Virus record (IMG/VR): IMGVR_UViG_3300013285_000020
Location: 1 to 53,262 of that record
DNA: 53,262 nt
Strand: one strand, 5' to 3'
Source: a virus
Lineage: Duplodnaviria > Caudoviricetes
Below, piece by piece: positions 1 through 53,262 of this stretch. Both the position numbers and the translations under genes were made by a program. A model generated the notes under the pieces. The model saw only the letters and a program-made list of their open reading frames with translations. It did no database searches and was not told the origin of the DNA. Positions within the stretch are counted from its first letter, which is position 1. Each line of letters opens with the position of its first letter.

Positions 1-543
1 AATAGTCGCAAGAGCTATACTGTGATCAAGGGCTACTCCACAGCCAAGGGCCTGTTCCGTACATTGTATGAGAACAAGGACGGTGTGGTGGTGTTTGATG
101 ACTGTGACTCAGTGCTGAAGGACCCAGTGAGCGTGAGCATACTGAAGTCAGCATTGGACAGCTACAGCCGTCGCATTATCTCTTGGAGAGCAGACTTTAA
201 AGATGAGGACTTGCCCAACACGTTTGAGTTCAAGGGTCGTGTAGTGTTTATCTCTAACATGAACTCCGGTGCAATGGATCAAGCGATCATTACACGAAGC
301 CTCTGCGTTGACTTGAGCATGACCACAGAGCAGAAGGTCCAGCGCATGACGCACTTGCTCGATGACGCTGGCTTCATGCCCGAGTACGAACAAGCTCACA
401 AGCAAGCGGCTATGGCATTGATTGCTGAAGTGCAAGATAGTGTCAAAGAGCTGAGCCTGCGTACACTGATCCAGTGTACTAAGATCCGTAAGGCAGGTAG
501 CCCAAACTGGGCTGAGCTTGCAGAGTACGCGATCTGCGGCTAA
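1..543 (+). CDS. AAA+-type ATPase, C-terminal part (5' truncated by window edge)
   Basis: Frame is open from base 1. Walker B-like VVVFDDCD and a downstream VVFISN...AIITRS sensor/Arg-finger-like segment. Confidence 0.6.
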   Translation, partial: NSRKSYTVIKGYSTAKGLFRTLYENKDGVVVFDDCDSVLKDPVSVSILKSALDSYSRRIISWRADFKDEDLPNTFEFKGRVVFISNMNSGAMDQAIITRSLCVDLSMTTEQKVQRMTHLLDDAGFMPEYEQAHKQAAMALIAEVQDSVKELSLRTLIQCTKIRKAGSPNWAELAEYAICG

Positions 544-545
544 GC

Positions 546-583
546 ACTAGGGGGTTGACAGCCCCCTAGTTTGATGTTATAAT
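546..583 (+). promoter_or_regulatory. Consensus sigma70-type promoter whose -35 box lies in the loop of an inverted repeat
   Basis: TTGACA 555-560, 17-nt spacer, TGn-TATAAT 575-583. Stem ACTAGGGGG (546-554) pairs with CCCCCTAGT (562-570). Confidence 0.85.
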
Positions 584-612
584 AAAGACTTACACACACT
601 AAGGAGTTGAGC

Positions 613-957
613 ATGAAGGGTTTTACTAAAGAGCAGATCATCTCTGCAGTCATTGGCGCTCGTCAAGAAGCAGAGCAGGCAGCTCGTGAGATGTACAGCC
701 GTGTAGGCGAGCGTGATGCATGTGGCTTTGGCTGGGTAGAGATATACGTAGACAGGACTAACAGTAAGGAAGCTAAGGCGCTTATTGAAGCAGGCTTCCG
801 TAAGGACTATAAGCCACGTTGCCTTACTATGTGGGATCCAGCAGGGCTAGGCACACAGAGCGTAAGCGTTAAGGAAGCAGGGGCACAGGCATTCGCCAGC
901 TACTTCCGTGCCATGTTCCCTGAAGCTAAGATATACGGCTGTAGCCGACTAGACTAA
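613..957 (+). CDS. Hypothetical phage protein (CGFGWV motif)
   Basis: AAGGAG Shine-Dalgarno at 601-606 before ATG 613; lies downstream of a consensus promoter. Confidence 0.7.
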   Translation: MKGFTKEQIISAVIGARQEAEQAAREMYSRVGERDACGFGWVEIYVDRTNSKEAKALIEAGFRKDYKPRCLTMWDPAGLGTQSVSVKEAGAQAFASYFRAMFPEAKIYGCSRLD

Positions 958-1131
958 TAGACCGAACAAGTTGCTCCGGGAGGGGCTGGGGGGTAGTGTC
1001 CCTAGTAGAAGGCCTCTCCCATCTCATCAGGTGGCTGGTGGTGGTGGGGCCTGGTAGTATAAAAGAAAAACAAACTGCAACAGCAACAAACGCATGTCTA
1101 AAAACCCGACTTATAGTAGAAACCGGTAGAT

Positions 1132-1956
1132 CTAGATCTGGACTCTTACTTTATAGTTTGACACAATTTTTTGGGCTTGCAAAACTTTCTGGTCCGCGTA
1201 TTCATAGGTAGGAAATTTTTTTTTATAAAATTTTTCCTCTACACTATAGTCTTTTGGGTCTATAGCCAATTGTTCGCATCTAGCACGTTTTTCCCGTCTT
1301 GACAGTTGGTCCCACTCGGGATCATAGTTATCTACACTGCCCCATTGTGGCTGTTCAAATGGTATCTGTGTGGGACGCACTATTCGACATGTCCAGCTGG
1401 CCCAGTTGCCCCTTGTCTGCATGGGTGCCCGTACAGTGTCAAACTCCTGTAGAACCATCCAATCACTCAATGCTAGCCATTCAGCTTGGTGTCTATCGCA
1501 CAGTAGTCTAGCCGCTTCTGCGCCTGCTTGGCAGTAGAAGTCACTAACACTTTCTCGCAGTCTATCCTCAATCCACCATCCAGTTATAGTCCGTGAGCCT
1601 ATATTTGGGATACTTGACAATTCATCTGCAGGTGTATAGTAAACATCCGGACGTATAAACACCATTTGCTCTACTTGACTCCAGTCTATGTGTTGACCCA
1701 ATTCCCAGTCCAAATAGCTTTGATCACGTTGACTGTTATTGTGTTCATGTTGATAAGGATCAGCGTATATGACTTCAGGATCGTGAGCTTGCCAGTGTGA
1801 TATAATCGCCGCATGCGGGATTGTGGTGCTGGCTCTAGTTACCCAATAGAATTTGTAGTCACCGTAGGCTTGATCCAGTATGTCACGGGTATGTTGTTTA
1901 AGGTAGTTGTATGTACGTGGTTGTCCACGCATGGCCACTATAGTGCGTTTGCTCAT
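1132..1956 (-). CDS. Hypothetical protein, possibly GT-A-like glycosyltransferase
   Basis: N-terminal IVAMRGQPR and central FIRPDV motifs. Start moved to ATG 1956, which follows TATAAATA (1965-1972). Confidence 0.45.
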   Translation of the reverse strand: MSKRTIVAMRGQPRTYNYLKQHTRDILDQAYGDYKFYWVTRASTTIPHAAIISHWQAHDPEVIYADPYQHEHNNSQRDQSYLDWELGQHIDWSQVEQMVFIRPDVYYTPADELSSIPNIGSRTITGWWIEDRLRESVSDFYCQAGAEAARLLCDRHQAEWLALSDWMVLQEFDTVRAPMQTRGNWASWTCRIVRPTQIPFEQPQWGSVDNYDPEWDQLSRREKRARCEQLAIDPKDYSVEEKFYKKKFPTYEYADQKVLQAQKIVSNYKVRVQI

Positions 1957-1964
1957 TACTTTGA

Positions 1965-1972
1965 TATTTATA
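1965..1972 (-). promoter_or_regulatory. T4-like late promoter TATAAATA
   Basis: Exact T4 late consensus on the minus strand, 8 nt before ATG 1956. Confidence 0.6.
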
Positions 1973-2084
1973 TACGTAGATAATTGTAGGAAAAATCTGC
2001 TGAAAATTTCTGCGCTTCGCGCTTCGCTACTACATCTGGCCCTGAAACTCCCTAGTGGCACCTTGACCCCAAGTAAATACGCCT

Positions 2085-2690
2085 ATGAAATATGCAGTGT
2101 ATTCGCCCATGCGTACTGGCAGCATGGCCATTATAGGCCTACTGCAACAGTTCTATCCCCAGTTACAAAAGATGGAGGTCTATGATGGTTGCTCCGCTAT
2201 CGTACCCAACACCGTCCTGCACACACATGATCTTGAGCAGTACCTTGCCTGGACGCGAAAGTTACCACGCACAAATAGAATCATCAGCATAAGAAATCCA
2301 CGGGAGTCACTCGTCAGTTTACTGTATCAAGAGGTCACTCAAGTAAGTCACATATGGGATGATCAACCCCCAAGACCCCCAGTGGCTACCTATATTCCTA
2401 ATCCACGACGCCTACTGGTTGACCTGTATGATCAATTAATTTCAGCTTATTTTCAGCTGGCGCAGAGGGACCTAAGTCAACATCTTGTGATTGATTACTG
2501 CCAGTTCAGTCAGGATCCTGACGGTCTACTGCCACCGTTACTGGGCATTGATCAGGCTCTACCCTCTCGTTGTATTTGGATCAAAAGTATACGTAACCCT
2601 GGTGGGCCTGCAGAGTGGTTTACCAACTGGGAAGAAATTTCAGCCATTGTTGACAGTTTTCCCCCAGTTGTGGGCTATGTCACACCCTGA
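2085..2690 (+). CDS. Sulfotransferase-fold (P-loop) protein
   Basis: SPMRTGS resembles the 5'-phosphosulfate-binding loop; LHTHD; IRNPRESLVS resembles the 3'-phosphate-binding motif. TAAATA at 2074-2079. Confidence 0.6.
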   Translation: MKYAVYSPMRTGSMAIIGLLQQFYPQLQKMEVYDGCSAIVPNTVLHTHDLEQYLAWTRKLPRTNRIISIRNPRESLVSLLYQEVTQVSHIWDDQPPRPPVATYIPNPRRLLVDLYDQLISAYFQLAQRDLSQHLVIDYCQFSQDPDGLLPPLLGIDQALPSRCIWIKSIRNPGGPAEWFTNWEEISAIVDSFPPVVGYVTP

Positions 2691-3451
2691 TCCGGACGCC
2701 ATGCTTCATAAGTGCTTTTCAGTCGACCATATGCGGGAAACTTGCTCATCAAGTTCCTCTGGGCTCTTGCATACTCTGCACAGGACTCCGTCATGGCTGG
2801 CGTTATGGGCTTGCCCACTAGTTCGCTCACCGCGGTTAATACTGCGTCATCGGCCCGCATCACTGCCTGTACACTGAGTTCTTTGTTGGGTATGGCTAGT
2901 TGTGTGTTCAACTGCCTATAGTGTTGACCGGTGATCGTGTCATTGCTTTGTGGATTGCCCCATCTCTCCAAAGTTCTGGACATCAATACCCGTACCATGT
3001 CTTCAGTGGCAACTTGGTGCCACTGGGGCGGTTCAGTGCTCAACGGGTTGATCATTTGCCTGTAGTGTGGGTACAGGCCGTAGTCGACAGTGCCGTAGAT
3101 TTGATTCTTGTAAAAGTGATTGTACTCAGTTAGGGCCACGTCCAAGGGCGTCTCGCTGACTATGTTGATCATGCGAAAGTCTTGGGGTGCTCTTTTGTAC
3201 ACACGCAGAGTGGTCATGGCATCATCGCCTCGGGCCACTATGAAGTTGATCAAACTGCCCCGCTTGACGCGGTACTGATCACTGGTAGCATGTGTGTTAT
3301 CATAGGTGTCGTTGACCCAGCGGCCAAATTCATGTGCATGGCCCATGGGATATGAAGTGCTCTGCTGAGTCTGTAGTTCACACTGGGTGATCAACTGTTG
3401 TATGAACCAACCACCACCCCCTCCCCAGAACTTGACCAAGTAAGTTCGCAT
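2675..3451 (-). CDS. Hypothetical protein with N-terminal Gly-rich loop (possible sulfotransferase/kinase fold)
   Basis: LVKFWGGGGGWFI loop follows a beta strand; long ORF co-oriented with the upstream genes. Confidence 0.4.
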   Translation of the reverse strand: MRTYLVKFWGGGGGWFIQQLITQCELQTQQSTSYPMGHAHEFGRWVNDTYDNTHATSDQYRVKRGSLINFIVARGDDAMTTLRVYKRAPQDFRMINIVSETPLDVALTEYNHFYKNQIYGTVDYGLYPHYRQMINPLSTEPPQWHQVATEDMVRVLMSRTLERWGNPQSNDTITGQHYRQLNTQLAIPNKELSVQAVMRADDAVLTAVSELVGKPITPAMTESCAEYARAQRNLMSKFPAYGRLKSTYEAWRPDQGVT

Positions 3452-3459
3452 AGGCAGTG

Positions 3460-4038
3460 TTACTTCCCGCCTTGACTCAGTTCTACATGGTGCCGATAGA
3501 GGCTGGTCAGTAGGGCTAGAGCTGGTTCAGCATCTCTAGTACTGACCTTAACAGCTACACCACCCCGAGCTTGCCATTCTTCTATATTGCTGGTACGATC
3601 ATCCACTAGGATGTCGCCTGGACGGCAGTGGTGTTGTTTGTCATGGCTGTAGGGACCAAAGAACACGGTAATGTCGGGATAATAGTCCGCCATCCAACGA
3701 ATCTTATCGTGAAAGGTATGGGGCATGTCGTTGTTACGGGGTATGGCTGTGAGCATGTATAAATTCCACCCCAGTGTGTCTCTAAACTGACGAGCCAGAG
3801 TAATTATACGATCAGCATAGGCTGTCTTGGGAAGATCCCTGTACAAATGCTTGTGATCTCGCAACTTGTTCCATTCCGCTTCGGGCCAGCGTTCATTGGA
3901 GCTGGCATCATCTGTGTTCATGCGTTTTAGCAGTCTTCGGGCTTCGGCATCAAAATCTGCCACTACCCCATCCATGTCAATGTATATTGTGGGCTTGTGA
4001 GTGGCTTGAATTCGGTCTTCTGTAGTAAATGTAGGCAT
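3460..4038 (-). CDS. HAD-family 5'(3')-deoxyribonucleotidase
   Basis: IYIDMDGVVADF (HAD motif I), MLTA, K, and ILVDDRTSNIEEW (motif IV). Confidence 0.85.
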   Translation of the reverse strand: MPTFTTEDRIQATHKPTIYIDMDGVVADFDAEARRLLKRMNTDDASSNERWPEAEWNKLRDHKHLYRDLPKTAYADRIITLARQFRDTLGWNLYMLTAIPRNNDMPHTFHDKIRWMADYYPDITVFFGPYSHDKQHHCRPGDILVDDRTSNIEEWQARGGVAVKVSTRDAEPALALLTSLYRHHVELSQGGK

Positions 4039-4045
4039 ACACTTA

Positions 4046-4741
4046 TTATATACTTAGATTGCGGTCATGAGCAAGATCAATCATCTTCTGTAATGCTCGA
4101 ACTGTGTCATCGTTACGCAGACTCTTGTAGACTAGATTGGGCGTAGAAAACTCACCATCTGGAGTATTGTGTAGGCCTTTACGTCTATAGGTGCGTAGCA
4201 GTCTCATAGTACTACGTGCCGTTTCAAGATCACCCAACTTGATGGCATACTGTATTATACTGTGCCACACCTCGACCCAATGTGCCAGTTTTTTCTCATC
4301 AATGTCTGGTATATCTCGTCGGGGATGATGTAACCACTTGTTTTGTAGTATGCTGTATACTCCGCCTGACTCAGCTGGGTGGTCTCTATCTTCTACATAT
4401 AACTCTACAGGAATACCATATACATCGATGTCGCGTGTTTGTTTGTACAGCAGTCTCTTGCTGTCCATAAGTTCAGCCACTTCTCTGTCGCACTTGACTT
4501 GACTGAAGTCTGCTATGATATGCAGATCAATATCACTTTTTGAAGTATATGTATAGTTGGCATTGCCGCCAGTTATAACTATGTCTATGACATCTAAAGG
4601 TACTTCGATAAACTTAACAAAGTCTTCGGCTATGCGGATTAAGGCTCCACGTACTGAGCTTTTAATACTGTCATGATCCCATATATCAGGGTTCAATACC
4701 GTGTTACGCTCAATGGGAGGTGCAAATTCAAAGAAATTCAT
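4046..4741 (-). CDS. Pol-beta-superfamily nucleotidyltransferase
   Basis: ITGGNANYTYTSKSDIDLH fits the G[GS]x9-13DxD signature; a third acidic residue lies in PVELYVED. Confidence 0.75.
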   Translation of the reverse strand: MNFFEFAPPIERNTVLNPDIWDHDSIKSSVRGALIRIAEDFVKFIEVPLDVIDIVITGGNANYTYTSKSDIDLHIIADFSQVKCDREVAELMDSKRLLYKQTRDIDVYGIPVELYVEDRDHPAESGGVYSILQNKWLHHPRRDIPDIDEKKLAHWVEVWHSIIQYAIKLGDLETARSTMRLLRTYRRKGLHNTPDGEFSTPNLVYKSLRNDDTVRALQKMIDLAHDRNLSI

Positions 4742-4747
4742 ATAAGA

Positions 4748-4767
4748 TATTTATTCGATGTTAAATA
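4748..4767. promoter_or_regulatory. Back-to-back TAAATA late-promoter-like motifs
   Basis: TAAATA on minus (4748-4753, 6 nt before ATG 4741) and on plus (4762-4767, 7 nt before ATG 4775). Confidence 0.6.
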
Positions 4768-4774
4768 TTACTAT

Positions 4775-5344
4775 ATGACAAACTCCAACAAGTTCCCAGG
4801 CTATCTCCTAGTGGCCAATACAAATAACCCTCGCGATGAACTGCATCGCGGTGTCATATTATTAGTTAATCATACAGATGATCTAGCAGTGGGCATACAG
4901 TTAAACAACCAGCTGACTAACATGACACTGAAAGAAATTGCCGTTAATACTGGCATTGAGTGGGAGGGCGAATTTGATGATGCTGAGCCACTTTACTATG
5001 GTGGTAGTCACAACAGCACTAGGGTACATGTTATTCACACACCTGATTGGCGTGGAAGCAGTACCGTAATGATCAACAGTGAAATTGCTGTGACCAATGA
5101 CATATCAGTCCTGGCTGCAATCAGTCGAGGGGAAGGCCCCAAACAATACAGAGCCTGTGCTGGACACTGGATTTGGAATGCAGGCGATTTAAACATGGAA
5201 TTGGCCCCAAAACAGAAGAGAGTGTCCCATAAATGGGAAGTTGCTCCTGCAACTGGTGAGTTGGTATTTGATTATGAAGGTGCTGATCAATGGCGACAGG
5301 CTCTTCTTGAGTCAGCACATCACAGTGCCGCTCAGTGGTTTTAA
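4775..5344 (+). CDS. YqgE/AlgH (DUF179) family protein
   Basis: GYLLVA...RGVILLVNH...AVGIQLN, LYYGG, YRACAGHWIW..GDL..EL, and W at the C-terminus match the family pattern. Start reassigned to ATG 4775. Confidence 0.8.
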   Translation: MTNSNKFPGYLLVANTNNPRDELHRGVILLVNHTDDLAVGIQLNNQLTNMTLKEIAVNTGIEWEGEFDDAEPLYYGGSHNSTRVHVIHTPDWRGSSTVMINSEIAVTNDISVLAAISRGEGPKQYRACAGHWIWNAGDLNMELAPKQKRVSHKWEVAPATGELVFDYEGADQWRQALLESAHHSAAQWF

Positions 5345-6804
5345 TCCCGTTCTGGATTTAAATTATTCAGCATGTTTCGAATAGCAGGCGCCGCTCCACC
5401 CTTGCTTTGCGGTTTAGTTAAATCAAAGCCCGCTTTGGCCTGAGGCTTTTCCCACTTGTCTAGAGTACTGGTTGATACTACACTGGTGCGTTTGAGTCCG
5501 TCCATAACACTATTGGTATTACCATTAGTACGTTGTTGGTTAAACGATGTTTGACCTTCTTCCTCGTCAATGTCAGTAATGCGTAGTGTGTCAATGTTAA
5601 ATTCCAAATCACACTTTTGTCCCACACCACTTGAACTACGAGTTTTCATAAACTGAATTTGATAGCGTCCACGTTCCTTCATAGCACGGCTAGTAAAGAT
5701 ACCAATTACGTTGTCTGCTGTCATGATCTTACTCAATCCACCTGAGATATGACTGTGGTCAAACTCAATTTCTTCAACAGCACTACGATTTAACTGTGAC
5801 GCAGTTACAGTAATACATTGTGTTTCCATTGCCAAATTTCTAATCTCTTCTGACACATATTTGTCCTTAACAAACAAATCGCTGGGACTTACCTTCACTG
5901 ACAAAGGCATCATTAAATCGAGGTAATCTATAAGCAAAACGTCTGGTTTTACACCTGTTTTTACCTGATATTCTTTAAGATATGCCCTAATATCGTTACA
6001 ATTTTTACCTGAAGGCATATACTTAACTTGCAGGTGTCCTGACTTCTTTTCCAACATTTTAACTTTGAGTTCAACATCATCAATGTTTCGGAAAATATCC
6101 CTAGTACCGATACCAGTTACCATACTATCCAAACGCATAGACACTAGCCCCTCACTCAATTCAAATGTTAGATAGATTACATTCAAACCTTGTAGTGCCC
6201 AGTTTACACCCAAGTTGGCCAGGAACAATGATTTACCACCACCTGATCCTGCACAGAAAATGTTCAACTCACCTCTGTTGAATCCACCGTAGAGTTTACG
6301 GTCAATGCTGGGCCATCCTGTTGAAATCTGTCCGTTATTATCTTTAAGTTTACTCAAACGAGCGCGGGGATCAGCAAAGTAATCTGTACCCATGTCCTTG
6401 TTCAAACTGATCTGAATAGCATCCTTGATTAACTTTTCTACTGGACCATACTCGCCTTCTTCCAAATAGTCTGCACTTTTAATAATAGCACGTTCAAGAC
6501 CTTTGTGACGACTAAAGTTTTCAAACTCATCCATCAACCATGTATAGTTTTCCTTGGGCAGTTGTATTGCATCAAACTCACTGCGGGTACTTGCATTAAC
6601 AATATTTGTTTCAGGCATGACCTTATATTCATCTACATACTTGGAGATAAATGTTGCGGCTTCTTGTAATCGTTGATCAAAGTTTTCTGCATCAAAAATA
6701 TTCTGACATCTAATAAAAGTCTCTGCATCGCTGAGAAACATTTCTATGTACAACTTCTGCATTGCATAGTCGTAATTGGGTTTTGGTTGTTTAGTCTTGG
6801 CCAT
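5341..6804 (-). CDS. Replicative DnaB-like helicase (T4 gp41-like)
   Basis: Walker A AGSGGGKS, LLIDYLDLM, TASQLNR and MKTRSS motifs. Confidence 0.92.
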   Translation of the reverse strand: MAKTKQPKPNYDYAMQKLYIEMFLSDAETFIRCQNIFDAENFDQRLQEAATFISKYVDEYKVMPETNIVNASTRSEFDAIQLPKENYTWLMDEFENFSRHKGLERAIIKSADYLEEGEYGPVEKLIKDAIQISLNKDMGTDYFADPRARLSKLKDNNGQISTGWPSIDRKLYGGFNRGELNIFCAGSGGGKSLFLANLGVNWALQGLNVIYLTFELSEGLVSMRLDSMVTGIGTRDIFRNIDDVELKVKMLEKKSGHLQVKYMPSGKNCNDIRAYLKEYQVKTGVKPDVLLIDYLDLMMPLSVKVSPSDLFVKDKYVSEEIRNLAMETQCITVTASQLNRSAVEEIEFDHSHISGGLSKIMTADNVIGIFTSRAMKERGRYQIQFMKTRSSSGVGQKCDLEFNIDTLRITDIDEEEGQTSFNQQRTNGNTNSVMDGLKRTSVVSTSTLDKWEKPQAKAGFDLTKPQSKGGAAPAIRNMLNNLNPERD

Positions 6805-7795
6805 TCTCTAATTTCTTTTTAAGTAGATGTAAATTTATCTCTCCACTGACCTTGTAATGCAAGATTGTGGCTAGTGTGTAAAGTCTTCCGTATCGTTTAA
6901 CTGCGTCTGCTACGTCCTTAATATCATGTTCCCATGGCGGCAAGCTGACACTCCATCCGTTGTCTACTGCCGCCTTGATCATTTTGGCGCCTGCCTTATC
7001 TCTATCTGGTACTACGATTATTTCTCTGCCCAAAGCGTTGAGCCGCATAACTTGTGTATCGTTTGGCTCATTATGCATGATAGCACATCCGTCAATGGCT
7101 ATGGCATCAAACTGTCCCTCTACTACAATAGTATACTGTCTATCATTAGTTTGTGCATCTAGATTGAACACATATCCTGGTTGTGCATCCGTCAAATATT
7201 TTGGCTTACCTTCTGTAATTTTACGTCCAGTGTAGCCTACTATTTTGCCATCATGATAAAATGGAATCAGTACTCGATCAACATAGCCAGGCGCAGGACT
7301 CCACATCCAGTTGTACCATTCCAAATCCATGCCACGGCCTATAATGTATTCTACTATGCGGCCAATATCTTCTGCAACATCTGGCAAATAGCCAGTGTTA
7401 ATCCATTCCATAACAGACATGGTGCCTTCAGGTAATTCTGTTTCTGTTAGTGTGAAGTTTAACGGCTTCTTGGTCACTGGTTGGTCATCTTTGACCTTAA
7501 GTGCTATTAGGTTTAATTTACCAATGTCAGCATCGTTCATACCAACCCAATTAAACAAGCTCTTGGTATTTTTGCTTAGTAGTTTGCCCGGACTCCATCC
7601 TGCTTTAAAGTTACAGTTGAAACAATGGTATTGGAAACCACCATCTGGATTGGTTAGTATGCCGCCCCGCTTTCTGGTATCTCTAGTATTGCCAGTATGA
7701 TGACAGCAGACTGCATCAAAACTTGTCCACCCACTGGGAGTGGTTTTTCGTTTCGAAGGTAATAATGCTAGGAGTGCGTCTTGAATTTCGTTCAC
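6791..7795 (-). CDS. DNA primase (T4 gp61-like)
   Basis: Zn-binding CC...HCFNC; TOPRIM motifs VVEGQFD and PDRDKAG, plus KDVAD; adjacent to the helicase. Confidence 0.9.
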   Translation of the reverse strand: MNEIQDALLALLPSKRKTTPSGWTSFDAVCCHHTGNTRDTRKRGGILTNPDGGFQYHCFNCNFKAGWSPGKLLSKNTKSLFNWVGMNDADIGKLNLIALKVKDDQPVTKKPLNFTLTETELPEGTMSVMEWINTGYLPDVAEDIGRIVEYIIGRGMDLEWYNWMWSPAPGYVDRVLIPFYHDGKIVGYTGRKITEGKPKYLTDAQPGYVFNLDAQTNDRQYTIVVEGQFDAIAIDGCAIMHNEPNDTQVMRLNALGREIIVVPDRDKAGAKMIKAAVDNGWSVSLPPWEHDIKDVADAVKRYGRLYTLATILHYKVSGEINLHLLKKKLENGQD

Positions 7796-7804
7796 ACTAC
7801 TAGT

Positions 7805-8650
7805 TTAACTTCTATACAGTGCTTTGTCAAGTGATCCGTAGTAACTAGGATTATCGTTTGTGCTGTCACCAGGTTTAACTGATGGAGTATATATTATTCG
7901 AATATATGTGTAGATGCCATTAAAATTCAAATAGTCAATTCCGTTAGCACCTGTGTACATGCGTGAGGCGATATTTGAATAGGACCCAGTAGAATCTGGT
8001 TGATTACTCAAAGTACCTTGGATAGTTACAGTTCCACGGTAATTGGTCATGTACAATGCTATAGTTTGAAGAGCACTGTTGTTGCTGTTGTATTCCGGAC
8101 TAGCGTATATATTACCGCTGAACCATTCATATCGACTAGATGCCGTGTTAAATCTAGATAAGAATGATACAACTTCCTGGCTTGGTTGCAGAGATGGATA
8201 AATGTCAGCCATGAGATATAGTGTGCCGTTAATTCCGTAATAGCTATTAGAATATGCCGGAACCATCAAGTTGTCAGCAGGATCTAGATATGTGACAGAG
8301 TATGTGTAACTGCCAACATCCAAATCAACAGTATCGCCGGGAGTAAATGAAACTTCAGCAAGGCCGCGCTGTGCCAGCGTAGTACCATCATCAAGTACTG
8401 TCATTGTTTTTGTTAGGAGTAGTCGTTGGTTTGTAGCATCAAACATATTGAACACATATGTGCCAGTATTAGAAATAACTATACGTTTTTGATCACTGTT
8501 CTTAAATTGGACTTGGATCTGATTCTTAACGCCTTTTTGAATTTTTAGATCGCGTTGATACATAACTTGATTGACTCCTGGTGTCGTTGGATCCACATCT
8601 AATATTACGCTGGTAGAATTTGGATATAAATATATTGGCAAACTTTGCAT
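7805..8650 (-). CDS. Hypothetical beta-rich protein, probably virion structural
   Basis: Thr/Ser/Tyr/Gly-rich Ig-like composition. TAAATA lies 5 nt before ATG 8650, the likely true start. Confidence 0.5.
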   Translation of the reverse strand: MQSLPIYLYPNSTSVILDVDPTTPGVNQVMYQRDLKIQKGVKNQIQVQFKNSDQKRIVISNTGTYVFNMFDATNQRLLLTKTMTVLDDGTTLAQRGLAEVSFTPGDTVDLDVGSYTYSVTYLDPADNLMVPAYSNSYYGINGTLYLMADIYPSLQPSQEVVSFLSRFNTASSRYEWFSGNIYASPEYNSNNSALQTIALYMTNYRGTVTIQGTLSNQPDSTGSYSNIASRMYTGANGIDYLNFNGIYTYIRIIYTPSVKPGDSTNDNPSYYGSLDKALYRS

Positions 8651-8668
8651 AAAGCTATTTATTAAATA

Positions 8669-9043
8669 ATGACACCAACCACTTTCCAAGATCATCACCC
8701 GTTCGTTTCCTGCATTAAATCTAACAATATTGAATATGTTGGCATTGTAATAAATTTTGACAGCTATGTAGCCAGCATTTATGATATCAGCGTTCTTAGA
8801 ACTGACGAGGAAAAGGTTAAACTCTTAGAATTAGGAGAAGTTTGGTGGTGGGAAAGCAATCGCAAAATTCCTATTAATATTTTCCTTAAAAGAGAAATGC
8901 AACTGTACAGATACGCCATAAAAACATTTACTAGCAAAGATGCCGAACTGGTGTTTGGTCCGTTGGTTAATCTAAGTGAAATCGCTGAAAAACGTATCAA
9001 GCGTAAATCTATACAGCTGATACGTACTCCCAAAAAACTCTAA
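8669..9043 (+). CDS. Hypothetical phage protein
   Basis: 124-aa ORF with a WWWESNRKIPI motif; divergent from the 8650 gene. Confidence 0.65.
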   Translation: MTPTTFQDHHPFVSCIKSNNIEYVGIVINFDSYVASIYDISVLRTDEEKVKLLELGEVWWWESNRKIPINIFLKREMQLYRYAIKTFTSKDAELVFGPLVNLSEIAEKRIKRKSIQLIRTPKKL

Positions 9044-9561
9044 TTTATATAAACAGTATCAAATACAAGAACAGTTCTGATCATGTTTTCTCTATGATCC
9101 CCAACAGTGTGCATTATACTTGCGCTGTGAATTACCAAATCCCCAGATTCTGGTTGAATAACAATTTTATTTCCATCATCTAAAAATATCAGTTCTGCGC
9201 CCTTGGTAGGAACATCGACATAAAAAATTCCAATACAATCCACATGATGATCGCTTATGTGATTGTGTGCTTGCCCTCTGGCAGTCCATCCTGGAAACAA
9301 TCGGTTAGACCAAGAGTCAATAAGTTTCACTGGTTTAGGTATAGACATTTGATCAATGACCCATTCTACCAAAGGTCCAGCACCTGGAAGATTGTGTAGT
9401 GAAATATAAGGGTGTCCGGCAGTGGTCAATGAGGCACTTTTGGTTGGATTACATTTTTTATGTATCTCTGGTAGTGCAAATACTTTATCTAGGCTATGCG
9501 TTAATTCTTTATTTTTATAAAGATTAGTATCGGCACAGTGTACCTTTGTATAATCCATCAT
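9040..9561 (-). CDS. 2OG-Fe(II) oxygenase (TIGR02466-like)
   Basis: SWSN, HNH, GIFYV, GDLVIH, HTV and R-x-V motifs. ATGA overlap with the upstream gene supports a start at 9561. Confidence 0.75.
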   Translation of the reverse strand: MMDYTKVHCADTNLYKNKELTHSLDKVFALPEIHKKCNPTKSASLTTAGHPYISLHNLPGAGPLVEWVIDQMSIPKPVKLIDSWSNRLFPGWTARGQAHNHISDHHVDCIGIFYVDVPTKGAELIFLDDGNKIVIQPESGDLVIHSASIMHTVGDHRENMIRTVLVFDTVYIN

Positions 9562-10217
9562 ACAAAGTCTGCATCGTATACGTGACATGTTCGGTGTAAG
9601 TCACTTTCATGTGTGCCTACAGCATGCCACACTTCTGGCAAGTGTAGTATCAGTTCACCCTCTACAGGTGTAATGTAATGTCTATCTTCTTCTGAGTATT
9701 CACTTAAATCAGTATATTCTCTACCATTGTTAATTACAATAAGTTTAGACGCATTGGGCGGAACATCAATATAAAATATTCCCACAATGTCAGGTCGAAA
9801 GTTAACGTAACTATAATTAGTTAACTCAGCAATGTATTCATCAACTTTGATATGCTGATGGCATTTACCGTTGGCTCCTTTAAACATTCTATTAGCCCAT
9901 GAACGCTTGAACTTAACTTTATTGCCAGGATTATCTATGCCTAATAATTCTTTAGCTGCCACCATTTGTTGTTCAATCCAAGCATTAAGCTCACTTGCCC
10001 CTGGCAAGTTTGCCACTTCAAGATATTCCATACCAACAGTGGTCAGTCCATTACCTTGTTGAGAATTTTGTTTTAATGAGCCCAAACGTTTGCGTTTGAC
10101 ATTGGGCATATTTAATACGTGATTAACTGCCTTAGTCAAGTCATTATTTTTATAAAGATTAACATCTGTGCATTGGACTCTTACAATAGTGTTGTCAAAT
10201 GCTTTTTCAATTCTCAT
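9558..10217 (-). CDS. 2OG-Fe(II) oxygenase (TIGR02466-like), paralog of the downstream gene
   Basis: SWAN, HQH, GIFYI, EGELILH, WHAV and R motifs; shares NLYKN and LPGA segments with 9040-9561. Confidence 0.75.
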   Translation of the reverse strand: MRIEKAFDNTIVRVQCTDVNLYKNNDLTKAVNHVLNMPNVKRKRLGSLKQNSQQGNGLTTVGMEYLEVANLPGASELNAWIEQQMVAAKELLGIDNPGNKVKFKRSWANRMFKGANGKCHQHIKVDEYIAELTNYSYVNFRPDIVGIFYIDVPPNASKLIVINNGREYTDLSEYSEEDRHYITPVEGELILHLPEVWHAVGTHESDLHRTCHVYDADFV

Positions 10218-11737
10218 ATATTTTTTAGATGTTCAATGTATTCGTAGTGATCAAGTGCGTTTTCAGATTCAGACTCAAGCAATGCTTTCAACTTTAATTC
10301 TGATTGTTCAGGATCAAACGTTTTATATTTGTCCAACTCACGTTCAGCAACATTGGGCTTGAAATATCCAATGCCTGCACCAACCATGTGCCAACTATAA
10401 ATTGCAAAAGGATTTAGTGGTTCTGTTTTTGGTGGCGATATTACTAAATTAAGATAGTCGTATTCACGTTGTTTAGGAATTGTTTTGCCGGCCACTTCAT
10501 TAAACTTAGAAACAAAATCTGGAGTTGTATTTCGTTCTTTAAACTGCGTCCAAAACTCTGTATCAGTTCTCTTTGATAGGTAATGGAAATGAATGAAACT
10601 TAAAATATGATCATTCATTAATTTCATTTCTGCATTGAACTTTTCAATGTACTGAGTCCTTGGTGCGCCAAATGCTGGTATCTGTTTAATAGTAGCGCCA
10701 AACCCACGCAGAGCAAATGTACTTACTTGAATAGATGTTGCTTCTAGCGGTTCAACAAAACTTGAACTTAATCCAATAGCCACACAATTATTAATCCATG
10801 TTTGTTGATACGCACCAGGATCAAAGTTAAATGCTCTCGGAATAGTTGGTTCATATCCTAAATATTCAGTAAGCTCTTTTTTAATTTCTTCGTCACTAAC
10901 TAACCTAGAATCAAAAACATAACCACAACCAAGTCTACCCTGGACTGGAATCTTCCACATCCAACCATACTTCATGGCAACAGATTCAGTGTAGGGAGGA
11001 ATGTCAGTGGTAGGGTTGTCAATAAAGAATGGCACCGCACGATTTACTGGCAAACTTGCTGAGTAGCTTTTCCACTCTGCCTTGTAATGATTGCCAATAA
11101 TTAATCTTTTAAATCCTGTACAGTCAAATACAAATCCAGCTTCAATAGTGTTACCAGACTTCAAATTGAATCCTGTAATATCGCCATTTTTCTTAGTAAG
11201 TATTTCTACAACTTCATCGTCAACCAATTCAATGCCTCTAGATTTACCAACATTTTCTAAATACTGTGCTAACAAATTGGCATCAAAGTGTAAGGCACAC
11301 ACACCTAATTCTTTATGTTCTTTGTTAAATTTGACCTTATTTTTTTCTGATATAACAGATGTAAATTGTAAGTCACTTAGTGTTTGATTTTTAGATATCT
11401 TGTTAAGATACAGAGGCATGGCATCAAACTTGGGACTAGGTGGGCGACCCAAATGATCTTGAAAGGGATGATAATAGTGTGTACCATCACCGTTCCAATT
11501 GGTGAACTTGATACCATTTTTAAAGGTACCTTTGGCATGTTTAATAATGCCGTCTACTGGCACATCGATCTCATCTAAAAATTTTAAGAAATCCCAATTA
11601 GTGCCTTCCCCTGCACCTAGTATGCCAATTGTACTGCTGGCAATGACTGTAACTTCGCAATATGGAACATGTTTTTTTACATATAATGCAGTGAGCCATC
11701 CGGCAGTGCCGCCACCCACTACTACGAATTTCATCAT
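10214..11737 (-). CDS. Flavin-dependent tryptophan-halogenase-family enzyme
   Basis: GGGTAGW FAD loop, GAGEGT, GTFKNGIKF (catalytic Lys region), WMWKIP (WxWxIP) and FVEPLEATSI. Confidence 0.9.
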   Translation of the reverse strand: MMKFVVVGGGTAGWLTALYVKKHVPYCEVTVIASSTIGILGAGEGTNWDFLKFLDEIDVPVDGIIKHAKGTFKNGIKFTNWNGDGTHYYHPFQDHLGRPPSPKFDAMPLYLNKISKNQTLSDLQFTSVISEKNKVKFNKEHKELGVCALHFDANLLAQYLENVGKSRGIELVDDEVVEILTKKNGDITGFNLKSGNTIEAGFVFDCTGFKRLIIGNHYKAEWKSYSASLPVNRAVPFFIDNPTTDIPPYTESVAMKYGWMWKIPVQGRLGCGYVFDSRLVSDEEIKKELTEYLGYEPTIPRAFNFDPGAYQQTWINNCVAIGLSSSFVEPLEATSIQVSTFALRGFGATIKQIPAFGAPRTQYIEKFNAEMKLMNDHILSFIHFHYLSKRTDTEFWTQFKERNTTPDFVSKFNEVAGKTIPKQREYDYLNLVISPPKTEPLNPFAIYSWHMVGAGIGYFKPNVAERELDKYKTFDPEQSELKLKALLESESENALDHYEYIEHLKNI

Positions 11738-12411
11738 TTTGTATCCTTATATTCTTTTATTCGATCAGCAACATAGTCTACTATAACTTGATGTGTGCTG
11801 GTGCTAAGGTAATGGGCTTTTATGACAGCAACACCTATCGCATCTTTTCCGCCTAAGTATGTTGTAAATGTATCAGTGCCAAAATAGCAATACCCATAAT
11901 ATGCTTCATCAGTATCTAGATGCTGTAATACCTGTGTGCTTAGATACTTGTAAAATGTTACAGTGTTGGTTACTGTACTAAGTTTTAATACTAATTCCTT
12001 TAACTGTCCATCAGCTTTATTGAAATCTTCAGGAATATTAGAGAACCCAAACAGAGGATGAATCCTCCGTGTTGTAGGGTCAGCGTATGCAATTATAGAG
12101 TCAAGTTCAAGACCAAACGTGTTAGGGTTATCAAAATTAGTTAACGGCCATAGCTGATCTATTGGAGGTTGCCAACCAGGTTGTGGTGGCTGACCGTAGT
12201 AAATATCTGGGAGAATAATCTTAGCGGTGCCTGATTTGTTAATTGATGGATCATTTAATGATATAGAAAAGAATAAAGGGTTAGCAATACTCATTGGTAA
12301 CATAGGCAAGTAATCACTAGGAACATTATCAACTGTCACTGCCGTAATTCTAGAATCACTCTCAAGCCAATTGATGTATGTTTGTAATTCTGGAGTAATT
12401 GATACCGACAT
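11734..12411 (-). CDS. Hypothetical protein within the rSAM/halogenase cluster
   Basis: 225-aa ORF coupled to both neighbours (1-nt gap and ATGA overlap); no recognisable motif. Confidence 0.65.
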   Translation of the reverse strand: MSVSITPELQTYINWLESDSRITAVTVDNVPSDYLPMLPMSIANPLFFSISLNDPSINKSGTAKIILPDIYYGQPPQPGWQPPIDQLWPLTNFDNPNTFGLELDSIIAYADPTTRRIHPLFGFSNIPEDFNKADGQLKELVLKLSTVTNTVTFYKYLSTQVLQHLDTDEAYYGYCYFGTDTFTTYLGGKDAIGVAVIKAHYLSTSTHQVIVDYVADRIKEYKDTK

Positions 12412-12412
12412 A

Positions 12413-13882
12413 TTAACCTTCTATTTTTATTTTACCATACACTTCGACATCGTCAATAGTTCCAACTTTTTCTGTTACAACCTTAATTGGTACAATCTTG
12501 CGTTTCTTTTCAGACTTATGTTCAAATAACATACCCCATACATCTTGACGATCCAATGGTAACGTATCAGACATGATATGTACTGGAACATATCCTCTGG
12601 TAATTTTTTCAAAAGCTAATGCAAATAATGCAATGTTATCCGAATATGCGTTGGCACAAGTAATGTCCCAATTAGCACCGTCCAAGTACATACAGCTACC
12701 TTGACATAGATGTAACACAGGGCACTCACTACATTTAATTTCGTGTGTTCTTGCTTTCCAATGTGTTACAGATTTTAATGCAACATTGTCATAGTCTGCT
12801 AAGTTTCCACCGTAATGGCTTTCACCATTCTTACTGGTCTCAACAATGCTAACGTTTTGACAAGTTACCACATTACCTTTTAAATCTACAGCCAATGTGT
12901 TTTCGTTATCCATTCCACATTTTTGATTTACATATTTAGATTCTCTGTGATTTAGAACACCATTAGTAAAATTATCAAGTTTACTAAATGTTAGATAAAA
13001 ATTAATACTACTATTATCTGTCTGCGTATTGTAAATATCTGAAAACGCTTGGCGTCTATATGCAAAATGTTCTTCAGGAGTTTGTAAACAATTTTCAGAG
13101 GCGGCATCATCGTATGCATCAATAAATCCACCTTCTCCAATGTTTACACTAGGGTCTCCAGTTAGATTTACAAACCAATCATACACTGCTTTACGGCTAG
13201 TATTTTTATTATTCATCATGGCATTGAAGCTAACACGTCCCAACGGTTTCATTACTTTGTAAAACTCTAAGATAATTTCTTTTTGTTTTGGGTCATCAAA
13301 CGGATCTGGTCCACGAACAAACTGACCAGGACCATCGTGGCTTATGCCTACTGAAAATCCCATGTAGTACAGCCAAGAACAAATCTCACGAGTAAGAATA
13401 CTGCCGTTAGTTACAATACTAAAATTAAGTTTATCTTCCCAGTCCTCAAATTTTTCTTGAAGTGCTTCAGCCAATGGTTTCAAAGTTTTCCAATAAACTA
13501 AAGGTTCACCACCCCAAAACTCAACTCTCAAGCCTTGTTCTTTGGAAAATTCTAAATTCTCTAACTTGGACATAAAATCTTCAATATCTTTTTTACTAGT
13601 CTCTGGTGGACGTTCAACATATCGTTGTGAGCAGTATTCGCAAGAATAGTTACAACTTAATCCTAATTGTATCTTGAGTGTCGTAATTAATTTAGATTTT
13701 TTAAGTGGAGTATCTTTGTTAAACGGTACTGACTCAGGCATTTTTCCAAAAGTACCACCTGGTTTTGGATACTCCCATACAAACCCAGTTTCATCTGATA
13801 TAGTATTTGAATCGTTATCGTAAAAGAATATTTTACGATTAGTTGTGTCGCTTAACAGCTCTGCTTCTATTTTAAATTTCAT
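12413..13882 (-). CDS. Radical SAM/SPASM-domain peptide/protein maturase
   Basis: CNYSCEYC (CxxxCxxC), FWGGEP, TNG and ISHDGP; C-terminal KCG...TCQ...CSECPVLHLCQGSC...C SPASM Cys pattern. Likely ATG at 13882. Confidence 0.9.
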   Translation of the reverse strand: MKFKIEAELLSDTTNRKIFFYDNDSNTISDETGFVWEYPKPGGTFGKMPESVPFNKDTPLKKSKLITTLKIQLGLSCNYSCEYCSQRYVERPPETSKKDIEDFMSKLENLEFSKEQGLRVEFWGGEPLVYWKTLKPLAEALQEKFEDWEDKLNFSIVTNGSILTREICSWLYYMGFSVGISHDGPGQFVRGPDPFDDPKQKEIILEFYKVMKPLGRVSFNAMMNNKNTSRKAVYDWFVNLTGDPSVNIGEGGFIDAYDDAASENCLQTPEEHFAYRRQAFSDIYNTQTDNSSINFYLTFSKLDNFTNGVLNHRESKYVNQKCGMDNENTLAVDLKGNVVTCQNVSIVETSKNGESHYGGNLADYDNVALKSVTHWKARTHEIKCSECPVLHLCQGSCMYLDGANWDITCANAYSDNIALFALAFEKITRGYVPVHIMSDTLPLDRQDVWGMLFEHKSEKKRKIVPIKVVTEKVGTIDDVEVYGKIKIEG

Positions 13883-13901
13883 TTCAATCCTATTATTTTT
13901 A

Positions 13902-14384
13902 TTACCAGCATGCACAATCTAAGTTACATGCACACGCACAAATCCACGGGCAATCACAATTACACGCATATGTATAACTGGTTATGTTACAATTAAATGT
14001 ACATGCACAATTACAATTTCCTTGTAGCCAAGCTCTTGTATCGTTGACAGGAGTGAAGTCTACACCATTTACCAACGGATCAGTGTGGCAGTTTTGGCTA
14101 CCGTTATTTCCACAGTTGCTACAGTTGCCGTTGTCCGCTCCTACATTTGCATTATTGCAGTTGGAGTTTCGTATGTTATTATTGTAATACGCCCACCCAG
14201 TACCACCTTGGGCAGGTGGCGCAGGGGAGTTTTGATCGTACCATTGCAACGGAATGTTTGCGGTTGGATATTCTGGCGGGCGAGTGACTGCTAATACGTC
14301 AGTCAATGCGGTTCTGCGAGTTGGGTTTCCTGTAACTTCGTTACTAATATCCCCGATAGATAGTGTTCCAATTGGTAATGTCAT
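13902..14384 (-). CDS. Cys-rich protein, putative substrate/precursor of the rSAM cluster
   Basis: 16 Cys, 12 of them in the last 37 residues (CNCACTFNC...CNCDCPWICACACNLDCACW); lies immediately upstream of the rSAM gene. Confidence 0.75.
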   Translation of the reverse strand: MTLPIGTLSIGDISNEVTGNPTRRTALTDVLAVTRPPEYPTANIPLQWYDQNSPAPPAQGGTGWAYYNNNIRNSNCNNANVGADNGNCSNCGNNGSQNCHTDPLVNGVDFTPVNDTRAWLQGNCNCACTFNCNITSYTYACNCDCPWICACACNLDCACW

Positions 14385-14409
14385 AGTAGTTTAAGCTCTA
14401 AATATGTAT

Positions 14410-14988
14410 TTATGCGGGTAAACTACCGTTGTGTATATTGGCTGCTATACTTACTCTATCCTCTTTTGATAGGTTAGTATCTACCATGTGAGCAAGATAT
14501 CCTGGAAAAATTACCAACTTACCAGGCGTAGGTTCGATACGTTTGTAAACAACACCATTTAATTTTCTAGGATGTTTGGAGTCACTAACCCAGTCCCAAT
14601 TAATTGTACCCCTCGGATCTACTAATAGCAAATCTCCAGAATTTTTTGGAACTTTGGCATAATATGTAGTAACCAACATCACGTGTGGATGGGCATGCAA
14701 TAAAAGATTTTCCCCCGGCTTGGTACGATGACCCCATCCATCAATTAATCTAGGATTATAAGGATGGAAGGGGGGGAAGTAGGGTTTAACAGTCAACTCT
14801 AAACATTTGAATATTGTTTCTTTTAATGTATTAATTGAATAACAATCTTTATCCCATATGTTGTACTGAACACCTTTGTTGGCTATTTCAGCAATATCGT
14901 TCATTAGGATAGTGTTAAAGTAATCATCAAACCCAGTATCAATCTCCCATACTGGTGTTGCCCAAAATTCATTCTTAACTATATTCAT
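14410..14988 (-). CDS. 2OG-Fe(II) oxygenase (TIGR02466-like)
   Basis: FWATPVW, HAH, SGDLLLVDPR, GKLVIFPGYLAHMV and RVSIAAN. Confidence 0.85.
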   Translation of the reverse strand: MNIVKNEFWATPVWEIDTGFDDYFNTILMNDIAEIANKGVQYNIWDKDCYSINTLKETIFKCLELTVKPYFPPFHPYNPRLIDGWGHRTKPGENLLLHAHPHVMLVTTYYAKVPKNSGDLLLVDPRGTINWDWVSDSKHPRKLNGVVYKRIEPTPGKLVIFPGYLAHMVDTNLSKEDRVSIAANIHNGSLPA

Positions 14989-15544
14989 AGCTTATTCCTT
15001 CGCATATTAGATTCATTTGAACAACGATGGCCATTGCATAAGCAATTGCATGGGCCTTTTTAAAGAAGTAATCATCAGTAGTCGGTCGGGTCCACACTTC
15101 CTTCATTATCGTCGTCCAGTCCTTCCCAATCAAATATCTCTTGGCTGGCCGAATCATTGCTAGGACCGCACTTAATTGTTCCACGGAAGTAGGGCAAGTC
15201 TGCCTCAATACCGTCCCATGCCCGTTCAAATGAAATAACAGATTCACGAAGTCGTCTTGTAAAAGTAAATCCCATAGTGGTTCAGTCTCCATTAGTCTGA
15301 TCAGATGTTCTTCATTTCTAACATCTTTATAAACACTGACATTCAAAAAATCTATTTTAAAATATCCCCTAGTATCTGCATCTTTATAATTGATACTTGA
15401 GTTGCCAGTTAGTGGGTTAACTGGAATTTGATGACAGTATACACCGGTGTTATGTTTCTTTCCATCTTCTAATGTCGCAGGAATGTGCTTGATAATATCA
15501 AGTATCTTAGTTCTATCAGGAAAGTCTAAATCAATATCCGGCAT
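14975..15544 (-). CDS. Miniature DNA polymerase III alpha (DnaE)-like catalytic protein
   Basis: MPDIDLDF, KHNTGVY, GYFKIDFL, LAMIRPA and FFKKAHAIAYA correspond to conserved DnaE motifs, within only 189 aa. Confidence 0.8.
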   Translation of the reverse strand: MPDIDLDFPDRTKILDIIKHIPATLEDGKKHNTGVYCHQIPVNPLTGNSSINYKDADTRGYFKIDFLNVSVYKDVRNEEHLIRLMETEPLWDLLLQDDFVNLLFHLNGHGTVLRQTCPTSVEQLSAVLAMIRPAKRYLIGKDWTTIMKEVWTRPTTDDYFFKKAHAIAYAMAIVVQMNLICEGISYEYS

Positions 15545-16313
15545 TTCTTATCTCATCGTAACTTGGCGCATAATTGCCTCGGTGCTGTACAGTAATACTC
15601 GAGGCGACATTAGCAAATATTATAGCATTTTCTGCGCTCTTTGTAAAGAGAAATTGCACAGCCAACGAAGCCAAAAATGTATCACCGGCTCCACAAACAT
15701 CACTAACTTCAACTTTTTTGGCAGGATAAAGTGTACCTCGCCACGCCGCACCATCGCCGCCATGTGTAACAATAAGTTCTGAGTGTGTAGGGTGTGAAGT
15801 CAATCTACTAAACTCTAATTGATTAATTTTGATGATTGCTCCTTTGATTTGAGCAAGGTCAGTTTTCTTTGTATCAATGAATACGGGGCCTTCAAAGTTG
15901 TTGATTACATTTTGAATATTTTCGTAGGTTATATAACCTTTGTTGTAGTCACTGATAATAACTGCATCAAACATATCTAAGGTATACCCTCCCAATGTAC
16001 CATCCCATGGTTGAACTTCTGGTTCATCATCAACACGTAACATATGCTGACCGGAACGTTTGTCTATATATCGAGTTTTTGTAATCAGTTCATCATTGGT
16101 AACAAACACCACTGAGCAGTTTAGGTTTACTAAATTTTTATTAACGTTATCTGCCATTCCTGGAACATCGTATGTTTCTACAATTTTAATTACAGGTACA
16201 GGAGCCTCAGGGCTTAGTCTATCTATGGTACCAATTTTGTACCTATCAACACAATTATCCCCGATTAATAATATCTTGAATGGTGTTTGTAGTTGAGTGT
16301 CCTGTGTGGGCAT
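15531..16313 (-). CDS. Heptose-7-phosphate kinase (HldE/RfaE domain I, PfkB family)
   Basis: RLSPEAPVPV, TKTR, ISDYNKG and DVCGAGDTF. Confidence 0.88.
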   Translation of the reverse strand: MPTQDTQLQTPFKILLIGDNCVDRYKIGTIDRLSPEAPVPVIKIVETYDVPGMADNVNKNLVNLNCSVVFVTNDELITKTRYIDKRSGQHMLRVDDEPEVQPWDGTLGGYTLDMFDAVIISDYNKGYITYENIQNVINNFEGPVFIDTKKTDLAQIKGAIIKINQLEFSRLTSHPTHSELIVTHGGDGAAWRGTLYPAKKVEVSDVCGAGDTFLASLAVQFLFTKSAENAIIFANVASSITVQHRGNYAPSYDEIRNAGY

Positions 16314-16650
16314 AAAATTTTATCTCTTTGCAATATTCTTGACCAATAATTGGTCTGTATCTGTAATCGGCGCCCTTAACCATAATGTCAGGTTCATAAA
16401 TTTTTATCATGTCTTCTAACTGTTCGTCGGTATCAAACACATAAACTCGAGTTACACCTTTGACGCACTCCAACATAAATTTTCTATCTTCTTGATTATT
16501 AATAGGACGGCTTTCGCCTTTTAATTCCTTAACTCTGCGATCACTATCTATTGCTACAACTAGTGCCTCGCCTAGACCTGCGGCATATTGTAACAGCTCT
16601 AAATGGCCGCGGTGAAGTATGTCAAAAGTTCCGTTAACAAATATTTTCAT
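16255..16650 (-). CDS. Heptose-1-phosphate adenylyltransferase (HldE/RfaE domain II, cytidylyltransferase fold)
   Basis: NGTFDILHRGH, LKGESRPIN, VKGADY and HSTT. Confidence 0.88.
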   Translation of the reverse strand: MKIFVNGTFDILHRGHLELLQYAAGLGEALVVAIDSDRRVKELKGESRPINNQEDRKFMLECVKGVTRVYVFDTDEQLEDMIKIYEPDIMVKGADYRYRPIIGQEYCKEIKFYAHTGHSTTNTIQDIINRG

Positions 16651-17423
16651 GGTTTATAGTATGCATTTAGTTTAGTCAAATCAGCGCAGGTATACTTTTG
16701 ATATTGTCGCTTGATGTCTTCTGGCATGGGTATAAATTCAATCTTAGCATCATGTTCTGCGGCAATTTGTTCTGCCAGCTGTAAGAAAGATTTTGGATCA
16801 CCTGTACCAATATTCCACACACCTGACTCTGTGCGAGACCACATTTTTTTGTGAACATCAATTACTTTTTCCACAGGAACAAAATCTCTGAAAAAGTATT
16901 CACTGCCTTCAAAAACTTTGATCACACCAGTCTCTTTGGCCTGCTTGGTAAATTTGTGATAGGGACTTGCTTGGTCACCTTTATGATCTTCATGTGGACC
17001 ATATACATTAAAATACCTAAACCCCTGCACACGTATTTTAAATTCACGTTGCATATTGAGTGCATATCGTTCAAATAACAATTTACTCCAGGCGTACGGG
17101 CTCATTGGAGCAGGTGGTGCTTTTTCACTAAAATTTAAACCAAGGCCATAAACGCTTGCTGAACTAGCATACTGAAAATTAACTCCAGCGTGATGGCACG
17201 TTGCAACTAGAAATCGACTAAAGTCATAATTTTGTTCAAGTACTTTGTTGACATCAGTTTCTGTAGTTGAACTGACAGCACCCAAATGTATGCACAAATC
17301 GTGCCCAGCCACATCTGGTATTTCCTCGCCCCACTCATATAGAGTTAACTCATGATCGTCTTTAAGAGCATTGACCATATTTTGGCCGATAAACCCCTTA
17401 TATCCAGTAATATAAATCTTCAT
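16647..17423 (-). CDS. hldD: ADP-L-glycero-D-manno-heptose 6-epimerase
   Basis: TGYKGFIG, HLGAVSSTTE, YASSASVYG, YAWSK, FRYFNVYGPHEDHKG and YQKYTCAD. Confidence 0.85.
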   Translation of the reverse strand: MKIYITGYKGFIGQNMVNALKDDHELTLYEWGEEIPDVAGHDLCIHLGAVSSTTETDVNKVLEQNYDFSRFLVATCHHAGVNFQYASSASVYGLGLNFSEKAPPAPMSPYAWSKLLFERYALNMQREFKIRVQGFRYFNVYGPHEDHKGDQASPYHKFTKQAKETGVIKVFEGSEYFFRDFVPVEKVIDVHKKMWSRTESGVWNIGTGDPKSFLQLAEQIAAEHDAKIEFIPMPEDIKRQYQKYTCADLTKLNAYYKP

Positions 17424-17644
17424 TAAATTACCCTACCTAATCCTAACCAAATAAGTTGATCTAATTCTGTTTGATAATCTTGGCCAAGTCTACGTTTTTC
17501 ATAAATTGACTGTAGCACTTCTTTGCCATCGCCATAATCCATAACACCAGACCCACGTGACTCTAATTCTTCAATTAGATCATCTGTTTCAAAGTCGCTC
17601 AAATCGACGTCTACCTCAACTTCTGTGTAAATTGTTTTGTACAT
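17423..17644 (-). CDS. Small acidic hypothetical protein
   Basis: 73-aa ORF coupled to both neighbours. Confidence 0.6.
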   Translation of the reverse strand: MYKTIYTEVEVDVDLSDFETDDLIEELESRGSGVMDYGDGKEVLQSIYEKRRLGQDYQTELDQLIWLGLGRVI

Positions 17645-17645
17645 A

Positions 17646-18005
17646 TTAACCTTTCTGGCTGTCGCCTTTTGCTACTCTAAAATTATCTTCAACACTGTCT
17701 GGTGTACTTACTTCAATAATAGTGCCAGCTTCCTGACAAATTAATTGGTGGGGTTTGCATGGTTCATTGTGCCACACATCACCCGGTTTAAGATATACGC
17801 TATGCTCGTCGGCAGTTTTTGTGTCAATCCATTTAACAAAAAATAAGCCGTCTAATACATACCATGTTTCTTCTTTAAACTGATGAAAGTGCATACTAAA
17901 TTTTGCACCAGTATTAAACTTCATCAGTTTACCACAGTACTTGTCATTGGTAGCCCAGATGTTTTCTGCGCCCCATCCCTTTTCTACATAACCTTCTAAT
18001 CTCAT
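17646..18005 (-). CDS. Cupin-fold protein (sugar-phosphate-isomerase-like)
   Basis: KGWG, SMHFH..KEETWYV, PHQL and IEVST motifs. Confidence 0.75.
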   Translation of the reverse strand: MRLEGYVEKGWGAENIWATNDKYCGKLMKFNTGAKFSMHFHQFKEETWYVLDGLFFVKWIDTKTADEHSVYLKPGDVWHNEPCKPHQLICQEAGTIIEVSTPDSVEDNFRVAKGDSQKG

Positions 18006-18382
18006 AATTCACCACTTTCTGCTAATTTTAACATTAGGCTGTACTGTTCGTATGCCTTTTTTACTGCTGGATATTTGTCTCGCAAATATCTTTCGAGTTC
18101 TTTTTGTTCCATTAACGTTTCAAACATTCTATAATGGCCTTGTTTCTTCATGTTGTTAAACACTTCTGATTCAAAGTTTGCAATACGTTCTAATTCACTT
18201 TCTGCAATTTCTACAGTATACAACGGTTCACTATCAGTTACAATATGTTCATATACTCGATTAAAGTCCATGGGATCTTTAAAGTAATTTATATTGACTT
18301 TGTGATACTTGCTTGCTCGTTTGTTTGTATCAAGCACACGAACGCTGTGGTGATGGCAAAATTCTTTTAGATTGTCACTCAT
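18002..18382 (-). CDS. Hypothetical protein
   Basis: 126-aa ORF with ATGA overlaps on both sides. Confidence 0.65.
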   Translation of the reverse strand: MSDNLKEFCHHHSVRVLDTNKRASKYHKVNINYFKDPMDFNRVYEHIVTDSEPLYTVEIAESELERIANFESEVFNNMKKQGHYRMFETLMEQKELERYLRDKYPAVKKAYEQYSLMLKLAESGEL

Positions 18383-19074
18383 TTTATTTCTACTTCATCT
18401 AATATTTCTTTTACCAGCATGACATCTGCTGGTACTTCTTTAAACTTGCGCAACCAATATGGCACATCAAATGCTGGAGCAATCATATTTAATTGTTCGT
18501 CACTCATCTTCTGTAACATATCTTTACCAGTAACACTGTTCAACATAACCCAGCAACTGATTCGACCATTCAAAATATCATGTACTGCTCTATTAAGACT
18601 AACATAGTTAAAGTAATGTGCAAAATTTGCATTATGCTCATCGCCCCATTCCATCATTGTTTGCAATGTACGCTGTACTGCTGACTCTACTGGTTCAGTC
18701 TTTAAAACTTCAAACAAATATGCATTGTACAAATCATCACGGCACCAACGATCCAATTTAGTGCCACTTTTAATAACATAGTCAACAAACTTTTCTGGAT
18801 ATAGGGGGTTTACGTTGTTTAGGAAACTGCCAAATTTTACGAACGCATTATAGTATGCGGTGTCACAAAATTCGTTATATGTTTTAAGTTTTTTACCGCC
18901 CTGGGCCAACTGCCAGAAACGATTAAATGCCATGTAACCAGCCTGCACACGTTTTTCTTTTTCTTGTAGTGCTCTGCGTTTACGTTCACACATATGAGCC
19001 ACAAGAGTTTTTTCCTGCATAAAATTCTTATTGCAGTGAATACATTTAAATGGTTGTGGCACAAGTGCAATCAT
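18379..19074 (-). CDS. Hypothetical protein with N-terminal zinc finger
   Basis: FKCIHCNKNFMQEKTLVAHMC (C2HC-type). Confidence 0.65.
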   Translation of the reverse strand: MIALVPQPFKCIHCNKNFMQEKTLVAHMCERKRRALQEKEKRVQAGYMAFNRFWQLAQGGKKLKTYNEFCDTAYYNAFVKFGSFLNNVNPLYPEKFVDYVIKSGTKLDRWCRDDLYNAYLFEVLKTEPVESAVQRTLQTMMEWGDEHNANFAHYFNYVSLNRAVHDILNGRISCWVMLNSVTGKDMLQKMSDEQLNMIAPAFDVPYWLRKFKEVPADVMLVKEILDEVEIK

Positions 19075-19283
19075 TTGTTAAGTTTAAATTTGTTTAAAAT
19101 GGTGTTAGCCTCATCCATGTTTTCAACAACTGGTTCAGGGTACACTGGAATCATTTTAATTGTAAATTTATTTGGGGATTTAGGATCGTGCGATACAACA
19201 ACAGAGTGTGTTGTGGAGTTCCACCTAGGCCCATTGAAGTTTAAATTTAATGACCTAATACTACTGTAATCAAAATTATTCAT
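19071..19283 (-). CDS. Small hypothetical protein
   Basis: ORF fills the gap between coupled genes; start chosen at ATG 19283. Confidence 0.45.
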   Translation of the reverse strand: MNNFDYSSIRSLNLNFNGPRWNSTTHSVVVSHDPKSPNKFTIKMIPVYPEPVVENMDEANTILNKFKLNK

Positions 19284-19740
19284 ACTCTTTCCTTTGCTTT
19301 TTATCAAAGCCCATTTTGTCAAATAGTTCTTCTTTATCTTCTTTAGTTAACATTTTGGCCCAAATCTTAATGTCTCCCAACTTCATTGTGGGATTCAATT
19401 CAGCCAATAACTTTTCAATTTTATTACTTTTTTCTTTCTTACCTGCGGCAAGATACGGATGGTATAGGTTTACACCAGTGCCAGTTGCCGCAAACAATTT
19501 CCACAGCAACCCTCGATGGTTTTTACTCAAATCCCAATGATTTTTATTAACTAACTCATTGGTCATTTCAACACACCATTCTTGTATATCTCTGTCAGGC
19601 ATTTTTACGTTACTGGTATAACGCATTAAGATATATGGACTGAACGCTTTTTTTTCTTCGTCAGTTAGGTTATCATAGAAACTATAATCTTTTTGATCTA
19701 CTGCTCTTAGTTCACGTTGAATGTCAAGTTTTGCGGCCAC
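19276..19740 (-). CDS. Hypothetical protein, possibly clamp-loader small subunit (T4 gp62-like)
   Basis: FSPYILMRYTS...MTNE segment and size resemble gp62; recognised by eye only. Confidence 0.45.
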   Translation of the reverse strand: MAAKLDIQRELRAVDQKDYSFYDNLTDEEKKAFSPYILMRYTSNVKMPDRDIQEWCVEMTNELVNKNHWDLSKNHRGLLWKLFAATGTGVNLYHPYLAAGKKEKSNKIEKLLAELNPTMKLGDIKIWAKMLTKEDKEELFDKMGFDKKQRKEYE

Positions 19741-20020
19741 TGTCCTTGTCCTTACTTAGATAATATAATATTTTAACACGTTCCAGGGCTTCTTGTAAAG
19801 CAATATTGGTTTTCGCCTCTCGTTTAATGTCACCCCAGAGTTTGCTTTCTTTTATATGTTCGTATAGTGGGCGGCCGTCATCAGTGCGCGGATCTGGTTT
19901 ATTTTCCATTTCGTATTTGTACCCAATTAATTTACGCTCAGTTTGACCTACTTCACGAGCGTATATTTCTTCGCCGTTGCGCTCATAAACATAAGTAGCT
20001 CCTGGTTTAAGAGTTCCCAT
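19724..20020 (-). CDS. Hypothetical protein
   Basis: 98-aa ORF within the operon. Confidence 0.6.
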   Translation of the reverse strand: MGTLKPGATYVYERNGEEIYAREVGQTERKLIGYKYEMENKPDPRTDDGRPLYEHIKESKLWGDIKREAKTNIALQEALERVKILYYLSKDKDSGRKT

Positions 20021-20021
20021 A

Positions 20022-20525
20022 TTACCAACATTTAGTATAATCTACAATCTCACTTTGACGACTAATTTCTTTAACAAAATAAGCACATTGTGGTTTAGGT
20101 CCAGATTCTAAAGGCGTACATAATAGTTGTCCTGGACGCATTTTAGGAAAGTACCATTTAACATCTTGATAAACATCAATGATATCAATGTCTAAAAACT
20201 CAGGTCTAAAACTACTTCTTGGATTGAAACAAAATGTTCTAAATCCTCTGTCATTTAAACTGGTAAGTGGCAATACTTCCATTTCAGGACCTTCTGGATC
20301 TCCGACAATAGTACACCAGTCTAATGGCATTGTGATTTCATGTTTACCAATTTTAAGTACAACCGCAGGACCTGTAAAACTTTCTAAAAAGATTAATGGA
20401 ATAAACATGTGATCTGGATTTTGATTATCACTGTTGTCCAATACTGCAAACCTCAAATCATCATCTATCTCATCTGGTAGATTGTTGAGGTAAAATACCT
20501 CGTTTTCAACTGTTAGTATTTGCAT
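20022..20525 (-). CDS. Hypothetical beta-rich protein
   Basis: 167-aa ORF directly downstream of the UvsW-like helicase. Confidence 0.65.
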   Translation of the reverse strand: MQILTVENEVFYLNNLPDEIDDDLRFAVLDNSDNQNPDHMFIPLIFLESFTGPAVVLKIGKHEITMPLDWCTIVGDPEGPEMEVLPLTSLNDRGFRTFCFNPRSSFRPEFLDIDIIDVYQDVKWYFPKMRPGQLLCTPLESGPKPQCAYFVKEISRQSEIVDYTKCW

Positions 20526-20527
20526 TA

Positions 20528-22018
20528 TTAGTATTTTACCTTTTGTATTGTGAATGGATATTTTGCATCCTTGTAGAATTTTTTACGTTCTGTTAAATGC
20601 CGTTTAGCGTATTTGCTTGCGGCTGTTAAGTCCCAGATCTGGACGAAGTCTTTGTCATCGGCTTTTCTAATGCCTCGGCCAATTGATTGTATAACGCGGA
20701 CAAAGCTCTTTCCGGGCTCAAGAAGAACCAGATTAAAAATACGGGGGATATTAATACCCACAGCGGCCACACCGTAAGTCGCCACAATAATCTTGTTAGT
20801 AGATGTTTTAATCTCGTCATATTCTTCTTTTCTATCTTTTGTTTTTACTTCACCGGAAACAAATACCGCTTCTGGTAGTTTTTCAATCATGTACTTACCT
20901 GAATCGATTCTATTGACCAATACCAATGTATTTCCAGTCAATGCAATAGATTGCACGGTATTACAAATGTAATCCATTCTAGTTTCATCAGTAACTAGAT
21001 ATTTTAATTCTTCAGCGTAACTACCAAATTCTTTCCACTCGGCAGTTTGTATAATATTGACATGGCAGTTACTTAATACCCCTGATTCTTGTAGCGTGTG
21101 TGCGTACACGTGGTTTGTAACTTCACCCAAACTTGCTTTGATACTTTGAAATTCGTGATCTGCTTTAGGTATTGTACCAGTCAATCCCCAACGAATAGGT
21201 GCCCTTGCTAAATTCCTAGTCAGCAAAGTTTTAAGTACGTCGGCCTTGGCCATGTGTACCTCATCTACCATAACACATTGAACATTATCCAATAACATTT
21301 CAAGTTTTGCACAGGCCACTTCGTCCCAATTTTTACTATTTTTATCTAAAATATTAAGACTTTGCCAAGTGCAAATTGTATGAGTTTTATCTAAATCTTT
21401 TCTGTCGCCGTAGTACACACCGACATCTAATTTACAGTTGATAAAGTCTTCTTCTGTCTGTTCAACAAGACTTTTGTTAGGTACAATGGTTATCGTACGA
21501 CCGTATTTTTCACAGATTTTGCTCAGTGTAGCAGTGGTAATTGTCTTACCAAAACCAGTGGCAATTTCTTGTATGCTTTGTGGATATTCTAAAAATTTAT
21601 TAATGACTTCAACTTGGTCGTCACGCAATCTAATTTTTTCACCAGCAAATCTATGTCCGTCTGGCCATGTTTGATCACCCCAAAAATCATCAGAAATTTT
21701 GTCAAAACTGAGGTCTAGAGGAATACGCTGATCTTCCACTTCAATGTAGAAGTTCTTACTTTCTAAATATTCTAAAACTTGCGGAAGCATACTCATGTAC
21801 GTGGTTCCACCTAATCCAAAGAAACTTATAGTGCCGTCCCATCTACCCAATTTATATGCTGGTCTAAAGCGGGCACTGGGGTCTTCATATTTGAATTTTT
21901 TAACCAAGGCTTTGCGTGTATCAAGATCTAAATTTTCTATCTTAATGTTGACTTCGTCCTTAATAACAATTTTACAACTTGACAAAATCAAATCCTTCGC
22001 GCTTGGTACCATCCCCAA
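20528..22018 (-). CDS. uvsW: SF2 DNA helicase, UvsW-like (true start may be slightly downstream)
   Basis: ATGFGKT, VDEVH, GLTGT and QSIGRGIR; next to uvsY/uvsX. Confidence 0.85.
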   Translation of the reverse strand: MGMVPSAKDLILSSCKIVIKDEVNIKIENLDLDTRKALVKKFKYEDPSARFRPAYKLGRWDGTISFFGLGGTTYMSMLPQVLEYLESKNFYIEVEDQRIPLDLSFDKISDDFWGDQTWPDGHRFAGEKIRLRDDQVEVINKFLEYPQSIQEIATGFGKTITTATLSKICEKYGRTITIVPNKSLVEQTEEDFINCKLDVGVYYGDRKDLDKTHTICTWQSLNILDKNSKNWDEVACAKLEMLLDNVQCVMVDEVHMAKADVLKTLLTRNLARAPIRWGLTGTIPKADHEFQSIKASLGEVTNHVYAHTLQESGVLSNCHVNIIQTAEWKEFGSYAEELKYLVTDETRMDYICNTVQSIALTGNTLVLVNRIDSGKYMIEKLPEAVFVSGEVKTKDRKEEYDEIKTSTNKIIVATYGVAAVGINIPRIFNLVLLEPGKSFVRVIQSIGRGIRKADDKDFVQIWDLTAASKYAKRHLTERKKFYKDAKYPFTIQKVKY

Positions 22019-23162
22019 AATTAATGAAATTTTGGTGGTGGTTTGTGTATTCTTTTAGGGTATAATGTGCAGTGGGATAACCCATGTTTATTACACTGTT
22101 AAATTTTATTCCTGATTTAATTAATGGTTTTGGCAGTTTAGTACTGACAAACACTATTTTAGTTTCTTCAGAAATTGGACCATTTAGACCCTGATTTTTA
22201 ACAAAATCGTTGAATTTTTTACCGGTTTCGTTTGGTAATCTGAACAAAACACTCATGTCTTTATCAGCAATACCACACCCCTGCAGAATATTGTAAATGC
22301 CCAGTATTTTTAACTCTTCACTCCCGCCTGGGATGATTACCATAGTAGGTGAACAATGTGTTATTACCAGTCGCAATGCTTCTTTTCCCATATCTGACGG
22401 GTCAATTTTGAATTCTTTTGAAATATTTGATTGCAGGAATTTTCTAATTAATGGATTGATGTCAGCATCGTTCAGATACGTATTGATGTTATCATCCCAC
22501 AATGTAACTCCCATGTTACGTGCTTGAAAAATTGCACTGACAATGTCATCGGTGTCAATTTCAGGCATATTTTTTGAAGAATTTTTGATTTTTAAAGATC
22601 CATCTTCAATCACTAACATAGGTGCATATTTTTCCATTTCCATCAAGGTATTTTCGACCGAGTCAACATACCTTTGAAATTCTTCATCAAATGTAAAATT
22701 GCTTTGACTACAAAAATCCATTAAAAATTGGATATTTTGCTCACTTACGTTGAATAACCAAGCAGTTGAGTCTCGATCCCATTCAACTGAACTATGCATG
22801 GTCCGGTCAGCCTTAAATTTTCGAATCTTACCAACACTCTCGTCACTAAATGGAAATCTAACTTCAATAACATCACCGGAAGGTCTATCTTTTAGGATTT
22901 TTACGGTCTGTTCTGTGACACTTTTTCTGATTTTTAGCCGATATTTAGGAAACGTCAAATGATGTGACACATCACCGTCTATTTTTTGTGATAGCAGTGG
23001 GTAATACCGGTTAAGTATGCGTAATGCTAGACCACATTGCTTTTCAGTGAAACCAGTATCGGTTAAAAATTGGTCAGAAAAGCTGTGTAGGATAGTTAGA
23101 TCAGATGAATTGATCCCTTGACGCAACAATGCCAGTTGTCTGATTAGATCTTCTATATACAT
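21972..23162 (-). CDS. Hypothetical protein
   Basis: About 400-aa ORF between uvsY and uvsW; likely ATG at 23162. Confidence 0.65.
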   Translation of the reverse strand: MYIEDLIRQLALLRQGINSSDLTILHSFSDQFLTDTGFTEKQCGLALRILNRYYPLLSQKIDGDVSHHLTFPKYRLKIRKSVTEQTVKILKDRPSGDVIEVRFPFSDESVGKIRKFKADRTMHSSVEWDRDSTAWLFNVSEQNIQFLMDFCSQSNFTFDEEFQRYVDSVENTLMEMEKYAPMLVIEDGSLKIKNSSKNMPEIDTDDIVSAIFQARNMGVTLWDDNINTYLNDADINPLIRKFLQSNISKEFKIDPSDMGKEALRLVITHCSPTMVIIPGGSEELKILGIYNILQGCGIADKDMSVLFRLPNETGKKFNDFVKNQGLNGPISEETKIVFVSTKLPKPLIKSGIKFNSVINMGYPTAHYTLKEYTNHHQNFINFGDGTKREGFDFVKL

Positions 23163-23177
23163 AATGCTATTATACAC

Positions 23178-23633
23178 TCATAGTGAAATATCTTCAAGAC
23201 CTGCGGCCCTTAATTTAATGATATTACTCAATTGCCATTGTTTGATGTCCAGACCTTTGATAATGCCCAACCATTGGTTACGCAACATAGCAAATTCATT
23301 GATAACTTTTTCCATATCAATTACATCTGCTTCGCCCTCGACATATTTTTCAACATCTCTACTACTTAGAGCACGTTGATAGTTTTCTAAATATTTTCTA
23401 AATGTTTTAGATTTAAGTCTGCGTAATTCGATGTTAAGATATTCTAAAATAGCTTCAATTTCTTGAAGCTGATTAAATCTATGTTCGACAATCCCAGGCA
23501 ACTGAGCAGAAGCTTTTTCTACGCTACCATAGATTTTAACTTCTGCTCTTGCTGTGTCAATTTCATTATAAAAATGATCTAAACAATCTGGAAGGTGTGC
23601 TATATCTTTGCTGACTTTAGCATACCAAGTCAT
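23178..23633 (-). CDS. uvsY: Recombination mediator, UvsY-like
   Basis: Helical 151-aa protein with YVEGEAD and KQWQLSNIIKLR; located beside uvsX. Confidence 0.7.
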   Translation of the reverse strand: MTWYAKVSKDIAHLPDCLDHFYNEIDTARAEVKIYGSVEKASAQLPGIVEHRFNQLQEIEAILEYLNIELRRLKSKTFRKYLENYQRALSSRDVEKYVEGEADVIDMEKVINEFAMLRNQWLGIIKGLDIKQWQLSNIIKLRAAGLEDISL

Positions 23634-23635
23634 AA

Positions 23636-23884
23636 TTAATCCTCGTCTTCATCGTAGGAGTAATCATCTTCGTCATCTTCGTCTTCTTCTGCATCTTTAT
23701 TCAAAACCAGTTTAATTGCCTCATCCAAATGAGGGTCAAAACCAGTGATAGATTCCAACGTACGGTCACTTACATCTTTGCCAACTAAAAAATCAACAAA
23801 ATGGTTTGCCGCAATTTCTTTATTTTTATCGGTGATGTATTCTTTAAAAATATCCCAAACTTCGATGATGTAATCTTCTTCCAT
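23636..23884 (-). CDS. Hypothetical protein with acidic tail
   Basis: 82 aa with an Asp/Glu-rich C-terminus. Confidence 0.6.
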   Translation of the reverse strand: MEEDYIIEVWDIFKEYITDKNKEIAANHFVDFLVGKDVSDRTLESITGFDPHLDEAIKLVLNKDAEEDEDDEDDYSYDEDED

Positions 23885-24943
23885 TTATTCCTCGTTTTCT
23901 GTTTCAGTTAAAATTACAGGTTGACCCACAAGTGATGAATCCCATTCCTGCATAATGGACATTAGCTTGTCTTCGGTCCAACCCTTACGGAAGAACGCGG
24001 TTACTTCGCCTGTCTTCTTACTTATATATTGTAACTTATTGCCAGACTTTGTCAAGACGCCCATCTTTTCAAACATGTCAACTAGACCGCTAGTTGGCTT
24101 CATACCTGTCGAGTATGGGATTTGTACCTGTACAGATTCAAACGGTTTTGCATAACGAGTTTTCATGATTTTGCAAGCAGACCGAATACCAACAACATCT
24201 GAGATCTTGTTACCATCTTCATCTTCTTTCAATTTCAATTTTTTCATTGCAACAACAATTGAACTTGCATAGATAAATCCTTGACCGCCGCTAATTTTAT
24301 CATCTGGGTCAAACATATCTTGACTTGCGTATGTGTGATTAGTACAAATCATACCTACGTTGTAACTGCCAAACATGTTAACACAGTTACGAACAAGACT
24401 AGTAAGTGCTTTAGGTTTACGGCCCATGTCACCTTTCATCTCGCCTGCTTCAAACTGGTTTACGTCAGTTGGAGTTAACAACATACCCAACGAGTCGATA
24501 ACAAACAATACTTTTGGACGTTCATCCGCTGGCATAACTTTGTATTCTTTCATGAACTCTGAAATAGTTTTAGCTACGTCATCAATCATGGCCATGTTGA
24601 GTTTTAGAAGTTTATCTTCAGTAGTGTCTACACCCAAATCGTGCAACCACTTTTCGTCAAGGGCGTTTTCACTATCAACTAGGATAACAAAAATACCTTG
24701 TTCTTGTGCGGCCTTAATAATATTGCCTGAGCAAATATAACTCTTGCCTGCGCCACTCTCACCAGCAAATACTGTTACCTTACCCAAAGGGACTCCCTTA
24801 AAGAAGTCCCCCGAGATAAGATAATTCAAAGCATAGTTGCCAGTGCTGATCCAGTCTGTTGGATCATTAAAACCAATTCCTAAGCCATCAATACTTTTAG
24901 TGATAGACTTACGGAACTTTGAAATATCAAAGCTCTTTACCAT
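23885..24943 (-). CDS. uvsX: RecA-like recombinase UvsX
   Basis: GESGAGKS, DSENALD, IDSLG, NHTY and SGGQG. Confidence 0.92.
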   Translation of the reverse strand: MVKSFDISKFRKSITKSIDGLGIGFNDPTDWISTGNYALNYLISGDFFKGVPLGKVTVFAGESGAGKSYICSGNIIKAAQEQGIFVILVDSENALDEKWLHDLGVDTTEDKLLKLNMAMIDDVAKTISEFMKEYKVMPADERPKVLFVIDSLGMLLTPTDVNQFEAGEMKGDMGRKPKALTSLVRNCVNMFGSYNVGMICTNHTYASQDMFDPDDKISGGQGFIYASSIVVAMKKLKLKEDEDGNKISDVVGIRSACKIMKTRYAKPFESVQVQIPYSTGMKPTSGLVDMFEKMGVLTKSGNKLQYISKKTGEVTAFFRKGWTEDKLMSIMQEWDSSLVGQPVILTETENEE

Positions 24944-24956
24944 GTCTATCTCCTAA

Positions 24957-25973
24957 TTATTGAGTTTGTTGGCGTTTGCGAATCATTGCAATGATGTCGC
25001 TTGCACGGCTACTTGCTTCGCCACCTGCGCTAGAACTAGCGGCTGGTGTTGAAGTTGCCACTGGAGCATCGTCCCATGGAGGAGTTTCATCAGCATCTTC
25101 AGCTACTGGAGCAGGAGTTGCTTTTGGTGCCGCTGGAGCTGGACGTGGTGCCGCTGGAGCTGTAGATTGGTTGTTATTACCAAAATTTCCACGCATACCA
25201 TCTGGCTTGAAGTACTGTCCCCAACGATCCATGTCAAATGCGTCACCATCAACTGATGCTTCAAACATTTCTTTCATTACCTTAAGCTCAACATCAGTTG
25301 GCTTTTTAGGCAAGAAGCTCTTCAAATCGTGAAGTCCATACTGTGCAATTGCCGCATTTTCAGCTTCGCTCAGAGCACGTTCGCGACGTGACCAAGTTGA
25401 AGTTGTGTAGTCAGCATAACCACCTTTGCTAGTCTTAGCAATCTTGAAGTCCAAGCCACGGACATAGTCTGTTGGCAATTCTTCAATTTCACTATCCATT
25501 AAAGCATTCTTAACAATGTTAAAAATTTGGCTGCTCATGATGAATCGACGAATTGGATTCTCAGGAACTTTGTCTTCTTGTAGTTTGCTATCAACTACTA
25601 AACCTTGGAACAAGTAAGACTTCTTTTTCCAGTACTTACGACCCAATTCTTCCAAGTTCTTATCTTTGAACCATGGACGCACTTCTTGTAGAATTGGGCA
25701 AGACTCTCCCCACATTTCCATACAAGGAACTTGTACTGTAACGGGTTTTGAATTTGTGTCGCCCTTAACTCCTGCGAAAGGCAATTTGATCATTGCACGT
25801 TCGATCCAGAAAAAAGTGTTGTTGGGGTCTGCGTCAGGAAGGAATCTGACTGTTGCTGTTTGTCCTTCTGCAATATTCCAATGTGCGAAAATTGCGTTGT
25901 CACCACCGCCGCTACCAGTGTTTTGTTGAGATGAAGCCTGAAGCTTCGCGCGGATTTCTGCTAAAGTTGCCAT
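24957..25973 (-). CDS. Single-stranded DNA-binding protein (T4 gp32-like)
   Basis: VRFLPD, CMEMWGESCP, DFKIAKT..GGYADY and an acidic/Ala-Pro-rich tail. Confidence 0.85.
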   Translation of the reverse strand: MATLAEIRAKLQASSQQNTGSGGGDNAIFAHWNIAEGQTATVRFLPDADPNNTFFWIERAMIKLPFAGVKGDTNSKPVTVQVPCMEMWGESCPILQEVRPWFKDKNLEELGRKYWKKKSYLFQGLVVDSKLQEDKVPENPIRRFIMSSQIFNIVKNALMDSEIEELPTDYVRGLDFKIAKTSKGGYADYTTSTWSRRERALSEAENAAIAQYGLHDLKSFLPKKPTDVELKVMKEMFEASVDGDAFDMDRWGQYFKPDGMRGNFGNNNQSTAPAAPRPAPAAPKATPAPVAEDADETPPWDDAPVATSTPAASSSAGGEASSRASDIIAMIRKRQQTQ

Positions 25974-26028
25974 AATGTTTTTCCTTAATAAATGTTATAT
26001 TATGCCTCTTCTTATTAGCCTACTGACT

Positions 26029-26066
26029 AAAAGAAAAATGTGTGCATACGGTTAAGTATACACACA
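26029..26066 (-). terminator. Intrinsic terminator overlapping the gp32 promoter
   Basis: Minus strand reads TGTGTGTATAC-TTAACC-GTATGCACACA followed by TTTTTCTTTT. Confidence 0.65.
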
Positions 26067-26083
26067 TCTATTTATTATCGCAA
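26055..26083 (-). promoter_or_regulatory. sigma70-type promoter for the gp32-uvsX operon
   Basis: TTGCGA (26083-26078), 17-nt spacer, TG-TATACT (-10 box at 26060-26055). Confidence 0.65.
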
Positions 26084-26107
26084 CCTAAAATGGTGCTGAA
26101 ATGTGGG

Positions 26108-28351
26108 TTATTTTGCCAGACCAGATAATTTTAAAATATCAGCCATTTCTGGAACAATTTGTTTTGGATTGCCAGTCTTGTCCATGACGTCGCCGTGGCC
26201 CAAATCCAAACGCATTTTGTGATCTGCTATCCTACGGCTAAGTTCTTTCATTTTTACAGTATCGTGCTGTGCTTCTGCCTGTTGATAAAATTGAGTTAAT
26301 TTTTGTAATTGTGGACTTGCCTCGTATGCTTGATTAGCCAAATGATTGTTGACACCCCACATTGCCGCAATTAGTGCCGCGCCGCCAAGTATCTTACTAC
26401 CAATTCCTTCTTCTGCGCCCATAATATTATTGCCTGGTGCGTGTCCATTTTGTGTGACATCGCCAATGCCTTCCATTTTTTGTTTAACATTGTTTAATAA
26501 TTCTTTCAAACGACTTAGTCCGTCATCTTCAACTGAGCCATGTTCTGCTTCCCATTGCTTAGAAAGTTTTTCCATAAACTGCATTGCCAAACCTTCTGCT
26601 TGATTACCAACTTCTTCACCAAACATTTCGGCACATTTCTTCTTAATATCAAGTGCAATATTTGTTGCACCGTTAAATGGACCTACTTCTGGATTGTCTT
26701 CGTTGAAACGACTTTTAACAAGTTTAGCAACTTCCTTAACTACTGCTTCACGAGTTGGCATAGTTTTATTAGGCATGCCACCTGCTTCTTCATTTTCTTC
26801 AGCAGGTTGTTCTGTTCCAGCTTCAGGAGCAGGTGTTTGCTGTGGAGCTGTGTTGTCAACCAATCCCAATGCTGTAACTAACTTAGGGTAATTTTCGGTT
26901 GCCCACGGAGTTAGTACATCTTTAATAGGGTCTGCTTCTGGGTTGATGCTACTTTGTTCTTTAAATTTATCTGCTAATTCTGGATATAGTTCAATTAAAT
27001 CTGCAAAAAATTCAATTGCTGTTTGACCGTCATTGCCTAATTGTAATTTTCCATCTGGTAGTGCTTCAATTGCTGTTTGTAGTTCTTTAATTTGATCCTG
27101 TGCCAATTCACCGTGTTCAGTAGATGTAGCCCAGTCCTCAAATTCTACTTCTGGACCAAACCCTTCATCTTTTTTACTTGCCAGTTTTTCTGTTTCTCTA
27201 CGTGCTTTGTCGCTTAGGTTAGTAACTTTGCCACGGCCTTCTTTGCCTTTGGCCGGTTTCCATTCGCCTTCATCTTTCCAACTAACTACTTCACCTTTTT
27301 CATTTTTAGTTTCGGTACGCTCTTCACCTACATAATCTGCCAAGTTGACTGCATTAGTCTCACTCATAATTTTATGTAATAGTGGGAAGAAGTCTGTTAA
27401 TTCTTCTTGAAAACTTGTTTGTGTAAACTTTTGTTTATATTGTTCTAGAGTAACATCATCTAACATCATGTCACCCTCGTCTTCCATTCCGCCGTTGAAT
27501 TCACTGACCCAACTTTCATAATGATGACGCTTGCCCAATGCCGCTACCTGCGCTTTTAATTCGTTTAGTCGACCTATGGCACGCTCTGAAATTCCTGTAG
27601 CATCGTCGTGCAGTGTAGCAGTTCTAACTTTCTTTTGAAATTGCCCTAGTTGAGCAATTTGCTCGCTCATTTTAATAATTGCTTTGCCTGCTGGATCGTG
27701 CGGAACTCCGCCGTGGTCCACGTGTTGTGCCATTGCAAATGCACCAGCTGTATGAATGAACGGATATTTAAAACGTTCCCCATCTGCATTTTGAATAAAG
27801 ATTGATTTAATATGTTTTGGTTGGCTACGTGCGCCAGCATATGTTTCCTGGAAATTGTTTTTGTGTCTAACAATAACTTCAGTTTTGCCTGATGTAGCAC
27901 GGCTTGTTTTTGCACTACTCTTATTGTTCCAACGTGATTCGTTCATTGTTGTCATTTCTTGTTCTTCCTTAGGGGCTTGCGTGGTTGCTAAATGTTGAAA
28001 ATCTTTTTTATCAAGATTTGTCTTAGCAATATCACGTGTATCAAAACGCAATAGCCGACGCATAGCAAAAAATCTCATTTCTTTTAAGAAATGAAACCAT
28101 TGTTGTTTAATTGGATCATCGTGATTTTCTGTAATACCTTGGCTATAATAAATTTTTAAACTACCTAACTCAGCAAGGCTTACACTGACTCTACCTAAAT
28201 TTTTACCTTCAATTACTACATCAAAATCAAAGAAAAGTGCTTCTGCGGGATCAATAGTCACCGCACCTGTCTCGTCACCCATTTCCAAATTTTGGAAACG
28301 GCTACGGACTTTTTCGAATAAATCTTGGCTAATAATTTGAATAGGTGTCAT
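26108..28351 (-). CDS. Large acidic hypothetical protein, probably head-associated
   Basis: 747 aa, Glu-rich and modular; follows the terminase; TAAATA 5 nt before ATG. Confidence 0.6.
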   Translation of the reverse strand: MTPIQIISQDLFEKVRSRFQNLEMGDETGAVTIDPAEALFFDFDVVIEGKNLGRVSVSLAELGSLKIYYSQGITENHDDPIKQQWFHFLKEMRFFAMRRLLRFDTRDIAKTNLDKKDFQHLATTQAPKEEQEMTTMNESRWNNKSSAKTSRATSGKTEVIVRHKNNFQETYAGARSQPKHIKSIFIQNADGERFKYPFIHTAGAFAMAQHVDHGGVPHDPAGKAIIKMSEQIAQLGQFQKKVRTATLHDDATGISERAIGRLNELKAQVAALGKRHHYESWVSEFNGGMEDEGDMMLDDVTLEQYKQKFTQTSFQEELTDFFPLLHKIMSETNAVNLADYVGEERTETKNEKGEVVSWKDEGEWKPAKGKEGRGKVTNLSDKARRETEKLASKKDEGFGPEVEFEDWATSTEHGELAQDQIKELQTAIEALPDGKLQLGNDGQTAIEFFADLIELYPELADKFKEQSSINPEADPIKDVLTPWATENYPKLVTALGLVDNTAPQQTPAPEAGTEQPAEENEEAGGMPNKTMPTREAVVKEVAKLVKSRFNEDNPEVGPFNGATNIALDIKKKCAEMFGEEVGNQAEGLAMQFMEKLSKQWEAEHGSVEDDGLSRLKELLNNVKQKMEGIGDVTQNGHAPGNNIMGAEEGIGSKILGGAALIAAMWGVNNHLANQAYEASPQLQKLTQFYQQAEAQHDTVKMKELSRRIADHKMRLDLGHGDVMDKTGNPKQIVPEMADILKLSGLAK

Positions 28352-28359
28352 ATCTATAT

Positions 28360-29946
28360 TTAGTACGTGCTAATGTAAATTGGCATGGGCAAATCGTGTT
28401 CGTCAAGCCCATCTTGATCCCGCATTTTATCGTATACTGATGGATCCCACTCTTGCAGGGTCATAATCATGCGAATATTTAACAACAAACTCATTACTAA
28501 ATCATCGTGTTGTCCTGATTTGGCTTTAAAAGTAACCCCTTCGCTAACAAATGCTTTAAGTTCACTTATCAATGCCTTACTTTGTATCTTCATTTTGTTA
28601 GTTTCGATTAATTTTTTAAGCTGGGCGCAAGCTGATATTTTAGCAAGATGCGTAGTGTTAAACCCTTTACGGAATCGACGAATATGTCCACGCTTTACTG
28701 GCTCACTTAAAAACAATCCTGGAAATGATTCTTCACCCAATGCATCTATAGCAACTAACGCACTTTCTCCCAGTGTATTATTTTCTACGCTATAATAGAT
28801 ACTAGGAGTTACCCCAGATTTCAAACATCGCTCTTCTATGTGTTTTAACAAGTCTCTTAAAATCCGCACTTGACTTTGTATAGGAGTCATATTATGATGC
28901 CATTCGCATACTTGATCAAAGCTGGGCAACTCTAAAATTTGTATGGCCGCATAATCCCCACCTGTCCCTAAACTAGGATCTAAACTAACAATATAGGTTA
29001 GATTAGGTTTGATCTTTTTATACCAGCGGGCTTGACCCATCTTCATTAACGGTTCGTTACCTTCTAATCCGGCAAGACAAATACTGTTGATCAGTGTTTC
29101 ATCAAAGATTAAGAATTTACATTCATGTTCACGTTCGAATCTCTCAACACCAACACGACTACGTTCTTCGTTTGCCCATTTATCATCTCTATCAGGATGT
29201 TGACTCCAAATAGCCATGAAAGGATGGAAACCGTTTTTGCCTAGGTGTGTAGTGTTGCCGTATTCATCTATACGCTTATTAGCTTCATTCCAAATCATGG
29301 CAAATTGATCTTCGTCACTGTTAGGAGTACTTGTAATAATAGCCTTACCACCAGTAGCTAATGTTGGAGAGATAGAAGTCCAAAACTCCACAGCAATATT
29401 AGGTTCAACATAGGCAAACTCGTCACAATATAGTAATGATACAGACATACCACGACCTGTTGTTTCAGTTGTTGTCTGTGCAACAATACGTGAACCGTTA
29501 TCAAATTCAATACTTTGTTTATTGTAGCTAGTACATCCTGCACGGATAAAATCAGGGCAAGTTTCATATGCGTAACGCAGACGTTGCATAATTTCTTGGG
29601 CACCTGTATATTTGTGCGCTGAAATAAGGATGGTACTGTTGGGCACAAACATGCCATACCATAGTAAGTATCCTACCGCAGTAGTGGTTTTACCCATCTG
29701 TCGTCCCAACATGTTTACACTGAATCGATTTCCGTGATAACTGTCTAATAATTCCTCTTGATATTCAAATGGAGCGTATTGTATCTTGCCCTTAGTTGGG
29801 TGCTGAATAAAGAAGAAATGTTCAATAAAATACTTTGGACCAGTTACTGGATCCATACAGGCGGCCATATGTTGCAAGTCTTCGTCAGACCATCGTTGCG
29901 TGGCATGCGCCTTTTTAACTAAATTACCGTCTAATGATTTTCCCAT
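28360..29946 (-). CDS. Terminase large subunit (T4 gp17-like)
   Basis: RQMGKTT, YCDEFAY, TSTPN, SLDPSLG and HDDLVMS. Confidence 0.93.
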   Translation of the reverse strand: MGKSLDGNLVKKAHATQRWSDEDLQHMAACMDPVTGPKYFIEHFFFIQHPTKGKIQYAPFEYQEELLDSYHGNRFSVNMLGRQMGKTTTAVGYLLWYGMFVPNSTILISAHKYTGAQEIMQRLRYAYETCPDFIRAGCTSYNKQSIEFDNGSRIVAQTTTETTGRGMSVSLLYCDEFAYVEPNIAVEFWTSISPTLATGGKAIITSTPNSDEDQFAMIWNEANKRIDEYGNTTHLGKNGFHPFMAIWSQHPDRDDKWANEERSRVGVERFEREHECKFLIFDETLINSICLAGLEGNEPLMKMGQARWYKKIKPNLTYIVSLDPSLGTGGDYAAIQILELPSFDQVCEWHHNMTPIQSQVRILRDLLKHIEERCLKSGVTPSIYYSVENNTLGESALVAIDALGEESFPGLFLSEPVKRGHIRRFRKGFNTTHLAKISACAQLKKLIETNKMKIQSKALISELKAFVSEGVTFKAKSGQHDDLVMSLLLNIRMIMTLQEWDPSVYDKMRDQDGLDEHDLPMPIYISTY

Positions 29947-29960
29947 ATTGTTATTTACTG

Positions 29961-29987
29961 AAAAAAATAGCCTCCGAAGAGGCTATT
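29961..29987 (-). terminator. Intrinsic terminator with cUUCGg tetraloop
   Basis: Minus strand reads AATAGCCTC-TTCG-GAGGCTATT-TTTTT. Confidence 0.85.
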
Positions 29988-30004
29988 GAATGTGTATCTA
30001 TATT

Positions 30005-30640
30005 TTAAGTTTTTAGAAAATCTTGATACTCTTGCATCAATTGCTGTTCCATCGTGGCAATTGGTTGGTTGCGATCACGTGGACGAGTATCATGATCTTT
30101 AGGAACATCACCACCACCTGGGGAATTTTGTTGGTTGGCAAAGCCATTAGGGTTGAACGGTTTTTGTTTGTTAGGATTGTTAGGTGTGTTATCTACGCCA
30201 GGAATACCATGCTGATCTGGTTCTTCAGATTCGTCAGTTTCTTCTTTGTCGCTGTCATCGCTATGCTCGCTGTCCATATCATTCATTTTATCTTTGATAC
30301 TGCGCATACTATCAGGACTACCGTCGTGTGGTTCATCACCACCAACTTCTGGCTCAGCTGTAGGAGCTTCTGGTTTAATTCCTAAATGTTCAGGTTCAAC
30401 TTTGTGAACTCCGGCCAGTTGCATGATCTGTGTTAGCATATTGCCTAACTCTTCTGCACTACCAGCAGTTACATTTAATGTAGCTGGAGATTTAGGAGCT
30501 TCTACTTCTACAGGAGGAGTAGTTTCACCCATCAATCCCATTGAGCTACCACACTCTGCGACTTCTGCATCTTCAGAAATCATGTTTGGGTTTTTAGCAT
30601 CTAGCTCAGCCAAACGTTTTAGTACGTCAATCATTTGCAT
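30005..30640 (-). CDS. Acidic low-complexity hypothetical protein, possibly head/scaffold associated
   Basis: 211 aa, rich in E/D/P/N. Confidence 0.6.
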   Translation of the reverse strand: MQMIDVLKRLAELDAKNPNMISEDAEVAECGSSMGLMGETTPPVEVEAPKSPATLNVTAGSAEELGNMLTQIMQLAGVHKVEPEHLGIKPEAPTAEPEVGGDEPHDGSPDSMRSIKDKMNDMDSEHSDDSDKEETDESEEPDQHGIPGVDNTPNNPNKQKPFNPNGFANQQNSPGGGDVPKDHDTRPRDRNQPIATMEQQLMQEYQDFLKT

Positions 30641-30641
30641 A

Positions 30642-31250
30642 TTATTTTCCTTGTTTTGACCCTACAGGGCTTGTGTTATTTTGAGGAAGGTCATTTGTTG
30701 TCATTCCTGGATTCTTAGAAACATCGTCTGACTTAGCTTCTGGGATAACCTCTCCACGAGCCTTGCGCTGTAGCTTTAAAATGTCGTTTAACTCTTTAAC
30801 AAAACCGCTGTTATATTTGTCGCCATAAAAATCTTCAAAATTTGCATTGCCTGCTTCTTTATATTCGGAATCAGTTAGTAATGCACCTTCGCGTTTTTCG
30901 GTAGGTTCTTGATATTGCTCACTAGGTTCGCCCGGACGACGAACTGCTAAATTTTGTTTGTTAATGCCTAACCCACTGCTTAGGTATTCTGTTAATTCAA
31001 ATTGTGTTGTTGGATAATCTACAACAACTTCAAAAATATGTACTTCGCAGTTGCGTACTTGTGGAAAGTCCAATGGTAGTGACTGCACTGGAGTTGTTTT
31101 TAATTTTGAGAAAGAATCTATGTTGAATTTTTCCATCATAGATTTAAATTTTGTTTCTTGATCAGGTGTAAAGTTACCTGCTACTTTGACACGGAAAGTA
31201 TGCTTGTTGGCAGTAGCGCCTTCGCTGAGATAGTCTTTAAAGTTTTTCAT
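30642..31250 (-). CDS. Hypothetical protein with capsid-targeting-like N-terminus
   Basis: Starts MKNFKDYLSE; TAAATA upstream. Confidence 0.6.
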   Translation of the reverse strand: MKNFKDYLSEGATANKHTFRVKVAGNFTPDQETKFKSMMEKFNIDSFSKLKTTPVQSLPLDFPQVRNCEVHIFEVVVDYPTTQFELTEYLSSGLGINKQNLAVRRPGEPSEQYQEPTEKREGALLTDSEYKEAGNANFEDFYGDKYNSGFVKELNDILKLQRKARGEVIPEAKSDDVSKNPGMTTNDLPQNNTSPVGSKQGK

Positions 31251-31257
31251 AGTAAGT

Positions 31258-31734
31258 TTATTTATTCAGATTTTTTAATTTTTCCAGGATAGAATTGCGA
31301 TCTGTAAGTATAAACCCCTGGCCTTCTACAGTTTCACTGCCTTCGTTCCCATGCTTTTTCTCAATGGCTAGCTTTTTTAGCTGTAAATCTACCATCTTTA
31401 ACTTCTTGTCAATTTTGTTAGTTTTTGCGGTTATAGCGGCTTGCATCATTTGCGCGGCCACTTCAAACATTCTAGTACTGTACCTAGCTTCTACATTCAT
31501 TCCTAGATCCATTAGATCATCGTATGCTTGTTCAGCTTTAGTAGCCAGGGCATCTAGTTCACCGTCAGCCATATCGCCCAAGCCCTTTACCCTAGGTAGT
31601 GCAGAGGCAATTTTATCAAATTCTTCTAATCTATCCTCTAAGTTAATTACTTCTGTAGGGGTAGGTTCTGCTGGGGGCGGAGTCTCTATAGTCTCTTTTG
31701 GCAAATCGAATAGTTCTTCTAATTTCTTAGTCAT
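31258..31734 (-). CDS. Probable terminase small subunit (T4 gp16-like)
   Basis: Helical protein with RMFEVAAQMM resembling the gp16 R-x-[YF]-EV motif; near the large subunit. Confidence 0.55.
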   Translation of the reverse strand: MTKKLEELFDLPKETIETPPPAEPTPTEVINLEDRLEEFDKIASALPRVKGLGDMADGELDALATKAEQAYDDLMDLGMNVEARYSTRMFEVAAQMMQAAITAKTNKIDKKLKMVDLQLKKLAIEKKHGNEGSETVEGQGFILTDRNSILEKLKNLNK

Positions 31735-31745
31735 ACTCTTACTTA

Positions 31746-32186
31746 TTACTTTCTTCCGCTATTGGAAAAAATATCGCCTTCGTTAATTACTCGAAATTTA
31801 ATTCCCTGATTCCTGCACCACGCACTAGCGGCTTCCCATTTTGCCATATTTTTTACATACTGAGCTTGATTGTACGCACTTTTTCCGACTTTTTCTTTTA
31901 AGGTTTGACTAGCAGGTTTTATTTCAATCATCTCTACGTGACCTTTCCTATTCTTATCAACATACTTGATTAAAAAGTCTGGAACATATACAGTTTGTTT
32001 CCCAGTTAGTGGATCACGGTAAGGAATTTTTACCGGCTCGCTGGCCCACTGTTCTATTGCCGGATTATTATCACAGAATGTCATAAACGTAAATTCCCAG
32101 CCACTTCGATAAAAGGGTTCTTTGGTACCTATATATTTTTTAGGGTTTTTAACTGAATAAAAACTTTGTGCAAATTTTAAACTCAT
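31746..32186 (-). CDS. Head completion nuclease (T4 gp4-like, TnsA fold)
   Basis: YRSGWE, WASEP..IPY, YVPDF, IEIKP and KWEAA. Confidence 0.85.
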   Translation of the reverse strand: MSLKFAQSFYSVKNPKKYIGTKEPFYRSGWEFTFMTFCDNNPAIEQWASEPVKIPYRDPLTGKQTVYVPDFLIKYVDKNRKGHVEMIEIKPASQTLKEKVGKSAYNQAQYVKNMAKWEAASAWCRNQGIKFRVINEGDIFSNSGRK

Positions 32187-32563
32187 GCTATGACGGTGCG
32201 TTGTACGTAGGGATTGGATACTAGGTCATTAACTACCCCTAGGTAACTTGTTTTGGATCTGTTGTAATTTAAAATTTGTGTAGCAAGTGTGCTTAATTGT
32301 GAAGCATCGAAATTTTTAAAAGAATCCAAAACAACCATTGGATCAAATCGATCATTCTGTGCTTGTTTCATAATCACTAGAGCAATTGATTGCGAAGTTG
32401 TTGGGTCAAAACCTTTGTTTTCAAAAAATCCGGTAACTGCATTAAATGCATTTGCATTTAACTCAACAGGTACAGAATAAAAATTATCAAAAGTTCTTAC
32501 AACTCCATCTGCACTGTTGTTACTGGGGTGTGGGGTTGGGGGTAGATTACTAAATGTTTTCAT
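32183..32563 (-). CDS. Hypothetical protein
   Basis: 126-aa ORF in the structural operon. Confidence 0.6.
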   Translation of the reverse strand: MKTFSNLPPTPHPSNNSADGVVRTFDNFYSVPVELNANAFNAVTGFFENKGFDPTTSQSIALVIMKQAQNDRFDPMVVLDSFKNFDASQLSTLATQILNYNRSKTSYLGVVNDLVSNPYVQRTVIA

Positions 32564-32565
32564 AA

Positions 32566-33762
32566 TTAACTTGGATTAATTTCACCAGCATTGCCAATTG
32601 GCCGAGCGCCGGAATCTGTTAAACTGGTATTAACATACGTAGATGCTGGTAGTCCTTGATTATTTAAATCACCTTGTTGGCCTTGGATGACACCACCTGA
32701 ACCAACTACATTTGATGGATTTGCGCTTATTGCCCCTATGACTGCACCAGTTAGCATATTATGTAAATTTATACCATAAATGTTCCAAGCGTTTCTAGGT
32801 TGTGTTCTAAAAGTATTAAAAATATTGTAAGCATTGACTAGTGATCCTAGAGATAGTCCAGATTTTTGATACTGAGGGGGCGGTGGAACAAACGGTTTAT
32901 GTTGAGGAATTTTCGCAGTAAAATCACTTAGATTCTGATGGACTCCGCCAACACTACCTGAGAAGAAATCAAATTGCGGAATTTGGCCGTTTGCTCCTGC
33001 GGTAAGTGTAGTAGGAGTCGTGTCATATACTGACGGATCTTCAAACAACATTACACTATCATCACCACCAGATTTCATTTTTCCAGAAGAATATATAACA
33101 TCTTCATAGACAATTGTCATTTTATTTTGTAAAGGTTTAGCCTGGTCACCTTGAGATACAGTATCATGATCCCATGAACTAATCATAGGATTGATTAATC
33201 TAAACCTAGTATAGTCTTTGTGACTAGGGCCTGCATGTAACAGATATATATCTATGCTTTGTAAAAAATTTGGTTCTGAACTACCATACACTGTCCCAGC
33301 AACTGGACTAAACCCGTAAGCATAGTTATTGCTGGCATCTAAATATTTTGTATCAGCATAAGAAACATTGACTCCTGGACTTGCTGATGGATCACCGTAT
33401 CTGCTATCTGCATAATAGTATTTGTAATAATTGGTCCAAAACCCATTTGTGGTTCCGCCCATATCATCGTGGAAACTAAAACTTAACGGTTCATAAGTTA
33501 TCTTAGTTTGTATATTAGTTTTTCTATTGTACTGATTCATTGTCTCAGTGCCAATTTTAAATTTTGGTAGTTGTACTTCCCTGGCCAAAAGAGCCGTGAA
33601 CTTGCGATCCCAATCAGCAGTTATTTGATTCACTACGTTTGGATGTACATTGAATTTTACAAAGTACATGTGACTAAATTTAGGCAGACGTTTGTAATTG
33701 TCGCTTAGGTAAAGTCGGGTCGCATGACCGTAACTTGTAAAATTATCAGATGAAGTAGCCAT
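32566..33762 (-). CDS. Tail-tube-like / baseplate tube initiator protein
   Basis: Tube-fold pattern VQLPKF...NQYNRK...YEPLSFSFHDD; follows the tail tube gene. Confidence 0.6.
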   Translation of the reverse strand: MATSSDNFTSYGHATRLYLSDNYKRLPKFSHMYFVKFNVHPNVVNQITADWDRKFTALLAREVQLPKFKIGTETMNQYNRKTNIQTKITYEPLSFSFHDDMGGTTNGFWTNYYKYYYADSRYGDPSASPGVNVSYADTKYLDASNNYAYGFSPVAGTVYGSSEPNFLQSIDIYLLHAGPSHKDYTRFRLINPMISSWDHDTVSQGDQAKPLQNKMTIVYEDVIYSSGKMKSGGDDSVMLFEDPSVYDTTPTTLTAGANGQIPQFDFFSGSVGGVHQNLSDFTAKIPQHKPFVPPPPQYQKSGLSLGSLVNAYNIFNTFRTQPRNAWNIYGINLHNMLTGAVIGAISANPSNVVGSGGVIQGQQGDLNNQGLPASTYVNTSLTDSGARPIGNAGEINPS

Positions 33763-33779
33763 AATAATATTTAGCCTAT

Positions 33780-33808
33780 AAAAAAGCCTGGGTTTTATGC
33801 CAGGCTTT
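33780..33808 (-). terminator. Intrinsic terminator after the tail tube gene
   Basis: Minus strand reads AAAGCCTGG-CATAAAAC-CCAGGCTTT-TTT. Confidence 0.75.
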
Positions 33809-33825
33809 AGTGGGGGTAGTTTTTA

Positions 33826-34452
33826 TTATAGTGCGGAAGTTAAATTAGTTCTTGGAACTGCTGTACCAAATCCTAATGTATTTCCATTTGCGCTAGTTTG
33901 ATATGCGTTATCGAAACAAATTGATAATTCAATTTCCATTGGATCACTCTTAGAGTAATCATTTCCACTGTAGCTGGCCATTTTAATCCAGCAACCTTGT
34001 AGTTGGAATACTTCTAAAGTTTGCGGCTCAAATGCTCCGTTGCCGCCATCTAGTACTTCGATTGCCATAAAAAATTTGTAATCTTGTCCACTAAATGCAC
34101 TTGACTGGTTAAAGAAATCAAATTGCTTTTGTAGTTGTTGACCAACTTTATTTGCAACTGAGTTATTAACGTCATCACGTACTTTTAGTTTGATGTCCTC
34201 AAATTTGTGTTTACCAGCAATTTTAATAGTGCTGTTGTAAACGTCCAATTTGACTTCGTCAAAACTTGGGTGTGGTCTATCAACTGAAATAACTTGTTTT
34301 GTTAGTTCTGTTGCAGGGTCTCCACCAGATCCAAATTGTGCCAACGTAACGCGAAAGCGGTACATTAACTTTGGCATCAACAAACCTTGGTTTTGCGCAC
34401 TTTGATCTGTTGATAATGGAACTGTGAAATTGTTTAAACTTGATGTTGCCAT
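33826..34452 (-). CDS. Tail tube protein (gp19-like)
   Basis: PKLMYRFRV, IAGKHKFEDI and LQGCWI; directly downstream of the sheath gene. Confidence 0.8.
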   Translation of the reverse strand: MATSSLNNFTVPLSTDQSAQNQGLLMPKLMYRFRVTLAQFGSGGDPATELTKQVISVDRPHPSFDEVKLDVYNSTIKIAGKHKFEDIKLKVRDDVNNSVANKVGQQLQKQFDFFNQSSAFSGQDYKFFMAIEVLDGGNGAFEPQTLEVFQLQGCWIKMASYSGNDYSKSDPMEIELSICFDNAYQTSANGNTLGFGTAVPRTNLTSAL

Positions 34453-34473
34453 GATATGCTCCTTGTCCTTTTA

Positions 34474-37400
34474 TTAACCTGTTGTGCTGTTGTTTGATCC
34501 GTTGGATTGTGAACCAAAGTTTCCAGAAGCAATCGCTCCAGTGTTCAACAATCTTAAAGGAATGTAAATGAATTCAACTGCTTTGACAGGCTCAATAGCA
34601 ATGTCAACCCATAGTTCATTCATATCTATTCTTGTAGGTGTATTATTTGATTTATCGCACACAACTACGAAGTCATATAACGCACGTTGTCCAACTAATT
34701 CTAACAACAAGTTTTCAATACTTGTTCTAATTTCGTTACGTGTTTGACTGTCGTTTGGTTCAAACAAGAATGGCTTAGCCAATGTAGCTAGTTGACGACG
34801 CAAGTATGCCACTAATCTAGCAACATTAACGCGGTTAAGAGCATCTGAATTAGCATCACGTGTATATTGACCCATAACTGTTAAACCACTACCTGGTAAT
34901 GTTGCAATTGGATTAATTTCTACGATTGATAGTACATCTCTCAAACTTCCATACAATGATGTTGGTGTAAATTGACCTGTTGTAGGACTAACATAACCTA
35001 CACTGCTTGCATTGGTAACAATACCGCGACGTGTACCAGCTGGTGCAAACCATGGATAACTTACGTTATCACTGTTAATAATGGTATGCAACATAATGTG
35101 GCTTGATGGAACAACAATGTTATTACCATAATTGTCAGTGGTGTATCCGCTTGGATAGTAAACTGCCAAATATGGATCGTGTGTTACTAGTCCTCGTTCG
35201 CCGTCTGCTGTGACTTTAGCACTGTTCTTTCCATAAGAATTCAGTGTTGTTGCGTCAGGTAACAAGCGCATAGGTGTATCACCCAATACTAATGCTAGCT
35301 GTCCAATGTCAGTATTTAAATTAACCATTGTTGAGATAGTTTCTGGATAGCCAGGGCATGCGATTAGGTTGTAATTTAATGTATCTGTATCTCTAATAGC
35401 TGTGCTGTTTTGAATCAATGCTTGCATTGCGCTAACTACCACACTGCGTTGAGATAGACGACCAAATTGTCCTTGACCTTTTTCGTTGTTTGCACTTGCG
35501 GTAACCCAACGATCTGGATAGTAAGAAGTTTGTGGCTCATTTCCGTTGTTAGCATTAGTACCATTTAGGTTAACATATCCAACATCATAATATTTGACAT
35601 TGTTACTGCTTCTACGTGTATTAAACAAACGTGTACCACGTGCATATAGTCTTGCACTTGGGCAATCTGAGTCTAAAAAGTTACTGATCAACATTGAAGT
35701 AATTGGAACAACTGTTGACATCGGTGTTGCACCACTAGTAGCCCAACGAGCATCAGCAAACAACCATCCATTAGGGCTTACATGATCTGTGGTGTCTTGT
35801 AATACCCAACCATTTGTACCAGCACCAGCTAGTGAGTTGTAAACATAAATTTGTGTACCAAAATCAACATTTGATGCGCTGTTAATCCAAATATCACCGG
35901 TAACTAAGGAATTTGCAATTCCCGAGCTTTGTGTAGTTGGAGCAGTAGCACTGATGATTGGGCCATTAATGTCTGTATTTGGGAACGCATTTCTGTAACC
36001 AATCCATGCGGTGCCATTGTTATACAATATATCAGCATCGCCAATGTAGTTGTTAAACCATAGGTATCCGTCTGGAGGAGTTACGCCAGGCGCTGTTGAT
36101 TGTGAATAATATGTTGCTTGGCTCCAATTACTAATTTCAAGAGCAAAGCCGCTGTCACCAGTAGGAGATAAATTCAATCTTGCAATAGTTCCAACTGCAC
36201 TAGGTTTAATACCCATGATAGATAAAGGAGTACCTGTACCGTCAACAAGTTCAATTTCTCCACCTAATGTATGCGAGATGGTCAACACAGAATTTGTAGG
36301 GTTCCAACTAGCATTTACATTAACAAGATTGGTACTAGTATTAATACCTGCGGCAATTGAGTTACCTAATGTTCCACCTGGGCTAAGACGAATAGTTGAA
36401 CTATTAATCCAGTTACCACTTGCAGATGTTTCTCTAATATTAAATGATCCACCAGTACTGACTGTAGTTGAACTAGTTACTGATATTGTTGAAGGTCCAG
36501 TATTTGAACGTACAAACGTTTTAAAGTCTGCAGCCACAGTATTATTCGAATCAGTGTCAACAAAAATGCTGTTTAACGGAATAGCTAAACCACCAGTGGT
36601 GTTGTCTAAATTAGCAATAGCATCTTGTCTGCTTAGATATACTGGAGCATTGACTGTTGTCCATGCTTGAGCAGAGCCACTGTAATATTTGAAGTCCCAC
36701 ATTGAACCACCAGTAACTGAATTGGTACAAATCCAAACACTGCCGTTTGCGGCATTTAGTGATTGATATGTAGCTGTTGGGTTTCCGTAGTTTGGACTAA
36801 TTGTCAAATACTTGCCACCATCAAAACCATTGCTTACTGATACCCAGCCTAATGATGCTGATTTGAAGTACAGTTGTGCCTTTGTAAGTGCGCCAGTTGC
36901 GCTATTTGGTGCTACCATAGCAAAGTTGCCAACAACACCAAATGAGCTTAACGGAGCACTGCCTGAAAATGCAGTTGCATAATTTGAATTATCAATAACC
37001 AACGGGGTAACTGATGTAAATCCGCCTTGTCCGTTGTTAGTAGATGTACTCCAAACATTAACACCAAAAGTGCTGTCACTTGTGTTTAACCACACAGTAC
37101 CTGCAGTTGGTGTGCCAGTTGGCTGAGTTGATGAGCCAACCATTGCGCTTAAATCTACGGGTGCTCTAACCACGTATGCTTGACTACTTACACCTAAAAC
37201 GCTGTAAGCGGCCTGTAGACCATATTCGTTAATCTCGCTTCCGTGTACTGGTGTACCAGAAACTGTTTGGAAATAAGGTGTACCAAATGTATCTACTAGA
37301 TCACGCTGACTAGTTATAACCCATACTGTACCAGCGTTCTTCGCTGTTGTACCTTGGGCAATACCAGTGCCGCTGGCATTTTGTTTATCTTGTGCAGTTG

Positions 37401-37500
37401 CTACGAAAATTAATGGGACCGTGCCCGGTGCGGCGGGCGCATAGAAACTTTGGTTTATAACTGAGACGTTAACGCCTGGTGATTGTAATGTTTGTGCCAT
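34474..37500 (-). CDS. Contractile tail sheath protein (gp18-like) with large inserted domains
   Basis: SPGVNV at the N-terminus, WFAPAGTRRG, RVNVARL, FEPND and KAVEFIYIP. AAGGAG SD precedes ATG 37500. Confidence 0.92.
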   Translation of the reverse strand: MAQTLQSPGVNVSVINQSFYAPAAPGTVPLIFVATAQDKQNASGTGIAQGTTAKNAGTVWVITSQRDLVDTFGTPYFQTVSGTPVHGSEINEYGLQAAYSVLGVSSQAYVVRAPVDLSAMVGSSTQPTGTPTAGTVWLNTSDSTFGVNVWSTSTNNGQGGFTSVTPLVIDNSNYATAFSGSAPLSSFGVVGNFAMVAPNSATGALTKAQLYFKSASLGWVSVSNGFDGGKYLTISPNYGNPTATYQSLNAANGSVWICTNSVTGGSMWDFKYYSGSAQAWTTVNAPVYLSRQDAIANLDNTTGGLAIPLNSIFVDTDSNNTVAADFKTFVRSNTGPSTISVTSSTTVSTGGSFNIRETSASGNWINSSTIRLSPGGTLGNSIAAGINTSTNLVNVNASWNPTNSVLTISHTLGGEIELVDGTGTPLSIMGIKPSAVGTIARLNLSPTGDSGFALEISNWSQATYYSQSTAPGVTPPDGYLWFNNYIGDADILYNNGTAWIGYRNAFPNTDINGPIISATAPTTQSSGIANSLVTGDIWINSASNVDFGTQIYVYNSLAGAGTNGWVLQDTTDHVSPNGWLFADARWATSGATPMSTVVPITSMLISNFLDSDCPSARLYARGTRLFNTRRSSNNVKYYDVGYVNLNGTNANNGNEPQTSYYPDRWVTASANNEKGQGQFGRLSQRSVVVSAMQALIQNSTAIRDTDTLNYNLIACPGYPETISTMVNLNTDIGQLALVLGDTPMRLLPDATTLNSYGKNSAKVTADGERGLVTHDPYLAVYYPSGYTTDNYGNNIVVPSSHIMLHTIINSDNVSYPWFAPAGTRRGIVTNASSVGYVSPTTGQFTPTSLYGSLRDVLSIVEINPIATLPGSGLTVMGQYTRDANSDALNRVNVARLVAYLRRQLATLAKPFLFEPNDSQTRNEIRTSIENLLLELVGQRALYDFVVVCDKSNNTPTRIDMNELWVDIAIEPVKAVEFIYIPLRLLNTGAIASGNFGSQSNGSNNSTTG

Positions 37501-37598
37501 CTTCAAAACTCCTTAGTGGATTACTTTGTTTTATTTAGCAAGTAATCCAAAAAAATACAGGTTAAATACCTATTGAAAAGGTGTGAAAAAGGGCGGGT

Positions 37599-37934
37599 AT
37601 GAGAAATCTTTGTCGTGAGTGCGGAGTCAAGCCAGTTGCTATCAATTATTATAAAGATGGCAAGGCATTCTACAGGTCAAAGTGTGACCACTGTAGCAAG
37701 GGAAGAAAAGAAGAAAGGCCACTTTGGGCGTTGCATGGGTACAAGAAAAAATCAACTTGTGAAAAGTGTAATTTTACTTCCAAGCATACTGAACAGTTTA
37801 ATGTATTTTATATAGACGGCAATTTAAACAACAACCGTCCTAATAATCTTAAGACTGTATGCGCAAATTGTCAGCGAGTCCTACATAAAGAGGGCGTTCG
37901 TTGGCGTCAAGGTGGGCTTGTTCCTGACTTTTAA
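37599..37934 (+). CDS. Zn-binding HNH-like protein, apparently lacking the catalytic His residues
   Basis: Four CxxC pairs; VFYIDGNLNNNRPNNLKTVCANCQR. Confidence 0.65.
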   Translation: MRNLCRECGVKPVAINYYKDGKAFYRSKCDHCSKGRKEERPLWALHGYKKKSTCEKCNFTSKHTEQFNVFYIDGNLNNNRPNNLKTVCANCQRVLHKEGVRWRQGGLVPDF

Positions 37935-38556
37935 TTAGTTCTTTAATCTGTGCATAAAGATCGTCAATGCTTTTATTATTATCTAATACAGCATCAAACT
38001 CTGTGCCAACCCAGGCAGTTTCGCTAGCATGAATCTTTTGACGTTTAATGCGCTCAGTACTGATAGCATAACTCATGTTCCTATCACCGGCATTCATGTT
38101 TATAGCATCTTGATACCATTCGGGTTCAGGACCACGAATTACCCGAATTACTAATCCGCCTGCATCTTTGATTGATTTAATCTCATTAGGGAAGCGGCAA
38201 TCACTAATTACAATATTGTCGATACTATTAAGTAATTTGTGTTCTAATGACGCAATCCATATATTATCATGAAACGCCTTACGACATACCTCAGTACCCC
38301 AATATTGTAATACCCAGCGTGGTGTTAAATGAGGCATACCTAAGCGTTTTGACCACCACGGATCTACCTGTTCACGCCATTCACGGGCACTGGTTGTGCG
38401 ACCTTCTAGCATAGTTCGGTCCCAACCAAATACTTGGGCTACTGCGTCTTTAAGGGAGTTAGCAAACGATTCTCGTCGGTAGCCATGAAAGTTAGTAAGA
38501 TAATCGGCAATAGTATCCTTGCCAGAACCAATAAAACCACAAACACCTATAATCAT
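37849..38556 (-). CDS. Deoxynucleoside monophosphate kinase (T4 gp1-like)
   Basis: GFIGSGKDT, FANSLKD, TPRWVLQYWGTE, SDCRFPNE and HASE. Confidence 0.88.
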   Translation of the reverse strand: MIIGVCGFIGSGKDTIADYLTNFHGYRRESFANSLKDAVAQVFGWDRTMLEGRTTSAREWREQVDPWWSKRLGMPHLTPRWVLQYWGTEVCRKAFHDNIWIASLEHKLLNSIDNIVISDCRFPNEIKSIKDAGGLVIRVIRGPEPEWYQDAINMNAGDRNMSYAISTERIKRQKIHASETAWVGTEFDAVLDNNKSIDDLYAQIKELIKSQEQAHLDANERPLYVGLADNLRIQS

Positions 38557-38577
38557 AGCGCCTCCTAAAGTGCTATT

Positions 38578-38606
38578 AGTATATAACAGTTTTATTACAA
38601 GGTCAA
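38578..38606 (-). promoter_or_regulatory. sigma70-type promoter for the dNMP kinase
   Basis: TTGACC (38606-38601), 17-nt spacer, TATACT (38583-38578); AGGAGG SD before the ATG. Confidence 0.7.
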
Positions 38607-38613
38607 GAGTTTT

Positions 38614-39372
38614 TTAGCCAGTTACCCAAGTTAATGGCATCGAACCTTCTTTGTAATTAATCAAATCTAATTCCAATTGGTCCATTTCAGCTTTGGCTTC
38701 TGCTTTGAGCGTGGCACCGTTCAATCCTGAACTGCCCTGTGGTCCTGCTATTGCGGGGAATTTTTCGCGAGCTTGTCCTAGCATCATTTTGGCATTGGCT
38801 AGACTGTAATCTTTCAACCACTGTCCGGCATACATATCACTGAACAAATTAAAATCTGGGCGATAATTATACATCCAAACTAGTACTTGCTCGTGTGCAT
38901 GCGGACGTTGTTGAACACTTAATGTATGGTTGGTAGAATTGTAAACAAAATTAATATCGCTACCAAACATTTTGCCGACCTGTTTCTGATATCCAGCAAA
39001 GGCATAATAAGTAGCTAGGCCACCCATGTTTGTTGAAGCTAAAAGATATGTATTTGAGTAAGCCAGGTTAAACGGCTCAAACAAACTACCACCATCCCCT
39101 CCCCCTGTGCGTGAACCAATACTGCGTCTAAAAAGTTGTCTAATACTGATAACTTCTTTTGGCATAATATATTCGTTTGTATCAGGGATAAGATCCAAAA
39201 ACCCGTAACTTTCTTCTACAGCATTGCTACTACGTTGGCGGTATTTGGCCAAGGACCGATCAATTGCTGTGTTATAGTGGGCAGGATCTAATTCTACATC
39301 AACCATACCATCACCTAGCATGAGCTTAATATAGTCAATTACATCTTGTCTGGATTGTTCTGTTTCAGTCAT
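38614..39372 (-). CDS. Neck/head-tail adaptor protein (gp13-like)
   Basis: LGDGMVDVEL, WLKDYSLA..K..LG..R.KF and LNG motifs. Start reassigned to ATG 39372. Confidence 0.75.
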   Translation of the reverse strand: MTETEQSRQDVIDYIKLMLGDGMVDVELDPAHYNTAIDRSLAKYRQRSSNAVEESYGFLDLIPDTNEYIMPKEVISIRQLFRRSIGSRTGGGDGGSLFEPFNLAYSNTYLLASTNMGGLATYYAFAGYQKQVGKMFGSDINFVYNSTNHTLSVQQRPHAHEQVLVWMYNYRPDFNLFSDMYAGQWLKDYSLANAKMMLGQAREKFPAIAGPQGSSGLNGATLKAEAKAEMDQLELDLINYKEGSMPLTWVTG

Positions 39373-39377
39373 ATAGA

Positions 39378-39393
39378 TATTTAGCCATAAATA
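39378..39393. promoter_or_regulatory. Back-to-back TAAATA late-promoter-like motifs
   Basis: Minus TAAATA 39378-39383 and plus TAAATA 39388-39393, each 5 nt from its ATG. Confidence 0.7.
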
Positions 39394-39398
39394 CAAGT

Positions 39399-40610
39399 AT
39401 GCCAAGACTAAGCCTCTACCGTCCTGAAAAGGGCAATGATTTTAAGTTCATCGACCGCGTTGTAAACGAACGTTTTCAGGTAGGTGGAACGGATATCTAT
39501 ATACACAAATATTTAGGACCAGTTGCTTCAACCGGAACTAATGTTACCCCAACTACTCCAGCAAATACTGGAACCAATGTCATTCCAGAGTTAGGAATTC
39601 AAGACGTATTATTCATGGAAAATCGGGATAGAAATTACGAACCCGATGTATATATTATTCGTGGTATATATCAAATGCAAGATTTAGATTTTAATCTAAG
39701 TCAATTTGGCTTGTTTTTAACTAACGATACCATACAGATGCATTTCCACTTACGTGGGCATGTGGACTCATTGGGTAGAAAGATTATGCCAGGTGATGTA
39801 CTAGAGTTGCCTCACTTGAAAGATGAATATGCGTTAGATGATAATGTAGTAGCATTAAAAAGATTTTATGTTGTACAAGATGTCAGCCGTCCATCAGCAG
39901 GATTTAGTGTTACTTGGTATCCTCATTTGATTAGAGCCAAATGTGTGCCTCTAGTGGATAGTCAAGAATTTGCACAAATTCTTAATCAAGATAGCGGAGC
40001 AGGTGATGGTAGCACACTACGTGACTTGCTATCAACGTATAATAAGAGTATTGAAATCAATGACAATATTGTTCAACAAGCCATGCTAGATGCTCCTGTA
40101 TCTGGATACGATACAAGTCCATTTTTTATTATTCCCACAAGAGATTCTGGATTAGTTGATTTTGCCGATGCCAGCGATGATATTGATGATGCCAGCATGG
40201 ATCAAGCTATAATGGATGCCAGTATGGTATTGCGTACTCCTAAGAAAAACTTATACGTTGGATATTTAACAGCAAGTGGTATGCCACCCAATGGTGCTAG
40301 TTTTGGATCAGGTGTTATATTTCCTTTCCATCCAGCAGTGGGTGCATTTTTCCTACGTACAGATTATCAACCAAATGCTTTATACAGATTTGATGGACAT
40401 AACTGGGCCTTATATGAAAAGAACGTACAAATGACCATGAATGAGTTTGGAAAACAAGATACAACCTCTGGAAGATTTGCTGGTGATGCAGTTAGACAAA
40501 CACAAAAAGGCTCGTTTATTAATAACACTAACACGTCTACAATTAATGGCACAGTAATTGTAGAGCGTCAAGCATTGAGCAAAGTATTAAAACCTAAGGC
40601 AGATCAATAA
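39399..40610 (+). CDS. Neck/head-closure protein (gp14-like) with extension
   Basis: LSQFGLFL and GDVLELPH motifs; lies between the gp13-like and gp15-like genes. Confidence 0.55.
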   Translation: MPRLSLYRPEKGNDFKFIDRVVNERFQVGGTDIYIHKYLGPVASTGTNVTPTTPANTGTNVIPELGIQDVLFMENRDRNYEPDVYIIRGIYQMQDLDFNLSQFGLFLTNDTIQMHFHLRGHVDSLGRKIMPGDVLELPHLKDEYALDDNVVALKRFYVVQDVSRPSAGFSVTWYPHLIRAKCVPLVDSQEFAQILNQDSGAGDGSTLRDLLSTYNKSIEINDNIVQQAMLDAPVSGYDTSPFFIIPTRDSGLVDFADASDDIDDASMDQAIMDASMVLRTPKKNLYVGYLTASGMPPNGASFGSGVIFPFHPAVGAFFLRTDYQPNALYRFDGHNWALYEKNVQMTMNEFGKQDTTSGRFAGDAVRQTQKGSFINNTNTSTINGTVIVERQALSKVLKPKADQ

Positions 40611-42010
40611 TGGATTTCTTTTACGATGGTCAGGTACGTAGATACCTAACACAATTTATTAGAGCAATGAGCAATTTTGCCTACCAAGATAATGCTGGCA
40701 ATTTAAAAAGAATTCCTGTAATGTATGGAGATCCTACTCGCCAGGCCGCATCAGTAATTAAAAAGAATAGTGAGAATACAATTCCATCCGCGCCGTTTAT
40801 TGCTTGTTATATTAAAAATTTAGAATACGATCAAACTAGATTACAAGATCCAACATTTGTTAGCAAAATGCAAATACGCGATAGAGCAGTAGATCCCACA
40901 ACTGGACAATACATGAATGTGCCCGGCAGTGGGTATACAGTAGAACGTATTATGCCTAGTCCGTACAAATTGACTTTTGCCGCAGACATATACACTACTA
41001 ATACTGAACAAAAATTACAAATATTAGAACAACTTATGGTATTGTTTAATCCTAGTTTAGAATTGCAAACCACTGACAATTACATAGATTGGACTAGTCT
41101 AACAGTTTTACAACTGGCATCAACTACTTGGAGCAGTAGACAAATTCCTCAAGGAACTAATCAAGATATTGATATTGCCAACTTGACATTTACAACTCCC
41201 ATATGGATTACTCCTCCAACTAAAGTTAAAAAACTTGGAATCATTACTAAAATTATCAACAATATATTTTCTAATGACACTGGCATAGTTTCTTCATCAT
41301 ACAGCGATTTGGACGCGGTATATGATAGTTTAGGAACTCCAGCTGGCACGGCAGTTGTTACCCCAGGTAATTTTGAACTATTGGTATTAGATGGTTCGGC
41401 CAGATTATTGACCAATCAACTTACTGCAAATCCAGAATCACAATCAAATACCAACAACTGGTATTCATTATTAAATTTATATCCTGGACAATTTACAGCA
41501 GGATTGAGTCAAATACGTTTAACGACACCTTCTGGTAGTACTATCGTTGCTCACGTTAGTTTAGATCCCACAGACGACAGCAGAATGGCATTGAATTTTA
41601 ATAGCGATACAATTCCCGGTAACACAATTATAACCTCGGCAGTTGATAGTAGAGGTACTATTGATGCAATTATCAACCCAGAAACGTTTAATCCAGAGTT
41701 CTCTCGTATAGGTGTAAGATACCTGTTATTAGAAGGGATTAATCAAGTAGATGGGTTCAGTACAGCCAATAGTTTCCCTGGACCAGTTGCTTGGCAAAAT
41801 GCAAATGGTACCAATTTCCAAGCTCATGCTAATGATATTATACAGTGGGACGGCACACAATGGAATGTTATTTTCAATAGTACTACCATCCATACAATAT
41901 ATTACATAACTAATTCATATACTGGCATACAGTACATATGGGAGAATGATGAATGGAACAAGAGCTTCGAAGGAATTTACAGTCCAGAGCAATGGAGCCT
42001 AGTGCTATAA
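40610..42010 (+). CDS. Tail terminator/sheath stabiliser (gp15-like) with C-terminal extension
   Basis: FFYDGQVRRY, IPVMYG, PSPYKL and QILEQLMVLFNP. Confidence 0.75.
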   Translation: MDFFYDGQVRRYLTQFIRAMSNFAYQDNAGNLKRIPVMYGDPTRQAASVIKKNSENTIPSAPFIACYIKNLEYDQTRLQDPTFVSKMQIRDRAVDPTTGQYMNVPGSGYTVERIMPSPYKLTFAADIYTTNTEQKLQILEQLMVLFNPSLELQTTDNYIDWTSLTVLQLASTTWSSRQIPQGTNQDIDIANLTFTTPIWITPPTKVKKLGIITKIINNIFSNDTGIVSSSYSDLDAVYDSLGTPAGTAVVTPGNFELLVLDGSARLLTNQLTANPESQSNTNNWYSLLNLYPGQFTAGLSQIRLTTPSGSTIVAHVSLDPTDDSRMALNFNSDTIPGNTIITSAVDSRGTIDAIINPETFNPEFSRIGVRYLLLEGINQVDGFSTANSFPGPVAWQNANGTNFQAHANDIIQWDGTQWNVIFNSTTIHTIYYITNSYTGIQYIWENDEWNKSFEGIYSPEQWSLVL

Positions 42011-42435
42011 GTCAAATAATCTGCAGTGGTGGCATATTTCTTGCCAAAGACACTGGTAGGTTTTTATTCTTACTGCGTACTCAAGGCAAAACTGCTGGCA
42101 CATGGGGATTAGTAGGTGGCAAAAAAGAGCCCACTGATGCAACGCCTTACGAAGCACTCAATAGAGAAATTGCTGAAGAGGTTGGTGAAACTCCGCAAAT
42201 TAAAAAGACTATTCCTTTAGAACTGTTTACCAGTAATGATCAACATTTCCAGTACAACACCTATATTTTAATAGTTGAGAAAGAATTTATACCAACACTA
42301 AATGATGAACATTCAGGTTATGCTTGGTGTAGTTTTGACAACTGGCCTAAACCCTTGCATCAAGGTGTTAAGAACAGTCTTGCTAATCGGGTAATTCGCG
42401 CTAAGTTGGAACTACTTTTAGATTTACTTGATTAA
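41992..42435 (+). CDS. Nudix hydrolase (start uncertain)
   Basis: WGLVGGKKEPTDATPYEALNREIAEEVG Nudix box; LNDEHSGYAW. Confidence 0.85.
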   Translation: MEPSAISQIICSGGIFLAKDTGRFLFLLRTQGKTAGTWGLVGGKKEPTDATPYEALNREIAEEVGETPQIKKTIPLELFTSNDQHFQYNTYILIVEKEFIPTLNDEHSGYAWCSFDNWPKPLHQGVKNSLANRVIRAKLELLLDLLD

Positions 42436-43077
42436 ATCAGGACCAAATGCCCATGTACCTAAGTGGCGCATTTCCATACTCAAGTTAGTATCAACTTTAA
42501 CAGTATAACCAACTTCGGCCATTTTTTGACAAAAGATCATATCTTCGCCCAAATGATCGTTACTTTCAGGTGTCCATCCAAATTCAAACCATGGCTGAGG
42601 AATCTCACTCAGGATAGATGTCTTCATTAACATACAACCCATGCCAACGCCTTCTACTAGTGCAAGCTCGTCTCTAGATTCAAATGGTAATGGTTCATTC
42701 CAATCGCCAATTTTTTCATAAGCAACCCCCTTAGCAGGTAGTTGTCTACGAACATAGTTTGCGGCAACAATATCTTCATTGTGAGCCAATAACCTTAATG
42801 ACGTAGTTGATGGAAAAGTCATGTCGCTATCTAACCATAGCATGTATTCAGCACCTGATTGCTGTGCGGCCATGGCCAGTCTTTCACGTTGTGTTAGCAA
42901 TACTGTACTGGCATCCATGAACACATGAGTGTCCAAATTGTTTTGTGTGTTTAGCTTGACCATGTTGGACAAACATAACGCAAATGCTGAATGTAATGTG
43001 TCCCGGCAGGGAATTGCTATTGCAAGTTTGTTCTTTTTCAAACTCCACTTGCTGGATTCAAATATACTTTTTTTCAT
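42424..43077 (-). CDS. Glycosyltransferase family 2-like protein
   Basis: AIAIP, WLDSD (DxD), GVGMGCMLM, GEDMIFC and HLG. Confidence 0.8.
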   Translation of the reverse strand: MKKSIFESSKWSLKKNKLAIAIPCRDTLHSAFALCLSNMVKLNTQNNLDTHVFMDASTVLLTQRERLAMAAQQSGAEYMLWLDSDMTFPSTTSLRLLAHNEDIVAANYVRRQLPAKGVAYEKIGDWNEPLPFESRDELALVEGVGMGCMLMKTSILSEIPQPWFEFGWTPESNDHLGEDMIFCQKMAEVGYTVKVDTNLSMEMRHLGTWAFGPDLIK

Positions 43078-43541
43078 GCGCCCGCAACATCTCTACTTAA
43101 AGTTTCACCCTGAATGACTAATTCGTGAATACTGTTAATTATATCCTGTGTTCGTTTGGCTGTCAAGATAAAATCGTTGGGTGCTAGCTTACACATAACG
43201 TTCATTGTTTCAAAAGTAACTTTATCTCGAGTAAGTACTTCTACGGCACTGCGTCTTGCCAAATCTTCAATGAAGTTTTGCTGTGCTAATTCGTCATCAT
43301 CTGACATCAATTGTTCACATTCTGCTTGATCCAATTCCTGTGCCAATGATTCTAAGATTGATAATTCAACAGATTTTGCATCTGTAGTACGCAACTCTTG
43401 AATGCGTTCTAAAAACTTTCTCAATGTCACTGGGTTAGTTGTTCTATCGCTATAAACAATATTATCTAATTCCCAACGACTTGGGCCAGTATTGGCCAAT
43501 CCTAAAAGTTTATTAACATCTAATTTTGATTTCTTTTTCAT
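43074..43541 (-). CDS. Hypothetical protein
   Basis: 155-aa helical ORF coupled to both neighbours. Confidence 0.6.
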   Translation of the reverse strand: MKKKSKLDVNKLLGLANTGPSRWELDNIVYSDRTTNPVTLRKFLERIQELRTTDAKSVELSILESLAQELDQAECEQLMSDDDELAQQNFIEDLARRSAVEVLTRDKVTFETMNVMCKLAPNDFILTAKRTQDIINSIHELVIQGETLSRDVAGA

Positions 43542-43777
43542 TACAATGATCCATAATATGTATACGGTGTTACAATACCACCAAATGTGGCAGACAATGA
43601 AATCAGCGTACCAGCAGTTTTACCACCATAACTAACGCCAAGTGTTGCACTTAAAGAAATGTTCTTCCCTAGCAATTGAGCTTGAGTAGCTGTGCCAGCA
43701 AATCCGCCACCACCGAAGGCCACGTAAACTGCGCCCATTGCTATCGATTGTCCCGTTGCTGGTATAATGCCTGCCAT
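43541..43777 (-). CDS. Small Gly/Ala/Thr-rich protein, probably tail-fibre associated
   Basis: AGGAGG SD; internal repeat ISLSATxG; follows the chaperone-bearing fibre gene. Confidence 0.6.
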   Translation of the reverse strand: MAGIIPATGQSIAMGAVYVAFGGGGFAGTATQAQLLGKNISLSATLGVSYGGKTAGTLISLSATFGGIVTPYTYYGSL

Positions 43778-43791
43778 TTATGCCTCCTAGG

Positions 43792-45921
43792 TTATTTACC
43801 AACCAAGGAATCCACCATGGCTTGTAGTTGAGCAATTTGCGTTTGTTGTTCTTTAATAGCTTCTACTAACAATGGTACTACTTTTTCGTATTGAACAGTC
43901 TTATAGTTCTCTCCTGATTTACTATTGCCATTTGTATCGGTATCAAACGGAGCCAATTTAACTGCTTCAGGCAACACAACTTCCAAATCTTGAGCAAACA
44001 ATCCCACGACTTTTTTAGTTGTATCGTATCCGACCAATCGTTTGGCTAGGTCATTCCAATTGTACGTAATACCATTTAATTTTAACACCTTATCAACTGC
44101 ATTGTCAATAGATTTTACATTAGTTTTTAACCGTTTATCTGAACTATATGCTGTAATTTCACCAGTTGCATTTAGAGTACTGTTTACGGTTACTGTAATA
44201 CCAGTACCTGCACCGGATACAGTCAAGCCAGCAGTACCAGTAACTGTAGTACCACTGGCATTATAAAAGGCCACATAGTTTACTGTACTTGCGCTAACAG
44301 TACCAGACTGTCCAGTAGTACCCTGTGTACCCGGACCTTGAACGCCTTGAACGCCCTGTATACCAATTACACCCTGTGTTCCTTGTACCCCTTGTGTGCC
44401 TTGAGCTCCTTGAGCACCAATTGCCCCTTGTACACCTTGACTTCCTTGCACACCAGTAGCACCTTGAGTACCAACACCCCCAACACCCCCAGTAACACCC
44501 TGGGTGCCTTGAGCACCAGTAATACCTTGATTACCTAATACGCCTTGAGCACCTGTTGCTCCTTGTACACCTTGAGTACCAACACCGCCAACGTTACCGC
44601 TGAGACCTTGTACACCTTGGACGCCCTGGGCTCCTTGAACACCTTGCCCGCCTATAGTACCCTGAGCACCAACAACACCTTGTGTTCCAGTGCTACCAAT
44701 TGCTCCTTGTACACCTTGTACACCTTGAGCACCTTGTGCTCCAAGGTTACCACTTAGACCTTGAACGCCTTGAACGCCCTGAGCACCAGTGGCGCCTTGT
44801 GCGCCCTGAGTTCCTTGAGCACCTACAGTTCCCTGTGCACCAGTAACACCCTGTGTACCATTTGTTCCCTGTACACCCTGTACACCCTGAGCTCCTTGAG
44901 CACCAGTGGCGCCTTGGGCGCCTTGTGTACCAATAGTTCCTTGTGCGCCAGTAGTACCTTGTGGACCAGATGTAGATGGTTGAAACTGCAACTGATTACT
45001 AGTTGCGCTCATGGCCAACACATATGTGGCTGTGGTAGCATTAACTTGTGGGAAAGTTAATCCCTGTGGAAACTCAACTGTGACTGCACTGGCCAATGTT
45101 AATGTTGAAACTACTGTGGGTTTAGTAACAATAACGTTGTTAAATGTTGTAGCGGTTACTGTTGCACCTACAACTAGGCCTCCAGCAATACTTGCACCAC
45201 CGCTTACTTGGAAAGATCCAGATGCCGCGCCGCTTGTTGGAGTAGTACTGGTTACTATGGTGGCATAGGCTGCGGCAGTTCTTAAGTTAATGTTACCGCC
45301 AAAACCACCATATAAATCTAGTGTAGCATTGTTACCTGCTGTAAGGCCAGCCGCTCCACCAATACTTGGTGCGCCACTCGCGCCACCACTTAAACCAATT
45401 CCTGCGCCAGGTGCGCCAATAATTCTAGGACTTTGACTAGAATCAATAATAACAGGGTTACTTACATTACCAAACGATGCTTGAGCACCAGTGGCAAACA
45501 AATACCCATTTGATGGATTAATATAAAAACTGCTGGTACTATATACTGTTGAAGTTGTAGGTGATGCTGTACTTGTGGATACAAATGTTATATAAAGGAA
45601 CGAATTGCTACCAGTATTTTGTGTTTGAATTTGTGTAGCACTGGCCGCATTACCACTAATACCAGGCGCAGAAAGTGTGCCAGTAACAACCAAGTTGGTA
45701 GCTGTTAATGTACCACCAACATAAACTCCGCCGTTATAGCTGGCTCTGGCGCCACTCTGAGAAGTGGTGTACCCCACCATCCAGTTTCCGCCAGTGTCTA
45801 GTCTAAAGTATTCTGTACCGTTAGCACTGAATACAAAGGGTAATCCGATGACATTAAACGTGCCAGTAGTGACAGCTCCGACGGAGTTTTCTATAAACGA
45901 TAAATTACTAGCAATGGTCAT
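43792..45921 (-). CDS. Tail fibre with collagen-like region and C-terminal intramolecular chaperone (peptidase S74)
   Basis: Long G-X-Y run; YSSDKRLKTN cleavage motif, GLFAQD, YEKVVPLLVEAIKE and a terminal coiled coil. Confidence 0.88.
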   Translation of the reverse strand: MTIASNLSFIENSVGAVTTGTFNVIGLPFVFSANGTEYFRLDTGGNWMVGYTTSQSGARASYNGGVYVGGTLTATNLVVTGTLSAPGISGNAASATQIQTQNTGSNSFLYITFVSTSTASPTTSTVYSTSSFYINPSNGYLFATGAQASFGNVSNPVIIDSSQSPRIIGAPGAGIGLSGGASGAPSIGGAAGLTAGNNATLDLYGGFGGNINLRTAAAYATIVTSTTPTSGAASGSFQVSGGASIAGGLVVGATVTATTFNNVIVTKPTVVSTLTLASAVTVEFPQGLTFPQVNATTATYVLAMSATSNQLQFQPSTSGPQGTTGAQGTIGTQGAQGATGAQGAQGVQGVQGTNGTQGVTGAQGTVGAQGTQGAQGATGAQGVQGVQGLSGNLGAQGAQGVQGVQGAIGSTGTQGVVGAQGTIGGQGVQGAQGVQGVQGLSGNVGGVGTQGVQGATGAQGVLGNQGITGAQGTQGVTGGVGGVGTQGATGVQGSQGVQGAIGAQGAQGTQGVQGTQGVIGIQGVQGVQGPGTQGTTGQSGTVSASTVNYVAFYNASGTTVTGTAGLTVSGAGTGITVTVNSTLNATGEITAYSSDKRLKTNVKSIDNAVDKVLKLNGITYNWNDLAKRLVGYDTTKKVVGLFAQDLEVVLPEAVKLAPFDTDTNGNSKSGENYKTVQYEKVVPLLVEAIKEQQTQIAQLQAMVDSLVGK
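44305..44967 (-). repeat. Coding collagen-like 9-nt-period repeat, (G-A/T/V-Q)n
   Basis: Recurrent ccttg/ccctg units encoding GAQ/GTQ/GVQ. Confidence 0.9.
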
Positions 45922-45956
45922 CAGTGTATCCTAAATATAGTGTATTTACCAACATC

Positions 45957-48900
45957 TTAAGCCTGCGCTTCGCCCCAACGTAGTACCAAGTTTGTCTGTA
46001 AACTTGGTCCAGATGTTAGGTATACATTAATAAACAATGTATCAGGCCCGTTTGGATAACATCCGCGACCGCCTAAAGGTGTATTTGTAAGTTCTTTTAA
46101 TGGGCTCAAATCCAATGAGTCTTTTGAAGCTGGGCTTGAGATGAATGAGAAAATTGTTTCGCCAGGAGACGCCCAAGTATTTCTAGTACCAGTAATTGCT
46201 GTACTAGTTGGAATGTTGCTCAATAATGGCTGAGTTAATGTAACCCATGTTCCACTGATTGCAGTGATAATACTGTTACCAGCAATACCTTGACCGCCCT
46301 GTGCCGCCGCAGTTAATATAATAGCATCACCAATAGCCATACTGGCTGTGCTGGCCACATAAATCACGTTGGTTCCAGAAGTAGTTTGCAATGCCAGCGT
46401 TGTTGAATATGTTGCAGTACCGTCAAATTGAATTGCAGTGCCTGGAGCAATCTGCGTAAAACTTGGCTGTCCAGTACCCAGTACGCTACCTCCTTGTGGT
46501 GTACCTTGTAGTGAGTACCATTGAATGTTATTGACGTTGCTGGGGAAGTTACTAGGATTCAATACACCCTCAATAACCACCGCTTGTGAAGCTGCCGCTG
46601 ATCCAGCAGTGTTTTCAATAGATTGTAATAATAATTGTGATCTGTTGATCAAATCTCTAACACCAAGATCGCCCACTGCCGCGTTACTAACACTAGGTGC
46701 TAGTCGAATAGCAAACGCTGTAGTTTTCTTAGTTGAAACTGTAATGTTTGGAGCTTGATAGTTAAAAATGTAACCACGGTCTTGGTCAAATCCACCGTCT
46801 GTTAAGAAAGCTGACCCCCAATGACTAATAGTTGGAGTTGCTGTTTGACTTACTAGCATTACTCCAGTACCCGCAGTGTGTGCCGCAGCCGTGCCAGCAG
46901 TGAAAGACTGTATAGAGCCGTTAACCCAAGGAACTAATGGAGTAGCTCTAACTAAGCCGTTAAGTGTGTTGGTTGAGGTAGTAACGCTAGAATAGCTAAT
47001 TAATTCATTATCAATATAAACTGTACCCGAGTTTGCAAAATATGTAACATCAGTTACAGTCATGGCAGTATCAGCTGTGCCAATACCTACGCCAGCCAAT
47101 GAACTACGTGCGCCTTCATTAATAACTTCATAACGAACAGGTTGGTTACCTGAACGCATATAAGCTTCTGTGTTAACGTTGGAGTTTTTAATACGGTGAA
47201 CAGTGATATAACTACCATCTGGGCCGCGCAACATCCAATCAATAAATCCAGCACCGTACCATGTCCATTGTAACCCAATCATCTGCATTTTCCATGGTAG
47301 AAAATTATATCCGCTAGGGTTGTAAACGCTACGTGTACCATCGCAACGATCCATGTTCCACTGATTTTGTGGAACTATGATATCTTGTGTTTTAACCATT
47401 TTAGCGCCACTTGTTGATGTACTTCCACGATAGTCAGGAGCTACATACATCCATGTTGAACTAGATATTGACGTAACCACGTGCGACATACCTTTAATAA
47501 CTACGCGATCACCGGCAATTAGTTGATTGTTAAAGGCACTGTTATTACCAGTAATCAAGTTAGCTTCTGGTACAGCGTTGCCAGTTCCTGCAAGTTGTAA
47601 TGTACTTGTTCTTAGACCAACGGCCATTTGAATACCGTCAAATTGCCAGAACATGCCGTTTTGTTCATCGTATGTTCCTGCACGAACTGTTGTACCGTGC
47701 CAACTGATGTGATAAATTTGTGCCGTAACACCAAATGCACCAGTAGTGCTACCTAAAACACTGGTTGCCAATACTGTAAATGTTCTTTCGTCAACGACAG
47801 ATGCTACTGGGTACGCTCCATTGTAACCTGAAGTAGTAATACCAGTGACACCAACCACTGATCCAACTTGTAGTCCGTGGTCAAAGTCATCAGTGACAAC
47901 AGTGATAGTGCTACCAATAGTTGTGCCGCCCGCGGTAATTGTTCGAATGTTGTAGTTAGGAGCAAATAATGCGCCTGTATTATAATTAATAGCCTTACCA
48001 GACTGATAACGTATGTATTTCTTACTCATACGTGTTGCTTGCGACCCATAGTTTGGACCGCCTGCACCTAAACTTACACCACCGTCAAACGGTCTGTGTT
48101 GGTAGAAGGAGTCTGCTCTAGCATAAACTACACCAGTAGGATTGCCTGTAATAGTACCAACGTTACGAGCATTGTAAGTTATAGTTGTTACGCTTGGAAC
48201 TGATTGAATATAAAACGGTCCTTGACATAATGTATGGTTATTAGATCCGTTGTCACTGTTAATAGTGACATAAATTCCCTGCCCAGGTAGTAATCCGTGA
48301 TTGTTGGCAAAAGTAACAGTCACTACACCTGTAGCAGCCGATCCAGAACCTGCTGTAGTGAATGTGGTTGATCCGATGGCCGCCGCAGTATAAAATCCTC
48401 CTTTGCGTACAATAGTATAGGCTGTTAAAATACTAGAGCTGATAGTTTGAGACACTTGACCACGAGCGTAGTATGTAAACTGTATTGAATTTATAACAGA
48501 GTTGATTACAAAGGATCCAATAGCACGGTCAGCACCAGAAATGGTAGTATCTAAGTTTTGAACAGTAATGGCAGTACCAGTTGTCAAATTATGAGCATTG
48601 GCCGATGTAACTGTGATTAAACTTTCCACGGCGGGCTTGCTGCCGCCGCCGCTGGCATCAGTAGTCATGGATGAAATGGTCAAATCTGTACCTGGAATTT
48701 CATAAATGCCCGGATATCCGCGCATCAAACTAATTGTTTGCCACTTGGTCGGCTGTAGCCCGTACTCAAAGTCTGCATCAAGCATACTTTGTGGAGCAGA
48801 CATACGTGTGCGTTCAAATGCATCAGTACCCATGGCCCATGGGCGAGTAACAACTGCGCCGTCAGTACGTTCAATAAAAATCTGTAGTATGTCAGTAGAT

Positions 48901-49169
48901 GCCATACCAGTTGTGCTGGCACCCAATGTTACTGTGGTCACACCGTCTGTGTTTTGAAGTGCTTGCGGAAAAGCTGTAGTATTAGCACGGCTAAAACTTA
49001 CTGAAGTTCCAACAAAGCTCAAATCAGCGAAGTTGTAGATTATTTGATTTTTAGTTACATTGGTAATCATCAGCAATTGGCTGAGATCAATTGTTCCAGG
49101 GAATTGAACAGTGCCTACACCTGCCGCTCCTGGGGTAAAAACGTAACTTCTTACTAGTTGTTTTGCCAT
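45957..49169 (-). CDS. Large beta-rich virion protein with repeated sandwich domains
   Basis: Three repeats of VT..xHxL..G..I/V.V; Thr/Ser/Gly-rich; lies between fibre genes. Confidence 0.7.
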   Translation of the reverse strand: MAKQLVRSYVFTPGAAGVGTVQFPGTIDLSQLLMITNVTKNQIIYNFADLSFVGTSVSFSRANTTAFPQALQNTDGVTTVTLGASTTGMASTDILQIFIERTDGAVVTRPWAMGTDAFERTRMSAPQSMLDADFEYGLQPTKWQTISLMRGYPGIYEIPGTDLTISSMTTDASGGGSKPAVESLITVTSANAHNLTTGTAITVQNLDTTISGADRAIGSFVINSVINSIQFTYYARGQVSQTISSSILTAYTIVRKGGFYTAAAIGSTTFTTAGSGSAATGVVTVTFANNHGLLPGQGIYVTINSDNGSNNHTLCQGPFYIQSVPSVTTITYNARNVGTITGNPTGVVYARADSFYQHRPFDGGVSLGAGGPNYGSQATRMSKKYIRYQSGKAINYNTGALFAPNYNIRTITAGGTTIGSTITVVTDDFDHGLQVGSVVGVTGITTSGYNGAYPVASVVDERTFTVLATSVLGSTTGAFGVTAQIYHISWHGTTVRAGTYDEQNGMFWQFDGIQMAVGLRTSTLQLAGTGNAVPEANLITGNNSAFNNQLIAGDRVVIKGMSHVVTSISSSTWMYVAPDYRGSTSTSGAKMVKTQDIIVPQNQWNMDRCDGTRSVYNPSGYNFLPWKMQMIGLQWTWYGAGFIDWMLRGPDGSYITVHRIKNSNVNTEAYMRSGNQPVRYEVINEGARSSLAGVGIGTADTAMTVTDVTYFANSGTVYIDNELISYSSVTTSTNTLNGLVRATPLVPWVNGSIQSFTAGTAAAHTAGTGVMLVSQTATPTISHWGSAFLTDGGFDQDRGYIFNYQAPNITVSTKKTTAFAIRLAPSVSNAAVGDLGVRDLINRSQLLLQSIENTAGSAAASQAVVIEGVLNPSNFPSNVNNIQWYSLQGTPQGGSVLGTGQPSFTQIAPGTAIQFDGTATYSTTLALQTTSGTNVIYVASTASMAIGDAIILTAAAQGGQGIAGNSIITAISGTWVTLTQPLLSNIPTSTAITGTRNTWASPGETIFSFISSPASKDSLDLSPLKELTNTPLGGRGCYPNGPDTLFINVYLTSGPSLQTNLVLRWGEAQA

Positions 49170-49185
49170 TTTATATTATATCCTT

Positions 49186-52100
49186 TTACATACTCATTGC
49201 AACGCTCATCGCTATTGCGAAACTCTTAATGTTATTTACGGCAGAGCTTGTGCCGCCTGAAATAATGCGAACAATGTCGCCCGTATTACGAGCAATATTC
49301 AATACCACTGTTGATCCATTGCTGGCCACAAAGTCGCCGCTACCCAGTGCAATACCGTTGGCAGTAATTTGCACTGTACCTACAACATATCCACCAATTG
49401 GTGTAAACGTTGTTTGGCCACCTGTAGCCGCAAATTCTTGAATGTTTGTTGGAATAACTTGTGTGCCATTATTAACATACAAATTTCCACCAATTTGAAC
49501 ATCTCGGCCAATGCCAGCGCCACCAGCAACTTGTAACGCACCAGTAACAGTTGATGTTGCATTAGTGACTCCAAGTATAACTTCACCATTGGTTACAGTA
49601 TTGTTATTCATTGTAACACTACCGTTGGTAGCATTAATGTAGAAACTACTTGAAGTATATAACGACTGCGAAGTTGTTGTATTTAAATTATTGCCGCTAA
49701 CAAACGTTGGGTAGTAGTTTGCGGTAGTATTGCTTGCCTGTACAATTACCGTAGTTGCAGTGTTGGCTAAACCAGCATTGCCACTAAATGTGCTAGTGTT
49801 AACTGGCCATGGGCCAACAAACACGTTGGTAGCAGTTAATATACCATTGACATATGCATTACCGTTCACACCCAACAATGCATTCATTGTGGCTGTAGAT
49901 GTTGAACCAATGTTTACCTGTCCAGTGGACGGATTAACTGTAAAGCTACTAGTTGTGTATTCTACCAATCCAATGTTAGTTGATGTGTTTAATAAATTAA
50001 CAAACGTTGGGTAGTACAATGCATTAGCATTAGTTATCTGAGTAACTACAGTACTGGCTGTGCTAACAATAGTTGATAGTGTACCAATAAATGTACCATA
50101 GAATGTTGTGGCAGTTACAATACCTGTTATGTTAGCACCACTGGCAACTAATGTTCCAATTTTCAAATTGGCATATGTTGCATTCCACTGATATCCAGTA
50201 GCACCACCAGTCATTGTTCCAATACGAACTGTGTTGTCACCAGCATTGGTATCAGGACCGATACCCCAATAGTTACTACTTGCCCAAATACCACCGTATT
50301 GAGGAACACCACCAGCTGTTGAATACTTGCCGTTGAAGAATATCCATGGGTTCAATAAGTTAGATTGTGCAACACCTGCATCGCCCAACTGTACAACTGC
50401 ACCAGCGTTGACGCTGTTAAGTACTGTGCTTGCACCGCCCAATAACAAGTTTCTATTTGCATCAACTAAGATTGCTGTGGAATTGTTATTGACGTTGAAT
50501 GTTAATGATGTTGGACTTGTGTATATTGTGGCAGTTAATGTGCCACCAACATAAAGTCCACCACCAATACCAACACCGCCAGTAACTTGCAAATCACCAC
50601 TTGTGGCATTATTAGTGCCGGCGCCGCCTACCAGTTTAATTGATCCAGTTTTGAATACACCATATGTAGCACTGGTAAATGTACCTGTATTAGATTCTGC
50701 GCCAGTACCAAACCATTCCAACTGTTGGCTAGCATCAGACAATACCAAGGCCGCATTGCTGTCAGTGCTTAATGTTCTGTTATAATAGTGGAATCTAAAT
50801 CCAACATCTTTACCATCATCTACTGTCCAAAGCGCATTTACGCCACCTTGTGGCACGTGCATTTCAATAATGTTATCAGTATAAACTGTGTTAGTAGAAT
50901 ATACGTAAGTAGATGTACCATTAAATGTAACGTTGTTGCTGAATGTAACAGCACCAAGGAATAATGATTGTCCTTGAACTGTTAATTGGCCAGCATAAAT
51001 GCCACCTTGAGCACCAATACCATTTTGTACATACAGTGCATTGGCAGTATAACTAGATGTGCTTGTGCCTGCTCCGTTAATTACTACACCAGTAGCAGTA
51101 ACAGCAGTAGCCACTAATGTTGTAGCAGTTACAACACCTAAAGATACATTGCTAGAAAAGAATGGACCGCTGGTACCATTGCTGACTAATATTTGTCCGC
51201 CAGTGCCTGGACCTGCCCAAGTTGTAACACCTGGAGCAGTATTATATGGAATTTGTCCAGCTGTACCAACAGTTAAGTTGCTGGCAGTAGTTGCACTACC
51301 CGCTGTTAATCCGCTAATTGCTGTCCATGAAGCTGTAGATCCAACTACTGTTAAAATTTGTCCTGGGCTACCTAATGGAATAAATGCAGTAGTACCAGTG
51401 TTGCTTTGAATAAGAATACTGCCCGGAGCGCCACCAATAATATTAATTGCGTTTGTAGCAGATGATGCAAGTCCGTAGAAGTTTGTAGCTGTTACAGCGC
51501 CAGTAAAATATGCACCACCGGCCACGTTAAAAATTGCACCAGAATATTGTGTGGTTGTATTGATATATACCGTACCACTTGTGTCAATACGCAGGCGTTC
51601 GCTGGAATTTTGTGTAGAGAATGTTATTGCACTGGTAGTATCACCAGTGGCAAATCCCAATTGTCCACCTTGTAAGAACAATGCTCTTTGGCCGTCGTTA
51701 CCGTTAATACGGAAACCGTTAAGATATGAATACCCACTAACATATAATGCCCAAGGTTGAGCTCCACTCCATGAGGTATTTTGTTTAATATAAACTAACG
51801 ATCCAGAACCGTTGTTTGTACCACCATCGCCCACTGTGGCACCAGTGACAAACATATTACCGTTAACACCGACTCCACCGTTGGCCAACAATGACAAGTT
51901 GTTTGTGGCAGTGATTGTACTAGTAGTAATTGAGGTTGCATTAATTGTAAGTACTGCTAGGTTAGTTACAGTGAACAACGCCGCTGAACTTGACAGTGTA
52001 GGTCCAGAAATTTTATGGAATGTAACTGTGCTCAGTACACCAGTATCACTAATACTACTAAAATTGTAACCAGAGTTACCGAGTGTTAAACCAAATGTAC

Positions 52101-53262
52101 TGTTTGGATAAGACGCAATGCTACTACCGCTGGCGTTTACTGCGCTGGCTTGTACCTGTAATACATCTTTAGAGAAATAGTTACCACCAGCCATCGCCGC
52201 GGCATCAAATTTACTACCTGTAGCAACACCAATGTCCCCACCAAAGTATGAAGCGCCGGAAACACCAATACCACCTGCTGTAATTTGTACAGCGTTGGCC
52301 CCAACGCTGTACTTACCTGCACCTGCACTGGTAAATGTACTTACATAGCCAACAATTAACCCACCAGCAATACCTACACCACCTGCAACTACCAACGCTC
52401 CAGTTGTTGTGCTCGTAGTACCAGTTAAGTTACTAATAGTTAAACCGTTGTTAATAGTGCCACCGTTATATGCGGCCACTGACGATGTTGTAAGTTCTTT
52501 TGTGTACGCATTATAATAAACAGCCCAAGTAGTAGCACTGGTTGTTGCATCTGCACGTACTGGACTTACATAAAAACCTGCGTTGGTAGCAGTTTGAACC
52601 CACGTCGTTTGTCCAGCACTAAGAATAATACTACCAGCCGCAGTGGCTTGACCAGCACTGGCATTATAACCCAATGCTAACGAATATGCGCCTTGATTGT
52701 AGTTGGCTGCTTGGTAACCTACCGCAGTAGCATAACTACCTTGACTACTACTACCAGCAATTTGTCCAATAGCTGTAGCACTAACCCCTTGATTATAGTT
52801 ACCTGCATAATAACCAACAGCAGTTGCCAAACTACCTTGGCTACTTGCGCCAGCGCCTTGACCAAAGCCAATGTTTTGTGTTGTTATAAAATATTGTGTA
52901 GCAGTAATTGCTCCAACAGTGGTACCACCAGTAACTACTACGTTGTTGGCAAAATATGCGTTACCAGTTACGCCAAGACCACCGTTCTGCACTACCAATG
53001 CGGCATTGTATGCGGCAGTTGGATAGTAATAGGCATTGGCCACAGTACCTTGTGTCACTGCGGCTGATGTTGCCGCGCTAAGAGTTACTGTGGGATAGAA
53101 TAATAAGTTTTGTGTTTGAGTATTAGCAGTAATTGGCGCACTTAAAATTACAGTTGGCGCAAATTGAATAGTTTGTAAGGCTGAAACTGTTACTGCTTGG
53201 TTAACTACAACCCAGCCGTTAGTCTGTACGGCGGTAACTAATGTACCAGTAGAAACACCTGC
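49186..53262 (-). CDS. Long tail fibre/adhesin (N-terminus beyond the window)
   Basis: Frame stays open from 53058 to the window end. YadA-head-like ATAVGY.A...QG repeats and repeated GAL.V.GGVG fibre motifs. Confidence 0.8.
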   Translation of the reverse strand, partial: AGVSTGTLVTAVQTNGWVVVNQAVTVSALQTIQFAPTVILSAPITANTQTQNLLFYPTVTLSAATSAAVTQGTVANAYYYPTAAYNAALVVQNGGLGVTGNAYFANNVVVTGGTTVGAITATQYFITTQNIGFGQGAGASSQGSLATAVGYYAGNYNQGVSATAIGQIAGSSSQGSYATAVGYQAANYNQGAYSLALGYNASAGQATAAGSIILSAGQTTWVQTATNAGFYVSPVRADATTSATTWAVYYNAYTKELTTSSVAAYNGGTINNGLTISNLTGTTSTTTGALVVAGGVGIAGGLIVGYVSTFTSAGAGKYSVGANAVQITAGGIGVSGASYFGGDIGVATGSKFDAAAMAGGNYFSKDVLQVQASAVNASGSSIASYPNSTFGLTLGNSGYNFSSISDTGVLSTVTFHKISGPTLSSSAALFTVTNLAVLTINATSITTSTITATNNLSLLANGGVGVNGNMFVTGATVGDGGTNNGSGSLVYIKQNTSWSGAQPWALYVSGYSYLNGFRINGNDGQRALFLQGGQLGFATGDTTSAITFSTQNSSERLRIDTSGTVYINTTTQYSGAIFNVAGGAYFTGAVTATNFYGLASSATNAINIIGGAPGSILIQSNTGTTAFIPLGSPGQILTVVGSTASWTAISGLTAGSATTASNLTVGTAGQIPYNTAPGVTTWAGPGTGGQILVSNGTSGPFFSSNVSLGVVTATTLVATAVTATGVVINGAGTSTSSYTANALYVQNGIGAQGGIYAGQLTVQGQSLFLGAVTFSNNVTFNGTSTYVYSTNTVYTDNIIEMHVPQGGVNALWTVDDGKDVGFRFHYYNRTLSTDSNAALVLSDASQQLEWFGTGAESNTGTFTSATYGVFKTGSIKLVGGAGTNNATSGDLQVTGGVGIGGGLYVGGTLTATIYTSPTSLTFNVNNNSTAILVDANRNLLLGGASTVLNSVNAGAVVQLGDAGVAQSNLLNPWIFFNGKYSTAGGVPQYGGIWASSNYWGIGPDTNAGDNTVRIGTMTGGATGYQWNATYANLKIGTLVASGANITGIVTATTFYGTFIGTLSTIVSTASTVVTQITNANALYYPTFVNLLNTSTNIGLVEYTTSSFTVNPSTGQVNIGSTSTATMNALLGVNGNAYVNGILTATNVFVGPWPVNTSTFSGNAGLANTATTVIVQASNTTANYYPTFVSGNNLNTTTSQSLYTSSSFYINATNGSVTMNNNTVTNGEVILGVTNATSTVTGALQVAGGAGIGRDVQIGGNLYVNNGTQVIPTNIQEFAATGGQTTFTPIGGYVVGTVQITANGIALGSGDFVASNGSTVVLNIARNTGDIVRIISGGTSSAVNNIKSFAIAMSVAMSM

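What the first reader, a model, noticed from the sequence alone, without database searches (positions are those of the whole stretch)
9040..14988. Phage-encoded RiPP-like modification cluster: Cys-rich substrate, rSAM/SPASM, flavin halogenase and three 2OG-Fe(II) oxygenases
Seen: seven co-oriented genes in the order oxygenase, Cys-rich protein, rSAM/SPASM, unknown, halogenase, oxygenase, oxygenase. The last five are translationally coupled (ATGA overlaps at 11734-11737, 10214-10217 and 9558-9561; 1-nt gap at 12412). Known: SPASM enzymes such as PapB and NxxcB make thioether links from Cys to Asp/Asn carbons in neighbouring peptides; MibH halogenates peptidyl Trp; 2OG oxygenases hydroxylate peptide residues. 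The candidate substrate offers matching targets: many Asn-Cys/Asp-Cys pairs and Trp in AW, PW and the terminal CW. Inference: a multi-enzyme post-translational pathway carried by a lytic phage between replication genes. No protease or exporter is visible, so the product may remain a modified protein rather than a secreted peptide. I am not aware of a characterised phage system like this.
Basis: partly seen in the sequence, partly recalled or inferred. Interest (0 to 1): 0.93.

Follow-up and report, generated by a model that had tools for sequence, protein, structure and literature searches.

The report
Phage maturase cluster for cysteine-repeat protein
A phage gene cluster pairs a radical-SAM enzyme, oxygenases and a halogenase with a small cysteine-rich protein, and the same enzyme sits beside cysteine-tipped tail fibres in many other phages, which points to an undescribed way of chemically finishing phage surface proteins.

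Summary
The seven genes exist as described. They are a 2OG oxygenase, a 160-aa Cys/Asn-rich protein, an rSAM/SPASM enzyme, a 225-aa unknown, a flavin halogenase with intact catalytic motifs, and two more 2OG oxygenases.

Of 83 non-redundant homologous rSAM loci with at least 4 kb on both flanks, 81 carry a Cys-repeat protein within 4 kb.

The reverse test also held. Among viral loci seeded only by DNA encoding a Cys-Asn repeat, all 27 of 27 with a C-terminal repeat and enough flank carry this rSAM. None of 12 with an internal repeat does.

The interpretation needs widening. In prophages and in phages JWF and RSP15 the repeat-bearing proteins are genuine tail fibres. In relatives of the small protein, the repeat is followed by self-cleaving Hint or S74 chaperone domains.

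The conserved core is a Cys-X-repeat tail, the rSAM and a 2OG oxygenase. The halogenase is a clade-specific addition that travels with a terminal Trp.

The most likely function is thioether cross-linking and tailoring of a retained, probably virion-associated protein. No chemistry was shown. I found no paper describing this.

The parts
14410..14988 (-). 2OG-Fe(II) oxygenase A (192 aa), PF13759 family
   Evidence: Pfam PF13759, E 2.5e-18. phrog_81, E 4.9e-24. It carries the H-x-H...H...R-x-S metal and 2OG motif, whose two His are invariant in 177 of 177 family members. The same family sits next to the rSAM in 62 of 83 loci.
13902..14384 (-). Cys/Asn-rich protein (160 aa), the presumed substrate. 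It has a conserved N-terminal region, Asn-Cys motifs, three C-x-C-x-C runs and a terminal Cys-Trp.
   Evidence: ORF. Composition. Family alignment of 28 sequences with invariant Cys and Asn columns. No Pfam, PHROG or NCBIfam match. It lies immediately upstream of the rSAM in relatives.
12413..13882 (-). Radical SAM / SPASM maturase (489 aa counted from the ATG at 13882)
   Evidence: PF04055. SPASM TIGR04085 above its cut-off, with PapB, QhpD and CcpM as best but sub-threshold hits. The CxxxCxxC motif and all SPASM Cys are invariant in 11 sequences. Closest solved relatives are 8vpo, 5wgg and 4k37.
11734..12411 (-). 225-aa protein of unknown family ('u225'), a conserved companion directly downstream of the rSAM in this lineage
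   Evidence: An iterative search finds 44 hits, all directly after the rSAM. It is very divergent, with no invariant column in 26 sequences. The AlphaFold model is confident at pLDDT 87.4. No fold match reaches E <= 0.001 in PDB or BFVD.
10214..11737 (-). Flavin-dependent halogenase (507 aa), tryptophan-halogenase family
   Evidence: PF04820, E 4e-101. The best PDB match is 5hy5 at 8.6e-64, and VirX1 (6qgm) scores 4.9e-49. The GxGxxG, the Lys in the 'tfK' stretch, WxWxIP and FVEPLE align with solved halogenases.
9558..10217 (-). 2OG-Fe(II) oxygenase B (219 aa)
   Evidence: PF13759 at 26.1 bits, cut-off 27. phrog_81, E 6.7e-11. Recovered by the family profile at 5.7e-28. H-x-H...H...R is present.
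9040..9561 (-). 2OG-Fe(II) oxygenase C (173 aa counted from the ATG at 9561)
   Evidence: PF13759 at 26.1 bits. phrog_81, E 6.1e-11. Family profile 8.5e-19. ATGA overlap with the preceding gene.

Best explanation
This is the most elaborate version seen here of a widespread phage module. The module chemically matures the C-terminal Cys-X repeat tail of a phage protein that is kept as a protein and not exported as a peptide. X in the repeat is mostly Asn, Ala or Asp.

Shown by computation:
- The rSAM/SPASM gene and a protein ending in a Cys-X repeat are reciprocally linked across phages.
- The repeat-bearing proteins include genuine tail fibres.
- PF13759 2OG oxygenases are co-conserved with the rSAM.
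- All enzymes in the window keep their catalytic motifs.

Inferred:
1. The rSAM/SPASM enzyme acts on the repeat. It most likely joins Cys sulfur to carbons of neighbouring Asn, Asp or Ala residues as thioether cross-links, as its nearest characterised relatives do.
2. The three 2OG oxygenases hydroxylate residues of the same domain.
3. The halogenase halogenates the C-terminal Trp.
4. The 225-aa protein is a non-catalytic helper, either a chaperone or a recognition partner.
5. The product is a rigid, covalently locked small protein, probably displayed on or attached to the virion like the fibre tips of the related systems.
For: Forward linkage:
- Of 83 non-redundant rSAM loci with at least 4 kb on both flanks, 71 have a same-strand ORF with a C-x-C-x-C run within 4 kb.
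- 10 of the remaining 12 have a profile-detected homologue of the Cys-rich family.

Background rate:
- 109 of 1642 genes within 4 kb of the rSAM carry such a run, against 2 of 870 genes farther away.

Reverse linkage, from 80 viral loci seeded only by DNA encoding the repeat:
- 61 of the 80 have the pattern in frame in an ORF.
- 27 of 27 loci with a run within 12 aa of the C-terminus of an ORF of at least 70 aa, and at least 3.5 kb downstream, carry the rSAM.
- 0 of 12 loci with a non-C-terminal run carry it.

The repeat sits at the end of the protein:
- The run lies within 10 aa of the C-terminus in 75 of 107 cases.
- Residues between the Cys are N 269, A 152 and D 57, with no other residue above 8.

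Fibre identity:
- JWF gp028 and RSP15 ORF048 are annotated tail fibres next to rSAMs 46% identical to the window's.
- Prophage fibres with collagen-like and fibre repeats end in the run.

Self-cleaving domains follow the run:
- Peptidase_S74 chaperone, E 1.2e-6, above its cut-off.
- Hint domains in 25 of 67 longer homologues.

Chemistry lead:
- The best NCBIfam hits are the thioether formers PapB and QhpD.
- The best named PDB hits are 5wgg and anSME.
- The SPASM Cys are invariant.

Oxygenases and halogenase:
- The oxygenase family occurs in 62 of 83 loci, with an intact triad.
- The halogenase motifs are intact.
- 16 of 17 halogenase loci have a Trp right after the last run or at the very C-terminus, as in the window. 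Only 1 of 63 loci without a halogenase does.
Against: - No chemistry was observed. Thioether formation is inferred from sub-threshold family similarity: PapB 83.9 bits against a cut-off of 340, QhpD 71.4 against 453.
- The window's small protein has no recognisable fibre domain, and its AlphaFold model is poor at pLDDT 40.8. Virion association is therefore by analogy only.
- In the window the cluster lies among replication genes, 29 kb from the tail fibre gene.
- One close relative (L004) keeps the rSAM without any Cys-rich gene in its 44-kb fragment.
- 21 of 83 loci lack a detectable oxygenase.
- The link between halogenase and terminal Trp rests on few events. There are 3 changes of one trait and 2 of the other on the rSAM tree, and 2-3 independent pairs, so there is no significance after correcting for relatedness.
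- Ala is the second commonest residue between the Cys. This does not fit an Asn/Asp-only acceptor model.
Confidence: 0.6

Rival explanations
1. Classical RiPP natural product. The conserved N-terminal 40 residues would be a leader, and the Cys-rich part a core that is modified, cut off and released at lysis as a bioactive or metal-binding peptide.
For: - The protein is small, at 125-170 aa.
- The N-terminal region is conserved and is the only part with moderate model confidence.
- The rSAM resembles RiPP maturases.
- The set of tailoring enzymes varies between loci. A second B12-like rSAM occurs in 25 loci and the halogenase in 36. This is typical of RiPP clusters.
Against: - No protease or transporter family was found among the seven products or the scanned neighbours.
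- The same repeat and rSAM pair occurs on full-length tail fibres that have no such N-terminus.
- Relatives are fused to fibre-type S74 chaperone and Hint domains.
Confidence: 0.15
2. The Cys-X repeat is a metal-thiolate or disulfide-rich structural motif. The rSAM would perform a reaction other than thioether formation on it, such as anSME-like oxidation of Cys, epimerisation or C-methylation.
For: - C-x-C spacing puts all the thiols on one face of a strand.
- One fibre ends in H-x-H followed by the Cys run (L017). From recall, this resembles metal-binding H-x-H fibre tips.
- anSME is among the hits, and JWF's depositors named its gene after it.
- Ala is common between the Cys.
Against: - The anSME target motif is absent (recalled).
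- Hits to thioether formers score higher than the anSME hit.
- This rival differs from the best explanation only in chemistry, not in target.
Confidence: 0.2
3. The halogenase and oxygenases make a small-molecule secondary metabolite, and are unrelated to the Cys-rich protein. Iyer and colleagues proposed this in 2010 for cyanophage arrays of dioxygenases and halogenases.
For: - PMC2938197 (passages) describes such arrays in phage Syn9 and predicts metabolite synthesis.
- VirX1 is a solved viral halogenase (6qgm). That it accepts diverse small substrates is recalled, not seen.
Against: - The oxygenase family is co-conserved with the rSAM and the repeat protein far outside cyanophages, including prophage tail modules.
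- Overlapping ATGA stop and start codons tie these genes to the rSAM.
- 15 of 16 halogenase loci also carry the u225 companion.
- No peptide synthetase or other scaffold-forming enzyme is present.
Confidence: 0.05

Closest known systems
PapB / ranthipeptide and CteB / SCIFF thioether maturases (rSAM-SPASM)
   Same: - Same enzyme architecture: CxxxCxxC plus a full SPASM Cys set.
- PapB is the best NCBIfam hit, and 5wgg is the second-best PDB hit.
- The substrate is Cys-rich, with Asp or Asn close to Cys.
   Different: - Scores lie far below the family cut-offs: PapB 83.9 against 340, SCIFF maturase (CteB's family, TIGR03974) 45.2 against 425.
- The substrate is a 160-aa protein or a whole tail fibre, not a short leader-core peptide.
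- The spacing is C-x-C rather than C-x3-D.
- There is no protease or exporter.
QhpD/QhpC/QhpG maturation of quinohemoprotein amine dehydrogenase
   Same: - An rSAM-SPASM enzyme cross-links Cys to Asp/Glu inside a protein subunit that is retained.
- A flavoprotein modifies a Trp of the same subunit (recalled).
- QhpD is the third-best NCBIfam hit, and QhpG is a weak hit for the halogenase.
   Different: - Both scores are far below cut-off: 71.4 against 453, and 20.4 against 240.
- The flavoenzyme here keeps the halogenase-specific motifs.
- No dehydrogenase subunits are present, and the context is a phage.
Cyanophage dioxygenase and tryptophan-halogenase arrays (Syn9; Iyer et al. 2010) and the viral halogenase VirX1
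   Same: - Phage-borne flavin halogenase together with several non-identical 2OG oxygenases (PMC2938197, passages).
- VirX1 matches at 4.9e-49.
   Different: - The passages I read of that paper mention no rSAM and no Cys-repeat protein, and propose small-molecule products.
- Here the enzymes are tied to a protein substrate by synteny.
Tail fibres with a C-terminal intramolecular chaperone (Peptidase_S74)
   Same: - Relatives of the small protein (L028, L040) carry an S74 domain straight after the Cys run.
- The window's own 709-aa tail fibre ends in such a domain.
   Different: - The window's Cys-rich protein has no S74 domain.
- I know of no described S74 fibre that pairs the domain with a Cys-X repeat and an rSAM gene.

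Membership tests
Radical SAM / SPASM-domain enzymes | CxxxCxxC cluster motif | tested here: met
   C77, C81 and C84 are invariant in 11 of 11 aligned sequences. PF04055 scores 37.4 bits against a cut-off of 29.5.
Radical SAM / SPASM-domain enzymes | C-terminal SPASM Cys pattern for auxiliary clusters | tested here: met
   C322, C341, C384, C387, C393, C397 and C409 are invariant. TIGR04085 scores 35.1 bits against a cut-off of 27.
PapB-family ranthipeptide maturase (NF047865) | Score above the curated cut-off | tested here: not met
   83.9 bits against 340.
Ranthipeptide / sactipeptide RiPP system | Short precursor with a cleaved leader, and a protease or exporter in the cluster | tested here: not met
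   No protease or transporter family appears among the seven products or the neighbours scanned. The substrate is 160 aa, or a tail fibre in other phages.
Ranthipeptide / sactipeptide RiPP system | Cys-to-carbon thioether links in the product | not testable with these tools
   This needs mass spectrometry.
Flavin-dependent tryptophan halogenase (PF04820) | Family score, GxGxxG, catalytic Lys, WxWxIP and the Glu in FVEPLE | tested here: met
   339.6 bits against a cut-off of 21. All the motifs align with 5hy5 and 2wet. The catalytic roles of these residues are recalled.
Flavin-dependent tryptophan halogenase (PF04820) | Substrate is Trp, free or peptidyl | tested here: inconclusive
   A terminal Trp co-occurs with the halogenase in 16 of 17 halogenase loci, against 1 of 63 loci without one. 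Only 2-3 independent contrasts support this.
2OG-Fe(II) oxygenase, PF13759 | Family score and metal/2OG-binding residues | tested here: met
   Oxygenase A scores 66.8 bits. Oxygenases B and C score 26.1 bits against a cut-off of 27, but all three have H-x-H...H...R, and the two His are invariant in 177 of 177 members.
QHNDH maturation system (QhpD, QhpG) | Scores above the curated cut-offs | tested here: not met
   QhpD 71.4 against 453, and QhpG 20.4 against 240.
Phage tail fibre / fibre-tip protein | Recognised fibre domain or chaperone domain in the window's 160-aa protein | tested here: not met
   There is no Pfam, PHROG or NCBIfam hit. Only homologues carry S74 or Hint domains.
Phage tail fibre / fibre-tip protein | Presence in virions | not testable with these tools
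   This needs virion proteomics.

The most novel reading that the evidence does not exclude
Many phages enzymatically 'weld' the distal tips of their receptor-binding fibres. In this reading, a dedicated rSAM/SPASM enzyme and 2OG oxygenases convert a C-terminal Cys-X repeat into a covalently cross-linked, hydroxylated knot. This would be a post-translational modification class not yet described for virus structural proteins. This myovirus would carry a stand-alone, additionally halogenated version of that tip.
Probability: 0.35. Interest if true: 0.9.

Novelty: new variant of a known kind. Interest (0 to 1): 0.8.

Why it matters
- Covalent maturation of phage structural proteins is known mainly as autocatalytic isopeptide chainmail and proteolysis. 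A dedicated radical-enzyme pathway for fibre tips would be a new layer of virion biochemistry. It could bear on particle stability and host recognition.
- The module gives a large, natural set of rSAM/SPASM enzymes that act on folded proteins.
- It offers a concrete candidate substrate for the long-unexplained 2OG oxygenases and halogenases of marine phages.
- It is directly testable, because cultured carriers exist: phage JWF and Limnohabitans and Polynucleobacter isolates with prophage copies.

Tried and rejected
- tblastn of the Cys-rich protein against the phage collection found nothing. Low-complexity masking is the likely cause.
- The AlphaFold model of the Cys-rich protein, built with a 28-row alignment, was poor (pLDDT 40.8). 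It was not used for fold search.
- The model of the 225-aa protein was good (pLDDT 87.4), but no match reached E <= 0.001 in PDB or BFVD.
- The ESM Atlas gave only unnamed clusters.
- Complex prediction of the 225-aa protein with the Cys-rich protein returned 'no answer'. It is not used as evidence either way.
- The link between halogenase and terminal Trp looked striking (Fisher 3e-13). It shrinks to 2-3 independent contrasts on the rSAM tree and is kept only as a lead.
- DNA hypermodification was considered, because rSAM and flavoenzymes occur in thymidine hypermodification pathways (PMC8989533, search listing and abstract only). It was rejected because the synteny is with Cys-repeat proteins and fibres, and none of the Pfam, PHROG or NCBIfam hits of the seven products or scanned neighbours is to a DNA- or nucleotide-modifying enzyme family.
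- The distant rSAM cluster of Ralstonia phage RP12, at 29% identity, has no Cys-repeat protein. It is a different system.
- A residue-level link between oxygenase presence and Asn/Asp versus Ala in the runs was looked at by eye only, and no clear pattern was seen.
- Six literature searches found no paper that links rSAM/SPASM enzymes with tail fibres or Cys-repeat phage proteins. One search was too broad to be informative.
- Supplements are closed. The supplementary neighbourhood data of PMC2938197 could list related phage clusters that I could not see.

Full report
**Observation.** The window is a fragment of a myovirus. It encodes a tail sheath (34474-37506), a tube, a terminase (28360-29946), virion proteins, a tail fibre (43792-45921) with collagen-like repeats and an S74-type C-terminus, and replication genes. 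Its helicase is 52% identical to those of PA5oct-like jumbo phages.

- The domain calls are as claimed.
- The three ATGA overlaps and the 1-nt gap are exact.
- The rSAM probably starts at 13882 rather than at the overlapping GTG.
- Co-orientation itself means little, because almost all long ORFs from 2675 to 38556 are on the minus strand.

**Enzymes.**
- *rSAM.* The rSAM has the CxxxCxxC motif and a complete SPASM cysteine set, all invariant among 11 homologues. Its best curated-family hits are peptide or protein maturases, led by PapB (83.9 bits) and including QhpD (71.4 bits). All lie far below their cut-offs, so it belongs to no named family. The closest solved chains are 8vpo, 5wgg and the anaerobic sulfatase maturase.
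- *Halogenase.* It matches solved tryptophan halogenases at up to 8.6e-64, and VirX1 at 4.9e-49. It keeps the flavin motif, the Lys, WxWxIP and the Glu-containing FVEPLE stretch. The roles of these residues are recalled.
- *Oxygenases.* All three share H-x-H...H...R-x-S. In an alignment of 177 non-redundant family members the two outer His are invariant. The middle position is His in 128, Glu in 32, Asp in 11 and Ala in 6. The Arg is present in 128.

The rSAM is 46% identical to genes of Ralstonia phage RSP15 and Achromobacter phages JWF and 2-1. There it lies in tail-fibre modules.
- JWF's fibre gp028 has a run of alternating Cys and Asn/Asp/Ser immediately before a Hint domain.
- RSP15's side-fibre fragment ends in a short version of the same run.

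Scans found 16 close relatives in viral contigs, and then at least 559 of 598 matched stretches encoded a relative, of which 80 were kept. In bacterial genome contigs 158 of 193 stretches encoded a relative, and 80 were kept. Many of the bacterial hits are prophages of Limnohabitans and other Burkholderiales.

After removing duplicates, 156 loci remained, and 83 of them have at least 4 kb on both flanks.
- 71 of the 83 have a same-strand ORF with a C-x-C-x-C or longer run within 4 kb.
- 10 of the other 12 have a profile-detected homologue of the Cys-rich family with less regular spacing, a frameshift, or an ORF my script had masked.
- RSP15 has only C-x-C.
- One locus (L004) has none in its 44-kb fragment.
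- As background, 109 of 1642 genes within 4 kb carry a run, against 2 of 870 farther away.

**Reverse test.** I scanned viral contigs for DNA encoding C-N-C-N-C-x-C-N-C. This gave 120 stretches, of which 80 were kept as loci.
- 61 of the 80 have the pattern in frame in an ORF, and 36 of those 61 contain the rSAM.
- Where the run lies within 12 aa of the end of an ORF of at least 70 aa and at least 3.5 kb of downstream DNA is held, 27 of 27 have the rSAM.
- With shorter flanks, 9 of 22 do.
- For runs that are not C-terminal, 0 of 12 do.

The linkage is therefore reciprocal, and it is specific to a C-terminal repeat.

**What the repeat-bearing proteins are.** In prophage loci the layout is as follows:
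1. a J-like central fibre;
2. two small proteins;
3. a fibre of about 200-620 aa that ends in the run, some with collagen-like repeats and the usual fibre repeat motif;
4. a protein of about 280 aa;
5. a protein of about 200 aa;
6. the rSAM.

The roughly 200-aa protein belongs to the same PF13759-like family as the window's three oxygenases. An iterative profile recovers the window's proteins at 1.6e-51, 5.7e-28 and 8.5e-19, and there is a weak direct Pfam hit. That family is present in 62 of the 83 loci.

The window's protein belongs to a second class, 125-170 aa long. This class has a conserved N-terminal region, several Asn-Cys motifs and the terminal runs.
- Relatives of this class continue, right after the run, into a Peptidase_S74 intramolecular-chaperone domain (E 1.2e-6, above cut-off).
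- Others continue into Hint domains. 25 of 67 longer homologues carry a precomputed Hint-type Pfam domain.
- Others continue into an unknown domain of about 170 aa with hydrophobic segments.

S74 and Hint domains remove themselves (recalled). In all these forms the Cys run would therefore become the mature C-terminus, as it already is in the window. In several phages the small gene directly follows large fibre or structural genes.

**Accessory genes.**
- The 225-aa protein has 44 iterative-search hits, always directly after the rSAM and only in the small-protein class. It has no invariant column in 26 sequences and a confident model with no known fold. This fits a non-catalytic helper.
- The halogenase occurs in 16 of the 83 loci, and 15 of those also have the 225-aa protein.
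- A second, B12-domain-like rSAM occurs in 25 loci but not in the window.
- Among 80 loci with a repeat ORF and adequate flanks, 15 of 17 halogenase loci have a Trp directly after the last run. The figure is 16 of 17 if the window's terminal Trp is counted. Only 1 of 63 loci without a halogenase has one. In the S74-fused forms the Trp sits just before the predicted cleavage site.
- On the rSAM tree these traits change only 3 and 2 times, giving 2-3 independent contrasts. The correlation is a lead and not a proof.

**Mechanism.** The best-supported reading is that the rSAM/SPASM enzyme modifies the C-terminal Cys-X repeat, and that the oxygenases, and here the halogenase, tailor the same domain. 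The product stays a protein.

Thioether cross-linking is the likeliest chemistry for two reasons. The best-scoring curated families with known chemistry form Cys-to-Asp/Asn/Glu thioethers, and the residues between the Cys are mainly Asn (269), Ala (152) and Asp (57). The abundance of Ala, the sub-threshold scores and the absence of any measurement keep this at roughly even odds.

Virion association of the window's small protein is inferred from the fibre context of the family. It is not shown.

**Prior knowledge.** Iyer et al. 2010 (PMC2938197, passages read) described cyanophage arrays of dioxygenases and tryptophan halogenases and predicted small-molecule products. The passages I read mention no rSAM or Cys-repeat protein in those arrays. 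A 2025 cyanophage paper (PMC12801897, passages) lists an rSAM maturase as an 'antibiotic synthesis gene' without a substrate. Papers on VirX1 appeared only as a search listing. Six searches found nothing linking rSAM/SPASM enzymes to tail fibres. NCBIfam release 20 has no model for the Cys-rich protein or for this rSAM clade.

**Verdict.** It is too narrow, however. The window shows one elaborate member of a widespread, apparently undescribed phage module that targets Cys-repeat C-termini, including those of tail fibres.

Noticed in passing
window 15531-17423 and 17646-18005: Just upstream of the cluster are three sugar-nucleotide genes: a sugar-kinase-like protein of unnamed PHROG family phrog_8133 (my reading: RfaE domain I-like), a heptose 1-phosphate adenylyltransferase-like protein, and a nucleotide-sugar epimerase. 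A small protein matching the PHROG family 'cysteine dioxygenase' is also there. The same genes precede the cluster in the closest relatives, L003 and L013. They could add a sugar to a phage or host molecule.
   Followed up: partly
window 7805-8698: A 297-aa protein matching a PHROG 'virion structural protein' family (E 4.9e-14) lies directly downstream of the cluster. It co-occurs with the cluster only in close relatives: 6 loci by phmmer.
   Followed up: partly
L004 (IMG/VR contig fragment), 5522-8797: A relative whose rSAM is 70% identical keeps the rSAM between the polymerase fragment and the 297-aa protein. It lacks the Cys-rich gene, the 225-aa gene, the halogenase and all the oxygenases, and no Cys-rich homologue is found in its 44-kb fragment.
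   Followed up: partly
L140, L146, L148, L155, L156, L159 (each 6684-7403): Six prophage loci carry a 239-aa oxygenase-family protein with Ala at the acidic metal-ligand position (H-x-A). From recall, that pattern is typical of Fe/2OG halogenases.
   Followed up: no
L026 5996-7522, L010 11638-13170 and 23 further loci: A second radical SAM protein of about 500 aa, with a weak B12-binding-domain hit, accompanies the module in 25 loci. It is absent from the window.
   Followed up: partly
L012 9483-10391, L011 1787-2698, L038 9490-10398: A variant of the Cys-rich protein of about 300 aa lies downstream of the rSAM. It carries an extra C-terminal domain of about 170 aa with hydrophobic segments and no Pfam match.
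   Followed up: partly
window 43792-45921: The window's 709-aa tail fibre has long Gly-x-Gln collagen-like repeats, a C-terminal stretch that reads like an S74 intramolecular chaperone, and no cysteine at all.
   Followed up: partly
L006 7743-7997: In one contig the Cys-rich gene is cut to 84 aa by a frame change, relative to near-identical contigs L007-L009. This is either an assembly error or a natural knock-out.
   Followed up: no
L177 (Ralstonia phage RP12) 2114-7224: A distant relative at 29% identity sits in a cluster of three radical SAM genes next to virion genes, with no Cys-repeat protein. It is probably a different maturation system.
   Followed up: partly
window 14975-15544: A stand-alone 189-aa protein matches only a short PHROG 'DNA polymerase' family (E 1.7e-62). 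It looks like a fragment or a split subunit of a polymerase.
   Followed up: no
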